Part shown: in pieces, positions 1 through 25,021 of the stretch
Position numbering within the stretch: the stretch's first letter is position 1
Layout of the letters: each line of letters opens with the position of its first letter
Source: Patescibacteria group bacterium
GTDB lineage: Bacteria > Patescibacteriota > Patescibacteriia > Magasanikbacterales > UBA922
DNA length: 25,021 nucleotides
Assembly (NCBI GenBank): GCA_038065575.1
Contig: JBBTQT010000136.1
Location: 1 to 25,021, forward strand
Direction of reading: 5' to 3'
Notes under the pieces: model-generated
Databases searched by the model: none
Seen by the model: the letters and a program-made list of their open reading frames with translations, nothing else
What the model was told of the DNA's origin: nothing
Made by a program: the position numbers and the translations under genes

Positions 1-175
1 CTTCCAGTCTTTCCGCCAATTTCATGACATTGTCCCCTTCCACCACCTCAAAAGTGACCGGCGCAAAAAGATTCGTTTCATCCTTGAAAATTTCCCGGTA
101 AACAAACCAAAATCCCACCACTAGACATAGGGCAATTGTTGGTAGGATAATTTTTAATAGAATATTTTTGGACAT
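1..175 (-). CDS. 5' end of a probable endolytic transglycosylase MltG (runs off the left edge)
   Basis: My translation from the ATG at 175: MSKNILLKIILPTIALCLVVGFWFVYREIFKDETNLFAPVTFEVVEGDNVMKLAERLE. An N-terminal TM helix followed by VTFEVxxGxxxxxLAxxL resembles the MltG/YceG N-terminus. Not in the ORF track because it is partial. Confidence 0.6.
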   Translation of the reverse strand, partial: MSKNILLKIILPTIALCLVVGFWFVYREIFKDETNLFAPVTFEVVEGDNVMKLAERLE

Positions 176-236
176 AAACTGGATACTAAATAATTATTTA
201 CACTCTCCAATTATCGGCACTGTCGCCAATGGCCAA

Positions 237-495
237 AATTGTCATTCCAGCGAAGGCGGGAATCCAGAATTTGACTCAAATAGACGACGAACTGGATTCC
301 TGCTTTCGCAGGAATGACAGAAAACCGTATCCGGCGACAATCCAGAATCAATTGTCATTCCAGCGAAGGCGGGAATCCAGAATTTGACTCAAATAGACGA
401 CGAACTGGATTCCTGCTTTCGCAGGAATGACAGAAAACCGTATCCGGCGACAATCCAGAATCAATTGTCATTCCAGCGAAGGCGGGAATCCAGAA
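237..495. repeat. 113-bp tandem repeat (2 full copies plus a partial third), each unit an inverted REP doublet (BIME/REPIN-like)
   Basis: GTCATTCCAGCGAAGGCGGGAATCCAG starts at 241, 354 and 467 (period 113). The inverted partner CTGGATTCCTGCTTTCGCAGGAATGAC lies at 292-318 and 405-431. Spacers are identical between units. Confidence 0.95.
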
Positions 496-515
496 ACACA
501 AATAAACAAATAAAA

Positions 516-809
516 TTACTTAAACAATTTGTTATACAAATCCTTCCAGTTACAATTATTCTCCTCTATAAGTTTTAATTTCCAATCACGTTTCCAAATT
601 TTCAATTGTTTTTCTCTTTTTATGGCATCTTCTATTCTACCAAATACTTCAAAATACACTAGCATGTGAACTTGATACTTTTTGGTAAAACCTTTTACTA
701 TATCCAATTTATGTTCTTCAACTCTTCTTTTTAAATCATTAGTAACTCCAATATACAATGTGCCATTTTTTTGACTAGCCATAATGTATATGTAGAAGTT
801 AGTATGCAT
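516..809 (-). CDS. Short stand-alone GIY-YIG nuclease family protein (97 aa)
   Basis: YIYIMASQKNGTLYIGVT (GIY-YIG motif pair), RRVEEHK and REKQLKIWKRDWKLKLIE. Start moved to the ATG at 809 because the longer ORF only translates the REP (VIPAKAGIQ). Confidence 0.9.
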   Translation of the reverse strand: MHTNFYIYIMASQKNGTLYIGVTNDLKRRVEEHKLDIVKGFTKKYQVHMLVYFEVFGRIEDAIKREKQLKIWKRDWKLKLIEENNCNWKDLYNKLFK

Positions 810-833
810 AGTTTTTTGTATGGTGTATGTTTT

Positions 834-860
834 CTGGATTCCTGCTTTCGCAGGAATGAC
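834..860 (-). repeat. CGTC-type REP palindrome upstream of the GIY-YIG gene
   Basis: CTGGATTCCTGCTTTCGCAGGAATGAC, identical to 292-318. On the minus strand it forms the perfect hairpin ATTCCTGC-GAAA-GCAGGAAT. Confidence 0.95.
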
Positions 861-888
861 AAACGAACATGCGGTACTTTGCAATTAT

Positions 889-1941
889 CTAGAGGTATTT
901 TTCCAACCCTTCTTCCTCTATTTTTTTCAAGATGTCTTTTATATTCGGCACTTTGTCTTTCGGGCAGACGAGGAGAGCGTCTTTGGTGTTCACCACCACC
1001 ATCCCCTCCGCTCCCACCACCGCGACTAACTTTTCTTCTTCGTTATTGTAAACAAACGAATCCCGTGATGAATCCAGAACGACCTTGCCTTTGGTAAAAT
1101 TATTTTCCGGATTAGGCGCCAAGGCCTCCTTCAAAGCGTAGAGCGTGCCCGGATCGCTCCAGCCCAAATCCACCTTCAACACCACCGCAGCCTCCGAACT
1201 GATTTTCTCCAAAATGGCGTTATCAAAAGAAATTTTTTCCAAATCCGGATACATTTTCTTGATTTTTTCCTCGTCGCCATTCATCTCATTCAGGGCGCGA
1301 TACATTTCCGGCTGATACTTTTCGTACAGCCCCAAAACAAAATCCAAATCAAAAATGAAATAACCGGGATTCCAAAGCCATTCGCCACTCTCAAACATTT
1401 TTTCGCATTCCGCTAATTCCGGACGGTATTTCCATCCCAAAAATTCGTGTTGTTGGCCGCTGATTTTTTCGCCAACCTTGATCCAACCCAAATTATGATT
1501 GGCGAATCTGGGTTTTTCTCCCAAAAATACCAGCCGTTCGGAATCCTCGGCAATCAATTCCTTACCTTTTTTGAGCGCGGCCACAAATTCCGCCGGATGA
1601 TCCATGAAATGATCCGCCCACAAGACCGCCACCGCGCCGGCGACACCCATTTTCTTTAATCTCGTCAAACTAAGTCCGACCGCGGCCGCCACATCGCGAC
1701 GCGCCGGCTCTCCGAGAATATGGTGAGCGGACAGTTCCGGTATCTGGGCGCGAACGAGAGAAATATATTCGTCATTGGTGGAAACGAACAAATTTTCCAT
1801 CCCAAATTCTCTTACTCTATCCACCGCCATTTGCAAAGTGGATTTATCATCCTTCAAAATTTCAAATTGTTTCGGAGAATTTCGGCGGCTCAAAGGCCAA
1901 AGCCTGGTCCCCGCTCCGCCAGCGAAAATTATGATATTCAT
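889..1941 (-). CDS. manC: Mannose-1-phosphate guanylyltransferase (ManC-like, no C-terminal cupin/PMI domain)
   Basis: IIFAGGAGTRLWPLSRRNSPKQF, EPARRD, WADH, WNPGYFIF, WSDPGT. Start set at MNIII (1941). Confidence 0.85.
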   Translation of the reverse strand: MNIIIFAGGAGTRLWPLSRRNSPKQFEILKDDKSTLQMAVDRVREFGMENLFVSTNDEYISLVRAQIPELSAHHILGEPARRDVAAAVGLSLTRLKKMGVAGAVAVLWADHFMDHPAEFVAALKKGKELIAEDSERLVFLGEKPRFANHNLGWIKVGEKISGQQHEFLGWKYRPELAECEKMFESGEWLWNPGYFIFDLDFVLGLYEKYQPEMYRALNEMNGDEEKIKKMYPDLEKISFDNAILEKISSEAAVVLKVDLGWSDPGTLYALKEALAPNPENNFTKGKVVLDSSRDSFVYNNEEEKLVAVVGAEGMVVVNTKDALLVCPKDKVPNIKDILKKIEEEGLEKYL

Positions 1942-1951
1942 AGTACAATAC

Positions 1952-2197
1952 AATTACGAATTAACCGCCTTCGTCCCGACTAAGTCGGGACTACGGACGG
2001 TCGAAGAAAATTATTTTATCCGCCATAGCTCAAAAGCGAAGGCGGACGAATTACGAATAATGAACATGTTGTATCACGTCATTGCGAGGAGCGAAGCGAC
2101 GTGGCAATCCCTTAGTTTATATCAAAGTACAAAGGGATTGCCACGTCGCTCACTGCGTTCGCTCCTCGCAATGACGTAAAATTTTTAATTCTTAATT
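1952..2197. repeat. Composite heptamer-armed element containing three nested palindromes
   Basis: AATTACGAATTAA at 1952-1964 and ACGAATTACGAAT at 2046-2058. Degenerate inverted arm GTAAAATTTTTAATTCTTAATT at 2176-2197. Hairpins at 1965-2000, 2020-2045 and 2076-2177. Confidence 0.75.
2076..2177. repeat. CGTC-type REP inverted doublet (GTCATTGCGAGG family)
   Basis: The 38-bp arm at 2076-2113 is matched by 2132-2177, perfectly except for an 8-nt insert (TCACTGCG). The spacer is 18 nt and AT-rich. Confidence 0.92.
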
Positions 2198-3294
2198 CCA
2201 TCGGTCTTTTTCCACTTCAAATACGCTTCCACAAACGGATCAAGCTCGCCATTCAATACCGCCTCGGTATCGGCCGTCTCGTAGCGCGTTCGCAAATCCT
2301 TGACCATGTGGTAGGGATGTAGCACATAAGATCTAATCTGACTGCCCCACTCCGGACTTTTGTATTCGCCACGCAATTTTTGGTGTTCTTCTTCTTCTTT
2401 TTCTTCCTGTAATTTTATCAGTTTTGAATGCAAAATTTTCAGGGCGGTTTCCTTGTTTTGCAATTGCGATCTTTCATTCTGACATTGCACGGTCGTGCCG
2501 GTCGGAAGGTGGACAATCCGCACCGCCGAATAAGTGGTATTGACGCTTTGGCCGCCCTTGCCGCCGGACATGAAAGTATCTATGCGCAAATCTTTGGGAT
2601 CAATTTCCACCATTTCGGCAGACTCAACCTCCGGTATCACCTCAATCAACGCGAACGAAGTATGACGCATTTTTTCGGCGTCAAAAGGAGAAATCCGCAC
2701 CAGCCGATGGGTGCCATGTTCACCCTGTAAATTGCCATACGCGTACCGTCCTTCAATCCGCAAAGTCGCGAGCTTGATGCCGGCCTCGGCTCCCTTAGCT
2801 TCATCCAATATCGTCACCATCCACTGTTTTTTTTCCGCGTAGCGCGTTATCATTCGCAACAGCATTTCCGCCCAATCTTGCGCCTCCGTGCCACCACTGC
2901 CGGAATGAATGGAAACAATGGCGTTTTTTTTGTCATTTTTTCCGTCAAAAAGCGCGAAAAATTCCAACTTGGCGAATTCACCATTCAATTCAGTGATTCT
3001 TTTGATTATTTCCTGTTTCAGGTCCGCGTCCGGTTGGCTGACCAATTCCGCGCAAAGACGAAGCAAATCCGCCACTTCTTGCTTCATTTTTGTCCAGGTT
3101 TCCGCTTCATCTTTCAATTCCTTGTACCGTTGCGCGGTCTTCTTGGCCTCTTCCTGATCCTCCCAAAAATCACCGGCCTGCATAAATTTCTCCAAACCAT
3201 GACTCTCGGCAATCATCTCATCAACCTTAAGCAAGCCCCAGGTAAAGGCGATTTTTTCTTGCAAAGATTCCAATTGGGCGATCTGATCATGCAT
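2185..3294 (-). CDS. prfB: Peptide chain release factor 2, single continuous ORF
   Basis: RISPFD (SPF specificity motif), GGKGGQSVN (GGQ) and WGSQIRSYVLHPY. Start set at MHDQIAQ (3294). Confidence 0.97.
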   Translation of the reverse strand: MHDQIAQLESLQEKIAFTWGLLKVDEMIAESHGLEKFMQAGDFWEDQEEAKKTAQRYKELKDEAETWTKMKQEVADLLRLCAELVSQPDADLKQEIIKRITELNGEFAKLEFFALFDGKNDKKNAIVSIHSGSGGTEAQDWAEMLLRMITRYAEKKQWMVTILDEAKGAEAGIKLATLRIEGRYAYGNLQGEHGTHRLVRISPFDAEKMRHTSFALIEVIPEVESAEMVEIDPKDLRIDTFMSGGKGGQSVNTTYSAVRIVHLPTGTTVQCQNERSQLQNKETALKILHSKLIKLQEEKEEEEHQKLRGEYKSPEWGSQIRSYVLHPYHMVKDLRTRYETADTEAVLNGELDPFVEAYLKWKKTDGIKN

Positions 3295-3348
3295 AATATG
3301 TTTTTCAATCTTATCCCAAATACCATAAAAAAACAAGCCTGCCGACCC

Positions 3349-3377
3349 TTGACTTTTTTCTATTTTTGAGGTAATTT
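3349..3377 (+). promoter_or_regulatory. Putative sigma70 promoter for the plus-strand gene
   Basis: TTGACT (3349-3354) - N17 - TAATTT (3372-3377). An AAGGAG SD-like site lies at 3409-3414. Confidence 0.5.
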
Positions 3378-3417
3378 TACTGACTGCCAGTAAAAACCCG
3401 TAAGGATTAAGGAGAGT

Positions 3418-3726
3418 ATGTCAACGATCATGGTTGTCGTAGAACATCGCCTTGATCCAAAAGAGGCGATCCGAAGAATCAAGGAGGCGTACATGGGCAA
3501 GAAGGCCAAGTACGCCAGCATCGCCACCGTTCAGACGGAGGAATGGGAGGATTTGGCCGGCGCGGTCACGGCCAGTGTGCTCGGAACAACCATCACCGGC
3601 ACAGTGCAGTGTCAAGAAGAGACGGTTACGGCCGTCTGTGAACTGCCTCTGCCCCTGAAGGTAATCTTCGGGCGTGATCTCCATGAAAAAATTGAGAACC
3701 GGCTCACAAGCCTGCTCTCAAAATAA
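3418..3726 (+). CDS. Polyhydroxyalkanoic-acid-system (PHA_gran_rgn-like) small protein
   Basis: 102 aa. The pattern HxLxxxEAxxRI...W...G...G...V...LP..L..F...IE..L resembles PF09650. Only plus-strand gene in the window. Confidence 0.65.
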   Translation: MSTIMVVVEHRLDPKEAIRRIKEAYMGKKAKYASIATVQTEEWEDLAGAVTASVLGTTITGTVQCQEETVTAVCELPLPLKVIFGRDLHEKIENRLTSLLSK

Positions 3727-3749
3727 AGTGGAGAAATTACTGGCAAAAG

Positions 3750-3778
3750 CTTGGGGTCGAGAAAATCTCGGCCCCAAG
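3750..3778 (+). terminator. GC-rich hairpin downstream of the PHA_gran_rgn-like gene (terminator or stability element)
   Basis: CTTGGGGTCGAG-AAAAT-CTCGGCCCCAAG, a 12-bp stem with one G-U pair. No U-tract follows. Confidence 0.45.
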
Positions 3779-3865
3779 TGAATGCCCCGCCGAAAAAATT
3801 ACAAATCATTCCCCGTGTACGAAAGATTTAAACTTTTATTTATCAAATGTCAATCATAATTCAAT

Positions 3866-3896
3866 AAAAAACGCTCGCTATTTCAGCGAGCGTTTT
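3866..3896 (-). terminator. Intrinsic terminator of groES-groEL
   Basis: Stem AAAACGCTCGCT / AGCGAGCGTTTT with a 5-nt loop. The minus-strand stem ends in a 6-T run. Confidence 0.85.
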
Positions 3897-3903
3897 CGTA
3901 CTT

Positions 3904-3932
3904 GTTCTATGTTCTATGCTCTATGTTCCATG
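3904..3932. repeat. Heptamer tandem array, second family (G-T/C-T-C-T/C-A-T x4)
   Basis: GTTCTAT GTTCTAT GCTCTAT GTTCCAT, immediately after the groEL stop. Confidence 0.85.
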
Positions 3933-3934
3933 CC

Positions 3935-5871
<1,937 letters not shown>

Positions 5872-5902
5872 ACCGATTGGAGTTAATAAATAAATTTAAG
5901 CT

Positions 5903-5929
5903 TTATCACTCTACCACCGAGAGTGATAA
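5903..5929. promoter_or_regulatory. CIRCE-like operator (HrcA site variant)
   Basis: TTATCACTC-N9-GAGTGATAA, against the canonical TTAGCACTC-N9-GAGTGCTAA, 31 nt upstream of groES. Confidence 0.85.
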
Positions 5930-5972
5930 TAGTCAAGACCCCATTTTAGCAGTAGTTTTCACTTTTTGTCAA
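5908..5972 (-). promoter_or_regulatory. Tandem sigma70-type promoters of groESL
   Basis: P1: TTGACA (5972-5967) - N18 - TAAAAT (5948-5943) with a TGn extension. P2: TTGACT (5936-5931) - N17 - TAGAGT (5913-5908) with TGn, overlapping the CIRCE. Confidence 0.65.
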
Positions 5973-6002
5973 GGCTCGTAAAAGACATTTTCCCCGCCAA
6001 AC

Positions 6003-6163
6003 AAAAAAGCCCAGAATAGGTAATGAGCTCGGTATGACGACCTTTACAAGCCAGCGATGCCTGTCAGCGGCGCTAACTTCCTGTGGCGTGCATTCCGTGC
6101 CTATTACCTATTATAGGCTCTTTATTTTCACCCCGCACTTATCAATAGATTATAAACACTAAT
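6003..6163 (-). ncRNA. Candidate structured small RNA, family unassigned
   Basis: Has its own consensus promoter and no ORF. Folds by eye into a rod-like hairpin (AATAGGTAAT 6015-6024 pairs with ATTACCTATT 6103-6112; AAGTTAGCG pairs with CGCTGGCTT) and ends in GGGCTTTTTT. Confidence 0.55.
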
Positions 6164-6169
6164 AAAGTT

Positions 6170-6198
6170 ATTATAGACTACTTGATCATCCCCGTCAA
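6170..6198 (-). promoter_or_regulatory. Near-consensus sigma70 promoter
   Basis: TTGACG (6198-6193) - N17 - TATAAT (6175-6170). Confidence 0.8.
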
Positions 6199-6241
6199 AT
6201 CAAAATTTAAGCTAAAATAAGCCAAAATCAATACCAGTGGA

Positions 6242-7573
6242 CTAACTGTGGACAGTTGGCCTGAAAATGATACCGAGATATGTCGCAAAGCTGAACATTT
6301 CGACCGGCAATGACCAAAAATAGTGATCAAACGATAATCCGAAAATAAGCGGAATGAGCAAAAACAACTCCAAATGCCAATTTTTCTTTGGTTTTATGAG
6401 GCGGAAATACCGTACAAATGAAGCCGACAACCCGAGGAAAATTATCACTCCGACCACCCCCATTTCGGCCGTAAACAACAGCGCCGTATTATGCGCCGGC
6501 TGATACTCCCAGCCCGGTCGGGAATTATCAAGGAGATACGCGGCGACGGTATAATTCCCGCTACCGACACCAAGCCAGGGATGGCGAGCGATAATTCGTC
6601 CTGCTTCGTCATATCCGGAAATTCGTTCTTGAACCGAGGTTATTTCCGAAGCGGAAATTCCCACCAGACGGGTTTTGACAAGAGGTGAGTAAATAATTCC
6701 GCCGATAAAAAAAATTAAAATCGGCAGTGATAAAAAAACAGCAAAGTTTTTTGACAAAGTTTTATTCCATAATCCCAAACCGCCGAACAGCGCGAACGCC
6801 GCCACGAGCATCCCCGCCGCGCTTCGGCTGAAAGAAAAAAATAAAGCGGCGGAAATAATGACAATGAACAAACTTAATATGATTTTTTTGCCTGATTTTT
6901 GAATCGGATTATCGGAAATGAAATAAAACACTGACATGAGTACCAGCGCGAGGTAACCGCCGAAAATATTGGGATGCGCGAATGATCCGTAAGCGCGCAG
7001 CCACCGGCCTGATCCCCCGACAATCGCCGTCCCCGCCTCGGACGGAAGATGCGCGGACAATCCGAGCCAAGGCGCCGGCCAGGTTGTTTGCGCGAGGAAT
7101 TGCGCGATACCCAAAATAGCCGGAATAACGCTCCCCAGCAGGAACCAAAAAATAATTTCTTTTTTAGTAGTCGGTCCGAGATAGATAACGAAAAAAAGCA
7201 AAATGGCTTCCAGTAGATGAATTGAGTGTTGAAAAGCGATTTCCCGAACCGGTGACCAAACGACGGACAGAAATGAATAGAGAATAAAAATCAAAACAAA
7301 CAGCGTGAACACCCGATCCGGCGTCCAAGAAAAAACAATTTTATTCTCTTTGACCGCCCGCGCCACTCGGCGCCCCGACCACCAAAAAAACAGCAAAAAA
7401 ACAATCCAGGCGACGGCCTCCGACAAAAAAAATTGGGTCGCGCCATACTGCCATTTATAACCGTTCAAATACCGTTCGCGAACAATCCAAACCGTTTGCC
7501 AAGGCAAGACAAATAGATACCCCCTTATAAGAACACGAAAAATCGTTTCCAGACTGATTTTTGAAATAAACAT
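6242..7573 (-). CDS. O-antigen ligase / Wzy_C family membrane protein
   Basis: Multi-pass membrane protein with RAYGSFAHPNIFGGYL, SFSRSA, GVGSGNY and PAHN motifs. Confidence 0.85.
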   Translation of the reverse strand: MFISKISLETIFRVLIRGYLFVLPWQTVWIVRERYLNGYKWQYGATQFFLSEAVAWIVFLLFFWWSGRRVARAVKENKIVFSWTPDRVFTLFVLIFILYSFLSVVWSPVREIAFQHSIHLLEAILLFFVIYLGPTTKKEIIFWFLLGSVIPAILGIAQFLAQTTWPAPWLGLSAHLPSEAGTAIVGGSGRWLRAYGSFAHPNIFGGYLALVLMSVFYFISDNPIQKSGKKIILSLFIVIISAALFFSFSRSAAGMLVAAFALFGGLGLWNKTLSKNFAVFLSLPILIFFIGGIIYSPLVKTRLVGISASEITSVQERISGYDEAGRIIARHPWLGVGSGNYTVAAYLLDNSRPGWEYQPAHNTALLFTAEMGVVGVIIFLGLSASFVRYFRLIKPKKNWHLELFLLIPLIFGLSFDHYFWSLPVEMFSFATYLGIIFRPTVHS

Positions 7574-7583
7574 GGCAGTGTAA

Positions 7584-7667
7584 GAATTACGAATTACGAA
7601 TTACGAATTTACGACTACGAAGTGCGTAAGGACACAATTCGTAATTCGTAATTTTTAATTCGTAATT
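7584..7667. repeat. Heptamer-armed inverted-repeat element (AATTACG family)
   Basis: Left arm (GAATTAC)x3 GAATT. Right arm GGACAC-AATTCGTAATTCGTAATTTTTAATTCGTAATT, which contains the stop codon of the upstream gene. Confidence 0.9.
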
Positions 7668-8593
7668 TTCTCGCGCCACCTCTCCCGATACTCCGCTCGC
7701 CGGTCGTTCTCGTGGAATTTCAGCATTTCATCATTCACGACGACGCCGATCCCGAGCGCGCGCCGTCGGTAATCATGATTTCCGGCTATTTTTTTCAACT
7801 GAATTTTTTTGCAAAAACCATTAAGGGCCTCGCCCGTTCGCCCGCTGAAAATTTTTTCAACCGCCGAGTGCGAAAAAAATTCCAATTTATTCAATTTGAC
7901 TTCTAAAATTGACGACAAACTGTAATTCGCGCGGTTATTTTTTACGAAATCGCGCGTCCAGGAATTTTCCGCCAAAACCCGGCAATAATACTCCGCCCCT
8001 CCATAAACCGGTAGGAGCATCAACAGCCAGTATATCAGGTAAACATCCGGAGGATCGAGAGAAACTCCGGACAAATTCAAACTGTTTTCCGTAACATAAA
8101 AACTCAAACAAACCCGATCGGCGATTTTGCGCCTTCCCCGGCGTAAGTTCGTGATACTCATGAGCAGGGTTACGAACATTCGAACGAGCCAGATTTTATC
8201 GTGAGCGGCCACGATAAACAAATCAATATCACTGTCCTTTTTCGGCCAGCCGGCCGCGAGCGTGTTGCAAACGAACACCGCTCGAACGAATGGCACACGG
8301 CTTATCATTTTGATGGCGCGACGGGCAATGCGCGTTTTATGCTCCACCAAAAGAACATTATTCAACCTGGTTTCAACAATTTTTTCCCGTCTCGGCAAAA
8401 AAAAGAAACCGTTTAGCCGACCAACCGATCCGGCCGTTATCGCGCGATCCAGAGCAAGCTGAAAATCAACGTGCGTGCCGCCAATCGGCCCGTCCCACAA
8501 GAAATGTTCCAGTTCGGACGCGGTGAGAGGATAATCAAAAATATCAAAATAAGCCAAAGTTTTTTTGATGCTGATGATAAAATCATCGATCAT
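7655..8593 (-). CDS. Nucleotidyltransferase-domain protein (CPR-type, N-terminal helical/wHTH region)
   Basis: KTLAYFDIFDYPLT at the N-terminus and the DSDIDLFIV Pol-beta-like NTase motif. Confidence 0.75.
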   Translation of the reverse strand: MIDDFIISIKKTLAYFDIFDYPLTASELEHFLWDGPIGGTHVDFQLALDRAITAGSVGRLNGFFFLPRREKIVETRLNNVLLVEHKTRIARRAIKMISRVPFVRAVFVCNTLAAGWPKKDSDIDLFIVAAHDKIWLVRMFVTLLMSITNLRRGRRKIADRVCLSFYVTENSLNLSGVSLDPPDVYLIYWLLMLLPVYGGAEYYCRVLAENSWTRDFVKNNRANYSLSSILEVKLNKLEFFSHSAVEKIFSGRTGEALNGFCKKIQLKKIAGNHDYRRRALGIGVVVNDEMLKFHENDRRAEYRERWREKITN

Positions 8594-8661
8594 ACTTCAA
8601 ATATTCATTCCCCGGCCACACCGTCATTATCGGCCAAAAATGCCCGTTCGGGGCATCTTTT

Positions 8662-8955
8662 TTAACTTCTTTCCGACAGCGCCGCCGGTTCGGTTTTCGC
8701 GGACGCCGATTGGCGCGCCTCAATTCCACCATCCCGAACGACGGCATCGTCCACAATTATTTTTCGATCGGTAAATTCAACGATTTGATCGCGGCTGACG
8801 AGATATTCCTTCCGGCTGACGAAAGACGGCTTCACCCAATATTGAACCACCGCCTGTCCGTCAATTTCAATTTCCAGATTGTAAACATGCCCAAGCGTTT
8901 TGCCGGAAACGGTCTCCACTTCCAGATATTTTAGAGTCTTTAAGTCCAACCTCAT
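8662..8955 (-). CDS. PRC-barrel domain protein
   Basis: LEVETVSGKTLGHVYNLEIEID...IIVDD pattern. Confidence 0.75.
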   Translation of the reverse strand: MRLDLKTLKYLEVETVSGKTLGHVYNLEIEIDGQAVVQYWVKPSFVSRKEYLVSRDQIVEFTDRKIIVDDAVVRDGGIEARQSASAKTEPAALSERS

Positions 8956-8985
8956 AGCCGAATATTCACCAGATTATAATCCCGA

Positions 8986-9723
8986 TTATTTTTGAACGGT
9001 AAGCGCGCCGACATCGGTTCCGGTTTTTCGAAATAATATCATCTGTTGCGCGACGGTAAGCAGAGTGGACAAGAACCAATACAGCGTCAAGCCGGCGGGC
9101 ATTTTCATGCCGATGAACGCCGTCATAAGCGGCAGGAAATACAGCATCTGCTTGTTCATCATCGCGGTCATATTTTCATCCTTGGCCCCTTCTCCGGCCA
9201 CCTTCGGCGCTTTCTTTCTGATGAACATTTTTGATTGGAAGTATTGCGCCGCGCCGGCCAATAACGCCAGAACGATGCTGTTATTTTTCAGATCAAACAA
9301 TCCGAAAGTCACGGTATTCAGCTGTCCGGGATTGGTGACGAACGGATAAAGTTTGTCAAAATTATTTGACGCCAGGCCGGCCTGCAAAACCATATAAAGA
9401 GCGATGAATATCGGCAGTTGCACCAAAATCGGCAGGCAGGATCCGAGCGGATTGACTTTGTGTTCCTTGTACATTTTCATCGTCTCCTGCGCCAACAATT
9501 GTTTGTCATCCTTGAATTTGGCTTTCAATTCATCCAGTCGTGGCTGCATTTCCGATAAGGATTTCTGCGCCTTGATGGAAGATGCCGTCAACGGATAAAG
9601 CAATAATTTGATAACGACGGTAATGACAAGAATCACTACTCCCACATCCGGGATGAAATTATAAAGCAGAACAAATGAATTGAAGATTGGCTGATAAACA
9701 ACTGTTTGAAACAAAGCGATCAT
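8986..9723 (-). CDS. yidC: Membrane protein insertase YidC/Oxa1 (short form)
   Basis: KLLLYPL, QETMKMYKEHKVNPLGSCLPILVQLPIFIALY, PAGLTLYW. Start set at MIALFQ. Confidence 0.95.
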   Translation of the reverse strand: MIALFQTVVYQPIFNSFVLLYNFIPDVGVVILVITVVIKLLLYPLTASSIKAQKSLSEMQPRLDELKAKFKDDKQLLAQETMKMYKEHKVNPLGSCLPILVQLPIFIALYMVLQAGLASNNFDKLYPFVTNPGQLNTVTFGLFDLKNNSIVLALLAGAAQYFQSKMFIRKKAPKVAGEGAKDENMTAMMNKQMLYFLPLMTAFIGMKMPAGLTLYWFLSTLLTVAQQMILFRKTGTDVGALTVQK

Positions 9724-9727
9724 AGTC

Positions 9728-9888
9728 AATTACGAATTAAAAATTACTCGGCTTCGCTTCGCTACGCCGAGCAGGCGAATTACCGCGTCATTCTGATCGG
9801 AGCGAAGAATCCCTTTAGGGGAATTACGAATTAACGATTACGAATGCGAAAGCATGAACCCGCCGGACACAATTCGTAATTCGTAATT
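9728..9888. repeat. Heptamer-armed element whose left arm is interrupted by two palindromic inserts
   Basis: AATTACGAATTAAAAATTAC [29-nt insert 9748-9776] GAATTAC [37-nt insert 9784-9820, containing CGTCATTCTGATCGGAGCGAAGAATC] GAATTACGAATT ... GGACAC-AATTCGTAATTCGTAATT. Confidence 0.85.
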
Positions 9889-9942
9889 GCCACCATTATA
9901 CCACGAATAAAACCAATCCCGCCATTATTCTACCGCCGGTTT

Positions 9943-11172
9943 CTATTCGGCTGTTTCTTCAATTTTTTCAGGTTCTTGCGTCGCGCTTTCCTCGACAACT
10001 GCCGGTTCTTCATCGCTGCTGACGATTTTTTCGCCCCCCTGCTCCACCACTTTTATTTTCCAGCCGGTAAGTTCGGCCGCCAAACGCACATTTTGGCCTT
10101 CGCGTCCGATCGCCAAAGAAAATTGATCCGGCACCACGTATACCACCGCTTCTTTGGTATCACCATTCAATTCCACTCCAGCCACTTTGGCCGGCGACAA
10201 AGCGTGCTTGATGTATTGTTCGGCATTGTCATTATACTGGATTACATCGATTTTCTCTCCGCCTAATTCCTCAATGATGGTGGTGATGCGACTGCCTCTC
10301 TGGCCGATACAGGAACCGATCGGATCAATATTTTCATCCGCGGTGAATACCGCCACCTTGGAACGGTTGCCGGCATCGCGGGCGATTCCTTTTATTTCCA
10401 CTTCCCCGCTGGCAATTTCCGGAATTTCCTGTTCAAAAATCACCTGCACCATCCGCTTATCGGCGCGAGAAAGAATTATCTCCGGCCCGCGTTGTCCCAT
10501 GGCGACCGATGCCACATAAAATTTCATTCTGGTTCCGAGCTTATAATGATCTCTTCTCGTTTGTTCGCCGGCCGGCACGAGGCCGGTTACTTTGCCAAGA
10601 TCCACAATCAACGCGCCACCCCGATCAAATCTCTGCACAAAACCGAAAACAATACTGCCCTGCTGTTTCTTGAAATCTTCCAGAACCGTGTTTCTTTCCG
10701 CTTCGCGCAATTTTTGAATGATGACTTGTTTGGCGGTTTGCGCCGCCATTCGGCCGAAATCTCCGCCCACTTCCAAATCAATAATCAAAGTTTCGCCCAC
10801 CTTCACTTTCGGCTTAATCGCTTTCGCTTCGGTAATCATTATCTCCGTCTTCGGATTAAAATGCGCCAAATCGGCAATTTCTTCCTCGGCCAGCTCTCTT
10901 TGTTCCTTATGCGCCTGCTCTCTCCGTTCGGCCAATTCCACCTGGGCTTTTTCCAATTCCTCGGCGTCAATATCTTCCACCACGATTTTTTCATCCCAAA
11001 CCTTCATGTCGCCGGTGTCCGGATCAAATTTCACCTTGATATTTTGCTGGCGATTGCCAAAATCCTTGCGGTAAGCCGCGGCCATGGCCGATTCCAAGGC
11101 TTCCATCACCATTTCGTAAGATAAATTTTTTTCATCGCAGAGAATCTGGATGGCTTTCGTTATTTCCGACAT
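9943..11172 (-). CDS. nusA: Transcription factor NusA
   Basis: FGRMAAQTAKQVIIQKLREAER, S1 and KH domains, GSCIGQRGSRI, LAIGREGQNVRLAAELTGWKI. Confidence 0.98.
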   Translation of the reverse strand: MSEITKAIQILCDEKNLSYEMVMEALESAMAAAYRKDFGNRQQNIKVKFDPDTGDMKVWDEKIVVEDIDAEELEKAQVELAERREQAHKEQRELAEEEIADLAHFNPKTEIMITEAKAIKPKVKVGETLIIDLEVGGDFGRMAAQTAKQVIIQKLREAERNTVLEDFKKQQGSIVFGFVQRFDRGGALIVDLGKVTGLVPAGEQTRRDHYKLGTRMKFYVASVAMGQRGPEIILSRADKRMVQVIFEQEIPEIASGEVEIKGIARDAGNRSKVAVFTADENIDPIGSCIGQRGSRITTIIEELGGEKIDVIQYNDNAEQYIKHALSPAKVAGVELNGDTKEAVVYVVPDQFSLAIGREGQNVRLAAELTGWKIKVVEQGGEKIVSSDEEPAVVEESATQEPEKIEETAE

Positions 11173-11213
11173 AGACTGTCAAATTAATAAAAAATAAATT
11201 AAATTCTTGAATA

Positions 11214-11245
11214 AATAAGGCAGCTCTTTATGAAGCTACCTTATT
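11214..11245 (-). promoter_or_regulatory. nusA 5'-leader hairpin (possible weak terminator or attenuator)
   Basis: Minus strand AATAAGGTAGCT...AGCTGCCTTATT with G-U pairs, followed by an interrupted U-tract. It begins at the predicted transcription start. Confidence 0.55.
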
Positions 11246-11251
11246 GGTAAT

Positions 11252-11280
11252 ATAATACCACCGGCGCGACCGATTGTCAA
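11252..11280 (-). promoter_or_regulatory. Sigma70 promoter of nusA
   Basis: TTGACA (11280-11275) - N17 - TATTAT (11257-11252) with a TGn extension. Confidence 0.8.
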
Positions 11281-11330
11281 GTTGTGCAAAAATCGTGAGA
11301 ATATACCCGCCCCGACACGATCGTTCCGGC

Positions 11331-11657
11331 CTATTCGGTGAGCGCCGACAAGTAGTCCAAACAGCCATTCATGGTTTTGAAGGGTGTGCCGAGAAGCAGG
11401 CCTTCGCATTGACTGGCGCTTTTGGCCGCCCCGCAATAGTTGACAAGACTGTTACCAAGTCCGGAATCATATAACTGCGAGCCGTAAGCGCACCACACCG
11501 GCGAATTTTCTTCCCGGCTTTTGTCTCGTGACGCTAATGTAAAAGCGAAGACCGCGGAAGCACCACCCAAAAGAACCGCGGCCATTGCCAATTTAACCAA
11601 GGAGAAAGTTCTGGCTTTTACTTTGGAGTGGCGTCCGATTTTCTTGGGCGCGGGCAT
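11331..11657 (-). CDS. Hypothetical exported or membrane-anchored Cys-containing protein (108 aa)
   Basis: Basic N-terminus, hydrophobic KLAMAAVLLGGA segment and four Cys. Start set at MPAPKK, 4 nt after the upstream stop. Confidence 0.7.
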   Translation of the reverse strand: MPAPKKIGRHSKVKARTFSLVKLAMAAVLLGGASAVFAFTLASRDKSREENSPVWCAYGSQLYDSGLGNSLVNYCGAAKSASQCEGLLLGTPFKTMNGCLDYLSALTE

Positions 11658-11661
11658 AGGA

Positions 11662-12795
11662 TTATATTGCCGGGGTGGAGGTGGCAGGGGTTGTCGATGC
11701 GAGATAGAACTTAAAAAGTGTCGCGTCATCTAAACCTAGAGTAGAATACACATTTTTCCCATCTTTATTCCTGACAAGCGCGTAGACATTAGGGGATGCT
11801 TCGGACGCCACAAATATATAGCTACTGGATTTACCCCATTTGGCTTTACCCACATTTGATTTAAAAGCTACATTTTCTGGAAATGCCCCAAAATTGCCAC
11901 CATACACCACTAAAAATCCATACTCCACATTGCCGTCATCATTCAATACTTTGTCTACGCTAATTTTAACTTTCTTATGTTTCAAAGTATCATAGTTAAC
12001 CTTAACTACATTACCCGGGTACGGCAGATTCCCCTTTGCCATTGAATTATTATACACCATCGGATTGTTATTATTGACAACGCTGATTGTCGTCTGATCG
12101 ATAATCGGCTGTTTGGCAGTGGAGGTTGGAGTAATCGGAGTGGTAGATGTGGTGCTACTGGTAAAAGAAATTGCATTATAAAGCCACATATAAGTCCCAT
12201 CGTCAATTCCTAAGCCGGGAAATGTGAACAAATTGTCAGCGTTCTTAGCCAATACATACACATAGAATTTCGATTCTGTATTGACAAACATGTATTGTTT
12301 TGATTTTGTCCAGACCACTTTATCAATCACTTGACTCTTAAACGCCAAATTGTTATCAACAATGCTTGAATAGGTGTCATAAGACACATAGTAACCGTAA
12401 ACCGTATTGGCATCTGCATTATCAACCGCCTTAACAGTTACTACTACTTTATTATTGACGCTTTCGGACGAATATTGTCCCAAATAACCAAGATAATATG
12501 TCAAATTTCCTTGAGCAGCTGACATTTTTTGGGAAAATATTTGTTTAGCATTACCAGGTGCTTTTACTTCCAATGACACTTCCTTGATTACCGGCTGTAG
12601 GGCCTTATTGTACCCATACCCATATCCGCCCTTACCGGAACCGTCACTCCCCGCCCCACCCATTCCGGCCACGGCCGCCGCCGCGAGTGCCGCCGCTCCC
12701 AAAAATGCCACGGCGATCGCCATCTTGGCGGAAGTGACGACACCGGTCTTGACCTGAACGCCGACGGCTGGCGCGCTTGCTTCCAGTACTGACAT
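11662..12795 (-). CDS. Hypothetical surface protein with two tandem ~145-aa repeats
   Basis: Signal or anchor KMAIAVAFLGAA, Gly linker, GYGYGY, two homologous domains and Thr/Ser/Pro linkers. Confidence 0.8.
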   Translation of the reverse strand: MSVLEASAPAVGVQVKTGVVTSAKMAIAVAFLGAAALAAAAVAGMGGAGSDGSGKGGYGYGYNKALQPVIKEVSLEVKAPGNAKQIFSQKMSAAQGNLTYYLGYLGQYSSESVNNKVVVTVKAVDNADANTVYGYYVSYDTYSSIVDNNLAFKSQVIDKVVWTKSKQYMFVNTESKFYVYVLAKNADNLFTFPGLGIDDGTYMWLYNAISFTSSTTSTTPITPTSTAKQPIIDQTTISVVNNNNPMVYNNSMAKGNLPYPGNVVKVNYDTLKHKKVKISVDKVLNDDGNVEYGFLVVYGGNFGAFPENVAFKSNVGKAKWGKSSSYIFVASEASPNVYALVRNKDGKNVYSTLGLDDATLFKFYLASTTPATSTPAI

Positions 12796-12848
12796 AGAAT
12801 CAGAGTTAATGATAAATTGTTAAATAATCTCCAAAGATTTACTTATTT

Positions 12849-13853
12849 TTAACAAGCCACGCCGAGATACAGCGGATCATCTTTGAGTGGCGCGTTCAAT
12901 TCATCCAAACATTTTTTGGCCGCGTCCAATGTCGTCACTACGCCCAATTCCGCCAGCGAACATTTGCCGAGAGGATAAGACAGCAAAGCCCCGGCATCAA
13001 TCTCTAATGGCACAATCTGATTCCGCACGCTGAATAGCGGTATTCCTTTGTATACTCCCACGCAAGCGTATTTGAAGAGAATATCTTCAATCGCCTTTTT
13101 TGATAATTCCGGAAATCCTTTCAACCGTTCACCGCAAGCGTCCGGACTAGTGGCGCCGGTATCGCAAAATTTGGCGGTGTCCGTCGTTTCCGTCTGATTT
13201 TGCGTTTCAGCGGTGTCAGCTTGTTCGGTCTCGGCCGGTGGAACCGGAATATTCTCGGCCAAAGCGGACTTGACAACCGGCACGACCAAGTTTTTTTCGT
13301 TGTTGGTTTCATCAAATTCCGGAATATTTCCATCCGATTTATTTTCAACAAAATCAACATAGCCGAATATTCTTAATGACGAACCGTCAAAAACGGTTTC
13401 AACATCCCGATTAAGAACAATCTTCAGCATCGCGGTTTCGCCCGGCGCCAAATTGAATTTATTGTCCTCGCCGGCGGTTTCGCTTGATTTATCCGCCATT
13501 CCGATGGAAAGACCGGCATCATGGAATACGCCGGCCGGTTCAGTGGTAACGGCAATTTGAAACGGCTGACCGACCGTGGCCTTGCCGATATTCTGATATA
13601 CCACGCTAAGCTCCAGATCACTCGCGCCGTCATAATCGCCACTTACATTCAAAAACAAATCATTGACCACCAAATCCGGTTCTTTGAAATTCACCACAAC
13701 CGGCGGCGGAAGCGGGTCCCTTGATCTTGAACTCGGCAAACTCGGCCGAACCATACTGGCGGCGGCGAGCAAATTGGCTCCGCTGAGGAAAGCCAAAGCC
13801 ACGGCGATTTTCAGGCTGGAAATCGTACTTGTTTTCGCGACAATATCGTTCAT
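12849..13853 (-). CDS. Exported protein with a CARDB-like Ig domain and a Cys-rich C-terminus
   Basis: PDLVV...YQNIG...LAPGET...VD...IPEFDETNN resembles CARDB. N-terminal anchor KIAVALAFLSGA. Confidence 0.75.
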   Translation of the reverse strand: MNDIVAKTSTISSLKIAVALAFLSGANLLAAASMVRPSLPSSRSRDPLPPPVVVNFKEPDLVVNDLFLNVSGDYDGASDLELSVVYQNIGKATVGQPFQIAVTTEPAGVFHDAGLSIGMADKSSETAGEDNKFNLAPGETAMLKIVLNRDVETVFDGSSLRIFGYVDFVENKSDGNIPEFDETNNEKNLVVPVVKSALAENIPVPPAETEQADTAETQNQTETTDTAKFCDTGATSPDACGERLKGFPELSKKAIEDILFKYACVGVYKGIPLFSVRNQIVPLEIDAGALLSYPLGKCSLAELGVVTTLDAAKKCLDELNAPLKDDPLYLGVAC

Positions 13854-13877
13854 ATTAAAAAAATTAAAAAAAACAAA

Positions 13878-15071
13878 TTAGTGAATTTCCTCTTTGTCCA
13901 TCCCCACCCATTCCGCGACCACTTCCTTGATGTGATCCGCGTCCACTAACGGCCAATCGTTTTCCTCATCGCCATTTTTTTCTTCCACTTGAATTTGTTT
14001 CACTACTCGCACCGCCATTCCTCTTAATTTATGCAATTCATTGAAATCCTTGGTGTTTTCCTCCAATTTTAATAATCCGGCCAATTCTTTTTTCAATTTA
14101 TTTATTTTTTCCGAATTTACCGACCGGTTTTCCGCGTCAGCCAATTTTCGCGCCGCGCCGTGCAGAAGAGCCGCCGCGTGATCCGGAACGGCACCGGCCT
14201 CCACATTGACCATCGCCGCCGCTTCGTCAATCAAATCAATCGCCTTGTCCGGCAAACGCCGACCGGTGATGTACTCCTGCGAAAGAGTGACTGCCGCCCG
14301 AATCGCCTCGTCGGAAAATTTCACCTTGTGGTAGGTTTCATAATTCTTTTTAATGCCCTGAAGAATATTAATGGACTCTTCCACACTCGGTTCATCAACG
14401 AGAACGCGTTGAAAACGCCGATCCCAACTTTCTTCCGGTTGAATGTACTGCTCATATTCCTTTTGCGTGGTGGCGCCGATAAGCTGCATATCGCCGCGCG
14501 CGAGCGCCGGTTTCAAAATATCCGACAAATTCACCGACCCTTCCGCGCCTCGCGTCTGCATGACAGTATGGATTTCATCAATAAAAAGTATAATACTGCG
14601 ATTTGACAACCGGATTTCCTCCACCAGATGCTTGATTCTCTGCTCAAATTCACCGCGGTATTTGGTGCCGGCCAGTAATTCGGCCACTTGCAAGGATAGC
14701 ACTCTTTTCTTCGCGAGAATCGCCGGAACATCATTCGTAACGATCTTCAAAGCCAACCCCTCCACGATGGCGGTCTTCCCCACACCGGGCGGTCCGACCA
14801 AAATTGCGTTATTTTTGGCACGACGCGCCAAAATTTGCGTAACGCGCGTTATTTCTTTTTCCCGGCCGACAACCGGATCAATCGTTCCCTCGGCCGCGAG
14901 ACGGGTGACATCAATGGCGTATGAATCCAAGGTCTTCGTGCCGGTACCACCGCGCGAAAACGAAAAACCGCCCCCTTCCTTTCCTTTGGAAAAAAGATAA
15001 ATCGTCACGCCGGCCACCAGGAGAAATACCCCCGCCCAACGAAAGATATCGGGGAGAATCGTTGCGGTCAT
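13878..15071 (-). CDS. Membrane-anchored Clp/Hsp100-like ATPase containing only the first AAA+ module
   Basis: N-terminal TM helix (WAGVFLLVAGVTIYLF), DPVVGREKEI, Walker A GPPGVGKT, pore loop KYRGEFE, Walker B LFIDE, RRLPDKAIDLIDEAAA. Ends at EVVAEWVG, with no second NBD. Confidence 0.9.
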   Translation of the reverse strand: MTATILPDIFRWAGVFLLVAGVTIYLFSKGKEGGGFSFSRGGTGTKTLDSYAIDVTRLAAEGTIDPVVGREKEITRVTQILARRAKNNAILVGPPGVGKTAIVEGLALKIVTNDVPAILAKKRVLSLQVAELLAGTKYRGEFEQRIKHLVEEIRLSNRSIILFIDEIHTVMQTRGAEGSVNLSDILKPALARGDMQLIGATTQKEYEQYIQPEESWDRRFQRVLVDEPSVEESINILQGIKKNYETYHKVKFSDEAIRAAVTLSQEYITGRRLPDKAIDLIDEAAAMVNVEAGAVPDHAAALLHGAARKLADAENRSVNSEKINKLKKELAGLLKLEENTKDFNELHKLRGMAVRVVKQIQVEEKNGDEENDWPLVDADHIKEVVAEWVGMDKEEIH

Positions 15072-15099
15072 ACCAACAAAAAATTAGAATAGCGCCATA

Positions 15100-15172
15100 C
15101 ATGGAGCATGGAGCAATTACAGACATACTTTTCCATGTTCCATGTTATGTGCTCCATATTCCATATTCTATG
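15100..15172. repeat. Inverted heptamer arrays, second family (CATGGAG / TTCCATG)
   Basis: CATGGAG CATGGAG CA, a spacer, then TTCCATG TTCCATG TTATGTG CTCCATA TTCCATA TTCTATG. Confidence 0.8.
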
Positions 15173-15186
15173 CCATTAGTATACCA

Positions 15187-15369
15187 CTAAAAAAAACTTA
15201 TCAACATATTAAAAAGCCCAAATGACAGAATCAATGTGCATAACCCCAAACCGACTGCTACCAGCGTCATTTCCGCCGGTGAATTTTTAGGCAATTTTTT
15301 CCGCCCGACAAAAAACACCAAACCGCCAAACAATCCGACCAAAACCGGGCTTACAATTGATAAATCCAT
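15187..15369 (-). CDS. Small two-TM hypothetical protein (60 aa)
   Basis: Two hydrophobic stretches separated by GRKKLPKNSP. Overlaps the upstream gene by 19 nt. Confidence 0.55.
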   Translation of the reverse strand: MDLSIVSPVLVGLFGGLVFFVGRKKLPKNSPAEMTLVAVGLGLCTLILSFGLFNMLISFF

Positions 15370-16760
15370 AAATAACGGTTAATGGCAACGAAAGCGGGAT
15401 CGTTCAAAAATTGTTCTCTTTGCCACTGATCCCTTTCGCCCATAAAAATATATATTTCCTTTTCTTGATATTTCTGAAAAAGATTTTTCCTGACGTCGGA
15501 ATCGTTTGAGTACCAAAATCGCATCCATTCCTCCCTATTCCAACGGTTCGCTTCAAACATACCCGGAGCGATCACTTCGTGATTGCTAAAACCATACAGC
15601 CAAGGCGCGTAATAAGAAGACAGCGCCATGAGAGGTTTATTATTCGGCAAAACTTGCGTCTCTACTATGGCCGTAAATTCCGCCGCGGTCAGAAGCGGCC
15701 GGAAACCCGCAAGTTGATGCAGGCTCCTCCCGATTGATATGGCCACCGCTACCGCTAACATTATCTTCCAGATCGGCCTATGACCGAATTTATCAATCTC
15801 GCCACCGAGCCAACCGCAGGCAATGATAATCAAGACTATGTCCAAATAAACAAAATAACGGCGATACAAAACAAATCCACCGACGATCAACAAACTGTAA
15901 ATAAAGGCGAGGATGGAAATCAGAGGAACGCGCCGCCAGACAAAAAACACGCCGGCAACGGCAAAAGGAAAATACAACAGACCGGATCTCCAAAAATAAC
16001 TGAAATCAATGAACTGGCCGGTAAATTCGTTGGTTTCGGAAAATAGATAATTGCCAAATACCGGCACCGCGCCCTTCACAATGGTCAAATAATCAAGATA
16101 GCCCCGCCACTCCGGCCAATTCAAGCCGGCCACGGCCACCGCGGAAACGGCCAAGCTGATAATCAAAAACTTCCGGTCTTCTTTTCTGATGACACCATAC
16201 ACACTCAAACCCAAAAAAAACGGAATGAAAGATGGGGGGTGGATAGATCCGATCACGATCGCCGGCAGAATAATCAAATACGAACGAAACTCAAACAAGT
16301 AAAGCGCGAGCATCGTAAAAAAGACCGCCAGCAGATTGCGATAATAGTACCATTGATAAAATTCAAACTGTACGAGCGAAGTGGCCATGGCGAGAACCGC
16401 CAAGATCGCGGCCGTCCGATTGAACCATTTTTTCATGAGCGCGTATAGAAACACGACGATGCCAAGACTTATCAATAAATACCAACCGATCAATATCTCA
16501 GGAAGACTCGTCCGAATAACCAAGAGCGCGTTGGAAAAACCGGAAAAAGCGAAAGAAGGGGCGGTTGGGTCTCCCAAACGATCAAAGAAACCGACAATAT
16601 GATGCCGATAAATACCAAAATCATACCCGAAACCCCGCTCGCCATATCGCCAAATGAGATAAAGACGGTTCGCGAGGTAATACCCGAAAATCAAAAAAAC
16701 GGCCACGGTCGGTCGGGTAATTTTGATTCCATTCCGCCTGACTATTTCCAAAAATCTCAT
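15351..16760 (-). CDS. Multi-pass membrane protein, probable GT-C-fold glycosyltransferase
   Basis: About 11-12 hydrophobic segments, an acidic residue in the first external loop (GFGYDFGIY), the SIHP motif and a soluble C-terminal domain. Confidence 0.6.
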   Translation of the reverse strand: MRFLEIVRRNGIKITRPTVAVFLIFGYYLANRLYLIWRYGERGFGYDFGIYRHHIVGFFDRLGDPTAPSFAFSGFSNALLVIRTSLPEILIGWYLLISLGIVVFLYALMKKWFNRTAAILAVLAMATSLVQFEFYQWYYYRNLLAVFFTMLALYLFEFRSYLIILPAIVIGSIHPPSFIPFFLGLSVYGVIRKEDRKFLIISLAVSAVAVAGLNWPEWRGYLDYLTIVKGAVPVFGNYLFSETNEFTGQFIDFSYFWRSGLLYFPFAVAGVFFVWRRVPLISILAFIYSLLIVGGFVLYRRYFVYLDIVLIIIACGWLGGEIDKFGHRPIWKIMLAVAVAISIGRSLHQLAGFRPLLTAAEFTAIVETQVLPNNKPLMALSSYYAPWLYGFSNHEVIAPGMFEANRWNREEWMRFWYSNDSDVRKNLFQKYQEKEIYIFMGERDQWQREQFLNDPAFVAINRYLWIYQL

Positions 16761-16804
16761 AAAGTGACGATCCGGCGTTGATAAGTCCCTAAATCCGTAA
16801 ATTA

Positions 16805-17188
16805 CTACGCATTGAGAGGCAAAATGAATTTAGATATATTAACAGTGTTCGCGCCAATAACACAAACGCTGATATGTTCAAACAAAATGGAAACGGTTTG
16901 AACATCAATGTTGTTCTTTCGGCAATAAACCGCGGCGGAGTATTTCAGACGATTTATTTTCGTCCGGTTGGTTGCCCGTTCGGCACTACCGTCCGATTGT
17001 TTTCTGGTCTTTACCTCCACGAAGGAAATTACTTTTGAATTATTTTTTTCATAAAAAAAGGCGACAATATCAATCTCGCCATGGCGGGTAAAAAAATTTC
17101 TTTCCAGCACTCGGTAACCAATTCTCATTAGAAAAAGCGCGGCTTGTTCCTCGCCCCATTTGCCGATGGCGGTTTTGGTTTTAATCAT
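16805..17188 (-). CDS. YraN / UPF0102 family protein
   Basis: IGKWGEEQAA, LERNF, GEIDIVA, FVEVKTR. Start set at MIKTK. Confidence 0.9.
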   Translation of the reverse strand: MIKTKTAIGKWGEEQAALFLMRIGYRVLERNFFTRHGEIDIVAFFYEKNNSKVISFVEVKTRKQSDGSAERATNRTKINRLKYSAAVYCRKNNIDVQTVSILFEHISVCVIGANTVNISKFILPLNA

Positions 17189-17735
17189 TTTTATACAGCA
17201 CCAGACAGCGATGATAGGGACTGACGGCGGCGTCTTCTTGAACACCGAAACCGTTGTCCCGCGCCCAGGCGATAATTCGAGAAAAATTTACCATCTTGTC
17301 TTCGGTCGGCCCGAGGTTGGAAAGCCTCTTCATCCAGTCCACCGCCACGATTCTTGATTTGTTCCGCAAAAGTCGCGCCGCCTCATGGAGCGGATCGCAA
17401 CAATCCGCGGCATGGAACAATACATTGACCATAAACACCGCGTCCAGACTGCCCGCGGGGATGGAAACGCCACCGCTTTTTTCAAAATCAGCCCACACCG
17501 TATGGATATTTTCCCGCCCTTCCATATTGGCTCTTTTTTTGATTGATTCCAAAACGTCTTTCAACACATCCACCGCGTACACTATTCCGGTCTCGCCCAC
17601 AATCGCGCCGGCGGGGAACACAATATGCCCGGTGCGCCCCGCGCCGAAATCCGCGACCTGCATCCCCGACCGCAATCGCGCTTTCTCAAAAAGCAGATAA
17701 GGATCGACTAAATTGTTGCCGGTGTGGTAGGACAT
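17181..17735 (-). CDS. Class I SAM-dependent methyltransferase
   Basis: VADFGAGRTG motif I, VYAVD, and IVAVDW near the C-terminus. Start set at MSYHTG. Confidence 0.8.
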   Translation of the reverse strand: MSYHTGNNLVDPYLLFEKARLRSGMQVADFGAGRTGHIVFPAGAIVGETGIVYAVDVLKDVLESIKKRANMEGRENIHTVWADFEKSGGVSIPAGSLDAVFMVNVLFHAADCCDPLHEAARLLRNKSRIVAVDWMKRLSNLGPTEDKMVNFSRIIAWARDNGFGVQEDAAVSPYHRCLVLYKND

Positions 17736-17745
17736 GCTTGTGATC

Positions 17746-17877
17746 AATTACGAATTACAAATTACGAATTACGAATTTCAGATGGACGCCGGTAGACCTA
17801 TAGCCGAAACGGCTAGGATTATGCCTATATTTGGACAACGGACGCAATTCGTAATTCGTAATTTTTAATTCGTAATT
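17746..17877. repeat. Heptamer-armed inverted-repeat element (AATTACG family) with a 68-nt interior
   Basis: Left arm AATTACGAATTACAAATTACGAATTACGAATT. Right arm (17846-17877) is identical to 7636-7667. Internal hairpin TAGCCG-AAA-CGGCTA. Confidence 0.9.
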
Positions 17878-17880
17878 ACA

Positions 17881-18126
17881 TTACGCGCCGATGCCAAACA
17901 ATTTTCCAAAGATGCCCAATACGAATGGTCCCAGCATGCCGGTCATGGTTAGGAGCGACCCGACAATGAAAATAATCCCCATGATTTTGTACATCAGCCG
18001 CGTTCCGCCGCCGCCGAGTTTGGCCTCGGCCCAAGCGCTATGGCCGAAATTCTCCACAAACCACTGGGTTTTGATCACCATGGCCGCGCCGAGAGCGATC
18101 GCGAGTATCCCCAAAATATATTTCAT
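17881..18126 (-). CDS. Small hypothetical membrane protein (81 aa)
   Basis: Two or three hydrophobic segments around a WAEAKLGGGGTRLMYK loop. Confidence 0.75.
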   Translation of the reverse strand: MKYILGILAIALGAAMVIKTQWFVENFGHSAWAEAKLGGGGTRLMYKIMGIIFIVGSLLTMTGMLGPFVLGIFGKLFGIGA

Positions 18127-18234
18127 ACACGAAGTGAGTGAAAGAATAAGTAAATTTATTTACATATTCTTTAGCGAATGAGTATATATCATTAGACCCA
18201 TTGATTATATTTTATCGCGTTTGAGGAAATAATG

Positions 18235-19203
18235 CTATTTTCCCATCATTTTTTTGAACTCTTCCACCATCGGCACTTGCTCCGAATCCAGCCCATAATT
18301 TTCGGCGGTATAAACCGACACCCAGTCCGCCAAGAGAAGCGAGGAAAAAACTTTTTCCAATGGTGACTGACCCGCGAGGGTTTCCACAAAAACGGGCAAC
18401 CGCCGCTCGCTATACAATTTTTCCAAAATATCCATCCTTTTTTGAATACGAGGATGATCGGTTTTGTCTTTCAAAATAATAAAATAAAAACGCTCGGACA
18501 ATGCGCGTGTGGCCGGCACGATGTCAAAACCGTTCATTTCGTTGTGATTCATTTCCGGCAATAAATTATAAAAAGCGGGAATCTTGCCGGTTTCATTCAA
18601 TTTTATTTTCCAATTCCAAGCAATCGTAAAATTCCGGCGGGAAGCGTAAATCACCGGCACGAAACCGTTCAACTTTTTTGCGAGCGTCTTGCCGATCAGT
18701 TCAAAATCCGCCGGCCGAATTTTCTTCGCGAGTTTGGCGCACTCCCGCAATCCGCCCTCATCATCAAGAATAGCAAGCAGCGCGCGAAACGAAAAACCGA
18801 GAGCGGAGCGTGGCTGAATGCCGGTATTCGGAATCTGAACATAGGGCAATTGATTTTTTTGGGCGTAAGCGATGAGCGCCCCTCCGACCGCGATCACCGC
18901 CGCCGGCAACTTTCGTTTCATCGCCAGTTTCAGGCCGTCAATCACTTCCTCGGTATTGCCGGAATAAGAACAAGCAATAATGAGCGGTCTTTTTTCGGCC
19001 GCGCTCCCCGCCGGCAAGCCGTAATCCGAATGAACCCGAAGCGATAATTCCGGCTTCCACAAAAGCGCCAGATCCGCCGGCAGATGCGACCCACCCATGC
19101 CGAGCAATATATAACTGTCGTATTTTTTTAATTTCTTGGCGTTCTCCACCGTCGGCCGATAATCCAATTGTTTGGAAAAATTCAGAATCGCCGCGCTCAT
19201 CAT
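18235..19203 (-). CDS. Bifunctional phosphoglucose/phosphomannose isomerase (SIS-domain PGI/PMI)
   Basis: LGMGGS, SYSGNTEE, QPR, WKIKLNETGKIPAF and PEMNHNE. Confidence 0.9.
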   Translation of the reverse strand: MMSAAILNFSKQLDYRPTVENAKKLKKYDSYILLGMGGSHLPADLALLWKPELSLRVHSDYGLPAGSAAEKRPLIIACSYSGNTEEVIDGLKLAMKRKLPAAVIAVGGALIAYAQKNQLPYVQIPNTGIQPRSALGFSFRALLAILDDEGGLRECAKLAKKIRPADFELIGKTLAKKLNGFVPVIYASRRNFTIAWNWKIKLNETGKIPAFYNLLPEMNHNEMNGFDIVPATRALSERFYFIILKDKTDHPRIQKRMDILEKLYSERRLPVFVETLAGQSPLEKVFSSLLLADWVSVYTAENYGLDSEQVPMVEEFKKMMGK

Positions 19204-19213
19204 ACTGATTTGA

Positions 19214-20536
19214 TTAATGAATAATTTTATACACCACTCCGGCTTTGTCGTCGCTTACATACAATTCCCCGCTTCGTCCGAATAACAATCCCGCCGGCCG
19301 ACCAATGGCGGTTTTACCATCATCCGCGAGCCAACCGGTGATGAGATCCTCCGAACCGGTATAATTCCCCTGTTCGTCAAAAATCAAACGCGCCACCTTG
19401 TATCCGGTCGGCGCTGATCGATTCCATGATCCGTGATAAGCGACCAATAAATCATTTTCGTATTCTCCTCCCCAGGAGTCCGGAACGAACGCCAAACCGA
19501 GTGGCGCGGAATGAGCCGGTAAATCAATCTGGCTCGGAATTTCAAACGGCGCGAGACATGGATTCCTTATATAAGTATTTTTGTCAAAAACCGTGTCATG
19601 AATATTTTTGCCATAACAAATCGGCCAACCGTAATTTTGGTTTTCTCGGATAATGTTTATTTCATCCGGCGGGAGGTCGTCGCCGAGTTTATCCTGACCC
19701 ATTTCCGTCGCCCACAATTCTTCGGTTTCGGGATTCAGCGCCATAAAAACGGAATTGCGCAAACCTTTGGCGTAAATCTTCGGTTCTCCCACGACCATAT
19801 TCGCCGCTTTCGGCCCGCGCGAAAAATCAATATCCGCCTTCATAATTACCGCCCGTTTGACGTCTGATTCGTGGCAAACATCACAGGCTGAACCGATGGA
19901 AATGAATAATTGACCGGTAGTTCCGGGCGATTCTTCATAATCAAAACGCATCGGTTTGAAAAGTATTGTTCTCGTGATATGCCGGCCGCCACCGGGCAAT
20001 TCCACCAAGAGTTCGGCTTCACCGGCCAAAGCAAACGGCTCGTTTTTATCGGAATCAGCCGCGATAAAATTATTCCATTCCTCCTTTTCATAAGTAAATT
20101 TGCTTACCCGATTTTCTTCCGCCACCAATAAAGCGCACCATTCTTTAACGCCGGCGCCGTCACCCTGCGGAACATTATAGCAATGACTTACAAGACCATG
20201 CGGACTATTCAAGCCCCGAATCATCGTCACTATTTTTGACGGATTTTCTCCTTGATTGATTATCGCCATAATTTTTCCTTCGCTGGGAACGCTTACCAGC
20301 AAATTCCCGAGCGGATCCGCTTCCAATACTCTCGGCGTTCCCAAATCCTTGGCGTAAACGGAAATGGAAAAACCCTCCGGCACATTAAATGGCAATGACG
20401 ATGTTGCCCGAATGGCCTTAATCGACGCCGGTAAAAAAGCCGGAGCGGCGCCGCGAAAATTCTTCCAAAAATAAAATCCGCCGACGCCGATACCGGCCAA
20501 AATGATGGTCAAAAAAAGACCGACTTTGCTTTTCAC
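19214..20536 (-). CDS. Glucose/sorbosone dehydrogenase (PQQ-dependent sugar dehydrogenase) family beta-propeller with an N-terminal anchor
   Basis: GLRNSV, PPDEIN, NYGWP, AHSAPLG, HGSWNR, GRPAG, VSDD. GTG start. Confidence 0.85.
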   Translation of the reverse strand: MKSKVGLFLTIILAGIGVGGFYFWKNFRGAAPAFLPASIKAIRATSSLPFNVPEGFSISVYAKDLGTPRVLEADPLGNLLVSVPSEGKIMAIINQGENPSKIVTMIRGLNSPHGLVSHCYNVPQGDGAGVKEWCALLVAEENRVSKFTYEKEEWNNFIAADSDKNEPFALAGEAELLVELPGGGRHITRTILFKPMRFDYEESPGTTGQLFISIGSACDVCHESDVKRAVIMKADIDFSRGPKAANMVVGEPKIYAKGLRNSVFMALNPETEELWATEMGQDKLGDDLPPDEINIIRENQNYGWPICYGKNIHDTVFDKNTYIRNPCLAPFEIPSQIDLPAHSAPLGLAFVPDSWGGEYENDLLVAYHGSWNRSAPTGYKVARLIFDEQGNYTGSEDLITGWLADDGKTAIGRPAGLLFGRSGELYVSDDKAGVVYKIIH

Positions 20537-20541
20537 ATTTT

Positions 20542-21525
20542 TTATTTAATCCCGATTATTTTCCTCACCTGTTCCATGGTAATGCCCGCCACCCGCCGCG
20601 CCCGCCGCGCCCCGTCTTCCAGAATCGCTTTGATTTTCTCCGGTTCGGCGAGTAATGTTTTTCTTTTTTCCCGAAAATCCGAGAAATAATCCGCCACGGC
20701 CACGGCCGTCGCTTTTTTCAGCTCGCCGTATTTGATCGTCTGATTTTTTTCCGCGTCGACAAATCGGGCGTATTCCTCTTCCTCGCCAAAATTTTTTAAG
20801 ATAGCCAATAAATTTTCCACTCCGGGAGCGCCGACACCGCCTTCGGTGGCGGTTACCGCTTTCCTCAATTTATTCTCAATTTCTTCCGGTTCGTCCGCGA
20901 GTTCAATCACATGTCCCGCCCCAAGGCTTTTGCTCATTTTTTTGTCGGGCGCGAGCAGGCTCATAATTTTCGGCGTTTCGGTCAGGAGATGTTTCGTTTC
21001 CGAAAAAAACGCGCCGTATTTTTTGTTGAACCAACGGGCGATAGCGCGCGTTAATTCCACATGCTGAATTTGATCAGCCCCCACCGGCACCAAATCGCCT
21101 TTGTACAACAAAATATCCGCCGCTTGAAGGATGGGGTAAGTAAGCAGTCCGGCATTGATATTCTTTTCCTGCTTCTCCGACTTATCCTTGAATTGCGTCA
21201 TGCGATACAGTTCGGACACCGGCGTCAGACAGTTGAAAATCCAACTCAGCTCGACATGCTCCGGCACGTCCGACTGCGTAAAAAAAGTTATTTTTTCCGG
21301 ATCAAGGCCGGCGGCCAACAGTTCGGCCGCGACAATTATTTTTTGTTCGGAAAGCGCCGAAGGTTTGGTATTCCCGGCGAGCGCGTGCCAATCGGCGATG
21401 GCAAAATACACTTCGTATTTTCCGGAATCCTGCAATTTCACCCAGTTGGCCACCGCCCCCAGATAATTGCCAATATGCAGATTGCCGGAAGGTTGGATGG
21501 CGGAAAAAATTATCGGTTTGGACAT
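20542..21525 (-). CDS. trpS: Tryptophanyl-tRNA synthetase
   Basis: IQPSGNLHIGNYLGA (HIGH), YPILQAADIL, VPVGADQ and KMSKS. Confidence 0.97.
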   Translation of the reverse strand: MSKPIIFSAIQPSGNLHIGNYLGAVANWVKLQDSGKYEVYFAIADWHALAGNTKPSALSEQKIIVAAELLAAGLDPEKITFFTQSDVPEHVELSWIFNCLTPVSELYRMTQFKDKSEKQEKNINAGLLTYPILQAADILLYKGDLVPVGADQIQHVELTRAIARWFNKKYGAFFSETKHLLTETPKIMSLLAPDKKMSKSLGAGHVIELADEPEEIENKLRKAVTATEGGVGAPGVENLLAILKNFGEEEEYARFVDAEKNQTIKYGELKKATAVAVADYFSDFREKRKTLLAEPEKIKAILEDGARRARRVAGITMEQVRKIIGIK

Positions 21526-21593
21526 AGTTTCGAAGTTCATTGCGGTTATCTCGGTTAAAGCTAACACCAAAACCTTTCAACCGCTTCTGCTAA

Positions 21594-21622
21594 ATTTTAC
21601 CTCACCGCGCCGAAGAGCGCAA
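21594..21622 (-). promoter_or_regulatory. Possible trpS promoter
   Basis: TTGCGC (21622-21617) - N17 - TAAAAT (21599-21594). Confidence 0.45.
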
Positions 21623-21665
21623 GGGCGCGATTGTAATTTTAAAAGTAAAATACGCAACCGAAATC

Positions 21666-22937
21666 CTACACCAACAACCATTTATACACCGACATCACAA
21701 TTATTTTTTTACCGTCAACTTTTATTTCTTCATCCTCGTCATCCGTTAAAATGTACCCCACCGAAATTTTGAAATCAGCCATGGCGGTTTGCAGAGCCGC
21801 GATTTCCCGCGCTTTGGTATGTCTATTTTCCAAACTCCAACACACCTGCAATAATTCAAATTTTTTGGCATCCGGTCGCACGACAAAATCTATTTCTTGG
21901 CCTTTGGCGGAAAGATAGTAAGTCGGTTCATACCCGCGCCGCTTTAATTCCAAAAAAACTATATTTTCCAGAAATCGCCCCTTGTTTTCGGAAAAAGAAA
22001 ATCCCAGCGCCTTGGCGAGCGCGTTATCGATGCAATACGCTTTTTTAGGTGAAATAATTTGTTTGCGATAGGAAAAATTGAATTTATTGACCGTGAAAAA
22101 TAAAAAACTATTTTCCAAATACTGGATGTAGCTTTTGACCGTGTTAACACTGCCAAGCCGCAATGTTTCCTTGAGAGCGGTATACGAAAATGGCACGGCC
22201 AAATTACTGAACAAATACACGCACAATTCACGCAAGGCTCGCTCATCTTTCAATTCATACCGGGTTATTATATCCCGATAAATAATACTTTCATACACTT
22301 TTTTGAGGGCTTCATCCGAACCAAACCGCAGATATTCCGGCATCCCGCCAAGCGCGAAATACTCATTAAAATATTTTTTGAGTTCCGCCCGGATAGTGGT
22401 CTTCACCAAATCTTTTTTTAGGAACTCAAAATTTTTCCAGCGCAAAAATTCCGCGAACGAAAACGGGTACAAGGTGCAATCAACATACCGCCCGGTTAAC
22501 CTCGTCCCCAGCTCGCGACTGAGAAGCGAAGCGTTTGAACCGGTAATGAAAAATTTGAATCGGTTATCCTGAAAACGCCGGACAAAACGTTCCCAGCCCA
22601 CCACATTTTGAATTTCATCAAAAAAGAATATATTTCTCCGCCCGTACAGTTCAAGCAAAACTTCGTATAAATCATTAAACTGCTCGGCCCGAAAATGTAT
22701 CAGCCGTTCGTCCTCAAAGTTAAAATAATAATAGTCATCTTTAAGCAAAGACATCACTTGGCGCAATAGAGTAGACTTACCGCACCGACGAATTCCCGCC
22801 ACAATCACCGCCTGCGGCAAAGAAAAATATTTTTTTACCACTGTCAAGGCCGCGCGTTCCACTCCGCCGTCAACCGCCAATTGGGCGCGTTGTTCCACGG
22901 CTATTTCTTGCAGAGATTTTTTGTCTATTTTTGGCAT
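21666..22937 (-). CDS. AAA_14 + DUF4143 ATP-binding protein with a C-terminal nuclease-like motif
   Basis: GIRRCGKS Walker A, FFDEIQ Walker B, ITGSN, KKAYCIDN, FLENIV, EIDFV and QVC. Confidence 0.88.
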   Translation of the reverse strand: MPKIDKKSLQEIAVEQRAQLAVDGGVERAALTVVKKYFSLPQAVIVAGIRRCGKSTLLRQVMSLLKDDYYYFNFEDERLIHFRAEQFNDLYEVLLELYGRRNIFFFDEIQNVVGWERFVRRFQDNRFKFFITGSNASLLSRELGTRLTGRYVDCTLYPFSFAEFLRWKNFEFLKKDLVKTTIRAELKKYFNEYFALGGMPEYLRFGSDEALKKVYESIIYRDIITRYELKDERALRELCVYLFSNLAVPFSYTALKETLRLGSVNTVKSYIQYLENSFLFFTVNKFNFSYRKQIISPKKAYCIDNALAKALGFSFSENKGRFLENIVFLELKRRGYEPTYYLSAKGQEIDFVVRPDAKKFELLQVCWSLENRHTKAREIAALQTAMADFKISVGYILTDDEDEEIKVDGKKIIVMSVYKWLLV

Positions 22938-22944
22938 ACACACT

Positions 22945-23000
22945 AACGTTCATTAGTAATGACAGTATATACCGGATATCGTTCACTGTCAATGAACGAT
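22945..23000 (-). promoter_or_regulatory. Sigma70 promoter with two operator-like palindromes
   Basis: TTGACA (22992-22987) - N17 - TATACT (22969-22964). ATCGTTCA-N7-TGAACGAT (22978-23000) straddles the -35 box. The related AACGTTCA-N7-TGACAGTA lies at 22945-22967. Confidence 0.75.
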
Positions 23001-23010
23001 ACCTGGAAGA

Positions 23011-23033
23011 GAAAAACCTCGCGTAGCGAGGTT
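23011..23033 (-). terminator. Intrinsic terminator after the NUDIX-PspC gene
   Basis: 8-bp stem (plus strand AACCTCGC-GTA-GCGAGGTT) running into TTTTTCTC on the minus strand. Confidence 0.8.
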
Positions 23034-23042
23034 CATTTCTTG

Positions 23043-23768
23043 CTATATTCCCGGATTCTCCGGAATGATGAACAGCGCAACGAAGTACAGCAATCCCAAA
23101 GGCAAAACGCCGGTTAAAATCAAGAAAAAAAGAAATACCAAGCGCACTAGCGTCGGATCAATTCCGGTAAATTCGCCAACGCCGCCGCAAATGCCGGCCA
23201 GCATTTTATTTTTCTTTGAACGATACAATTTTTTCATACTTTTCTCCAAAAAATAAACCAGTTTGGTATAGCCGGACAGGAACCAACTGTTATTTAACTC
23301 ATCGTTTTTTATCATCCGTTTGATTTCGGCCAGCGACAATTCCACGATTTCCATAATTTCCGAGGATTCTCTTTCGGCCTCGCCTTTCTTCAATTTCCGA
23401 GCAAGGTAAACCGGCGTCGTCTGGCTATTTGATCCCGGGTCTACTTTCAAAAATCCGAGAGCTGTCCATTCCCCGGCCGAATATCCGGTTTCCTGCCTTA
23501 ATTCCTTCTTGGCGGCCGTCAAACTGTCTTCGTTCTCTTCCACGCCACCGCAAGGAAAACAATAAGTCCAATCTCGAATCGGATAGCGCCACTCTTTCAC
23601 CAAAACCAGTTTGCCTTCGTCCGTCAGGGGAATAATCATGGGGCCGGAATCCACTCGATCCGTATAGGAATAAAATCGCTTCTCGCCGTTCGGCAATTCA
23701 ATCTCGTCTTCGCGCAAACGGATCCATTTATTCTCGTAGATGATTTTTTTGCTTAATGTTTTGAACAT
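23043..23768 (-). CDS. NUDIX hydrolase (ADP-ribose pyrophosphatase-like) fused in frame to a PspC domain
   Basis: Nudix box GGVEENEDSLTAAKKELRQETG. The C-terminal MKKLYRSKKNKMLAGICGGVGEFTGIDPTLVRL is PspC-like. Confidence 0.85.
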   Translation of the reverse strand: MFKTLSKKIIYENKWIRLREDEIELPNGEKRFYSYTDRVDSGPMIIPLTDEGKLVLVKEWRYPIRDWTYCFPCGGVEENEDSLTAAKKELRQETGYSAGEWTALGFLKVDPGSNSQTTPVYLARKLKKGEAERESSEIMEIVELSLAEIKRMIKNDELNNSWFLSGYTKLVYFLEKSMKKLYRSKKNKMLAGICGGVGEFTGIDPTLVRLVFLFFLILTGVLPLGLLYFVALFIIPENPGI

Positions 23769-23777
23769 AAAACGAGA

Positions 23778-24872
23778 CTACACCCCGATCACCACCGGCA
23801 AAACCATCGGCCGCTTTTCGGTTTTGGTGTAAATGAATTGCCCGATCTTGTCGCGGATGTCGTTTTTAATCTGGTTGGAATCAATCCAAGTAAGCGGATT
23901 GGATTCTATGACCATATTTTTCACTTTATGGCGGATGTCTTCAATCAATTCCTTGTTGTCCTTCAAAAACACGAAGCCGCGGGAAATGATATCCGGATTC
24001 TGAATCAATTTTCCGGTTTTGGAATCAACCGTCGCGATAATCACGATCATGCCGTCGGCCGCCAACACTTGGCGATCGCGCAAAACGATATGCTGGGTAT
24101 CACTCACGCCGAGACCGTCCACGAACACATAATCCGTGACTGCTTTCTTGTCCAGCGCTTTCATCGCGCCTTTCGTCAATTCAATGATGGTACCGTTGTC
24201 CGGAACAATAATGTTTTGCTCCGGAAATCCCGTCCCCAGCGCCAAATTTTTGGCTTCCTTCAAAAAATAATGATTGGCGTAGACCGGAACGAAATAGGTC
24301 GGCTTTACTTGCCCTAGCATGTCCACGATGTCGCGCCTCGTGGCGTGTCCGCTCACATGCACATCCATTAAATCGCCATGGATGACATGATCCGCTTGGC
24401 GGTAAATACTGTCTTTCAATCTTTGGATACTGCGTTCGTTGCCGGGGATGATGGAAGAAGAAAATATCACCGTATCATTGCGACGCAGTCTGATACTGCG
24501 ATGCTCGCCGGTCGCGATCCGGTTCAAGACCGCCCGATCTTCCCCCTGCGCGCCGGTGCACACCAACACCACCTGTTTTTCCGGATATTTATCAATATCT
24601 TTTACATCAATGAGAACATTTTTGGAGATATTGATATAACCCAATTGGCTGGCTACCTCAATATTCATTTTCATGCTAAACCCATCCAGCGCCACTTTTT
24701 TGCCAAGCTCGGCCGCCGCTTGAAGAATCCATTTAACCCTCTCCACCTGGGAGGAAAAAGTGGCGATCAAAATCCGTCCGGGCGCGTCCAGAAGCACGGA
24801 GTACAAATTGGCATACATTTCCTCGTAGGTGCTGTGGCGCTTGTCGTTGGTCGCGCCCAAACTTTCCAGCAA
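23778..24872 (-). CDS. rnj: Ribonuclease J, beta-CASP and C-terminal portion (homology lost above ~24872)
   Basis: ESLG, PGRILIATFSS, TGAQGE, SSIIPGNE, HVSGHA, VDGLG, DRQVLAADG, NPDIISRGF and RPMVLPV. Confidence 0.85.
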   Translation of the reverse strand: MLESLGATNDKRHSTYEEMYANLYSVLLDAPGRILIATFSSQVERVKWILQAAAELGKKVALDGFSMKMNIEVASQLGYINISKNVLIDVKDIDKYPEKQVVLVCTGAQGEDRAVLNRIATGEHRSIRLRRNDTVIFSSSIIPGNERSIQRLKDSIYRQADHVIHGDLMDVHVSGHATRRDIVDMLGQVKPTYFVPVYANHYFLKEAKNLALGTGFPEQNIIVPDNGTIIELTKGAMKALDKKAVTDYVFVDGLGVSDTQHIVLRDRQVLAADGMIVIIATVDSKTGKLIQNPDIISRGFVFLKDNKELIEDIRHKVKNMVIESNPLTWIDSNQIKNDIRDKIGQFIYTKTEKRPMVLPVVIGV

Positions 24873-25021
24873 TCCGACAATATCCGCGAAGCCAACATAG
24901 AACGCGCGGTTTCCAAATTCATCTACCGCACCAAAGACGAATTCTTTTTCCAAACGGATAGCGGCGGCCCCTCCGCGGCTGTCGGGGCAAGAAAATTCGG
25001 GTTCAAAGAAGATATGCTGGG
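24873..25021 (+). other. Segment not homologous to RNase J; possibly part of an unrelated plus-strand coding sequence
   Basis: The plus frame reads SDNIREANIERAVSKFIYRTKDEFFFQTDSGGPSAAVGARKFGFKEDMLG. The codon-aligned minus frame lacks the expected RNase J GD motif. Confidence 0.4.

What the first reader, a model, noticed from the sequence alone, without database searches (positions are those of the whole stretch)
237..860. GIY-YIG nuclease gene bracketed by inverted CGTC-type REPs: candidate mobilising enzyme for an orphan repeat class
Seen: the 97-aa GIY-YIG gene sits between a REP at 467-493 and an inverted REP at 834-860, taking the place of the 24-nt spacer found in the neighbouring doublets. 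The gene is about 28% GC by hand count (571-780), visibly lower than neighbouring genes, and interrupts the manC-mltG junction. Known: GTAG-type REPs flank their RAYT (HUH tyrosine) transposases. As I recall (not checked), the survey that defined GTAG and CGTC REP superfamilies found no dedicated transposase for CGTC repeats. Inference: short GIY-YIG proteins may be the RAYT equivalent for CGTC REPs, forming an autonomous cassette plus non-autonomous doublets.
Basis: partly seen in the sequence, partly recalled or inferred. Interest (0 to 1): 0.8.

Follow-up and report, generated by a model that had tools for sequence, protein, structure and literature searches.

The report
Ssn nuclease gene with NTS hairpins
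The small GIY-YIG nuclease gene framed by inverted hairpin repeats is real, but it belongs to the Ssn nuclease / NTS-repeat system published in 2025 (a nuclease that cuts single-stranded DNA next to its own hairpin repeat), here as an inserted cassette in an ultra-small groundwater bacterium.

Summary
A 97-aa GIY-YIG gene (809..516, minus strand) lies between inverted hairpin repeats at 466-493 and 834-861. Two gene-less doublets of the same repeat sit beside it. The gene has 27.5% GC in a 46% GC genome.

The repeat is the published NTS/SRM motif, differing from the NTS consensus at 2-3 of 28 positions. The protein is 57% identical (E 1e-38) to the Neisseria gonorrhoeae SsnA orthologue, with the three mutated SsnA catalytic residues in register. 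This is therefore a member of the Ssn family (Chenal et al. 2025, PMC11893778). That paper already reported the NTS-ssn-NTS layout and its likeness to RAYT/REP. This scan has also met the system many times on other DNA.

The claim that the nuclease mobilises the repeats remains unproven.

New for this locus:
- 12 of 15 sister genera have manC directly followed by yceG/mltG, with no ssn gene between them.
- In a diverged relative the cassette is 92% identical, against 72-77% for its flanking genes. The step falls exactly at the hairpin ends.
- Doublet number here differs between contigs (0, 1 or 2).
- The genome has about 77 NTS copies and 66 related hairpins but only one ssn gene.

Verdict: new member of a known kind; low interest.

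The parts
516..809 (-). ssn gene: 97-aa single-domain GIY-YIG nuclease of the Ssn family (stop codon at 516-518). The longer ORF reaching 884 merely reads through the upstream hairpin.
   Evidence: Pfam PF01541 E 5.6e-17. 57% identity, E 1e-38, to the N. gonorrhoeae SsnA orthologue. Y8/Y19/E66 are invariant in 35 homologues. The start at 809 agrees with that alignment.
834..861 (-). NTS/SRM hairpin upstream of ssn, on the gene's strand, with the GTCAT tag facing outward (variant with a CCTGCG...CGCAGG stem).
   Evidence: DNA fold -7.8 kcal/mol, z -4.3.
466..493 (+). NTS/SRM hairpin downstream of ssn, on the opposite strand, tag facing outward (variant with one A.G mismatch in the stem).
   Evidence: It matches the published SRM degenerate pattern. 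DNA fold -4.8 kcal/mol.
240..319 (.). Gene-less head-to-head NTS doublet 1 (arms 240-267 on +, 292-319 on -; 24-nt spacer).
   Evidence: It folds as one long hairpin, -27.1 kcal/mol, z -9.3. Its spacer resembles that of the doublet on contig C50, which lies in the opposite orientation.
353..432 (.). Gene-less head-to-head NTS doublet 2, an exact copy of doublet 1.
   Evidence: The 113-bp units 237-349 and 350-462 are 100% identical. Contigs encoding the identical protein carry only one doublet, and a diverged relative carries none.
216..227 (+). Outer 12-bp repeat GGCACTGTCGCC. Its inverted partner bounds many NTS doublets of this genome, giving composite elements of about 130 bp.
   Evidence: Alignment of 18 doublets with their flanks. 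20 copies of the motif are followed by an NTS core within about 20 nt.
889..1953 (-). manC-like nucleotidyltransferase gene, the upstream neighbour of the insertion.
   Evidence: Pfam NTP_transferase plus ManC_GMP_beta-helix. Orthologues in 15 sister genera.
2..175 (-). 5' end of the yceG/mltG gene (cut by the contig end), the downstream neighbour of the insertion.
   Evidence: tblastn with the full YceG of contig L082, which encodes the identical Ssn protein, is 100% identical over residues 1-40. Pfam YceG on L082.

Best explanation
Window 466-861 is an NTS-ssn-NTS cassette. It comprises one Ssn-family GIY-YIG gene and its two cognate hairpin repeats in inverted orientation, inserted into the otherwise conserved manC-yceG intergenic spacer of a roughly 1.07 Mb groundwater bacterium that resembles Patescibacteria.

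By homology to the characterised SsnA proteins, the enzyme should bind the NTS hairpin when the DNA is single-stranded. Binding would depend on the stem and on the C just after it. Cutting would occur on that strand a few nucleotides 5' of the GTCAT tag, and double-stranded DNA would be left alone.

About 77 NTS copies, mostly head-to-head doublets, and about 66 hairpins of related families with the same GTCAT...ATCC frame are its likely substrates across the genome.

Shown here: family membership, the association, the insertion, and the different history of the cassette and its flanks.

Inferred: the biochemical activity of this particular protein, and its role in the cell. Possible roles are cutting incoming or replicative ssDNA at NTS sites, and so shaping recombination at those sites.
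For: - Repeat identity: the flanking copies differ from the published 28-nt NTS consensus at 2-3 positions, by direct comparison of the sequences. Genome-wide, 36 copies match it with at most 1 mismatch and 77 match the core with at most 2. The published SRM pattern matches 65 times, against 2-10 in shuffles.
- Protein identity: 57% identical, E 1e-38, to the N. gonorrhoeae orthologue. Numbered from the first of the two Ile codons that precede CTVY, that protein's residues correspond to the SsnA mutants Y6, Y17 and E64; ours are Y8, Y19 and E66.
- The gonococcal locus has 11 NTS copies in 3.2 kb.
- Association in 80 loci from many phyla: NTS core within 250 bp of the gene in 48 and on both sides in 33, with a 47-fold higher density than in the rest of the loci. 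The dominant orientation (upstream copy on the gene strand, downstream copy inverted) is that of the window.
- Co-occurrence: all 24 relatives without a GIY-YIG hit have 0-1 NTS copies; 17 of the 36 relatives with a hit have at least 2, as does the window's own genome.
- Published biochemistry for four homologues.
- Insertion: 12 of 15 sister genera have manC directly followed by yceG and none has ssn there.
Against: - No assay exists for this protein.
- CDD cd10448 membership could not be computed with these tools.
- The upstream repeat variant (834-861) misses the published SRM degenerate pattern, though not the NTS core.
- In the gonococcal locus the nearest NTS copies face the opposite way from those here, so layout is not uniform across the family.
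- The role published for Neisseria (restriction of transformation) has not been examined in this lineage.
Confidence: 0.88

Rival explanations
1. Ssn is the RAYT-equivalent enzyme that multiplies CGTC/NTS repeats: the gene cassette is the autonomous element and the doublets are non-autonomous copies moved by it. This extends the best explanation and does not exclude it.
For: - Doublets and cassette share the same outward-facing ends.
- Doublets are dispersed as whole units, in both orientations, with related spacers and shared outer flanks.
- There is one ssn gene for about 77 NTS copies.
- NTS is found at 2 or more copies only in relatives with a GIY-YIG hit.
- Doublet number at this site differs between contigs: 0, 1 or 2.
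- The left edge of the tandem 113-bp unit (237) lies 3 nt 5' of the NTS. My reading of the published oligonucleotide lengths puts the SsnA cut there. This is weak and could be chance.
- Chenal et al. raise the same hypothesis.
Against: - GIY-YIG nucleases hydrolyse DNA and form no covalent intermediate for strand transfer (established knowledge of the superfamily).
- Only the forward NTS strand is cut. Each strand of a doublet or cassette therefore has a single cut site, at its 5' end, and cannot be excised by Ssn alone.
- 28 of 32 doublets and cassettes have no flanking direct repeat, and the other four only 2-3 nt.
- Contig-level metagenome data showed no excised or empty form of this locus, but they were not suited to show one.
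- Relatives G029 and G041 carry 25 and 37 NTS copies with only weak GIY-YIG hits (E about 1e-7).
Confidence: 0.25
2. The cassette is a selfish unit that spreads between genomes by recombination at NTS copies, so that a resident doublet is an 'empty' landing site. The nuclease serves mainly its own maintenance or spread, in a homing-like manner.
For: - Against relative L085 the cassette is 92% identical in DNA (third codon positions 81%). manC is 72% and yceG 77% (third positions 47% and 40%).
- The change is abrupt at the GTCAT...ATGAC ends, with no gradient in the flanks.
- The gene has 19 GC points less than its genome, the 6th most extreme of 80 loci. ssn has a GC content no higher than its flanks in all 80.
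- Homologues are 55-70% identical across a dozen phyla.
- Several genomes carry multiple cassettes, each with its own hairpin variant.
Against: - Both lineages carry the cassette at the same site. An old insertion followed by unusually slow change of the cassette is therefore not excluded.
- Only one such pair was compared.
- No plasmid or phage vehicle was evident. There were no phage hits, and the plasmid hits were mostly on large non-mobilisable replicons or chromosomes labelled as plasmids.
Confidence: 0.3
3. Chance neighbourhood: the repeats are generic intergenic REPs (for example transcript-end hairpins) and the small GIY-YIG gene is an unrelated YhbQ/UPF0213-type housekeeping gene that happens to sit among them.
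For: The genome has three other small stand-alone GIY-YIG genes that are not flanked by NTS, so small GIY-YIG genes exist without repeats.
Against: - 47-fold enrichment of NTS next to homologues in 80 unrelated loci.
- Both-sided hairpins in 48 of 80 loci, against fewer than 1 expected.
- The protein matches UPF0213 (PDB 1zg2) only at E 4e-4 but matches SsnA at 1e-38.
- No terminator-like site is found here.
Confidence: 0.02

Closest known systems
Ssn nucleases with NTS/SRM repeats (SsnA of Neisseria meningitidis and homologues of N. elongata, N. wadsworthii and Wolbachia pipientis; Chenal et al. 2025, Nat Commun 16:2388, PMC11893778)
   Same: - Single-domain GIY-YIG protein of about 95 aa, 57% identical to the gonococcal orthologue.
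- Catalytic Tyr/Tyr/Glu in register with the mutated SsnA residues.
- Flanking repeat almost identical to the NTS consensus, including the GTC tag and the C after the stem, which the paper found critical.
- NTS-gene-NTS layout, with tens of further copies in the genome.
   Different: - The host is an ultra-small groundwater bacterium; the paper does not mention Patescibacteria or candidate phyla.
- The tag base before GTCAT is T, not C.
- One gene faces at least five hairpin families sharing the same frame.
- The doublets are nested in an outer 12-bp inverted repeat.
- Activity and cellular role are untested here.
CGTC-tagged REP superfamily (Di Nocera, De Gregorio and Rocco 2013, PMC3733652), including dRS3 (CGTC-1) and Rickettsia RPE
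   Same: Tagged hairpins organised mainly as head-to-head dimers: 30 of 32 adjacent pairs here. That survey stated that the repeat class has no dedicated transposase.
   Different: The survey found no associated gene. The Ssn paper supplies one but cites neither the survey nor the CGTC class name.
REP/RAYT systems (REPtrons; TnpA-REP, HUH Y1 transposases of the IS200/IS605 group) and REPIN doublets
   Same: A single-copy gene flanked by inverted copies of a hairpin repeat that is dispersed through the genome as doublets. Recognition of a hairpin in ssDNA plus an adjacent tag.
   Different: The enzyme fold and chemistry differ: a hydrolytic GIY-YIG nuclease, not an HUH tyrosine enzyme with a covalent intermediate. 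The tag is GTAG there and (C/T)GTC here. No mobilisation is shown for Ssn.
GIY-YIG homing endonucleases (I-TevI type) and UPF0213/YhbQ small GIY-YIG proteins
   Same: The same catalytic domain (Pfam PF01541).
   Different: There is no DNA-binding domain and no intron or intein context, unlike homing enzymes. The match to UPF0213 (PDB 1zg2) is only E 4e-4.

Membership tests
Ssn nuclease family (Chenal et al. 2025) | Homology to SsnA (the paper's criterion: tblastn E < 1e-10 against N. meningitidis SsnA) | tested here: met
   Against the N. gonorrhoeae orthologue: tblastn E 7e-28; pairwise 57% identity over 86 residues, E 1e-38. The N. meningitidis protein itself was not available.
Ssn nuclease family (Chenal et al. 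2025) | Single-domain protein of about 100 aa with the GIY-YIG catalytic residues (SsnA Y6, Y17, E64) | tested here: met
   97 aa, and the Pfam GIY-YIG match covers residues 5-78. Y8, Y19 and E66 are invariant in 35 homologues and align with Y6, Y17 and E64 of the gonococcal orthologue.
Ssn nuclease family (Chenal et al. 2025) | Gene flanked by NTS/SRM hairpin repeats that recur in the genome | tested here: met
   Inverted copies at 466-493 and 834-861. 77 core copies in the genome and 0 in the reversed-pattern control. The SRM pattern matches the 466-493 copy but not the 834-861 variant.
Ssn nuclease family (Chenal et al. 2025) | Membership of CDD cd10448 (GIY-YIG_unchar_3) | not testable with these tools
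   No CDD search was available. NCBIfam gave only a sub-threshold match to a group I intron endonuclease model.
Ssn nuclease family (Chenal et al. 2025) | Site-specific cleavage of single-stranded DNA only, next to the hairpin | not testable with these tools
   This needs a biochemical assay. It is shown for four homologues in the paper.
RAYT / REPtron (HUH Y1 transposase with GTAG REPs) | HUH motif and catalytic tyrosine of an IS200/IS605-type Y1 transposase | tested here: not met
   The only Pfam families hit are GIY-YIG and the related T5orf172.
RAYT / REPtron (HUH Y1 transposase with GTAG REPs) | Flanking REPs tagged with GTAG | tested here: not met
   The tag is TGTC/CGTC followed by AT.
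CGTC-tagged REP superfamily (Di Nocera 2013) | Short hairpin with an unpaired CGTC tag at one end, mostly arranged as head-to-head dimers | tested here: met
   30 of 32 adjacent pairs are head-to-head. In the NTS family the tag is TGTC; in other families of the same genome it is CGTC. Neisseria dRS3 is CGTC-1.
GIY-YIG homing endonucleases | Nuclease domain joined to a separate DNA-binding domain, encoded within an intron, an intein or a free-standing phage context | tested here: not met
   The 97-aa protein is the nuclease domain alone. The site is intergenic and chromosomal. No phage matches.

The most novel reading that the evidence does not exclude
The NTS-ssn-NTS unit is a discrete mobile cassette that enters genomes at existing NTS sites or doublets, and Ssn activity drives the gain, loss and tandem amplification of NTS doublets. 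Ssn would then be the long-missing dedicated enzyme of the whole CGTC REP superfamily, working by a route without a transposase: cutting followed by host repair or recombination. The evidence here does not exclude this. The cassette is far less diverged than its flanks, with sharp borders at the hairpin ends. Sister genera have manC next to yceG with no ssn between them. Doublet number varies between contigs. One gene faces several hairpin families.
Probability: 0.25. Interest if true: 0.65.

Novelty: new member of a known kind. Interest (0 to 1): 0.2.

Why it matters
This locus adds little on its own. The nuclease-repeat partnership, its biochemistry and the analogy to REP/RAYT were published in 2025, and this scan has met the system repeatedly.

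Two points may be useful to people working on Ssn:
- The system is abundant in ultra-small groundwater bacteria, which the paper did not discuss.
- This locus offers a clean natural comparison: sister genera with manC next to yceG and no ssn, a minimal cassette in a relative, and cassette-plus-doublet arrays in close strains. In that comparison the cassette has a different evolutionary history from its flanks.

That bears on the open question of whether Ssn cassettes and their repeats move, and how.

Tried and rejected
- Co-variation of nuclease and hairpin: pairwise protein identity against upstream-hairpin identity for 48 loci gave Mantel rho 0.07, p 0.18. There is no support at this depth. 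Within a locus, however, the two flanking hairpins match each other better than hairpins of other loci do (0.78 against 0.63), and paralogues in two relatives each carry their own variant.
- Target-site duplications around 32 doublets and cassettes: 28 have none and four have only 2-3 nt.
- Read-level search for excised or empty forms: the holding runs are kept only as assembled contigs, which break at every NTS. The 'joints' found are other doublets elsewhere, so the test is inconclusive.
- An apparent duplication inside yceG on contig L081 is a scaffold gap of Ns, not an insertion.
- Solved structures: only UPF0213 (PDB 1zg2) at E 4e-4.
- NCBIfam: no family above its cut-off.
- Phage collection: no match.
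- Supplementary tables of the Ssn paper are not held, so I could not check whether candidate-phyla homologues were in its lists.
- No promoter-like or terminator-like site was found between manC and ssn, so how the gene is transcribed is unresolved.
- No structure prediction was run; it would not have changed the verdict.

Full report
**1. The observation**

- The core GTCATTCCNGCGAANGCNGGAATCC occurs six times in the window, all between 241 and 860, with none in 100 shuffles.
- Copies at 241, 354 and 467 lie on the plus strand. Copies at 294-318, 407-431 and 836-860 lie on the minus strand.
- The first four form two head-to-head doublets with 24 nt between 28-nt arms. The last two enclose 334 nt.
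- A 113-bp unit (237-349) is repeated exactly at 350-462.
- Between the last pair, the minus-strand ORF 809..516 encodes 97 aa with a Pfam GIY-YIG match (E 5.6e-17).
- The longer 122-aa ORF in the mechanical list only reads through the upstream hairpin. Homologues start at the position of the ATG at 809.
- GC is 25.5-27.5% over 501-800, against 41-55% in the neighbouring gene and 46.4% for the genome.
- The neighbours are a manC-like nucleotidyltransferase gene (1953..889) and the start of yceG/mltG (175..2, cut by the contig end).

**2. What it is**

A literature search for GIY-YIG with repetitive extragenic palindromes returned Chenal et al. 2025 (PMC11893778). The paper makes these points:
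- It defines the Neisseria repeat NTS as CGTCATTCCCGCGMAVGCGGGAATCYRG, a subset of dRS3.
- It shows that a small single-domain GIY-YIG protein, SsnA, is encoded next to such repeats in many bacteria.
- SsnA binds and cuts only single-stranded DNA carrying the forward NTS.
- The three bases upstream of the palindrome matter for cleavage, and the C just after the palindrome matters for binding.
- Y6A, Y17A and E64A abolish cutting.

The window fits this description on both counts.
- Repeats: the window's copies differ from the NTS consensus at 2-3 of 28 positions and keep the GTC tag and the C after the stem.
- Protein, search hit: a protein search of the plasmid collection hit two N. gonorrhoeae records of 2.17 Mb. 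Their size suggests chromosomes filed as plasmids.
- Protein, identity: the gonococcal orthologue is 57% identical to the window protein over 86 residues (E 1e-38).
- Protein, catalytic residues: numbered from the first of the two Ile codons that precede CTVY, its Tyr-6, Tyr-17 and Glu-64 align with Tyr-8, Tyr-19 and Glu-66 here. All three are invariant in an alignment of 35 homologues.
- Gonococcal context: that locus carries 11 NTS copies in 3.2 kb.

The window gene is therefore a member of the Ssn family, flanked by its cognate repeat. CDD cd10448 membership and the enzymatic activity could not be tested here.

**3. The association is general**

- The protein has at least 7,995 homologues at E <= 1e-5, many 60-73% identical, from very different phyla.
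- Some database ORFs of homologues carry N- or C-terminal extensions that are translations of the hairpin.
- In 80 loci fetched from species genomes, the NTS core lies within 250 bp of the gene in 48 and on both sides in 33. Its density there is 47 times that in the rest of the loci.
- A more general finder (GTC followed by a stem of at least 7 bp) finds a hairpin upstream on the gene strand in 57 loci, downstream on the other strand in 57, and both in 48. About 0.1 per flank is expected.
- The dominant orientation is the window's: tags face outward. In the gonococcal locus the nearest copies face the other way.
- Among 60 relatives of the window's genome, all 24 without a GIY-YIG hit have 0-1 NTS copies, and 17 of the 36 with a hit have 2 or more. 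Two relatives (G029, G041) carry 25 and 37 copies with only weak hits. Relatives are not independent samples.

**4. This genome**

- G000 has 1.07 Mb in 148 contigs and is estimated 96% complete.
- It comes from groundwater metagenomes, and its closest named homologues are from Patescibacteria.
- It has 77-79 NTS copies and only one Ssn-type gene.
- Three other small GIY-YIG genes are of a different type and are not flanked by NTS.
- The base before GTCAT is T in all 80 copies scanned.
- Thirty of 32 adjacent pairs are head-to-head doublets.
- Stems vary with compensating changes, for example CCCGCG/CGCGGG, CCTGCG/CGCAGG and CCCACG/CGTGGG.
- Doublets are dispersed as units in both orientations, with related spacers. 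Many sit inside an outer 12-bp inverted repeat (GGCACTGTCGCC and its complement), giving composite elements of about 130 bp. The left one for this locus is at 216-227.
- A further 66 hairpins of at least five families share the frame (C/T)GTCAT...ATCC. They include those at 2077-2110, 2135-2176 and 9786-9812 of the window, and no second ssn gene accompanies them.

**5. Insertion and history**

- In 12 of 15 sister genera that have the manC orthologue, yceG follows it directly, and none has ssn there. One further locus ends at the contig edge.
- Four metagenome contigs encode the identical protein in the same manC-ssn-yceG context, but with one doublet instead of two.
- A more distant relative, L085, has ssn 94% identical in protein, manC 75% and YceG 81%. 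It has the bare cassette with no doublet.
- Between the window lineage and L085 the cassette is 92% identical in DNA (third codon positions 81%). manC is 72% and yceG 77% (third positions 47% and 40%).
- The change is abrupt at the GTCAT and ATGAC ends. In 60-nt windows the cassette scores 87-97% and the flanks 63-88%, with no gradient.
- ssn has a GC content no higher than its flanks in all 80 loci (mean about 10 points lower), and the window's 19-point deficit ranks 6th.

Together these results suggest that the cassette reached at least one of the two lineages later than the flanking genes diverged, or was replaced in place. An old insertion that changes unusually slowly is not excluded, and only one pair was compared.

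**6. Does the nuclease move the repeats?**

The evidence in favour is given above. Against it:
- GIY-YIG enzymes hydrolyse DNA and make no covalent intermediate (established knowledge of the superfamily).
- Only the forward NTS strand is cut. Each strand of a doublet or cassette therefore has a single cut site, at its 5' end, and Ssn alone cannot excise it as IS200/IS605 enzymes do. This is my inference from the layout.
- No target-site duplications were found in 28 of 32 cases.
- Nuclease and hairpin distances do not co-vary among 48 loci (rho 0.07, p 0.18).

One small coincidence points the other way. On the plus strand the forward copies lie 113 nt apart, and the repeated unit begins at 237, three nucleotides 5' of the NTS. 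My reading of the paper's oligonucleotide lengths places the SsnA cut there. Three matching bases could be chance.

Metagenome runs that hold the locus are kept only as contigs, which break at every NTS, so they could not show excision or empty forms.

**7. Comparison with what is known, and verdict**

- The 2025 paper does not cite that survey or name the CGTC class. The underlying discovery is nevertheless published.
- Earlier follow-ups in this scan reached the same identification on many other genomes. I had found the paper before consulting those notes.

The finding is a correct rediscovery of a known system and a new member of a known kind. It is of low interest in itself, with a modest contribution to the open question of mobility.

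Noticed in passing
window 2077-2110, 2135-2176, 9786-9812; genome-wide: At least five further hairpin families share the frame (C/T)GTCAT...ATCC but have longer or different interiors, for example CGTCATTGCGAGG...GGCAATCC. There are about 66 copies in the genome. Only one Ssn-type gene is present, so either one enzyme serves several families or these are relics of lost paralogues.
   Followed up: partly
window 216-227 and genome-wide: Many NTS doublets are nested inside an outer 12-bp inverted repeat (GGCACTGTCGCC ... GGCGACAGTGCC), forming composite elements of about 130 bp found in both orientations. The 12-mer occurs 178 times with up to 2 mismatches, against 65 in a shuffled genome, and mostly without an NTS beside it.
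   Followed up: partly
genome contigs C148:12592-12795, C139:3275-3493, C64:2922-3140: Three other small stand-alone GIY-YIG genes are not flanked by NTS. By eye, one lies between two sequences that look like tRNA genes. Another sits just before a tRNA-like sequence, preceded by what looks like a duplicated 5' part of it interrupted by hairpins. No tRNA search was run.
   Followed up: no
L114 (G055:C39:11000-19500) and L117 (G042:C5:16000-22000): Relatives carry several ssn cassettes within a few kb: three in 5 kb in G055. Each is framed by its own hairpin variant (stems ATTCCCGC, ATCCCGTA, ATCCCGGC; in G042 a CTGAACTTGATTCAG type).
   Followed up: partly
L120 (NZ_CP119142.1:1880219-1883476): Two N. 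gonorrhoeae records in the plasmid collection are 2.17 Mb long, which suggests chromosomes. In the one examined, the ssnA orthologue has no ATG, GTG or TTG where the start is expected (the frame reads ATT ATA TGC), so it may use a rare start codon or be inactive in this strain.
   Followed up: no
window 240-320, 400-560, 800-880, 2080-2160: Summed contig depth over the hairpin repeats reaches thousands in four groundwater metagenome runs, against about 5-10 for the unique parts of the locus. These repeats are therefore shared by many organisms of that community.
   Followed up: no

What the first reader, a model, noticed from the sequence alone, without database searches (positions are those of the whole stretch)
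5987..6198. Stand-alone ~160-nt structured RNA candidate upstream of groESL
Seen: a near-perfect promoter (TTGACG-N17-TATAAT) fires into an ORF-free region. By eye it folds into a ~115-nt rod with bulges and ends in a U-run before the groES promoters. G-U pairs favour the minus strand. Imperfect direct repeats ATTTTC(AC)CCCGC flank the rod (5987-5997, 6124-6136). I could not match SRP, 6S or common riboswitch motifs. Inference: a divergent housekeeping RNA (6S- or SRP-like) or a new CPR sRNA; read-through could link it to chaperonin expression.
Basis: partly seen in the sequence, partly recalled or inferred. Interest (0 to 1): 0.65.

Follow-up and report, generated by a model that had tools for sequence, protein, structure and literature searches.

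The report
New CPR regulatory RNA pairing start codons
The hairpin upstream of groES is a real, independently transcribed small RNA found only in one family of ultra-small Magasanikbacteria, and its never-changing loop is the exact complement of the start codon plus the next six bases of a membrane-protein gene, so it most likely controls translation of that gene and a few others.

Summary
On the minus strand, a TTGACG-17-TATAAT promoter (6198-6170) drives an ORF-free RNA of about 160 nt. Its body is a rod of about 120 nt (6123-6004) that ends in a U-run.

It is a conserved RNA gene. A covariance model finds one copy in 34 of 36 genera of the window's family (Candidatus Magasanikbacteria). It finds none in 24 genomes of sister families or in 150 genomes of the class. 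36 of 42 base pairs show compensatory changes, and Rfam 15 has no match.

It is not 6S, tmRNA, RNase P or 5S RNA, which lie elsewhere in these genomes. It is not SRP RNA either, because the genome has no Ffh or FtsY, a loss already published for many CPR bacteria.

The nine invariant loop bases, GACAGGCAU, complement AUGCCUGUC. That sequence is the start of the SIMPL/DUF541 membrane-protein gene in 28 of 34 family genomes and in 0 of 16 orthologues from RNA-less sister families. Synonymous sites there are frozen, and the motif is enriched only in RNA-bearing genomes.

The best reading is a trans-acting, loop-seed antisense sRNA that occludes start codons. Expression and direction of regulation are untested. 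One genome lost groESL but kept the RNA, so the groESL link is synteny only.

The parts
6170..6198 (-). sRNA promoter: -35 TTGACG (6198-6193), 17-nt spacer, -10 TATAAT (6175-6170)
   Evidence: A TTGACA-type -35 with a 16-18 nt spacer and a -10 lies upstream of the rod in nearly all 35 homologues.
6000..6163 (-). Predicted sRNA transcript of about 160 nt. The start near 6163 is inferred from the -10, and the 3' end falls in the U-run at 6008-6000.
   Evidence: The ends are inferred from promoter and terminator signals and have not been measured.
6004..6123 (-). Rod-shaped body: one extended hairpin with conserved 1x1 mismatches and bulges. The covariance-model match spans 5994-6129.
   Evidence: Fold. 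Covariation: 35 of 42 pairs on the MAFFT alignment and 36 of 42 on the 35-sequence alignment, with 94.6% of cells paired against 34-43% when partners are slid. Model hit of 104.6 bits.
6057..6065 (-). Invariant apical-loop seed GACAGGCAU, the complement of AUGCCUGUC
   Evidence: These nine columns are invariant in 25 of 25 and 35 of 35 sequences, and are kept in divergent variants. Their complement sits at the SIMPL start codon in 28 of 34 family genomes.
6000..6013 (-). Intrinsic terminator tail: the 3' arm of the basal helix (GGGC) followed by U6-G-UU
   Evidence: The U-run is conserved in all homologues.
6136..6177 (+). 21-nt tandem duplication in the 5' leader that includes the -10 box. 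It explains why this genome's leader is longer than in relatives.
   Evidence: family D1. In relatives the -10 ends 0-20 nt before the model start, against 40 nt here.
6207..6253 (-). Upstream control region: two TCCAC-type 11-nt boxes (6232-6253) and a small hairpin GGCTTATTTTAGC (6210-6223) between the wzy-like gene and the sRNA promoter
   Evidence: family D5. Arrays of TCCACA boxes and the TTGGCTnAnnTnAGCCA hairpin recur at this position across genera. Their function is unknown.
5903..5972 (-). Context, not part of the RNA: groES promoter TTGACA-18-TAAAAT (5972-5943) and the CIRCE-like operator TTATCACTC-N9-GAGTGATAA (5903-5929)
   Evidence: inverted repeat I3.
3935..5871 (-). Context: groES (5581-5871) and groEL (3935-5563)
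   Evidence: Pfam Cpn10 at 101 bits and Cpn60 at 262 bits.
6242..7573 (-). Context: upstream Wzy_C (O-antigen-ligase-like) membrane protein gene, syntenic with the RNA in 33 of the 34 RNA loci that returned a hit

Best explanation
This is a new, lineage-specific, trans-acting small regulatory RNA of Candidatus Magasanikbacteria (Patescibacteria/CPR).

Transcription: it is transcribed from its own near-consensus sigma-70-type promoter and ends at an intrinsic terminator formed by the base of its own rod of about 120 nt.

Pairing: the rod displays an apical loop whose nine invariant bases, 5'-GACAGGCAU-3', pair with 5'-AUGCCUGUC-3'. That is the start codon plus codons 2 and 3 of target mRNAs.

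Targets: the main conserved target is the gene for a membrane-anchored SIMPL/DUF541 protein, at G000:C135:5061 in this genome. Other genomes of the family add further genes that start with the same nine bases, mostly for membrane or envelope proteins. These include a Lys-rich single-pass protein, PilC, an AI-2E-like permease and a glycosyltransferase.

Effect: pairing over the AUG of these Shine-Dalgarno-less, AT-rich leaders most likely blocks 30S binding and represses translation, without Hfq.

Shown: the gene, its structure, its strand, its restriction to one family, the complementarity and its co-distribution with the RNA.

Inferred: that the RNA is expressed, that the two RNAs pair in the cell, and that the effect is repression.
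For: 1. Real RNA gene.
- Rod z-score is -4.8.
- 35 of 42 pairs have compensatory changes on an unbiased MAFFT alignment.
- On 35 genera, 94.6% of cells are paired and the covariation score is 0.596, against 0.09-0.13 for slid controls and 0 of 500 shuffles.
- The sense strand scores far above the antisense strand.
- Promoter and U-run are conserved.
- No frame is open across homologues.

2. Independent of its neighbours.
- G029 deleted groESL but keeps wzy-RNA-prfB.
- G001 lacks the upstream wzy-like gene but keeps the RNA.

3. Seed. GACAGGCAU is invariant in all 35 sequences, while overall column identity in the 25-sequence alignment averages 63%.

4. Target.
- In 28 of 34 family genomes the SIMPL orthologue starts with a 10-mer fully complementary to the loop.
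- 19 are perfect. 9 differ by one transition that keeps a G-U pair, including a Pro-to-Ser change.
- 0 of 16 orthologues from the RNA-less sister families f2-f10 have it.

5. Selection at the nucleotide level.
- Codon 2 is CCT in 25 of 25 Pro cases, against 29% CCT elsewhere in the same genes.
- Codon 3 is GTC in 25 of 28 cases, against 15% elsewhere.
- The peptide after residue 5 cannot be aligned.

6. Motif enrichment only where the RNA exists.
- ATGCCTGTCR occurs 3.3 times per genome in the family with the RNA gene removed, against 1.66 for the reversed control.
- In 62 sister-family genomes the figures are 1.60 and 1.61.

7. About 40-50% of the sampled extra hits are gene starts, and they fall into recurrent families.

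8. The loop-start duplex is -17.2 kcal/mol in this genome. No Hfq was detected.
Against: - There are no expression data. Transcript ends and abundance are inferred from sequence signals only.
- Five of 34 family genomes carry the RNA but have a SIMPL start that does not pair.
- In the window's own genome only one convincing start-site target exists. The complement is not enriched genome-wide there.
- A 10-bp duplex of -17.2 kcal/mol is matched by 2.8% of random 60-nt windows. The case therefore rests on comparative evidence, not energy.
- The family genomes are related, so counts such as 28 of 34 are not independent events.
- A shared MPVKK N-terminus could also be a protein-level tag. That would explain part of the motif's recurrence, but not the frozen synonymous sites.
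- Conserved non-canonical positions in the rod (GC[R]C/G[R]GC and a CG/CG helix with a bulge) hint at an additional protein partner.
Confidence: 0.7

Rival explanations
1. It is a protein-binding (RNP-forming or protein-sequestering) structured RNA. The invariant loop and the conserved purine-purine mismatch are protein contact sites, and the complementarity to AUGCCUGUC gene starts is secondary or coincidental.
For: Zero substitutions in nine loop bases across 35 genera is typical of contacts with an invariant macromolecule. The rod carries conserved non-Watson-Crick positions and a conserved CG/CG helix with a bulge, which pairing to mRNA does not explain. The own genome has only one start-site target.
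Against: No candidate protein was identified. The chance that a fixed 9-mer is the exact complement of the conserved first nine bases of a gene is about 1 in 260,000. Target starts also vary only by pairing-preserving transitions, and they exist only in the RNA-bearing family. The two readings do not exclude each other.
Confidence: 0.15
2. It is a cis-acting element of the wzy-groESL region. It would be an elaborate terminator or insulator, or a read-through or thermosensing leader that tunes chaperonin expression.
For: The wzy-RNA-groES order is kept in nearly all RNA loci that returned a hit: wzy in 33 of 34 and groES in 33 of 34. The rod's base doubles as a terminator directly in front of the groES promoter and CIRCE operator.
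Against: G029 has lost groESL and keeps an intact RNA scoring 107 bits, with promoter and terminator. groES has its own promoter and CIRCE operator. Sister family f4 has wzy-groES adjacency without the RNA. A terminator needs neither an invariant loop nor a dedicated consensus promoter. No conserved complementarity to groESL mRNA was found.
Confidence: 0.06
3. It is a highly divergent housekeeping RNA: SRP (4.5S) RNA or 6S RNA.
For: It is a single hairpin of about 120 nt with paired 5' and 3' ends and a conserved apex, which resembles 4.5S RNA in outline. Rfam finds no SRP RNA anywhere in the genome.
Against: - No Ffh or FtsY was found by Pfam, by E. coli Ffh with tblastn and phmmer --max, or by a motif scan.
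- smc abuts rpsP.
- 0 of 121 phylum genomes have an SRP GTPase or SRP RNA, and the best 'hits' are Mur ligases.
- SRP loss in many CPR bacteria is published (PMC8080830).
- The RNA has no GNRA tetraloop, no SRP symmetric-loop motif and no Rfam SRP or 6S match even at E<=10.
- A 6S-like RNA lies elsewhere.
- The RNA is restricted to one family.
Confidence: 0.02
4. It is a tRNA- or rRNA-directed RNA. The loop would pair with the tRNA-Asp anticodon loop (UGACAGG against CCUGUCA) or with 16S rRNA helix 34.
For: Seven bases are complementary to this genome's tRNA-Asp anticodon loop, centred on the anticodon. Eight of nine match E. coli 16S positions 1055-1063.
Against: The family's own 16S reads AUGGUUGCC there, with three mismatches. 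A 7-mer match among 40 tRNAs is expected by chance about one time in five. The invariant CAU is left unexplained, whereas the mRNA target explains all nine bases.
Confidence: 0.02

Closest known systems
Hfq-independent loop-seed sRNAs of Gram-positive bacteria (for example Staphylococcus aureus RNAIII hairpins and RsaE); from general knowledge, not tested here
   Same: It is a stand-alone gene with its own promoter and intrinsic terminator. A conserved, exposed hairpin loop serves as the seed. Pairing is short (9-10 bp) and lies at the translation-initiation region of several mRNAs. No Hfq was detected in the genome.
   Different: There is no sequence or Rfam relationship. The seed is not a C-rich anti-Shine-Dalgarno motif. 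It pairs with the AUG and codons 2-3, so targets share the N-terminus Met-Pro-Val and frozen synonymous sites. The body is one rod of about 55 bp rather than several hairpins.
Envelope-stress sRNAs of Enterobacteria (MicA, RybB, MicL), which repress many envelope-protein mRNAs; from general knowledge
   Same: It has a multi-target regulon dominated by membrane and envelope proteins: SIMPL, PilC, an AI-2E-like permease and single-pass surface proteins. The likely outcome is translational repression.
   Different: Those sRNAs use a 5'-end seed and depend on Hfq and sigma-E. Here the seed is an apical loop, the promoter is sigma-70-like, and no inducing signal is known. The regulon differs from genome to genome.
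Bacterial 4.5S (small SRP) RNA, Rfam RF00169
   Same: It is a single extended hairpin of about 115-125 nt with paired ends, periodic internal loops and a conserved apex, present in one copy per genome.
   Different: There is no RF00169 or RF01854 match, no GNRA tetraloop or symmetric-loop motif, and no Ffh or FtsY in the genome. The RNA is confined to one family.
6S RNA, Rfam RF00013
   Same: It is a rod-like, abundant-looking small RNA with its own promoter.
   Different: It has no large central bubble and no Rfam match. A separate full-length 6S-like RNA exists at G000:C76:11927-12071.

Membership tests
Trans-encoded base-pairing sRNA (functional class) | Independent transcription unit with its own promoter and terminator, and non-coding | tested here: met
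   The promoter is conserved in homologues. The U-run terminator is conserved. No frame is conserved. The RNA is retained when either neighbour is lost.
Trans-encoded base-pairing sRNA (functional class) | Conserved single-stranded seed region | tested here: met
   GACAGGCAU is invariant in 35 of 35 sequences and lies in the apical loop of the covariation-supported structure.
Trans-encoded base-pairing sRNA (functional class) | Complementary site conserved in orthologous target mRNAs and co-distributed with the sRNA | tested here: met
   SIMPL start codon region: 28 of 34 in the family against 0 of 16 in sister families. Synonymous sites are frozen. The motif is enriched only in RNA-bearing genomes.
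Trans-encoded base-pairing sRNA (functional class) | Detected transcript and demonstrated regulation of the target | not testable with these tools
   No transcriptome data or experiments are available.
Bacterial SRP RNA (RF00169 / RF01854) | Helix 8 motif (GNRA tetraloop, symmetric and asymmetric loops) recognised by the Rfam models | tested here: not met
   No hit even at E<=10 on the region, in the whole genome or on 10 homologues.
Bacterial SRP RNA (RF00169 / RF01854) | Partner protein Ffh (M domain) and receptor FtsY encoded in the genome | tested here: not met
   PF02978 and PF00448 are absent. E. coli Ffh finds nothing. smc abuts rpsP.
6S RNA (RF00013) | Rod with a large central bubble that mimics an open promoter, and an Rfam match | tested here: not met
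   The structure has only 1-nt mismatches and small loops. There is no RF00013 hit on it. A 6S-like RNA lies elsewhere.
tmRNA / RNase P RNA / 5S rRNA | Rfam match, and no other copy in the genome | tested here: not met
   RNase P RNA is at C76:876-1322 and tmRNA at C64:638-1036. 5S is present in 5 of 5 family genomes that also carry this RNA.
Cis-regulatory leader or terminator of groESL | Obligate linkage to the regulated gene | tested here: not met
   G029 keeps the RNA after deleting groESL.

The most novel reading that the evidence does not exclude
The RNA may define a lineage-specific 'start-codon address' system. Genes for membrane and surface proteins in Magasanikbacteria would have acquired the same first nine bases (AUGCCUGUC, encoding Met-Pro-Val) so that one abundant rod RNA can hold, release or localise their translation initiation as a group. 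In these bacteria, which lack SRP, Hfq and usable Shine-Dalgarno leaders on these genes, this would be an RNA-based way to coordinate or spatially organise membrane-protein synthesis rather than simple repression of one gene.
Probability: 0.12. Interest if true: 0.85.

Novelty: new member of a known kind. Interest (0 to 1): 0.62.

Why it matters
In the literature searched here I found no regulatory RNA described for the Candidate Phyla Radiation, a large share of bacterial diversity that cannot yet be grown alone. This locus gives a structured sRNA supported by covariation across 35 genera. It also gives a predicted target whose complementarity tracks the presence of the RNA across sister families. 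The prediction can be tested directly in a surrogate host with reporter fusions and compensatory mutations. It also shows a regulon that is recognisable from a shared start of the coding sequence, which constrains the N-termini of the target proteins. The RNA model (R1) could be added to RNA family databases to improve annotation of these genomes.

Tried and rejected
- Rfam at gathering and at permissive thresholds, on the window, the region and 10 homologous loci: nothing.
- BLASTN of the RNA against 60 relatives, phages and plasmids: nothing. The RNA is single-copy.
- SRP RNA idea: rejected because the SRP proteins are absent.
- 6S, tmRNA, RNase P and 5S: found elsewhere.
- oriC idea, raised by DnaA-box-like repeats upstream: rejected. 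GC skew is uniformly negative and all genes lie on one strand across the 25-kb window.
- Pairing of the loop with groESL mRNA: none conserved.
- Pairing with 16S helix 34: rejected on the family's own 16S sequences.
- tRNA-Asp anticodon pairing: only 7 nt, at chance level.
- Flanking direct repeats as target-site duplications: not conserved.
- Remote homologues in sister families: none upstream of their groES, with filters off, and none in 150 genomes of the class.
- Earlier findings of this scan, searched by sequence: nothing.
- The cysteine-desulfurase site with a 12-nt complement (C31:4617) lies inside a conserved protein motif (D-A-C-Q) and was not pursued as a target.
- A whole-sRNA duplexfold was uninformative because it unwinds the rod.

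Full report
**1. What is there**

On the minus strand a promoter, TTGACG-17 nt-TATAAT (6198-6170), matches 11 of 12 consensus positions. It faces a stretch with no conserved ORF.

The RNA from about 6163 to 6003 folds into a single rod (6123-6004) at -57.6 kcal/mol, z = -4.8, and none of 200 shuffles folds as well. The opposite strand folds less well, at -44.1 kcal/mol. The rod is followed by a run of six U.

Next come the groES promoter (5972-5943), a CIRCE-like operator (5903-5929) and groES-groEL. Upstream lies a Wzy_C-type membrane-protein gene.

A 21-nt tandem duplication (6136-6177) that includes the -10 box explains why the 5' leader is longer here than in relatives.

**2. It is a conserved structured RNA**

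BLASTN finds no relatives. Folding the regions upstream of groES in 29 related genomes showed the same rod with the same apical sequence in most of them.

A MAFFT alignment of 25 sequences gave an RNAalifold structure in which 35 of 42 pairs carry compensatory double changes.

A covariance model built from it (R1) gave these results:
- One sense-strand hit of 72-126 bits in 34 of 36 genera of the window's family.
- Antisense scores of only 28-53 bits.
- No hit in 24 genomes of nine sister families.
- No hit in 150 genomes from about 90 other families of the class.

On the 35-sequence alignment:
- 94.6% of cells are paired, against 34-43% when partners are slid.
- 36 of 42 pairs have changes on both sides.
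- The covariation score is 0.596, against 0.09-0.13 for slid controls.
- No shuffle out of 500 reaches the observed values.

That alignment is fitted to the model, but the MAFFT-only result agrees. G-U pairs at several positions fix the strand.

A TTGACA-type promoter lies upstream of the rod in nearly all homologues. Public records name the closest carriers Candidatus Magasanikbacteria. Divergent variants keep the loop.

**3. What it is not**

- Rfam 15 gives nothing at any threshold.
- RNase P RNA, tmRNA and a full-length 6S-like RNA are elsewhere in the genome.
- 5S rRNA is present in five of five well-assembled family genomes that also carry the rod.
- No SRP RNA is detectable, and the SRP proteins are missing too. 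Pfam SRP54 and SRP_SPB give nothing. E. coli Ffh finds nothing by tblastn or phmmer --max. No SRP-GTPase motif set exists in six frames.
- smc directly abuts rpsP, the place where ftsY-ffh sits in many bacteria (the usual gene order is from general knowledge).
- None of 121 genomes sampled from the phylum has an SRP GTPase or SRP RNA. The top 'hits' are Mur ligases.
- A paper states that the two SRP subunits are absent in many CPR bacteria (PMC8080830), so this loss is known.
- The DnaA-box-like repeats upstream do not mark an origin. GC skew and gene orientation do not switch in the window.

**4. Independence from groESL**

The order wzy-RNA-groES holds at nearly all RNA loci that returned a hit: wzy is upstream in 33 of 34 and groES downstream in 33 of 34. 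Three observations show this is synteny only:
- Genome G029 has no groES or groEL. At the syntenic locus the RNA, intact at 107 bits, is followed directly by prfB.
- G001 keeps the RNA without the wzy-like gene.
- Sister family f4 has wzy next to groES with no RNA between them.

The RNA is therefore a gene in its own right that arose in this spacer.

**5. What the loop recognises**

The nine loop bases GACAGGCAU never vary.

Their complement with one more base, ATGCCTGTCR, was counted in 41 family genomes. It occurs about 3.8 times per genome besides the RNA gene, against 1.5 for the reversed control.

Reading 60 of these sites showed that nearly half are gene starts reading Met-Pro-Val, in recurrent families. 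The clearest is a membrane-anchored SIMPL/DUF541 protein (Pfam 179 bits). In this genome it lies at G000:C135:5061.

I then collected the SIMPL orthologue from 50 genomes:
- In the RNA-bearing family, 28 of 34 start with a 10-mer that pairs fully with the loop.
- 19 of these are exact.
- 9 differ by a single transition that keeps a G-U pair. One of these changes Pro to Ser, so pairing is kept where the amino acid is not.
- One more pairs at 9 of 10 positions, and five do not pair.
- In the nine RNA-less sister families, 0 of 16 orthologues have it. They start ATGCCTAAC, ATGGCT and similar.

Evidence for constraint at the nucleotide level:
- Codon 2 is CCT in all 25 Pro cases, against 29% CCT elsewhere in these genes.
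- Codon 3 is GTC in 25 of 28 cases, against 15% elsewhere.
- The peptide after residue 5 differs completely between genera.

A second count across the order gave 3.3 sites per genome in the family (self removed) against 1.66 for the control. In 62 sister-family genomes the figures were 1.60 and 1.61. The excess therefore exists only where the RNA exists.

SIMPL genes have extended -10 promoters 27-70 nt upstream and AT-rich leaders without a clear Shine-Dalgarno sequence. The AUG region is thus the main initiation signal. The loop-start duplex is -17.2 kcal/mol. No Hfq was found.

**6. Mechanism and caveats**

The best-supported model is a trans-acting antisense sRNA whose apical loop pairs with the start codon and the next six bases of SIMPL mRNA. 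In various genomes it would also pair with mRNAs for a Lys-rich single-pass protein, PilC, an AI-2E-like permease, a glycosyltransferase and others. The most likely effect is to block initiation.

What is not shown:
- Expression of the RNA.
- Pairing in vivo.
- The sign of regulation.

Other caveats:
- The genomes are related, so the counts are not independent.
- Five family members lack the SIMPL site.
- This genome has a single convincing target.
- A protein-level role for the MPVKK N-terminus and a protein partner for the rod's conserved mismatches remain possible additions.

**7. Novelty**

The RNA has no relative in Rfam, and I found no description of it in the papers searched. It works like known loop-seed sRNAs, so I class it as a new member of a known kind. 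Its interest lies in being a testable sRNA-target pair in the CPR, and in a seed that reads the first three codons.

Noticed in passing
G000:C148:936-4488 (outside the window); whole genome: The genome has no Ffh, FtsY or SRP RNA, and smc is followed after about 10 nt by rpsP. None of 121 sampled genomes of the phylum has an SRP GTPase or SRP RNA. A paper already says the SRP subunits are absent in many CPR bacteria (PMC8080830).
   Followed up: yes
G000:C76:11927-12071 (+), outside the window: A full-length 6S-like RNA scores below Rfam's cut-off (36.8 against 46.4 bits, E 6e-6). It is probably the real 6S RNA of this lineage.
   Followed up: partly
window 6232-6253, and upstream of the RNA promoter in relatives (e.g. 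L038, L059, L061, L081, L082): Arrays of 2-5 DnaA-box-like 9-mers (TTATCCACA, TGTCCACAG, TTATGCACA) lie about 40-60 nt upstream of the sRNA -35, in one orientation at 11-nt spacing. TTATCCACA occurs 42 times in this genome against about 8 expected. Several copies sit just upstream of other promoters, including SIMPL promoters. There is no GC-skew switch, so this is not an origin. It may be the site of a global regulator.
   Followed up: partly
window 6207-6225 and the same position in relatives: A small hairpin with conserved sequence (TTGGCTnAnnTnAGCCA followed by a T-run) lies between the wzy-like gene and the sRNA promoter in many genera. It is unusually conserved for a plain terminator.
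   Followed up: no
window 5903-5929: A CIRCE variant, TTATCACTC-N9-GAGTGATAA, lies between the groES promoter and groES. The same variant occurs in a related Magasanikbacteria MAG (L096).
   Followed up: no
G029:C26 (L052); also G016, G026, G045: Four genomes of the order lack groES and groEL in their assemblies. In G029 (100% complete by markers) the operon is cleanly deleted between the sRNA and prfB. G016 and G026 also lack the wzy-like gene and the RNA, so the whole block may simply be unassembled there.
   Followed up: partly
G000:C34:1-631, outside the window: The only 16S rRNA fragment in this assembly is interrupted. E. coli-like sequence stops at 196 and resumes at 577, consistent with an insertion in the 16S gene as described for CPR bacteria.
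   Followed up: no
L274, L275, L277, L278, L299, L309 (relatives): A family of proteins of about 180-200 aa, with no Pfam match for the one member scanned (L274). Each has a very Lys-rich N-terminal tail starting MPVKK, a motif like AVDxIPxL, one membrane helix and a Thr/Ser-rich C-terminus. Its start matches the sRNA seed in at least 8 genomes.
   Followed up: partly
Upstream of SIMPL genes (L224-L259): The promoters are of the extended -10 type (TGnTATAAT or TGnTATACT) with poor -35 boxes. The leaders are AT-rich with no clear Shine-Dalgarno sequence.
   Followed up: no
L037, L039, L045, L050, L083 (relatives): In some genera a short extra hairpin (for example CCAGCTTTAGGCTGG) is inserted between the sRNA promoter and the rod. 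It may be a small dispersed repeat.
   Followed up: no

What the first reader, a model, noticed from the sequence alone, without database searches (positions are those of the whole stretch)
7584..7667. Dispersed element family with inverted heptamer arms and a conserved GGACRC junction
Seen four times in 25 kb (1952-2197, 7584-7667, 9728-9888, 17746-17877): (AATTACG)n ... variable interior ... (AATTCGT)n. The 32-nt right arm AATTCGTAATTCGTAATTTTTAATTCGTAATT is identical at 7636 and 17846, including the same TTTT irregularity. GGACRC directly precedes the arm in three copies. Interiors differ in length and sequence. Independent slippage microsatellites would not share the irregularity or the junction. 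Inference: a MITE-like element, or the footprint of a cassette whose ends are heptamer arrays, mobilised by an unknown protein.
Basis: partly seen in the sequence, partly recalled or inferred. Interest (0 to 1): 0.75.

Follow-up and report, generated by a model that had tools for sequence, protein, structure and literature searches.

The report
Gene-less heptamer-armed hairpin elements
The four loci are real copies of a hairpin element that occurs more than 100 times between the genes of this tiny groundwater bacterium. Its 7-base-repeat arms are the same arms that enclose a small four-helix-bundle gene (the kind found in rRNA intervening sequences) in unrelated phyla, so they look like gene-less, multiplied copies of that cassette.

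Summary
All four loci have an (AATTACG)n left arm and an (AATTCGT)n right arm. The 32-nt right arm is identical at 7636 and 17846, and GGACRC precedes it in three copies.

- **Abundance.** The genome (1.07 Mb) holds 257 exact 11-mers against 0 for the reversed control, about 264 arms in about 166 loci, 82% of them intergenic.
- **Pairing.** A partner arm lies inward for 70 of 133 arms and outward for 2 of 133.
- **Arm design.** The modal length is 32 nt: four units plus AATT, with the second unit irregular.
- **Other phyla.** The same arm flanks TIGR02436/PF05635 four-helix-bundle genes in Desulfobulbia, Bacteroidota and Shapirobacteria. It is also multiplied in unrelated genomes.
- **Relatives.** 106 genomes of the same family have 0-3 hits against 115 here.
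- **Junctions.** In many relatives the orthologous gene junctions are tight or overlapping.

Best reading: these are ORF-less derivatives of the heptamer-armed cassette, acquired and then multiplied in this lineage. In operon transcripts they would fold into 25-32-bp stems, which are probably RNase III substrates.

Movement itself, a target duplication and a mobilising enzyme were not found. This scan has reported the gene-bearing cassette many times on other DNA. What is new here is the dense gene-less form and its use as a landing site for other small hairpins.

The parts
7585..7609 (.). Left arm of element 2: 3.5 units of AATTACG. Its outer end lies 11 nt from the ATG of the Wzy_C-family gene (6242-7573, minus strand).
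7610..7635 (.). 26-nt asymmetric core of element 2; GGACAC junction at 7630-7635.
7636..7667 (.). Right arm of element 2: the canonical 32 nt, four units plus AATT, second unit from outside irregular. The stop codon of the upstream 312-aa gene (7655-8593, minus strand) lies inside it.
17746..17777 (.). Left arm of element 4, 32 nt, second unit AATTACA. It lies 10 nt from the ATG (17735) of a methyltransferase gene.
17778..17845 (.). 68-nt interior of element 4 with a small inner hairpin; GGACGC junction at 17840-17845.
17846..17877 (.). Right arm of element 4, identical to 7636-7667. It ends 3 nt from the stop of the 81-aa ORF (17881-18126, minus strand).
9728..9832 (.). Left arm of element 3, split at the AATTA^CGAATT step by two unrelated small GC-rich hairpin inserts (about 9747-9775 and 9784-9821). 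Removing them restores the canonical arm.
9833..9870 (.). Core of element 3: AACGATTACGA at one end, GGACAC at 9865-9870.
9871..9888 (.). Right arm of element 3 (2.5 units). The element fills the NusA (9943-11172) to YidC (8986-9723) junction.
1952..2197 (.). Element 1, decayed and composite. It holds an outer left unit (1952-1962), two GC hairpin inserts (1963-2048), an inner arm remnant (2049-2059), a 102-nt GC-rich palindrome (about 2076-2177) and a degenerate right arm (2180-2197). It lies between the release-factor gene (2185-3336) and the ManC-like gene (889-1941).

Best explanation
The four loci belong to a family of more than 100 ORF-less palindromic elements. Their ends are a defined 32-nt inverted repeat built from 7-nt units: AATTACG, an irregular unit such as AATTAAA, two more AATTACG units, then AATT.

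They are miniature derivatives of a cassette found in many phyla. [quoted passage not shown]

The element entered this Patescibacteria lineage horizontally and multiplied into the gaps between genes. One subfamily, marked by a GGACRC junction, arose in this lineage.

Once transcribed within operons, each paired copy would fold into a 25-32-bp A/U-rich stem. By analogy with the heptamer-bearing stem of the Coxiella IVS, that stem is cut by the host's RNase III, which uncouples the flanking cistrons.

Shown: anatomy, copy number, pairing polarity, the cross-phylum identity of the arm, its link to the gene, its restriction to this lineage, and folding potential.

Inferred: horizontal entry, copy-and-paste spread, RNase III processing.

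Unknown: the enzyme or host process that copies the element.
For: 1. Defined ends rather than slippage.
- The modal arm is 32 nt (44 of 71 long arms).
- Units 1, 3 and 4 are AATTACG in about 75-90% of those arms, while unit 2 is irregular: AAA in 23, ACG in 22, others in the rest.
- The two arms of one element share their unit-2 variant in 7 of 13 cases against 3.2 expected, P=0.004.

2. Polarity of pairing.
- A partner lies within 300 nt inward for 70 of 133 arms and outward for 2 of 133.
- Neighbouring arms run left-then-right 48 times and right-then-left 10 times.

3. Link to the gene-bearing cassette.
- The exact 25-mer occurs in more than 119 contig stretches of many phyla.
- In 8 of these the arms enclose a TIGR02436 gene, E about 1e-32.
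- Those proteins are 55-78% identical to one another across phyla, but only 23-35% identical to this genome's own two PF05635 proteins. Both of those sit between other short-repeat arms; for the C79 gene these are inverted arrays of an 8-nt unit.

4. A burst confined to this lineage.
- This genome has 115 hits; 6 of 106 family genomes have 1-3 hits and the rest none; the reversed control gives 0.
- The same unit is multiplied in unrelated genomes: 303, 69 and 44 hits in Rikenellaceae, Desulfobulbia and Shapirobacteria MAGs.
- The GGACRC-plus-arm junction occurs 15 times here and 0 times in the foreign loci.

5. Inserted relative to the ancestral junctions.
- The NusA-YidC gap is -8 to 29 nt in 17 of 59 relatives, against 213 nt here.
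- The 312aa-Wzy gap is 18 nt or less, or overlapping, in 30 of 55 relatives, against 81 nt here.

6. No preference for gap type: arms occur in 14% of tandem, 11% of convergent and 15% of divergent gaps.

7. Folding and processing.
- Free energies are -31 to -53 kcal/mol with z about -6 to -7.7.
- An RNase III gene is present at C98:92-478.
- Coxiella RNase III cuts the middle of a 28-bp IVS stem, and tandem heptamers lie at that cleavage site (PMC4990558).
Against: - No copy was caught moving. Public contigs of the same population break at the arms, so no filled or empty allele could be read. The nearest relatives found are only 55-70% identical in YidC.
- No target-site duplication is visible. 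The element begins and ends with the palindrome AATT, which would hide one.
- The 96%-complete assembly has no AATTACG-type four-helix-bundle gene or remnant. It also has no recognised transposase.
- Arms are near-identical while cores are only about 50% identical. That fits selection or homogenisation of the arms as well as a recent burst.
- About 45% of arms lack a detectable partner.
- Relatives carry hairpins with other 7-nt units at the same junctions. That pattern could also reflect old hairpins whose arms turn over in concert.
- No RNA data were available.
Confidence: 0.6

Rival explanations
1. The elements are native cis-acting hairpins of operon junctions (mRNA processing, stability or translation-initiation elements). 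They arose in place and are kept alike by slippage plus gene conversion. They are not copies of a mobile element.
For: - Arms abut start codons at 3-12 nt, and stop codons sit at or inside the arm.
- The genome lacks Shine-Dalgarno motifs: 4.7% of genes have an SD-like motif upstream against 8.9% in a control window. An A/U-rich leader could therefore matter.
- Relatives have hairpins with other heptamers at the same two junctions.
- The arms of one element co-vary.
- Arms are far better conserved than cores.
- TAACTGA heptamer arrays next to start codons were proposed as sites for a regulator (PMC4679880).
Against: - The identical 25-32-nt arm, with the same irregular unit, occurs in unrelated phyla.
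- It is nearly absent from 106 genomes of the same family.
- Many relatives have tight or overlapping junctions at these sites.
- Arms show no preference for tandem, convergent or divergent gaps.
- No promoter-like, terminator-like or Rfam match lies in the elements.
- The same arms enclose a conserved gene elsewhere.
Confidence: 0.17
2. The arms are the recognition repeats of a trans-acting protein encoded elsewhere in the genome, in the manner of REP/RAYT or Ssn/NTS. Candidates are a small GIY-YIG nuclease, one of the genome's own four-helix-bundle proteins, or the reverse transcriptase with its Avd-like partner.
For: - There are four small GIY-YIG genes, one in the window at 516-884 framed by inverted hairpin repeats. 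The Ssn family cuts single-stranded DNA next to its own repeat (PMC11893778).
- One RT gene (C95:6487-7095) lies beside a weak PF05635 hit.
- Three families of GC-rich hairpins sit at one fixed step of the arm, AATTA^CGAATT. This implies some site-specific activity on the arms.
Against: - The window's GIY-YIG gene is framed by a different, GC-rich repeat and not by heptamers.
- No RAYT (Y1 transposase) or PF13366 gene is present.
- The two strong PF05635 genes of this genome sit between other arm units.
- No gene in this genome is framed by AATTACG arms.
Confidence: 0.15
3. The arrays are independent heptanucleotide microsatellites that happen to lie in inverted pairs.
For: - Period 7 is the commonest tandem period in this genome.
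- Unit number varies from 1.5 to 7.
- A one-base length variant occurs in the T run at 7651 in two runs.
- Heptamers are the most abundant long simple repeats in many bacteria (cited in PMC4679880).
Against: - The exact 11-mer occurs 257 times against 0 for the reversed control.
- The arm has a fixed 32-nt design with an irregular unit at one position.
- Pairing is strongly polar, 70 inward against 2 outward.
- The junction and core boxes are shared between copies.
Confidence: 0.02

Closest known systems
ORF-bearing intervening sequences of 23S rRNA (Coxiella burnetii S23p IVS; Leptospira and others), PMC4990558
   Same: Both have a long terminal inverted repeat that forms a stem of about 28 bp containing tandem heptamers. 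Full-length relatives carry a gene of the same PF05635 family. Distribution is sporadic and thought to be horizontal. The Coxiella stem is cut by RNase III.
   Different: The elements here lie between protein-coding genes and not in rRNA. They have no ORF and occur more than 100 times per genome instead of once. The unit is AATTACG, not GACAGAT. Cleavage has not been tested.
Heptameric GGGAATC repeats of Xanthomonas, including 70-75 convergent inverted pairs (PMC4692102)
   Same: Both are dispersed arrays of a 7-nt unit, mostly intergenic and within 50 nt of start or stop codons. Both prefer about four units, and many sit as inverted pairs able to form stem-loops.
   Different: Those units are G-rich and were interpreted as quadruplex formers. 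No link to a gene family or to a cassette was drawn, and no irregular unit or core was described.
TAACTGA heptamer arrays of marine Beggiatoaceae, Cyanobacteria and Bacteroidetes (PMC4679880)
   Same: There are about 170 sets in one genome, lying a few nucleotides upstream of start codons. The forward orientation has stops in all three frames. The distribution is patchy across phyla, horizontal transfer is suspected, and no mechanism is known.
   Different: Those are almost all direct arrays (one indirect repeat), not hairpins. A regulator-binding role was proposed.
MITEs and Correia/NEMIS-type elements (PMC2229807; the RNase III processing of Correia elements is from my own knowledge)
   Same: Both are short, ORF-less elements with terminal inverted repeats, present in high copy in intergenic gaps, and co-transcribed as hairpins.
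   Different: No target duplication is visible here and no parent element with a transposase is known. The ends are tandem arrays, and the full-length relative carries a non-enzymatic four-helix-bundle gene.
REP/REPIN with RAYT (PMC3116915) and Ssn/NTS (PMC11893778)
   Same: In both systems, palindromic repeats are dispersed in hundreds of copies and tied to one small gene that sits between copies of its own repeat.
   Different: No RAYT is present. The GIY-YIG (Ssn-like) genes of this genome are framed by other repeats. The gene tied to AATTACG arms elsewhere has no known catalytic activity.
Small dispersed repeats nested in heptamer arrays of Nostoc (Elhai et al. 2008, Genome Res 18:1484; recalled from memory, the paper was not retrievable)
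   Same: In both cases, very small hairpin repeats are inserted at a fixed position inside tandem heptamer arrays, giving nested mosaics.
   Different: The phylum and the sequences differ. I could not re-read the paper, so this comparison is a lead only.

Membership tests
MITE | Terminal inverted repeats, small size, no ORF, many dispersed copies | tested here: met
   32-nt arms; elements of about 80-250 nt; about 166 loci; 82% of arms intergenic
MITE | Target-site duplication flanking each copy | tested here: inconclusive
   No direct repeat is seen outside the arms. The ends are the palindrome AATT, which would mask a 2-4-nt duplication.
MITE | Parent autonomous element with the same ends that encodes a transposase | tested here: not met
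   No DDE_Tnp_1, rve, TnpB or Y1_Tnp in the genome. Full-length relatives elsewhere carry a four-helix-bundle gene, not a transposase.
MITE | Insertion polymorphism (filled and empty sites) among close strains | tested here: inconclusive
   Contigs of four runs break at the arms. Only distant relatives are available; many of these have tight junctions.
Heptamer-armed PF05635/TIGR02436 cassette (IVS type) | Inverted arrays of a 7-nt unit forming a long stem | tested here: met
Heptamer-armed PF05635/TIGR02436 cassette (IVS type) | Arm sequence shared with gene-bearing members | tested here: met
   The same 25-32-mer flanks the gene in L013, L023, L029, L042, L055, L059, L063 and L089.
Heptamer-armed PF05635/TIGR02436 cassette (IVS type) | Four-helix-bundle ORF between the arms | tested here: not met
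   No ORF or remnant in any AATTACG element of this genome. I therefore file these as ORF-less derivatives, not full members.
Heptamer-armed PF05635/TIGR02436 cassette (IVS type) | Excision of the stem by RNase III | not testable with these tools
   An RNase III gene is present. No RNA data were available.
REP/RAYT (REPIN) | RAYT (Y1 transposase) gene flanked by the repeats | tested here: not met
   No PF01797 match in the genome
Ssn/NTS | Small GIY-YIG gene framed by the repeat it recognises | tested here: not met
   Of the four small GIY-YIG genes, none has heptamer arms beside it; the window's copy is framed by GC-rich hairpins.
Simple heptanucleotide microsatellite | Arrays that arise and vary independently by slippage | tested here: not met
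   Fixed 32-nt design, irregular unit at one position, shared junction, polar pairing
Intrinsic terminator | G+C-rich stem followed by a U run | tested here: not met
   No terminator-like site lies in the elements. The stems are A/T-rich and have no T tail.

The most novel reading that the evidence does not exclude
The AATTACG hairpin is a horizontally transmitted element that spreads without any enzyme of its own. Its arms are read unit by unit by the multimeric IVS-type four-helix-bundle protein. Gene-less copies persist because hosts without Shine-Dalgarno motifs use them: RNase III cutting in the stem separates cistrons and leaves the downstream gene with a short A/U-rich leader ending 3-12 nt before its AUG. 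That would tie together rRNA intervening sequences, the unexplained excess of heptamer repeats in bacterial genomes, and this protein family of unknown function.
Probability: 0.15. Interest if true: 0.8.

Novelty: new variant of a known kind. Interest (0 to 1): 0.55.

Why it matters
Dispersed heptamer arrays have been reported in Xanthomonas, Nostoc, Beggiatoaceae and Coxiella, but never explained. The PF05635 'intervening-sequence protein' still has no known function.

This genome shows the gene-less form at very high density, about one locus per 6-8 kb in a 1-Mb genome. The arms are identical to those of gene-bearing cassettes in other phyla. The close relatives lack them.

That makes three questions testable:
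- Do the arms spread as a unit?
- What copies them in a genome with no recognisable transposase?
- Do long perfect stems at about 90 operon junctions reshape mRNA processing in an organism without Shine-Dalgarno motifs?

A practical point: the arms break short-read assemblies, so copy numbers in MAGs are underestimates.

Tried and rejected
- **Filled/empty alleles.** Contigs of four groundwater runs were laid on 900-18900. All pieces stop inside the arms, and the 'joints' only link arms of different loci, so the result is uninformative.
- **Close relatives.** The best metagenome relatives are only 55-70% identical in YidC. No genome of the same genus is held.
- **Rfam.** No family matches the window.
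- **Promoter and terminator scan.** Nothing lies in the elements.
- **23S rRNA.** I looked for one, to check for an IVS with these arms. None is in the assembly.
- **Target duplication.** None is seen.
- **Remnant of an AATTACG-type four-helix-bundle gene.** None.
- **Orientation of solo arms towards start codons (28 against 4).** I do not rely on this. The opposite orientation has no stop codons, so my longest-ORF gene calls would swallow it; 11 of 12 arms inside ORFs have that orientation.
- **Orientation of the asymmetric core against gene direction (10 against 2).** The sample is too small to build on.
- **Literature.** A search for the arm sequence found no paper. TIGR02436 appears in no paper. 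Elhai 2008 was not retrievable.

Full report
**1. Observation**

- Element 2: left arm 7585-7609, a 26-nt core, right arm 7636-7667.
- Element 4: arms 17746-17777 and 17846-17877 around 68 nt.
- Element 3: right arm 9871-9888, and a left arm broken into three pieces between 9728 and 9832.
- Element 1 (1952-2197): a decayed composite.

The 11-mer AATTCGTAATT (up to 1 mismatch) occurs 20 times in the window against 1.9 expected. The two 32-nt right arms are identical, and GGACAC or GGACGC precedes the arm in three copies.

All window genes lie on the minus strand, and each element fills one gap between genes:
- release factor and ManC-like gene;
- 312-aa ORF and Wzy_C gene;
- NusA and YidC;
- 81-aa ORF and a methyltransferase.

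**2. Genome-wide census**

The window is one whole contig of a 1.07-Mb, 148-contig, 46% G+C genome. Another agent of this scan calls it a groundwater Magasanikbacterium (Patescibacteria); I did not check the name.

- The exact 11-mers occur 257 times; the same words read backwards occur 0 times. At up to 1 mismatch there are 264 arms, about 20 of them expected by chance, and 82% lie in the 12% of the genome that is intergenic. They cluster into 166 loci.
- Period 7 is the commonest tandem period. AATTACG is by far the commonest unit (95 arrays), followed by its one-base variants.
- Pairing is polar. A complementary partner lies within 300 nt on the inner side for 70 of 133 arms and on the outer side for 2. 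Neighbouring arms run left-then-right 48 times and right-then-left 10 times. About 45% of arms have no detectable partner.
- Arms occur in 14% of tandem, 11% of convergent and 15% of divergent gaps, so they are not tied to transcript starts or ends.
- They fill the gaps. In 48 cases the outer end lies within 30 nt of a start codon, mostly 3-12 nt away. In 35 cases it lies at or over a stop codon.
- The genome as a whole lacks Shine-Dalgarno motifs, so the missing ribosome-binding site beside the arms is not special.

**3. Anatomy**

- **Arms.** The arm is not a free-running microsatellite. Of 71 arms of 25 nt or more, 44 have four units plus AATT. Units 1, 3 and 4, counted from outside, are AATTACG in about 75-90%. 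Unit 2 is AATTAAA in 23, AATTACG in 22, and AAG, AAT, ATC or TCA in most of the rest.
- **Co-variation.** The two arms of one element share their unit-2 variant more often than chance: 7 of 13 against 3.2, P=0.004. This includes the rare pairs TCA/TCA and ATC/ATC.
- **Cores.** Short elements have an asymmetric core of 24-38 nt, with AACGATTRCGA next to one arm and ACGGACAC next to the other. The middle is variable, with a mean identity of about 50%.
- **Subfamily marker.** The GGACRC-plus-arm junction occurs 15 times in this genome and not once in 119 foreign loci with the same arm. It marks a subfamily that arose in this lineage.
- **Nested inserts.** Longer elements are mosaics. Three families of small GC-rich hairpins sit at one fixed step of the arm, AATTA^CGAATT, without visible duplication. 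They are followed by CGAATT in 27 of 40, 11 of 19 and 10 of 10 copies.
- **Folding.** Elements 2 and 4 fold into 25-32-bp stems on either strand, at -31 to -53 kcal/mol and z of -6 to -7.7.

**4. What the arms belong to**

The exact 25-mer that includes the irregular unit was found in more than 119 contig stretches of species genomes. These come from Bacteroidota (most), Planctomycetota, Desulfobulbia, Acidobacteriota, Gammaproteobacteria, Verrucomicrobiota and four Patescibacteria groups. Twenty of the 119 loci fetched hold the full 32-mer.

In eight loci the two arms enclose a 116-119-aa gene. Its start lies 0-45 nt after one arm and its stop lies inside the other. The protein is a TIGR02436 four-helix-bundle protein, the PF05635 '23S rRNA intervening-sequence protein' family, with E about 1e-32. 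The other loci are gene-less hairpins or single arms.

The armed proteins are 55-78% identical to one another across three phyla. They are only 23-35% identical to this genome's own PF05635 proteins.

This genome has two clear PF05635 genes:
- One lies between 109-nt inverted arrays of an 8-nt unit, ACCTTGCC.
- The other lies between CAAAT-type arrays.

A third, weak hit lies next to a reverse transcriptase and is probably the Avd of a diversity-generating retroelement. No AATTACG-type gene or remnant exists in the assembly. Gene clade and arm unit therefore go together, and the elements here are the cassette's ends without its gene.

**5. Distribution**

- Among 107 species genomes of the same family, this one has 115 hits to 2.5 units at up to 1 mismatch. 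Six others have 1-3, the rest none, and the control gives 0. The few hits in relatives are single arms or lie inside genes.
- Unrelated genomes that carry the arm also have bursts: 303 hits in a 3.1-Mb Rikenellaceae MAG, 69 in a Desulfobulbia MAG and 44 in a 0.6-Mb Shapirobacteria MAG.
- An Acidobacteriota MAG has 143 hits. This count, and the use of loci L026, L035 and L081, rest on genome G125, which the tool flags as unpublished.
- The gene order NusA-YidC-97aa-312aa-Wzy is kept in 80 metagenome relatives. The NusA-YidC gap is -8 to 29 nt in 17 of 59 relatives, against 213 nt here. The 312aa-Wzy gap is 18 nt or less, or an overlap, in 30 of 55, against 81 nt here.
- Several relatives hold hairpins at these same junctions, but with other 7-nt units or with GC-rich hairpins.

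Taken together, this is the pattern of an acquired element that multiplied in one lineage. It does not exclude old junction hairpins whose arms turn over.

**6. Mechanism**

I commit to this reading at 0.6: these are ORF-less derivatives of the heptamer-armed cassette, spread by copy-and-paste into the gaps between genes, co-transcribed, and folded into long perfect stems that RNase III cuts.

The last step rests on three things:
- the gene for RNase III;
- the length and perfection of the stems;
- the Coxiella IVS, where a gene of this family lies inside a 28-bp stem, tandem heptamers lie at the cleavage site, and RNase III cuts mid-stem in vitro.

How the DNA is copied is unknown. The assembly has no DDE transposase, rve integrase, TnpB, RAYT or PF13366 nuclease. 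It does have four small GIY-YIG genes, none with heptamer arms beside it; the window's copy is framed by GC-rich hairpins.

The near-identity of the arms against the 50% identity of the cores means one of two things. Either the arm sequence itself is constrained or homogenised, or the cores diverge by another route. I could not decide between these.

**7. Comparison with print**

- Inverted pairs of heptamer arrays near start and stop codons are described for Xanthomonas, without a gene link (PMC4692102).
- TAACTGA arrays next to start codons, with a patchy cross-phylum distribution and no mechanism, are described for Beggiatoaceae (PMC4679880).
- PF05635 ORFs are noted in rRNA insertions of CPR bacteria (PMC11270868).
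- I found no paper that holds the arm sequence and none that names TIGR02436.

This scan has reported the gene-bearing cassette many times on other DNA, including one report with the AATTACG unit. This report adds the dense gene-less form, its private subfamily marker, its restriction to one lineage within the family, and its role as a landing site for other hairpins.

**8. Verdict**

The feature is real and far beyond chance. Interest is moderate.

Noticed in passing
window 237-884: A 122-aa GIY-YIG gene (516-884, minus strand) sits between inverted copies of a GC-rich hairpin repeat (TGTCATTCC...GGAATCCAG). A 113-nt unit holding two such hairpins is repeated in tandem at 237-462. This resembles the Ssn/NTS arrangement, and another agent has followed it up.
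   Followed up: partly
window 9747-9775, 9784-9821, 1963-2048: Small GC-rich hairpins of at least three families are inserted at the same step of the heptamer arm (AATTA^CGAATT) with no visible duplication. Genome-wide they are followed by CGAATT in 27 of 40, 11 of 19 and 10 of 10 copies.
   Followed up: partly
G000:C79:1639-2259 (L128:1339-1959): The genome's best PF05635 gene lies between 109-nt inverted arrays of an 8-nt unit (ACCTTGCC, about 13 copies). A second PF05635 gene at C87:1417-1704 lies between CAAAT-type arrays. The cassette design is therefore not limited to period 7.
   Followed up: partly
G000:C95:6487-7627: A reverse transcriptase gene (minus strand, E 5e-24) lies next to a weak PF05635/Avd-like ORF (plus strand). 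This is a likely diversity-generating retroelement.
   Followed up: no
whole genome, gene starts: The base before the start codon is T in 70% of 802 predicted genes. Shine-Dalgarno-like motifs are depleted upstream: 4.7% against 8.9% in a control window.
   Followed up: no
G000:C27:6806-6837 and ten other places: Single arms in the stop-free orientation lie inside long predicted ORFs, for example 186 nt into a 567-aa ORF, where they would encode LRI/NYE/ITN-type peptides. They are either in-frame insertions or false fusions of two genes.
   Followed up: no
L170, L146, L153, L172, L197, L215, L218, L222: Relatives of the same family carry hairpins with other 7-nt units (for example AAGATCR, ATCACAT, AACTCTA), some at the very junctions filled here. 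Heptamer-armed hairpins seem general in this family, with a different unit in each genome.
   Followed up: partly
window 7651: Contigs of two runs from another study carry one extra T in the irregular TTTTT unit of the right arm. This is the only length variant seen in an arm.
   Followed up: no
contig ends of G000: 17 of 296 contig ends lie within 120 nt of an arm, against about 9 expected. Public contigs also stop in the arms, so the elements break assemblies and their number is underestimated.
   Followed up: no

What the first reader, a model, noticed from the sequence alone, without database searches (positions are those of the whole stretch)
9728..9888. Palindromic elements inserted at the same TTAC^GAA step inside a heptamer arm
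Seen: deleting 9748-9776 and 9784-9820 restores AATTACGAATTAAAAATTACGAATTACGAATT, the exact reverse complement of the 32-nt arm at 7636 and 17846. The two inserts belong to different hairpin families, a TTCG..CTAC hairpin and a CGTCATTCTGA REP. Both sit between AATTAC and GAATT, with no obvious target duplication. Inference: the heptamer array is a landing pad for REP-like elements that insert cleanly, as HUH-type peel-and-paste elements do. This gives direct evidence of insertion order and target specificity.
Basis: seen in the sequence. Interest (0 to 1): 0.72.

Follow-up and report, generated by a model that had tools for sequence, protein, structure and literature searches.

The report
Nuclease-linked hairpins inside heptamer repeat arm
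Two small DNA hairpins really do interrupt a 7-base repeat array at one step in a tiny groundwater bacterium, but they belong to repeat families tied to small GIY-YIG single-strand nucleases rather than to HUH transposases, and similar cases are already known.

Summary
Removing 9748-9776 and 9784-9820 restores the 32-nt arm exactly, with one extra heptamer after it.

The arm belongs to a genome-specific family of about 100 intergenic inverted repeats built from AATTACG units.

Insert 1 is one of 38 copies of a stem-TTC-[GC..GC]-TAC-stem-CAGGC hairpin. About 30 copies sit in one orientation between AATTA(C) and (C)GAATT. They add no heptamer unit, so there is no 7-bp duplication. Two sister hairpin families use the same step.

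Insert 2 is an NTS/SRM-type hairpin, the motif of Ssn GIY-YIG single-strand nucleases (Chenal 2025). Only this copy, out of about 130, has array on both sides. A 97% copy of the A+unit+E composite elsewhere does not resume the array.

No HUH (Y1) transposase is found in the 96%-complete genome. It does hold four small GIY-YIG genes. One type lies within 6-162 nt of insert-1-type hairpins in nine genera (10 hairpins near the gene, 0 elsewhere in the loci).

In other genera these hairpins have no TTAC flank. No empty or half-filled orthologous site was found, and no insertion order can be read.

Closest known: cyanobacterial small dispersed repeats in heptamer arrays, and Ssn/SRM. This scan had already noted hairpins inside heptamer arrays in other CPR genomes.

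The parts
9728..9747 (+). Outer part of the left heptamer arm: AATTACG AATTAAA AATTAC. It starts 4 nt from the yidC start codon.
   Evidence: The same 20-mer precedes many hairpin-A copies.
9748..9776 (+). Insert 1, hairpin A: (C)TCGGC-TTC-GC TTC GC-TAC-GCCGA(G)-CAGGC. It could equally be placed at 9747-9775.
   Evidence: 38 copies in the genome, about 30 in the same heptamer step and orientation. Stems covary. It matches covariance model R1.
9777..9783 (+). One heptamer step (GAATTAC) between the two inserts.
   Evidence: The same A+GAATTAC+E composite occurs at C142:6107-6195 at 97% identity.
9784..9820 (+). Insert 2. CG + an NTS/SRM-like hairpin (CGTCATTCTGATCGGAGCGAAGAATCC) + CTTTAGGG. The 3' end ATCCCTTTAGGG is shared with the 27-nt F element.
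   Evidence: It fits the CGTCATT...AATCC frame of the NTS/SRM motif (PMC11893778). 8 copies of this subtype and about 130 SRM hairpins in all. The shared 3' end is shown.
9821..9832 (+). The array resumes in phase: G AATTACG AATT.
9833..9870 (+). Interior loop of the element: decayed heptamers (AACGATT ACGAATG) ending in the conserved CGGACAC.
   Evidence: The GGACAC junction recurs in many copies.
9871..9888 (+). Short right arm, AATTCGTAATTCGTAATT, which pairs with the outer left arm.
   Evidence: Fold of 9725-9892: -33.2 kcal/mol, z -3.5.
7585..7667 (+). Uninterrupted reference copy of the heptamer-armed element. Its right arm is the 32-nt sequence and supplies the stop codon of ORF 7655-8593.
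   Evidence: Fold -23.2 kcal/mol, z -7.6.
17746..17877 (+). Second reference copy, with the identical 32-nt right arm.
516..809 (-). Small stand-alone GIY-YIG nuclease gene (97 aa, P0003). It is framed by NTS-type hairpins (241-500 and 836-860) and is the candidate partner of insert 2.
   Evidence: Pfam GIY-YIG, E 1e-16. Flanks shown. Hairpin list.

Best explanation
The nusA-yidC spacer is filled by one copy of a genome-specific inverted-repeat element whose arms are AATTACG heptamer arrays. Two unrelated small hairpin repeats sit in its left arm. Both belong to repeat families that travel with small single-domain GIY-YIG (Ssn-type) single-strand DNA nucleases, not with HUH transposases.

Insert 2 is an NTS/SRM hairpin. 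Its cognate-type nuclease gene, itself framed by NTS hairpins, lies 9 kb away in the same window.

Insert 1 belongs to a second family (stem, TTC/TAC internal loop, short GC stem, CAGGC tail). In nine genera this family sits next to a second GIY-YIG subtype, usually beside a tRNA gene.

Shown:
- family membership of the two inserts;
- the gene-hairpin adjacency;
- the fixed step and fixed orientation;
- the absence of a duplicated unit.

Inferred: the hairpins entered the arm through single-strand events. The array can extrude as a hairpin and expose the TTAC/GAATT step. A nick beside a hairpin would be followed by copying or ligation. Copies were then multiplied among the near-identical arms, partly by arm-to-arm gene conversion. 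Insert 2 may have arisen by recombination with a resident F element that shares its 3' end.
For: - The reconstruction is exact.
- Hairpin A has 38 copies, about 30 as AATTAC|A|GAATT in one orientation. Families B (9 copies) and D (2-3 copies) use the same step.
- Unit counts: uninterrupted arms 1:15, 2:18, 3:1, 4:1; arms with an insert 1:6, 2:12, 3:1. No unit is gained.
- Each loop variant of A occurs behind several different arm variants.
- There are four stand-alone GIY-YIG genes of 79-97 aa.
- The window gene is framed by NTS hairpins, and the NTS consensus fits (PMC11893778).
- Near homologues of the C148-type nuclease there are 10 TTCG..CTAC hairpins within 300 nt (17,972 bp) against 0 in the other 68,760 bp of 30 loci, p 1.5e-7.
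- All 19 genomes with a close homologue hold the hairpin. Co-occurrence is 50/11/15/31, odds ratio 9.4.
- The C64-type nuclease is flanked by D-like TCCCGAC..GTCGGGA hairpins in 12 of 14 loci.
- Stems covary: 5 of 6 outer pairs and 2 of 4 inner pairs change on both sides.
- No Y1_Tnp, TnpB or IS110 gene was found.
Against: - No cleavage or insertion chemistry is shown for the second and third nuclease types. Whether they fall in the Ssn clade (CDD cd10448) could not be tested.
- GIY-YIG Ssn enzymes are only known to cut DNA, not to join it.
- In other genera the hairpins have no TTAC flank. The step preference may therefore reflect the arm rather than the hairpin.
- No empty or filled orthologous site was found.
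- The co-occurrence counts are over related genomes and overstate independence.
- The outer stem of the hairpins used for the covariation count was a selection criterion.
- The assembly has 148 contigs, so a transposase gene could be unassembled.
Confidence: 0.55

Rival explanations
1. Hitch-hiking and concerted evolution only. Each hairpin family entered a heptamer arm once or a few times. Everything else is amplification of the heptamer-armed element and homogenisation of its arms by gene conversion. On this view there is no landing-pad specificity at all.
For: - Arms are identical over 32 nt while the interiors differ strongly. That points to homogenisation.
- Most copies sit at the very same position of the arm, after AATTAAAAATTAC.
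- The A+unit+E composite is duplicated as a block at C142.
- In other genera the hairpins show no TTAC preference.
- Both the arrays and the A expansion are confined to this genome among 107 of the family.
Against: - A also sits after ACGAATTAC, AATAATTAC and ACTAATTAC, in tandem with and without a unit between copies, and outside arrays.
- Three to four unrelated stems (A, B, D, F) occupy the same step.
- Loop variants of A do not follow arm variants.
- The flanking arms of the duplicated composite differ at 3 of 20 positions while the composite is 97% identical.
Confidence: 0.25
2. HUH (Y1) peel-and-paste. An IS200/IS605-type or RAYT-type transposase inserts the hairpins 3' of TTAC as single strands.
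For: - Insertion is clean and orientation-specific, 3' of a tetranucleotide, without duplication. TTAC is the IS608 target (established knowledge).
- Y1_Tnp genes occur in 38 of 107 genomes of the family.
Against: - No Y1_Tnp match in this 96%-complete genome.
- Y1 genes of relatives are flanked by unrelated hairpins.
- The GTAG/CTAC motif lies in the internal loop, not at the foot of the hairpin.
- There is one hairpin, not two subterminal ones.
- There is no TTAC flank in other genera.
- The hairpins are adjacent to GIY-YIG genes instead.
Confidence: 0.08
3. Insertion through an RNA intermediate and reverse transcription. I recall this being proposed for the cyanobacterial small dispersed repeats; the paper could not be read here.
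For: - The genome encodes one reverse transcriptase.
- The arrays lie inside operon transcripts.
Against: - The only RT sits next to a bAvd gene, which is the layout of a diversity-generating retroelement.
- There are no poly-A or priming features.
- The hairpins are adjacent to DNA nucleases.
Confidence: 0.05
4. Coincidence: the reconstruction is an accident of low-complexity sequence.
For: The heptamer context makes in-phase resumption easier than in random DNA.
Against: About 30 copies have identical junctions. The reversed-genome control gives 2-6 matches per phase against 69. Shuffles give 0 matches.
Confidence: 0.02

Closest known systems
Small dispersed repeats (SDR) embedded in tandem heptamer repeats of Nostoc and relatives (Elhai et al. 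2008, Genome Res 18:1484; cited in PMC3116915, PMC4390886, PMC13756078; full text not held, content recalled from memory)
   Same: Elements of 21-37 nt, several unrelated families with hairpin potential, sit at a fixed position inside tandem heptamer arrays. They show nested or adjacent occupancy, and no transposase is known.
   Different: The host here is a 1-Mb Patescibacteria genome. The sequences are different, and no comparison with SDR1-8 was possible. Here the hairpins can be tied to small GIY-YIG nuclease genes. Elhai et al. favoured RNA intermediates.
Ssn single-strand nucleases with NTS/SRM hairpin repeats (Chenal et al. 2025, PMC11893778), also described as CGTC-tagged REPs (Di Nocera et al. 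2013, PMC3733652)
   Same: Insert 2 fits the CGTCATT..AATCC frame. The genome holds about 130 such hairpins and an NTS-framed 97-aa GIY-YIG gene. The hairpin-gene-hairpin layout is the same.
   Different: Insert 1 does not fit the SRM consensus and goes with a different GIY-YIG subtype, next to tRNA genes. Embedding in heptamer arrays is not part of the published description. No mobility mechanism is established for SRMs.
P6b stem-loop of the Nostoc tRNA-Leu(UAA) intron (Kaasalainen et al. 2015, PMC4476775)
   Same: A hairpin whose two arms are complementary 7-nt repeat motifs. Insertions create side stem-loops and tend to occur at the same position.
   Different: It lies inside a group I intron, at one locus per genome, with a different repeat sequence.
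IS200/IS605 elements and REP/RAYT (REPIN, BIME) systems
   Same: Hairpin-based single-strand logic, no target duplication, mosaic intergenic arrays, and a TTAC target as for IS608.
   Different: There is no Y1 transposase here. GTAG is not at the foot of the hairpin. The elements have a single hairpin. The partner genes are GIY-YIG nucleases.
Intergenic heptamer direct repeats shared across phyla (TAACTGA arrays; MacGregor 2015, PMC4679880)
   Same: Short heptamer arrays that abut start codons, with a patchy cross-phylum distribution of one exact heptamer and no known mechanism.
   Different: Here the arrays are paired as inverted arms around a loop, and they carry inserted hairpins.

Membership tests
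Ssn / SRM (NTS-like) system, insert 2 | The hairpin fits the oriented NTS/SRM motif (CGTCATT, palindrome, AATCC) | tested here: met
   9786-9812 reads CGTCATTCTGATCGGAGCGAAGAATCC, against the NTS CGTCATTCCCGCGMAVGCGGGAATCYRG. The stem of this copy is weak.
Ssn / SRM (NTS-like) system, insert 2 | The genome encodes a single-domain GIY-YIG protein of about 95 aa flanked by the motif | tested here: met
   The gene at window 516-809 (minus strand) hits Pfam GIY-YIG at 1e-16. NTS-type hairpins lie on both sides.
Ssn / SRM (NTS-like) system, insert 2 | The protein belongs to CDD family cd10448 and cuts single-stranded DNA beside the motif | not testable with these tools
   No CDD library and no assay were available. 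The nearest solved structure is the UPF0213 protein 1ZG2.
Ssn / SRM (NTS-like) system, insert 1 | The hairpin fits the SRM motif | tested here: not met
   CTCGGC-TTC-GCTTCGC-TAC-GCCGAG-CAGGC has no CGTCATT or AATCC frame.
Ssn-like nuclease/hairpin pair (by analogy), insert 1 | Hairpins are enriched next to a small GIY-YIG gene across genomes | tested here: met
   10 hairpins within 300 nt of the gene against 0 in the rest of 30 loci. Co-occurrence odds ratio 9.4.
IS200/IS605 or REP/RAYT (HUH) | A Y1 HUH transposase gene is present in the genome | tested here: not met
   No PF01797 match in a genome that is 96% complete in 148 contigs.
IS200/IS605 or REP/RAYT (HUH) | Insertion 3' of a fixed tetra- or pentanucleotide without duplication | tested here: inconclusive
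   TTAC|G holds with no unit gained in this genome. However, the junction is ambiguous by 1 nt, and there is no TTAC flank in other genera.
IS200/IS605 or REP/RAYT (HUH) | A GTAG tag at the 5' foot of the REP hairpin, or subterminal hairpins at both element ends | tested here: not met
   CTAC/GTAG lies in the internal loop, and the element is a single hairpin.
Cyanobacterial SDR elements | Dispersed repeats of 20-40 nt at a fixed position within tandem heptamers | tested here: met
Cyanobacterial SDR elements | Sequence or structural homology to SDR1-8 | not tested
   The paper and its sequences are not held.
MITE with terminal inverted repeats and target-site duplication | A target-site duplication flanks the insert | tested here: not met
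   The unit count is unchanged by insertion.

The most novel reading that the evidence does not exclude
Small GIY-YIG single-strand nucleases, in at least three subtypes each with its own hairpin, may be the mobilising enzymes of a transposase-less class of hairpin elements. Heptamer arrays, which extrude as single-stranded hairpins, may be their preferred integration substrate. Heptamer arrays and nuclease-linked hairpins would then form one linked system across CPR bacteria, cyanobacteria and other phyla. That would also explain the 2008 cyanobacterial small dispersed repeats.
Probability: 0.15. Interest if true: 0.8.

Novelty: new variant of a known kind. Interest (0 to 1): 0.5.

Why it matters
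How REP-like hairpins without a transposase spread is an open question. It was raised for CGTC-tagged REPs in 2013 and for the cyanobacterial small dispersed repeats in 2008.

This genome offers a compact natural test bed:
- dozens of near-identical target arms, some filled and some empty;
- at least three hairpin families;
- the candidate nuclease genes in the same 1-Mb genome.

The link between a second hairpin architecture (TTC/TAC internal loop, CAGGC tail) and a second small GIY-YIG subtype beside tRNA genes extends the Ssn idea beyond the SRM motif. It can be tested directly with oligonucleotides.

For genome annotation, these modules fill intergenic spacers, reach to within 0-12 nt of genes, and supply stop codons.

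Tried and rejected
- **Orthologous spacers in relatives.** nusA-yidC synteny is kept, but no arrays are present. The nearest genomes are other genera (at most 73% DNA identity in nusA), so no 0/1/2-insert series exists.
- **Exact-protein look-ups.** Four contigs from the same groundwater population have a spacer identical to the window.
- **Logan contigs of four runs.** The 'joints' are paralogous copies, not empty sites. Only contigs were available, no raw reads.
- **Heptamer pattern in 107 genomes of the family.** 63 matches in the own genome and 1 match elsewhere.
- **Y1_Tnp flanks in relatives.** No A-type or E-type hairpins.
- **TnpB and IS110.** Not found.
- **Reverse transcriptase.** It is the RT of a diversity-generating retroelement, paired with bAvd.
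- **Rfam on the window.** No family matched.
- **Genes flanked on both sides by hairpin A.** A methyltransferase-like gene, a TsaD-family (TsaB-like) fragment and a hypothetical gene; none is a nuclease.
- **Folding energies of the two inserts alone.** No better than shuffles (z -0.2 to -1.3). Support for the stems comes from covariation, not energy.
- **7-bp target duplication as the origin of the arrays.** Rejected by the unit counts.
- **Elhai 2008 full text.** Not held.
- **Complex prediction and structure prediction.** Not used. No verdict is given for protein-DNA jobs, and a GIY-YIG fold would not discriminate between the hypotheses.

Full report
**1. The observation**

The region reads: yidC start (ATG at 9723, minus strand), 4 nt, then AATTACG AATTAAA AATTAC. 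Next comes a 29-nt GC-rich block, then GAATTAC, then a 37-nt block, then G AATTACG AATT. A decayed interior ending in CGGACAC follows, and then AATTCGTAATTCGTAATT.

A script confirmed the reconstruction. The sequence left after removing 9748-9776 and 9784-9820 starts with the exact reverse complement of the identical 32-nt arms at 7636 and 17846. It then continues with one more AATTACG than those arms have.

The flanking genes are yidC (60KD_IMP) and nusA.

The assembly is 1.07 Mb in 148 contigs, 46% G+C and 96% complete. It comes from a groundwater metagenome, judging by the contig names.

**2. What the arm is**

AATTACG arrays occur at about 104 loci in the genome. Many are inverted pairs of the form (AATTACG)n, variable interior, (CGTAATT)n. 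A recurring outer arm is (T)CAATTACGAATTAAAAATTACGAATTACGAATT, and a GGACAC junction is common.

- Tandem Repeats Finder gives 89 AATTACG arrays, plus AATT-based variants.
- The uninterrupted copy at 7585-7667 folds far better than shuffles (z -7.6).
- The elements fill intergenic spacers and usually reach to within 0-12 nt of both neighbouring genes.
- They show no preference for co-directional, convergent or divergent gene pairs relative to background (crude ORF calls).
- The CGTAATT arm carries TAA in all three frames. It supplies, for example, the stop codon of ORF 7655-8593.

Among 107 genomes of the same family, only this one has the arrays (63 matches against a single match elsewhere). 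Orthologous nusA-yidC spacers of other genera lack them.

The same 18-mer, often also as inverted pairs, occurs sporadically in Nostocales, Bacteroidota, Acidobacteriota, Chloroflexota and other phyla.

**3. Insert 1**

The 29-mer has 38 copies. About 30 are flanked by AATTAC on the 5' side and GAATT on the 3' side, always in the same orientation relative to the heptamer.

- Most follow AATTAAAAATTAC.
- Others follow ACGAATTAC, AATAATTAC or ACTAATTAC.
- Some are tandem, with or without a unit between copies.
- A few lie outside arrays.

Two sister families use the same step:
- B: CCGCCTTCGCCCTATCGGGCTACGGACGGGCGAGGC, 9 copies.
- D: CCCGAnnnnGTCGGGACAGGC, 2-3 copies.

A 27-nt element F (GAAAGACCCAGACTTATCCCTTTAGGG) also uses it.

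A scan of all seven phases gives 69 in-phase interruptions at AATTAC|GAATTA. The other phases give 13-40, and those hits are mostly the same events shifted, or coding sequence. A reversed-genome control gives 2-6.

The junction of A, B and D is ambiguous by one base. One D copy fits only TTA|CG. TTAC|G is the only split that fits all the families.

No heptamer unit is gained on insertion. After the irregular unit, uninterrupted arms have 1, 2, 3 or 4 regular units in 15, 18, 1 and 1 cases. Arms with an insert have 1, 2 or 3 units in 6, 12 and 1 cases.

The architecture is a 6-bp outer stem, a TTC/TAC internal loop, a short inner stem that begins with GC, and a CA(A/G)GC tail. In an alignment of 21 distinct hairpins from several genera, 5 of 6 outer pairs and 2 of 4 inner pairs change on both sides. 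The outer stem was a selection criterion for that alignment; the inner stem was not.

**4. Insert 2**

9786-9812 fits the oriented CGTCATT..AATCC frame of the NTS/SRM hairpins of Ssn nucleases (PMC11893778). These were earlier described as CGTC-tagged REPs (PMC3733652).

The genome holds about 130 such hairpins in five or six subtypes. Only the window copy has heptamer array on both sides.

Its subtype has 8 copies. The only other copy that touches a heptamer is C142:6107-6195, a 97% copy of the whole A+GAATTAC+E composite. There the array does not resume after E.

The 3' end ATCCCTTTAGGG|GAATTACG is shared with element F at C124:9336. The window copy may therefore be an SRM/F recombinant rather than an independent clean insertion.

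By analogy with SsnA, which cuts 3 nt 5' of the NTS, a cut here would fall at TTA|CCG, one base from the proposed junction. This is inference only.

**5. The enzymes**

No Y1_Tnp, TnpB-type or IS110-type gene was found. The only reverse transcriptase is paired with bAvd, the layout of a diversity-generating retroelement.

Y1 genes exist in 38 of 107 genomes of the family, but they are flanked by unrelated hairpins.

The genome does encode four stand-alone GIY-YIG proteins of 79-97 aa, 24-30% identical to one another.

- **Window gene (516-809).** It is framed by NTS hairpins.
- **C148 gene (P0001).** It has a B-like hairpin 103 nt away, beside a tRNA gene.
  - In 30 loci holding its homologues, 10 TTCG..CTAC hairpins lie within 300 nt of the gene (17,972 bp) and none in the remaining 68,760 bp, p 1.5e-7. 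Nine genera are involved.
  - Two of these hairpins are near-exact A-type hairpins.
  - A covariance model of the hairpin hits 65 of 107 genomes, with the highest count (54) in the own genome.
  - All 19 genomes with a close P0001 homologue have the hairpin. Overall co-occurrence is 50/11/15/31, odds ratio 9.4. The genomes are related, so this overstates independence.
- **C64 gene (P0002).** It is flanked in 12 of 14 loci by TCCCGA(C/T)..TCGGGA hairpins like family D. These are set in tRNA-Asp-like fragments.

The partner enzymes suggested by the data are thus small GIY-YIG single-strand nucleases, one per hairpin family.

**6. What remains open**

In other genera the same hairpins lie in unrelated flanks, often beside tRNA genes, and some form inverted pairs. 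None shows a TTAC flank or heptamers. The step preference is therefore a property of this genome's arms, not a fixed target of the hairpin family.

Arms are identical while interiors diverge. That points to homogenisation of the arms, which would also spread inserts. This rival explains much of the pattern. It fits less well with four observations:
- several unrelated stems occupy one step;
- A sits at several different steps;
- loop variants of A are independent of arm variants;
- the arms around the duplicated composite differ.

No orthologous empty or half-filled site was found. No insertion order can be read, because the two inserts are adjacent rather than nested.

**7. Comparison and verdict**

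The phenomenon matches the cyanobacterial small dispersed repeats embedded in tandem heptamers (Elhai 2008). That content is recalled from memory; citations are.

It also matches the side stem-loop insertions at one position of the heptamer-armed P6b stem in Nostoc (PMC4476775). Insert 2 belongs to the Ssn/SRM system.

Earlier notes of this scan describe hairpins of this kind inside heptamer arrays, and mini GIY-YIG genes after tRNA genes, in other CPR genomes. The notes on this same window gave the lead to the Ssn paper, which I then checked myself.

Two things are new here. One is the quantitative case for a fixed, duplication-free, oriented step. The other is the link of a second and a third hairpin architecture to their own GIY-YIG subtypes.

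Verdict: the feature is real and only partly as interpreted. It is a new variant of a known kind, of moderate interest.

Noticed in passing
G000 contig C64:2840-3245 (locus L203/L236); also L237-L249 in other genera: A 92-aa GIY-YIG gene sits beside tRNA-Asp. It is preceded by tRNA-Asp-like fragments in which a 17-nt TCCCGAC..GTCGGGA hairpin stands where the anticodon arm would be, and a 21-nt D-like hairpin splits the D-arm. The same layout recurs in 12 of 14 loci of other genera.
   Followed up: partly
G000 contig C95:6215-7330 (locus L145:1228-2701): A reverse transcriptase (371 aa) lies next to a bAvd-like gene. This is the layout of a diversity-generating retroelement, and it is the only RT in the genome.
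   Followed up: partly
G000 contigs C46:about 1090-1200 and C110:6690-6760; single copies at C124:9336 and C63:4278: A 27-nt unit, GAAAGACCCAGACTTATACCTTTAGGT, occurs as tandem arrays. Single copies lie inside the same heptamer step. Its 3' end equals that of insert 2.
   Followed up: partly
G000 C79:8862 versus C121:6098: Two D hairpins share stem and tail but have reverse-complemented loops (TAAAG versus CTTTG). This looks like loop inversion within a hairpin.
   Followed up: no
Loci L025-L104, e.g. L037 and L038 Chitinophaga, L045 Pyrinomonadaceae, L033 and L057 Nostoc: The exact heptamer AATTACG forms arrays, often as inverted pairs, in many unrelated phyla. In two Nostoc loci the array is interrupted by hairpin-bearing inserts at a different fixed step (AATTACG|...GT|ATTACG).
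   Followed up: partly
window 7655-7667 and many other loci: Heptamer arms reach to within 0-12 nt of genes. The CGTAATT arm carries TAA in all three frames and supplies stop codons, for example for ORF 7655-8593.
   Followed up: partly
Relatives: L166, L167, L171, L178: In several genera the 3' strand of an A-type hairpin stem is the first 6 nt of a tRNA gene (GCCGAG GTAGCTCAG...). The hairpin therefore overlaps the tRNA acceptor stem.
   Followed up: no
window 237-500: Three tandem copies of a 113-bp unit lie directly downstream of the GIY-YIG gene. Each unit holds an inverted pair of NTS-type hairpins.
   Followed up: no

What the first reader, a model, noticed from the sequence alone, without database searches (positions are those of the whole stretch)
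11331..13853. Three adjacent, otherwise dissimilar proteins share an N-terminal K-x-A-x-A-x-x-[FL]-L-[GS]-[GA]-A motif
Seen: SSLKIAVALAFLSGANLL (12849-13853), TSAKMAIAVAFLGAAALA (11662-12795) and SLVKLAMAAVLLGGASAV (11331-11657). The motif is conserved in protein but not in DNA, and is followed by unrelated extracellular domains. It is not a lipobox, a Tat motif or a class III prepilin G/F-x-x-x-E site. Inference: a lineage-specific sorting or anchoring signal for a dedicated export or surface-display route, or a helix-packing motif for co-assembly.
Basis: partly seen in the sequence, partly recalled or inferred. Interest (0 to 1): 0.68.

Follow-up and report, generated by a model that had tools for sequence, protein, structure and literature searches.

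The report
N-terminal anchor tag beside half-Clp ATPase
Three neighbouring surface-protein genes of a groundwater Magasanikbacterium begin with the same ~33-residue tag, a Thr/Lys-rich tail plus an alanine-rich membrane helix; the tag occurs only in this lineage, always at the protein start, and nearly always next to a membrane-bound half-size Clp motor, which points to an undescribed way of handling surface proteins.

Summary
A profile built only from other genomes ranks these three proteins first of 9,472 six-frame ORFs in this genome (41.6, 34.2 and 14.4 bits; next best 7.5). Among 1.84 billion representative proteins only 136 match, all near their N-terminus.

The conserved unit is longer than reported, about 33 residues. 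It has a Thr/Lys-rich tail (Met to Lys, median 19 aa), then a hydrophobic core of fixed length (19 aa in 106 of 137 proteins) with consensus K-M-A-I-A-x-A-F-L-G-x-A-A-L-A-A-A-A-A-G. Flanking charges favour N-in/C-out. The domains that follow vary: CARDB-like, LRR, metalloprotease, unknown.

The new result is a partner. Across 240 Magasanikbacterales genomes the tag co-occurs with the membrane-tethered, D1-only Clp ATPase encoded just upstream (both 63, tag only 6, ATPase only 15, neither 156). The two co-vary within genera. They lie within 3.5 kb in 53 of 54 genomes where both sit on one contig. Looser Thr/Lys-tail anchors flank the same ATPase elsewhere in the class.

Best reading: a lineage-specific signal-anchor tag marking clients of this half-Clp. 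The mechanism is inferred only. An earlier report of this scan (e1-2752857, other DNA) reached the same pairing. I found no paper on it.

The parts
13752..13835 (-). Tag block of protein 1 (residues 7-34): K-T tail, invariant Lys15, Ala-rich hydrophobic core
   Evidence: helix 14-26 in the AF2 model
12667..12750 (-). Tag block of protein 2 (residues 16-43): closest of the three to the family consensus
   Evidence: helix 24-43 in the AF2 model
11535..11618 (-). Tag block of protein 3 (residues 14-41): most diverged copy
   Evidence: (14.4 bits in the leave-out test)
12849..13853 (-). Protein 1 (334 aa): tag, Pro-rich linker, CARDB-like beta-sandwich, acidic linker, ~105-aa Cys-containing alpha/beta domain
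11662..12795 (-). Protein 2 (377 aa): tag, Gly/Tyr stretch (GGYGYGY), two ~140-aa beta-rich repeats joined by Ser/Thr-rich linkers
11331..11657 (-). Protein 3 (108 aa): long basic tail, tag core, ~60-aa domain with four Cys
13878..15071 (-). Membrane-tethered half-Clp: one N-terminal TM helix, Gly-rich linker, ClpC/ClpB-type D1 AAA+ module with the KYRGEFE pore loop, no D2. Its stop is 24 nt upstream of protein 1
15187..15369 (-). 60-aa two-helix membrane protein between the GT-C gene and the half-Clp gene; a 58-aa counterpart sits in the same place in L002
15351..16760 (-). 469-aa polytopic membrane protein with a predicted GT-C glycosyltransferase fold (PMT_2/STT3-like); accessory neighbour of tag genes
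   Evidence: (no Pfam hit)
11252..11280 (-). Near-consensus promoter-like site (TTGACA-17-TATTAT with TG) after protein 3 and before nusA; marks the likely downstream end of the cluster
   Evidence: pattern match only

Best explanation
The shared segment is a lineage-specific N-terminal signal-anchor tag of about 33 residues. It has a cytoplasmic Thr/Lys-rich tail followed by a fixed-length (19-20 residue) Ala/Gly-rich transmembrane helix. The helix is presumably inserted by Sec/YidC in N-in/C-out orientation, so that variable, Cys-containing and probably glycosylated ectodomains sit outside the cell. The tag marks the clients of the membrane-tethered, D1-only Clp ATPase encoded just upstream. 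That ATPase sits under the membrane on its own TM helix and a ~20-residue Gly-rich linker. The ~19-residue tail is the likely handle by which its pore loops engage the tagged proteins, for extraction, turnover or release. Shown: the existence, specificity, N-terminal position and lineage restriction of the tag, and its co-occurrence and adjacency with the half-Clp. Inferred: the topology, retention of the tag versus its cleavage, and the tail-in-pore step.
For: Specificity. The leave-out profile picks exactly these three of 9,472 ORFs. Only 136 of 1.84 billion representatives match at E<=1e-3, all near the N-terminus, with projected start at median residue 1. No curated signal family matches.

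Anatomy, over 137 proteins. The tail from Met to Lys has a median of 19 aa, with 28% Thr and 16% Lys. The core is exactly 19 aa in 106 proteins and 20 aa in 24, with 41% Ala. Net charge is +2.35 before the core and +0.54 after it. 112 of 137 mature parts have at least two Cys.

Modular use. The tag precedes CARDB (21 of 119 proteins), an LRR protein, a reprolysin-like protease and many unknown domains; the mature parts fall into 34 BLAST components.

Partner. In 240 genomes of the order the counts are both 63, tag only 6, half-Clp only 15, neither 156. Presence co-varies within genera g22, g16, g40, g37, g12 and g13. Three of the six 'tag only' cases are contig-edge artefacts. Nearly all 'half-Clp only' genomes have a diverged Thr/Lys-tail anchor gene next to the ATPase. 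In 53 of 54 genomes where both lie on one contig, a tag gene is within 3.5 kb; in 35 it is within 600 nt. The pairing survives loss of the nusA context (L002, L045, L051). It also holds in other orders of the class, where at least 22 of 27 half-Clp loci have a Thr/Lys-tail plus TM gene alongside.

The ATPase. Its D1 matches ClpC/ClpB D1 at E 8e-92 and keeps the pore-loop Tyr motif.

The window. Gaps between half-Clp, protein 1, protein 2 and protein 3 are 24, 53 and 4 nt, all on one strand.
Against: There is no expression, proteomic or biochemical evidence; the only runs that hold this DNA are DNA metagenomes. Related genomes are not independent, so the 2x2 table overstates the support. 39 of 105 tag matches lie away from the half-Clp, and one genome (G022) has a tag protein with no half-Clp found. 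The A-A-A-A-A-G end of the core fits a signal peptidase I site and the genome encodes one SPase I; if the tag is cut off, the ectodomain would no longer be linked to the ATPase. Basic residues often follow the core, for example in proteins 1 and 3. A Clp D1 ring without D2, N-domain or adaptor has no demonstrated activity.
Confidence: 0.5

Rival explanations
1. The tag is a docking or co-assembly module. Tail and helix bind the TM helix and ring of the half-Clp as stable subunits, so the tagged ectodomains are displayed on, or signal through, a hetero-oligomeric membrane complex and are not threaded substrates.
For: The core has a fixed length. Its best-conserved positions are small residues spaced i, i+4, i+7 (A, G, A, A), as in helix-packing faces. 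In other orders the partner is often a very small protein (81-116 aa) with tail, TM and a G-F/Y-G-F/Y-G-W/Y-P motif, which looks more like a subunit than a secreted precursor. The half-Clp's own TM helix is also conserved between the window and L002.
Against: The relation is many-to-one: 1-6 tagged proteins per genome, 39 of 105 encoded elsewhere. The ATPase keeps an intact pore-loop motif typical of threading enzymes. No complex prediction could be run.
Confidence: 0.2
2. The tag is an ordinary Sec signal peptide or signal anchor of a fast-evolving paralogous surface-protein family. The N-terminus is conserved by descent and general export constraints, and adjacency to the half-Clp is inherited gene order without a functional link to the tag.
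For: The layout is classical: basic n-region, hydrophobic h-region, Ala-rich end. An SPase I gene is present. 89 of 133 mature parts form one BLAST component, so many members are paralogues. Gene order around nusA/yidC is broadly conserved in the family.
Against: Other exported proteins of the same genome do not score. Core length and sequence are far more constrained than Sec needs. The tag also heads unrelated architectures. Tag and half-Clp are gained or lost together within genera and stay adjacent when the surrounding genes differ, including in other orders.
Confidence: 0.2
3. The tagged proteins are subunits of a pilus-like surface fibre. A leader is removed, the Ala-rich helices form the fibre core, and the half-Clp supplies the extraction energy.
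For: The architecture of an N-terminal helix plus an Ig-like sandwich weakly resembles archaeal pilins and FlaF/FlaG in Foldseek (best E 5.5e-3).
Against: There is no Gly at -1 and no Glu at +5. No N_methyl or prepilin model matches. The Foldseek matches are below significance. Ectodomain sizes range from about 20 to about 970 residues. No platform protein or prepilin peptidase is linked to the locus.
Confidence: 0.04
4. The resemblance is chance or a compositional artefact of Ala-rich hydrophobic segments.
For: The segments are short, of low complexity and rich in Ala and Gly.
Against: Leave-out profile test; ungapped register across 33 sequences from many genera; 136 exclusively N-terminal matches in 1.84 billion proteins.
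Confidence: 0.01

Closest known systems
Specialised Gram-positive signal peptides: KxYKxGKxW with the accessory Sec system, and YSIRK-G/S
   Same: Both are lineage-restricted conserved sequence motifs inside an extended N-terminal export signal on otherwise diverse surface proteins. For accessory Sec there is also a dedicated ATPase and glycosyltransferases encoded beside Ser/Thr-rich substrates, and Gly residues in the hydrophobic core matter (from established knowledge of these systems).
   Different: No sequence relationship was found: no Pfam or NCBIfam signal model matches. The linked ATPase is a Clp D1 AAA+ module on a TM helix, not SecA2. No SecY2-like channel is linked. The conserved part here extends through the whole hydrophobic core.
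Sorting signal and cognate enzyme pairs found by phylogenetic profiling (PEP-CTERM/exosortase, GlyGly-CTERM/rhombosortase, MYXO-CTERM/myxosortase; PMC1569441, PMC3237569, PMC11980579)
   Same: A short homology domain at a protein terminus, made of a signature motif, a TM helix and a charged segment. The pairing with one membrane protein is many-to-one, with matching presence and absence across genomes and frequent adjacency.
   Different: Those tags are C-terminal and their partners are peptidases or transpeptidases. This tag is N-terminal and its partner is an ATPase with no protease domain.
Membrane-tethered AAA+ machines that act on tails next to TM helices (FtsH, Msp1/ATAD1, Bcs1)
   Same: The half-Clp has one N-terminal TM helix and a cytoplasmic AAA+ ring with an intact pore loop. 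The tagged proteins offer a ~19-residue cytoplasmic tail directly before a weakly hydrophobic helix. That is the geometry these machines use (established knowledge).
   Different: The module belongs to the Clp/Hsp100 class I D1 lineage (E 8e-92 to ClpC), not to the FtsH, Msp1 or Bcs1 lineages. It has no protease domain. No activity has been shown.
Conserved signal peptides of variable surface-protein families (for example Mycoplasma variable lipoproteins)
   Same: A conserved N-terminus is followed by highly divergent surface-exposed regions encoded in tandem genes.
   Different: There is no lipobox Cys. The DNA of the tag is not conserved among the paralogues, so recombination-based switching is not indicated; conservation is at the protein level.

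Membership tests
Sec-type (SPase I) signal peptide | Basic n-region followed by a hydrophobic h-region | tested here: met
   N-flank net charge +2.35. The core has mean Kyte-Doolittle hydropathy 2.0 and is 19-20 aa long, which is long for an h-region.
Sec-type (SPase I) signal peptide | Small residues at -3/-1 and actual cleavage by signal peptidase I | not testable with these tools
   The A-A-A-A-A-G end of the core fits the -3/-1 rule and an SPase I gene exists. Neither SignalP nor proteomics was available, so cleavage is unknown.
Lipoprotein signal peptide | Lipobox with an invariant Cys at +1 | tested here: not met
   None of the three tags has a Cys. Only 12 of 137 family members have any Cys in tail plus core.
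Tat signal peptide | Twin-arginine S/T-R-R-x-F-L-K motif | tested here: not met
   No RR motif is present. TIGR01409 matched 2 of 33 N-termini, at E 0.53 only.
Class III (type IV prepilin) signal | Gly/Ala at -1, hydrophobic +1, Glu at +5; N_methyl model | tested here: not met
   Lys precedes the core and there is no Glu at +5. No N_methyl or prepilin model hit.
YSIRK, KxYKxGKxW, SipW-cognate and ESPR signal families | Match to the curated Pfam or NCBIfam model | tested here: not met
   None of these models appears among hits at E<=1 for 33 N-termini or for the three full proteins.
CARDB domain (ectodomain of protein 1) | Match to PF07705; Ig-like beta-sandwich | tested here: inconclusive
   Protein 1 itself has no Pfam hit at E<=1. 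However, 21 of 119 tag-bearing proteins hit CARDB, best E 1.5e-15. The language-model neighbours are CARDB clusters at 0.86, a lead only. The model shows a beta-sandwich at residues 61-192, with only weak PDB matches.
Class I Clp/Hsp100 (ClpA/B/C) for the neighbouring ATPase | D1 AAA+ module with a pore-loop Tyr | tested here: met
   E 8e-92 to ClpC D1; KYRGEFE motif kept; AAA and AAA_lid_9 Pfam hits.
Class I Clp/Hsp100 (ClpA/B/C) for the neighbouring ATPase | Second AAA+ module (D2) and Clp N-domain | tested here: not met
   The protein ends at residue 397, after the D1/linker region. A TM helix replaces the N-domain. Orthologous frames are 323-486 aa, against about 880 aa for ClpB/C in the same genomes.
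GT-C glycosyltransferases (469-aa neighbour) | Polytopic GT-C fold | tested here: met
   The Atlas model (pTM 0.84) aligns with PMT_2/STT3-type clusters at TM 0.75-0.86. There is no Pfam hit, so the catalytic motif was not checked.

The most novel reading that the evidence does not exclude
The tag and the half-Clp together form a previously unknown ATP-driven pathway for surface proteins in Patescibacteria. A single-ring Clp motor bolted to the membrane grips the Thr/Lys tail of tagged, glycosylated anchor proteins and pulls on their weakly hydrophobic helix, either to dislocate, release or recycle them or to drive their display. This would be a bacterial counterpart of Msp1/Cdc48-type membrane extraction with its own dedicated sequence tag.
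Probability: 0.3. Interest if true: 0.85.

Novelty: new variant of a known kind. Interest (0 to 1): 0.7.

Why it matters
Patescibacteria (CPR) are ultrasmall bacteria, many of them thought to live attached to other cells, whose cell-surface biology is almost unknown and whose genomes are full of unannotated surface proteins. A recognisable N-terminal tag gives a way to list a defined set of surface proteins in these genomes. Its tight pairing with a membrane-tethered half-Clp gives that orphan ATPase a candidate substrate class and a testable recognition element, the Thr/Lys tail. If the link is functional, it would be the first sorting-type tag paired with an AAA+ unfoldase rather than a peptidase or a Sec/Tat-type translocase. 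It would also give a simple two-component system that can be rebuilt in a model host.

Tried and rejected
Pfam and NCBIfam scans of the three proteins and of 33 N-termini found no known family or signal model.

Word-indexed homologue searches found almost nothing: two relatives of proteins 1 and 2 on one Logan contig, and one protein sharing only the N-terminus. The profile and whole-genome searches were what opened the family up.

I suspected that the Cys-rich C-terminus of protein 1 and protein 3 were related. BLASTP does not support this (E 1.5).

Foldseek of the protein 1 model against the PDB gave only sub-threshold Ig-like sandwich matches. The Atlas gave nothing usable for protein 2.

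I looked for a linked peptidase. SPase I and two M50 genes lie on other contigs and no sortase was found. M50-type genes sit beside the half-Clp in only two fetched loci, so I do not count them as part of the system.

The 469-aa GT-C protein is accessory, not core: it occurs in 25 of 240 genomes, 20 of which carry the tag.

RNA evidence: only DNA metagenome runs hold this stretch, so no reads were laid.

Five literature searches found no description of the tag or of the half-Clp pairing.

Chance and DNA-level (regulatory or recombination) explanations were rejected.
Full report
**1. What is in the window**

Six co-directional minus-strand genes form a tight cluster:
- a 469-aa polytopic membrane protein (15351-16760);
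- a 60-aa membrane protein (15187-15369);
- a 397-aa ATPase (13878-15071);
- three ORFs of 334, 377 and 108 aa (12849-13853, 11662-12795, 11331-11657).

nusA and yidC follow. The gaps from ATPase to protein 1, protein 1 to protein 2 and protein 2 to protein 3 are 24, 53 and 4 nt. A near-consensus promoter-like site lies only after protein 3, in front of nusA.

**2. Is it more than chance?**

The strict 12-mer pattern occurs only in these three ORFs among 9,472 six-frame ORFs of the 1.07-Mb genome. Because that pattern was derived from the same sequences, I used a leave-out test. A profile built from 28 N-termini of other genomes scores the three proteins at 41.6, 34.2 and 14.4 bits. The best other ORF in the genome scores 7.5 bits.

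Outside the N-terminus the three proteins are not detectably similar, and the DNA of the tag is not conserved. Selection acts on the peptide.

**3. Anatomy of the tag**

Thirty-three N-termini from many genera align without gaps in the core. Information content rises at a T-x-T-K-T-x-[TS]-[VI]-[ST]-x-T-K tail. It stays high through [ML]-A-[VI]-A-x-A-F-L-G-x-A-A-[LV]-A-A-A-A-A-G and collapses right after the Gly.

Over 137 proteins:
- the tail from Met to the conserved Lys has a median of 19 aa (IQR 16-22), with 28% Thr and 16% Lys;
- the core is exactly 19 aa in 106 proteins and 20 aa in 24, with 41% Ala, 16% Leu and 11% Gly;
- net charge is +2.35 in the 15 residues before the core and +0.54 in the 15 after it, which by the positive-inside rule favours N-in/C-out;
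- 112 of 137 mature parts have at least two Cys, consistent with extracytoplasmic domains.

AF2 models place a helix on the core: residues 14-26 in protein 1 and 24-43 in protein 2.

No Pfam or NCBIfam signal family matches at E<=1. That covers Tat, N_methyl, YSIRK, KxYKxGKxW, SipW-cognate and ESPR.

**4. Distribution**

Record titles of close relatives name the lineage as Candidatus Magasanikbacteria. The DNA occurs in groundwater metagenomes.

- In the order, 69 of 240 genomes have the tag at E<=1e-3, with 1-6 copies each. Most are in the window's own family (51 of 106).
- In a 401-genome sample of the class, only weaker, looser matches appear outside the order.
- An exhaustive HMMER scan of 1.84 billion representative proteins finds 136 matches at E<=1e-3. 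Every one lies near the N-terminus. Protein lengths range from 59 to 1,009 aa.

**5. What follows the tag**

- Protein 1 has a CARDB-like beta-sandwich (residues 61-192, pLDDT about 80-90). It also has a well-modelled ~105-aa Cys-containing alpha/beta domain that occurs up to three times in relatives.
- Protein 2 has a GGYGYGY stretch and two beta-rich repeats joined by Ser/Thr-rich linkers.
- Protein 3 has a small four-Cys domain shared with three other short proteins.

Across the family, 21 of 119 proteins hit Pfam CARDB, one is an LRR protein, one is a reprolysin-like metalloprotease and the rest are unannotated. The mature parts fall into 34 BLAST components. The largest holds 89 proteins, probably linked through shared domains. 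The tag is therefore used modularly, although many carriers are paralogues.

**6. The partner**

The upstream ATPase is a ClpC/ClpB-type D1 module (E 8e-92 to 3j3s). It keeps the KYRGEFE pore loop, sits behind a single N-terminal TM helix and a Gly-rich linker, and has no D2.

In the order its orthologues (frames of about 230-470 aa, E<1e-92) separate cleanly from the ~880-aa ClpB/C of the same genomes (E about 1e-85).

Crossing this with the tag gives: both 63, tag only 6, half-Clp only 15, neither 156. These genomes are related, so the table is descriptive. Even so, the two features appear and disappear together within at least six genera, for example:
- g22: G195, G197, G198 and G199 have both; G021, G196 and G200 have neither;
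- g16: G015 and G230 have both; eight others have neither.

Inspection of the exceptions shows:
- three 'tag only' genomes are contig-edge cases;
- one (G022) is a real exception;
- nearly all 'half-Clp only' genomes carry, right beside the ATPase, a gene whose product starts with a diverged Thr/Lys tail and an Ala/Gly-rich helix.

On adjacency:
- in 35 of the 63 genomes a tag gene starts within 600 nt of the half-Clp gene;
- in 18 more it lies within 3.5 kb on the same contig;
- in one it is 7 kb away;
- in nine the two are on different contigs of fragmented assemblies;
- 39 of 105 tag genes lie elsewhere, so the relation is many-to-one.

The pairing persists where the nusA context is lost (L002, L045, L051). 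It also holds in other orders of the class. The half-Clp occurs in about 34 of 401 sampled genomes, and at least 22 of the 27 loci fetched outside the order have a neighbouring gene with a T/K-rich tail (TKTKV-type) plus one TM helix. These are often small proteins with a G-[FY]-G-[FY]-G-[WY]-P motif after the helix that recalls protein 2.

**7. Other recurrent neighbours**

The 469-aa protein has a predicted GT-C glycosyltransferase fold (TM 0.75-0.86 to PMT_2/STT3-type clusters). It occurs in 25 of 240 genomes, 20 of them with the tag, and often touches tag genes even when the half-Clp is elsewhere.

In other lineages a Wzy_C (O-antigen-ligase-like) membrane protein takes a similar place. 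Together with the Ser/Thr-rich linkers, this suggests that the tagged proteins are glycosylated outside the membrane. That is an inference.

**8. Interpretation**

The data establish a lineage-specific N-terminal tag that is genomically coupled to a membrane-tethered half-Clp. My preferred mechanism (about 0.5) is that the tag is a signal anchor whose cytoplasmic tail is the handle for the ATPase.

This rests on geometry. A ~19-residue tail lies next to a weakly hydrophobic helix, and a ring with intact pore loops hangs ~20 residues below the membrane. It also rests on analogy with FtsH and Msp1, which is established knowledge and was not tested here.

The rivals are:
- a stable docking or co-assembly module (0.2);
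- an ordinary Sec signal or anchor with only inherited synteny (0.2);
- a pilin-like fibre subunit (0.04);
- chance (0.01).

Whether signal peptidase I removes the tag could not be tested. The Ala run fits its rule, and one SPase I gene exists on another contig.

**9. Prior knowledge**

Five literature searches found no description of the tag or of the pairing.

After reaching the pairing independently, I found that an earlier report of this scan on another genome (e1-2752857) describes the same half-Clp 'almost always next to surface-protein genes that share an unusual Thr/Lys-rich N-terminal tag'. The scan has therefore found this before on other DNA. That report agrees with mine but does not count as independent evidence.

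Noticed in passing
L122, L123, L125, L130, L136 (other orders of the class); window 12610-12640 (protein 2 residues ~53-62): A Gly-aromatic motif follows the TM helix directly: G-[FY]-G-[FY]-G-[WY]-P in small half-Clp partners of other orders, and GGYGYGY in protein 2 and its relatives. It may be an old membrane-interface element of the core partner.
   Followed up: partly
L097, L099, L100, L101, L125, L136; window 6242-7573: Wzy_C (O-antigen-ligase-like) polytopic proteins recur next to the pairs of half-Clp and tail-anchor genes (Pfam E 1e-12 to 1e-16). The window's own Wzy_C gene lies 4 kb downstream, past nusA and yidC.
   Followed up: partly
L106 3783-4418 and L107 3470-4141; also L124 2625-3401 and L128 685-1464: Small M50-type (HExxH) membrane metalloprotease genes sit beside the half-Clp in two loci. 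Two other loci have an unannotated ~258-aa HELSH-motif membrane protein there. The window genome has a 219-aa M50 frame on another contig (C48).
   Followed up: partly
window 12849-13180 (protein 1 residues ~225-334): A confidently modelled (pLDDT about 90) ~105-aa alpha/beta domain with conserved Cys, without Pfam or PDB match. It is present once here and two or three times in relatives (P0074, P0092, P0011).
   Followed up: partly
L001 2094-4286: In the closest relative's locus the slot of protein 3 is taken by a 730-aa protein with no tag and no TM helix at its start, between the protein 2 homologue and nusA.
   Followed up: no
L041 (G048:C16) 1151-8437: A 2,428-aa giant ORF lies directly upstream of two tandem tag genes. 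Its N-terminus gives a weaker tag match (35 bits).
   Followed up: no
L067-L072, L044, L096 and others: An ~80-aa two-helix membrane protein (starting MKYI.G..) is conserved just upstream of the methyltransferase/YraN genes that precede the half-Clp in many Magasanikbacteria. I did not check whether the window has a copy.
   Followed up: no

What the first reader, a model, noticed from the sequence alone, without database searches (positions are those of the whole stretch)
13878..15071. Membrane-tethered half-Clp ATPase
Seen: a TM helix and Gly-rich linker replace the Clp N-domain. NBD1 has intact Walker A/B, the pore-loop Tyr and RRF arginine fingers, followed by a short coiled coil. The protein stops cleanly where NBD2 would begin, and no NBD2 sequence follows. 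Known: ClpA/B/C have two NBDs and the ClpP-docking loop is in NBD2, so this protein should not engage ClpP in the usual way. Inference: a single-ring membrane dislocase or unfoldase, analogous in role to Msp1 or the FtsH ATPase ring, possibly acting on neighbouring anchored proteins.
Basis: partly seen in the sequence, partly recalled or inferred. Interest (0 to 1): 0.68.

Follow-up and report, generated by a model that had tools for sequence, protein, structure and literature searches.

The report
Membrane-tethered single-ring Clp ATPase module
A groundwater ultra-small bacterium (Patescibacteria) encodes a conserved, membrane-anchored "half" of a Clp/Hsp100 unfolding machine, almost always next to surface-protein genes that share a threonine-striped N-terminal tail, which suggests a dedicated and undescribed machine for handling those membrane proteins.

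Summary
ORF 13878-15071 (-) encodes 397 aa: an N-terminal TM helix, a roughly 17-aa Gly/Ser linker, a complete Clp NBD1 with invariant Walker A/B, KYRG pore loop and RRF arginine fingers, a ClpC-sized M-domain coiled coil, and a stop exactly where NBD2 would begin.

It is not a truncation. More than 100 homologues of 330-410 aa with the same TM anchor form one clade (SH-aLRT 99), separate from the NBD1s of full-length Clps. They occur patchily across Patescibacteria. The genome also holds three two-ring Clps and one ClpP, but no stand-alone NBD2.

New here: the gene is nearly always adjacent to 1-3 genes for proteins with variable extracellular domains and a shared N-terminal signal. That signal is a 10-20-aa cytoplasmic tail with Thr at every second position, a Lys/Arg, then an Ala/Gly-rich anchor helix. 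In the order, the signal was found in 12 of 14 genomes with the half-Clp and in none of 17 without it. The pair is present or absent as a cassette and stays linked in different genomic contexts.

Best reading, which is inferred: a single-ring unfoldase whose entry face points at the membrane and which engages these tails. The family and the signal have no curated model, and I found no paper on them.

The parts
13878..15071 (-). Gene for the 397-aa membrane-tethered NBD1-only Clp/Hsp100 ATPase (the 'half-Clp')
14976..15059 (-). N-terminal transmembrane helix (residues 5-32), predicted N-out/C-in
   Evidence: Modelled as a helix. A hydrophobic N-terminal helix is present in nearly all homologues. 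Net charge is -0.9 before and +2.5 after the helix, averaged over 128 members.
14937..14975 (-). Gly/Ser-rich flexible linker (residues 33-45)
   Evidence: pLDDT is below 50 here. The family median linker length is 17 aa, about half of it G/S/T/N/P/Q.
14199..14936 (-). NBD1 AAA+ module (residues 46-291). It holds Walker A at 14772-14795, pore loop KYRG at 14652-14663, Walker B at 14574-14591 and Arg fingers R218/R219 at 14415-14420.
13968..14165 (-). ClpC-sized M-domain-like coiled coil (residues 303-368). It is variable, and absent from the roughly 340-aa size class of the family.
13881..13949 (-). Last strand and helix of the NBD1 small domain (residues 375-397, W388 invariant). The stop at 13878-13880 falls where NBD2 would start.
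12849..13853 (-). Partner protein 1 (334 aa). The N-terminal (T-x)n tail, Lys and Ala/Gly-rich anchor helix lie at 13740-13853, followed by a CARDB-like extracellular domain.
   Evidence: Motif HMM E 1e-12 to 3e-15. The CARDB-like similarity to the Pfam-CARDB neighbour in L008 has E 2e-5.
11662..12795 (-). Partner protein 2 (377 aa). The same N-terminal signal lies at 12658-12759, with an unrelated extracellular part.
   Evidence: Motif HMM E 4e-14 to 4e-10
11331..11657 (-). Probable partner protein 3 (about 108 aa from Met25 of the 132-aa ORF), with a weaker version of the signal (K/R-rich tail plus LVKLAMAAVLLGGA helix)
Evidence: E 0.05 among all locus ORFs, and 6e-5 when tested alone.
15351..16760 (-). 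Context only: a 469-aa polytopic membrane protein with a GT-C (PMT_2/STT3-like) predicted fold. It is not part of the core module; it sits next to the half-Clp in 2 of the loci examined (this window and G008).
15187..15369 (-). Context only: a 60-aa hydrophobic ORF between the GT-C-like gene and the half-Clp. Function unknown and not followed up.

Best explanation
This is a functional member of an old Patescibacteria-specific family of Clp/Hsp100 derivatives. The Clp N-domain is replaced by a single N-out/C-in transmembrane helix plus a short flexible linker, and NBD2 is absent.

The protein most likely assembles into a single hexameric ring just under the cytoplasmic membrane, with its substrate-entry (N-terminal) face pointing at the membrane. 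That is the geometry of FtsH and Msp1.

Its clients or partners are the 1-3 proteins encoded beside it. These are N-in/C-out signal-anchored surface proteins. Their only shared feature is a short cytoplasmic tail with Thr at every second residue, ending in Lys/Arg, followed by an Ala/Gly-rich membrane helix.

The ring would grip this tail with its KYRG pore loops and pull on it using ATP, so unfolding or dislocating the anchored protein. The purpose could be turnover, quality control or release. Because there is no NBD2 and no ClpP-docking loop, the ring acts without ClpP.

Shown here: the architecture, conservation, monophyly, the gene linkage and co-occurrence, and the topology by charge. 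Inferred: ring assembly, tail engagement, and the direction and outcome of pulling.
For: - **Architecture and intact catalytic, pore-loop and trans-acting Arg-finger residues:**
- **Single clade of half-size, TM-anchored proteins (SH-aLRT 99) versus full-length NBD1s:**
- **Purifying selection:** (pN 0.13 against pS 0.675 for L008/L025; dS saturated elsewhere).
- **Distribution:** 14 of 31 genomes of the order, several other families of the class, and other classes of the phylum.
- **Gene complement:** the genome keeps three two-ring Clps and one ClpP, and has no separate NBD2.
- **Specificity of the partner signal in the own genome:** at E <= 1 it hits only the ORFs beside the half-Clp, plus one chance-level match (E 0.98), out of 1089 ORFs.
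- **Co-occurrence in the order:** the signal is present in 12 of 14 half-Clp genomes and in 0 of 17 without the half-Clp at E <= 1e-7. The other two have divergent copies next to the gene.
- **Adjacency in changing contexts and in both gene orders:**
- **Cassette behaviour:** the whole block is missing between YraN and NusA in relatives without it.
- **Tail periodicity:** Thr at positions -1, -3, -5 ... -13 relative to the conserved K/R in 37 partners.
- **Topology:** positive-inside charges put the ATPase and the tails in the cytoplasm. The linker has a median of 17 aa and the tails are typically 14-17 aa.
- **Established knowledge:** in Clp/Hsp100 proteins the N-terminus of NBD1 lies on the substrate-entry face, and FtsH and Msp1 use the same membrane-facing geometry.
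Against: - No biochemical or expression data exist. Only DNA runs were found.
- In several Hsp100s NBD2, not NBD1, drives hexamer formation, so a lone NBD1 ring is unproven.
- About a quarter of the more distant loci show no signal-bearing neighbour (G049, G090, G189, G277).
- Adjacent genes co-occur partly because they are inherited as one cassette, and related genomes are not independent.
- It is odd for a dislocase to be co-encoded with its own substrates unless the pulling is itself part of their biology.
- The signal in the third window ORF is weak.
Confidence: 0.5

Rival explanations
1. Export helper. The ring is an accessory secretion or targeting ATPase that holds or unfolds the partner pre-proteins by their extended signal n-region and hands them to SecYEG/YidC. 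This would resemble SecA2 for serine-rich glycoproteins, or HSP101 in the Plasmodium PTEX translocon.
For: - The partners carry a specialised, extended N-terminal signal and large extracellular domains of up to about 1300 aa.
- Protein-glycosylation-type genes (Wzy_C/PglL-like, GT-C-like) often sit nearby.
- YidC is close in many loci.
Against: - The entry face of NBD1 is the face tethered to the membrane by six short linkers (median 17 aa). Threading would therefore move chains away from the membrane, not towards it.
- The YidC/NusA proximity is general synteny that also exists in genomes without the module.
Confidence: 0.2
2. Stable complex or regulator. The signal-bearing proteins are subunits or adaptors rather than substrates. 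Their Ala/Gly-rich helix would pack against the ATPase TM helix and their tail would dock on the ring, coupling an extracellular domain (adhesion or sensing) to a cytoplasmic ATPase. A variant of this idea is that the half-Clp co-assembles with, or tethers, the full-length ClpC/ClpB paralogues at the membrane.
For: - The conserved part of the partners includes the membrane helix itself, with small-residue spacing.
- A ClpC-like M-domain, which is an adaptor and regulatory surface in ClpC/ClpB, is retained in the long size class.
- Three full-length Clps coexist in the genome.
Against: - The TM helix of the half-Clp is poorly conserved in sequence.
- The M-domain is dispensable in the roughly 340-aa size class.
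- The pore-loop Tyr and Arg fingers are invariant, which argues for real threading activity.
Confidence: 0.15
3. Decayed remnant. The gene is a recently truncated ClpC/ClpB gene, an assembly artefact, or one half of a split Clp whose NBD2 is encoded elsewhere.
For: It is annotated in public records simply as an 'ATP-dependent Clp protease ATP-binding subunit'. NBD1 identity to ClpC is 42-45%.
Against: - More than 100 full-length homologues of the same size carry the same TM anchor and form one clade.
- The catalytic motifs are invariant.
- The own genome has no stand-alone NBD2.
- The same sequence, stop codon included, occurs in independent samples.
- Relatives lacking the gene have nothing at the site, not a full-length Clp.
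Confidence: 0.03

Closest known systems
ClpC / ClpB / ClpA (class I Clp/Hsp100), first nucleotide-binding domain
   Same: Homologous NBD1 (AAA plus AAA_lid_9) with 42-50% identity. It shares Walker A/B, the KYRG pore loop, the RRF arginine fingers, a ClpC-length M-domain and the closing W-x-G helix. The model superposes on ClpC at 1.7 A.
   Different: It has no Clp_N domain, no NBD2/AAA_2, no D2-small domain and no ClpP-docking loop. A TM helix and linker take the place of the N-domain. It forms its own clade.
FtsH (membrane-anchored AAA+ protease)
   Same: It has an N-terminal membrane anchor and a classic-clade AAA ring whose entry face looks at the membrane. FtsH is known to start on short cytoplasmic tails of membrane proteins (established knowledge). 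The genome has its own FtsH-like gene on C21.
   Different: FtsH has two TM helices with a periplasmic domain and a C-terminal M41 zinc protease. The half-Clp has neither, and it belongs to the Clp NBD1 lineage.
Msp1 / ATAD1 (eukaryotic membrane-protein extractase)
   Same: The same overall plan: one N-terminal TM helix, a short linker, a single AAA ring and no protease. It extracts single-pass proteins by a cytosolic end (established knowledge).
   Different: Msp1/ATAD1 belong to an unrelated AAA subfamily, are eukaryotic, and act on tail-anchored (C-terminal TM) clients. No dedicated, co-encoded client set is known for them.
Skd3/human CLPB and torsins (single-ring Hsp100 relatives)
   Same: They show that a Hsp100-type ATPase can work, or at least persist, with only one of the two rings (for Skd3: PMC7343390, found; abstract only read).
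   Different: Those proteins keep the NBD2-type ring. This family keeps NBD1, the mirror-image case, and is membrane-tethered in a bacterium.
Dedicated-signal surface-protein systems (accessory Sec SecA2/Y2 with KxYKxGKxW signal; PTEX HSP101)
   Same: A special N-terminal signal on a small set of surface proteins, possibly glycosylated, together with a dedicated ATPase encoded nearby. In PTEX a Clp/Hsp100 is coupled to a membrane (PMC6550532, found; abstract only read).
   Different: The ATPase families and geometry differ. There is no dedicated channel gene in this module, and the signal here is a (T-x)n-K tail plus an Ala/Gly helix that has no curated model.

Membership tests
Class I Clp/Hsp100 (ClpA/B/C type) | NBD1 of the AAA plus AAA_lid_9 type, with Walker A/B, pore-loop Tyr and Arg fingers | tested here: met
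Class I Clp/Hsp100 (ClpA/B/C type) | Second nucleotide-binding domain (AAA_2 plus D2-small) in the same polypeptide | tested here: not met
   There is no AAA_2 in the ORF or anywhere on contig C136. All NCBIfam ClpA/B/V/G/K models score far below their cut-offs, for example 363 bits against 1232 for ClpB.
Class I Clp/Hsp100 (ClpA/B/C type) | Clp_N (Clp repeat) N-terminal domain | tested here: not met
   Residues 1-45 are a TM helix plus a disordered linker.
ClpC/ClpA-type ClpP partner | ClpP-docking loop (IGF/LGF type), located in NBD2 | tested here: not met
   There is no NBD2, so the loop has no place to sit. A ClpP gene exists elsewhere in the genome.
ClpC/ClpB | M-domain coiled coil inserted in the NBD1 small domain | tested here: met
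   Helices 303-368 align to ClpC up to residue 457. The roughly 340-aa family members lack it.
FtsH | C-terminal peptidase M41 domain and FtsH-type AAA module | tested here: not met
   The TIGR01241 FtsH model scores 16 bits against a cut-off of 600. No peptidase domain is found.
Msp1/ATAD1-like extractases (functional analogy only) | Single N-terminal TM helix plus a single AAA ring without a protease | tested here: met
   This is an architectural match, not homology within the same AAA subfamily.
Msp1/ATAD1-like extractases (functional analogy only) | ATP-dependent extraction of single-pass membrane proteins | not testable with these tools
   This needs a proteoliposome or in-cell assay.
Proposed half-Clp / (T-x)n-tail module | The signal-bearing gene lies within about 2 genes of the half-Clp and is absent from genomes without it | tested here: met
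   - Order: 12 of 14 half-Clp genomes have an adjacent signal gene; 0 of 17 genomes without the half-Clp have the signal at E <= 1e-7.
- Other families and classes: an adjacent signal gene, or in G061 one about 2.6 kb away, in 10 of 17 loci, not seen in 4, unclear in 3.
- Related genomes are not independent.

The most novel reading that the evidence does not exclude
Patescibacteria possess an undescribed protein-handling system with two parts. One is an N-terminal sorting or handling signal: a cytoplasmic Thr-x dipeptide-repeat tail, a Lys/Arg, and an Ala/Gly-rich anchor helix. It marks a variable set of surface proteins, possibly glycosylated. The other is a dedicated membrane-tethered single-ring Hsp100 that reads the signal. 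The two-residue periodicity of the tail would match the two-residue step of the AAA+ pore-loop staircase. This would be the first NBD1-only Clp machine and the first bacterial Msp1-like extractase with genetically defined clients.
Probability: 0.4. Interest if true: 0.85.

Novelty: new variant of a known kind. Interest (0 to 1): 0.72.

Why it matters
Textbook Clp/Hsp100 proteins have either two rings, or a single ring of the NBD2/ClpX type. A conserved protein that keeps only NBD1, is membrane-anchored and lacks ClpP docking shows that the first ring can be selected for on its own.

It also comes with a built-in experimental handle. The likely clients are encoded next door and carry a short, recognisable tail, so substrate recognition, threading and membrane extraction could be tested directly with defined pairs.

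For Patescibacteria biology it points to a specific way of managing surface proteins, which may be adhesin-like and glycosylated, in organisms that live attached to other cells and cannot yet be handled genetically.

For annotation, both the ATPase family and the N-terminal signal deserve their own models. At present the ATPase is labelled a ClpA/ClpC subunit and the partners are labelled hypothetical.

Tried and rejected
- **dN/dS between homologues:** synonymous sites are saturated in every available pair (pS 0.66-0.72). Only an upper-bound statement is possible; the best pair has pN 0.13 against pS 0.675.
- **Population-level pN/pS from public runs:** the four runs carry the gene without any difference, so there is nothing to count. 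The result is useful only as confirmation of the assembly.
- **RNA evidence:** only DNA runs hold the stretch.
- **Promoter and terminator scan:** counts are at chance level and give no operon boundaries. Only a strong promoter-like site upstream of nusA stands out.
- **Curated families for the partners and their signal:** none in Pfam or NCBIfam.
- **Literature:** four full-text searches found no description of an NBD1-only, membrane-anchored Clp or of the signal. The Thermococcales Ig-domain module paper (PMC8416519) has no ATPase component and is unrelated.
- **Sister group of the family:** the base of the NBD1 tree is an unresolved polytomy, so a ClpB or ClpC origin cannot be assigned.
- **Split-gene hypothesis:** rejected, because there is no stand-alone NBD2 in the genome.
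- **Truncation hypothesis:** rejected.
- **Hexamer or ATPase-plus-tail co-folding:** not possible, because the structure tool takes single chains only.
- **First-generation signal HMM:** it loses sensitivity outside the order. Several distant partners were recognised only by the iterated HMM at weak E-values or by eye.

Full report
**1.

The minus-strand ORF 13878..15071 encodes 397 residues. Pfam finds only AAA (90-206) and AAA_lid_9 (229-324). The nearest solved structures are the first nucleotide-binding domains of ClpC and ClpB, at E about 1e-91, with query 25-341 aligned to ClpC 140-457.

An AlphaFold model built on 68 family members (pLDDT 87.6, pTM 0.78) gives the following layout:
- an N-terminal helix at 5-32;
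- a disordered stretch at 33-45;
- the NBD1 fold at 46-291;
- a helical hairpin or coiled coil at 303-368;
- a closing strand and helix at 375-389.

Foldseek ranks ClpC and ClpB chains first, and 7abr_A superposes at 1.7 A over 354 columns. The following are invariant in the family alignment: Walker A (G93-T100), the pore loop K137-Y138-R139-G140, Walker B (I161-E166), the sensor-1 region GATT, R218/R219 in the RRFQ motif, and the LPDKAID box.

The protein stops about eight residues after the W-x-G motif that ends the NBD1 small domain in two-ring Clps. The next ORF begins 24 nt later and is unrelated. The only NBD2-type (AAA_2) matches in the 1.07-Mb genome lie in three long Clp ORFs on other contigs. 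Contigs from groundwater samples of three studies reproduce the gene, its stop and the junction to the next gene with no differences.

**2. It is a family, not a broken gene**

A word-indexed search returned more than 100 homologues at 52-70% identity. They fall into two size classes, about 390-400 aa and about 335-345 aa, and many sit on long contigs. Those with names are labelled Candidatus Magasanikbacteria. Nearly all begin with a hydrophobic helix followed by Lys/Arg and a Gly/Ser-rich stretch.

In a tree of NBD1 regions, 36 half-size proteins form one clade (SH-aLRT 99) against 66 full-length Clps and the window genome's own ClpC-like and divergent paralogues. The base of the tree is unresolved, so the ancestor type is open.

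Synonymous sites are saturated between all available homologues. The least saturated pair gives pN 0.13 against pS 0.675. Together with the invariant catalytic residues, this means purifying selection.

By ORF size and N-terminal coverage, the gene is present in:
- 14 of 31 genomes of the order;
- about 10 of 121 genomes sampled in the class at a strict threshold;
- at least 16 of 251 genomes sampled in the phylum, including families of other classes.

No claim here rests on the unpublished genome G298.

The window genome also has a ClpB-like gene (split over contigs C137/C96), a ClpC-like gene (C18), a divergent two-ring Clp (C33), an FtsH-like gene (C21) and one clpP. The half-Clp is an extra paralogue, not a replacement. 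No NCBIfam model reaches its cut-off, and four literature searches found nothing on such a protein.

**3. The neighbours are the real lead**

In the window, the three ORFs downstream of the half-Clp (334, 377 and about 108 aa) share an N-terminal pattern but nothing else.

I compared loci from relatives. Almost every half-Clp gene has, on the same strand and usually directly downstream, though sometimes upstream, one to three genes whose products begin with the same pattern. Their extracellular parts range from about 80 to more than 1300 residues. Some are CARDB/Ig-like.

An HMM of 15 such N-termini hits only the ORFs beside the half-Clp among 1089 ORFs of the window genome. An iterated HMM gives the same result even at E <= 1, apart from one chance-level match at E 0.98.

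Across the 31 genomes of the order:
- The signal is found at E <= 1e-7 in 12 genomes, all of which have the half-Clp.
- It is found in none of the 17 genomes without the half-Clp. One of those has a chance-level hit at E 0.003.
- Two of the 12 positives (G004, G011) were not used to build the model.
- The remaining two half-Clp genomes (G023, G027) have divergent versions right beside the gene.

In four relatives without the half-Clp, the genes for NusA, YraN and the methyltransferase are contiguous. In the window, the block of GT-C-like gene, 60-aa ORF, half-Clp and three partners sits between them. In other relatives only the half-Clp plus partners is inserted there, in either order.

Elsewhere the pair appears in unrelated contexts: next to groEL, a helicase, an endonuclease or Wzy-like genes. 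Beyond the order I examined 17 loci:
- An adjacent signal-bearing gene was found in nine: G110, G126, G071, G054, G081, G047, G297, G162 and G165. Some of these were recognised only by eye or at weak E-values. A tenth, G282, has a neighbouring gene with a weak match (E 1e-3), which I count as well.
- In G061 three signal genes lie about 2.6 kb from a half-Clp, and I count this as linked but not adjacent.
- No signal-bearing neighbour was seen in G049, G090, G189 and G277.
- G236 and G390 are unclear because of messy ORFs or contig ends. In G056 and G084 signal genes were seen, but no half-Clp lay within the stretch fetched.

Caveats: related genomes are not independent, and adjacent genes co-occur partly through linkage. 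Even so, linkage that persists across classes while order and context change is the usual signature of a functional pair.

**4. Anatomy of the signal and the geometry**

I aligned 37 partner N-termini on the last Lys/Arg before the membrane helix. Thr occupies positions -1, -3, -5, -7, -9, -11 and -13 (in 28, 19, 18, 18, 17, 16 and 10 sequences). Lys and other polar residues fill the even positions. The tails are 24% Thr and 17% Lys, and mostly 14-17 residues long. An Ala/Gly-rich helix follows, of the type A-x-A-x-A-F-L-G-x-A-x-L-A-A-A-A. The positive tail implies N-in/C-out.

For the ATPase, the short N-terminal stub carries a net charge of -0.9 and the 12 residues after the helix carry +2.5, averaged over 128 members. 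This gives N-out/C-in, with a linker of median 17 aa to NBD1. The ATPase ring and the tails are therefore on the same side, the cytoplasmic one.

In Clp/Hsp100 proteins the N-terminus of NBD1 lies on the substrate-entry face (established knowledge). Six short tethers should then hold that face against the membrane, as in FtsH and Msp1. The invariant trans-acting arginines argue that ring assembly is under selection. The invariant pore-loop Tyr argues for threading.

The two-residue Thr stripe matches the two-residue step with which AAA+ pore loops grip an extended chain. This is an attractive idea, but speculative.

**5. Mechanism and rivals**

My best reading (confidence about 0.5) is a single-ring, ClpP-independent unfoldase or dislocase. 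It would engage the cytoplasmic tails of its co-encoded signal-anchored surface proteins and pull them towards the cytoplasm, for turnover, quality control or release.

The rivals are:
- **Export-assisting ATPase (about 0.2).** This fits the specialised signal and the nearby glycosylation-type genes: Wzy_C in four loci and a GT-C-like fold for the 469-aa neighbour. It fits the ring polarity poorly.
- **Stable complex or regulator, including mixed assemblies with full-length Clps (about 0.15).** This fits the conserved membrane helix and the retained M-domain. The invariant threading residues and the dispensability of the M-domain count against it.
- **Remnant, artefact or split gene (about 0.03).** The data above reject this.

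**6. Comparison and verdict**

By homology this is a Clp/Hsp100 NBD1. By the defining features of class I Clps it fails membership, having no N-domain, no NBD2 and no ClpP loop. By architecture it works like FtsH without the protease, or like Msp1. By logic it resembles systems that pair a special signal with a dedicated ATPase.

I file it as a new variant of a known kind. Interest is 0.72.

Noticed in passing
window 15351-16760 (-): The 469-aa polytopic membrane protein upstream of the half-Clp has no Pfam hit. Its predicted structure matches clusters carrying PMT_2/STT3 (GT-C protein glycosyltransferases), with TM-scores of 0.86/0.79. A homologue sits beside the module in G008 (L034 2030-3433).
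   Followed up: partly
L028 7228-8808, L031 7046-8263, L038 6249-7688, L037 1745-3673; window 6242-7573 (-): Wzy_C (O-antigen-ligase/PglL-like) genes lie directly beside the half-Clp module in four relatives. In the window, ORF 6242-7573 clusters (family 8) with the ORF just upstream of the half-Clp in L031 (4631-5941), and its syntenic counterpart in the closest relative's loci L010/L011 carries Wzy_C in the precomputed Pfam list; it was not scanned against Pfam here. This hints that the partner proteins are O-glycosylated.
   Followed up: partly
L045 (G061:C1) 3630-9972 and 11620-11916: Three signal-bearing genes stand in tandem (591, 421 and 968 aa). About 2.6 kb away on the opposite strand is the C-terminal end of a half-Clp-like gene, which ends after the NBD1 small domain. 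The strict protein search had missed it.
   Followed up: partly
G192:C1:126392-127477: A half-Clp homologue in another class of the phylum is read through two in-frame TAA codons. It may be a pseudogene or a sequencing problem.
   Followed up: no
Own genome contigs C137:1-915 and C96:1-1815: The ClpB-like paralogue of the window's genome is split across two contig ends. The overlapping residues match query positions 44-187 and 167-369. This is an assembly break, not a second half-Clp.
   Followed up: partly
ESM Atlas clusters: Other clusters of short (300-490 aa) AAA plus AAA_lid_9 proteins are listed for Gemmatimonadota, Bacillota, Chloroflexota and even phage-labelled records. Some may be fragments. 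Others may be independent NBD1-only Clp derivatives without a TM anchor.
   Followed up: no
window 11559 and 11562: These are the only two differences (A>G) between the window and contigs of other groundwater runs across 4.1 kb. Both lie in the signal-helix region of the third, small partner ORF.
   Followed up: no
window 11252-11280 (-): A strong sigma-70-like promoter match (11 of 12 positions, with an extended -10 TG) lies just upstream of nusA. This suggests that the half-Clp/partner block and nusA are separate transcription units.
   Followed up: no
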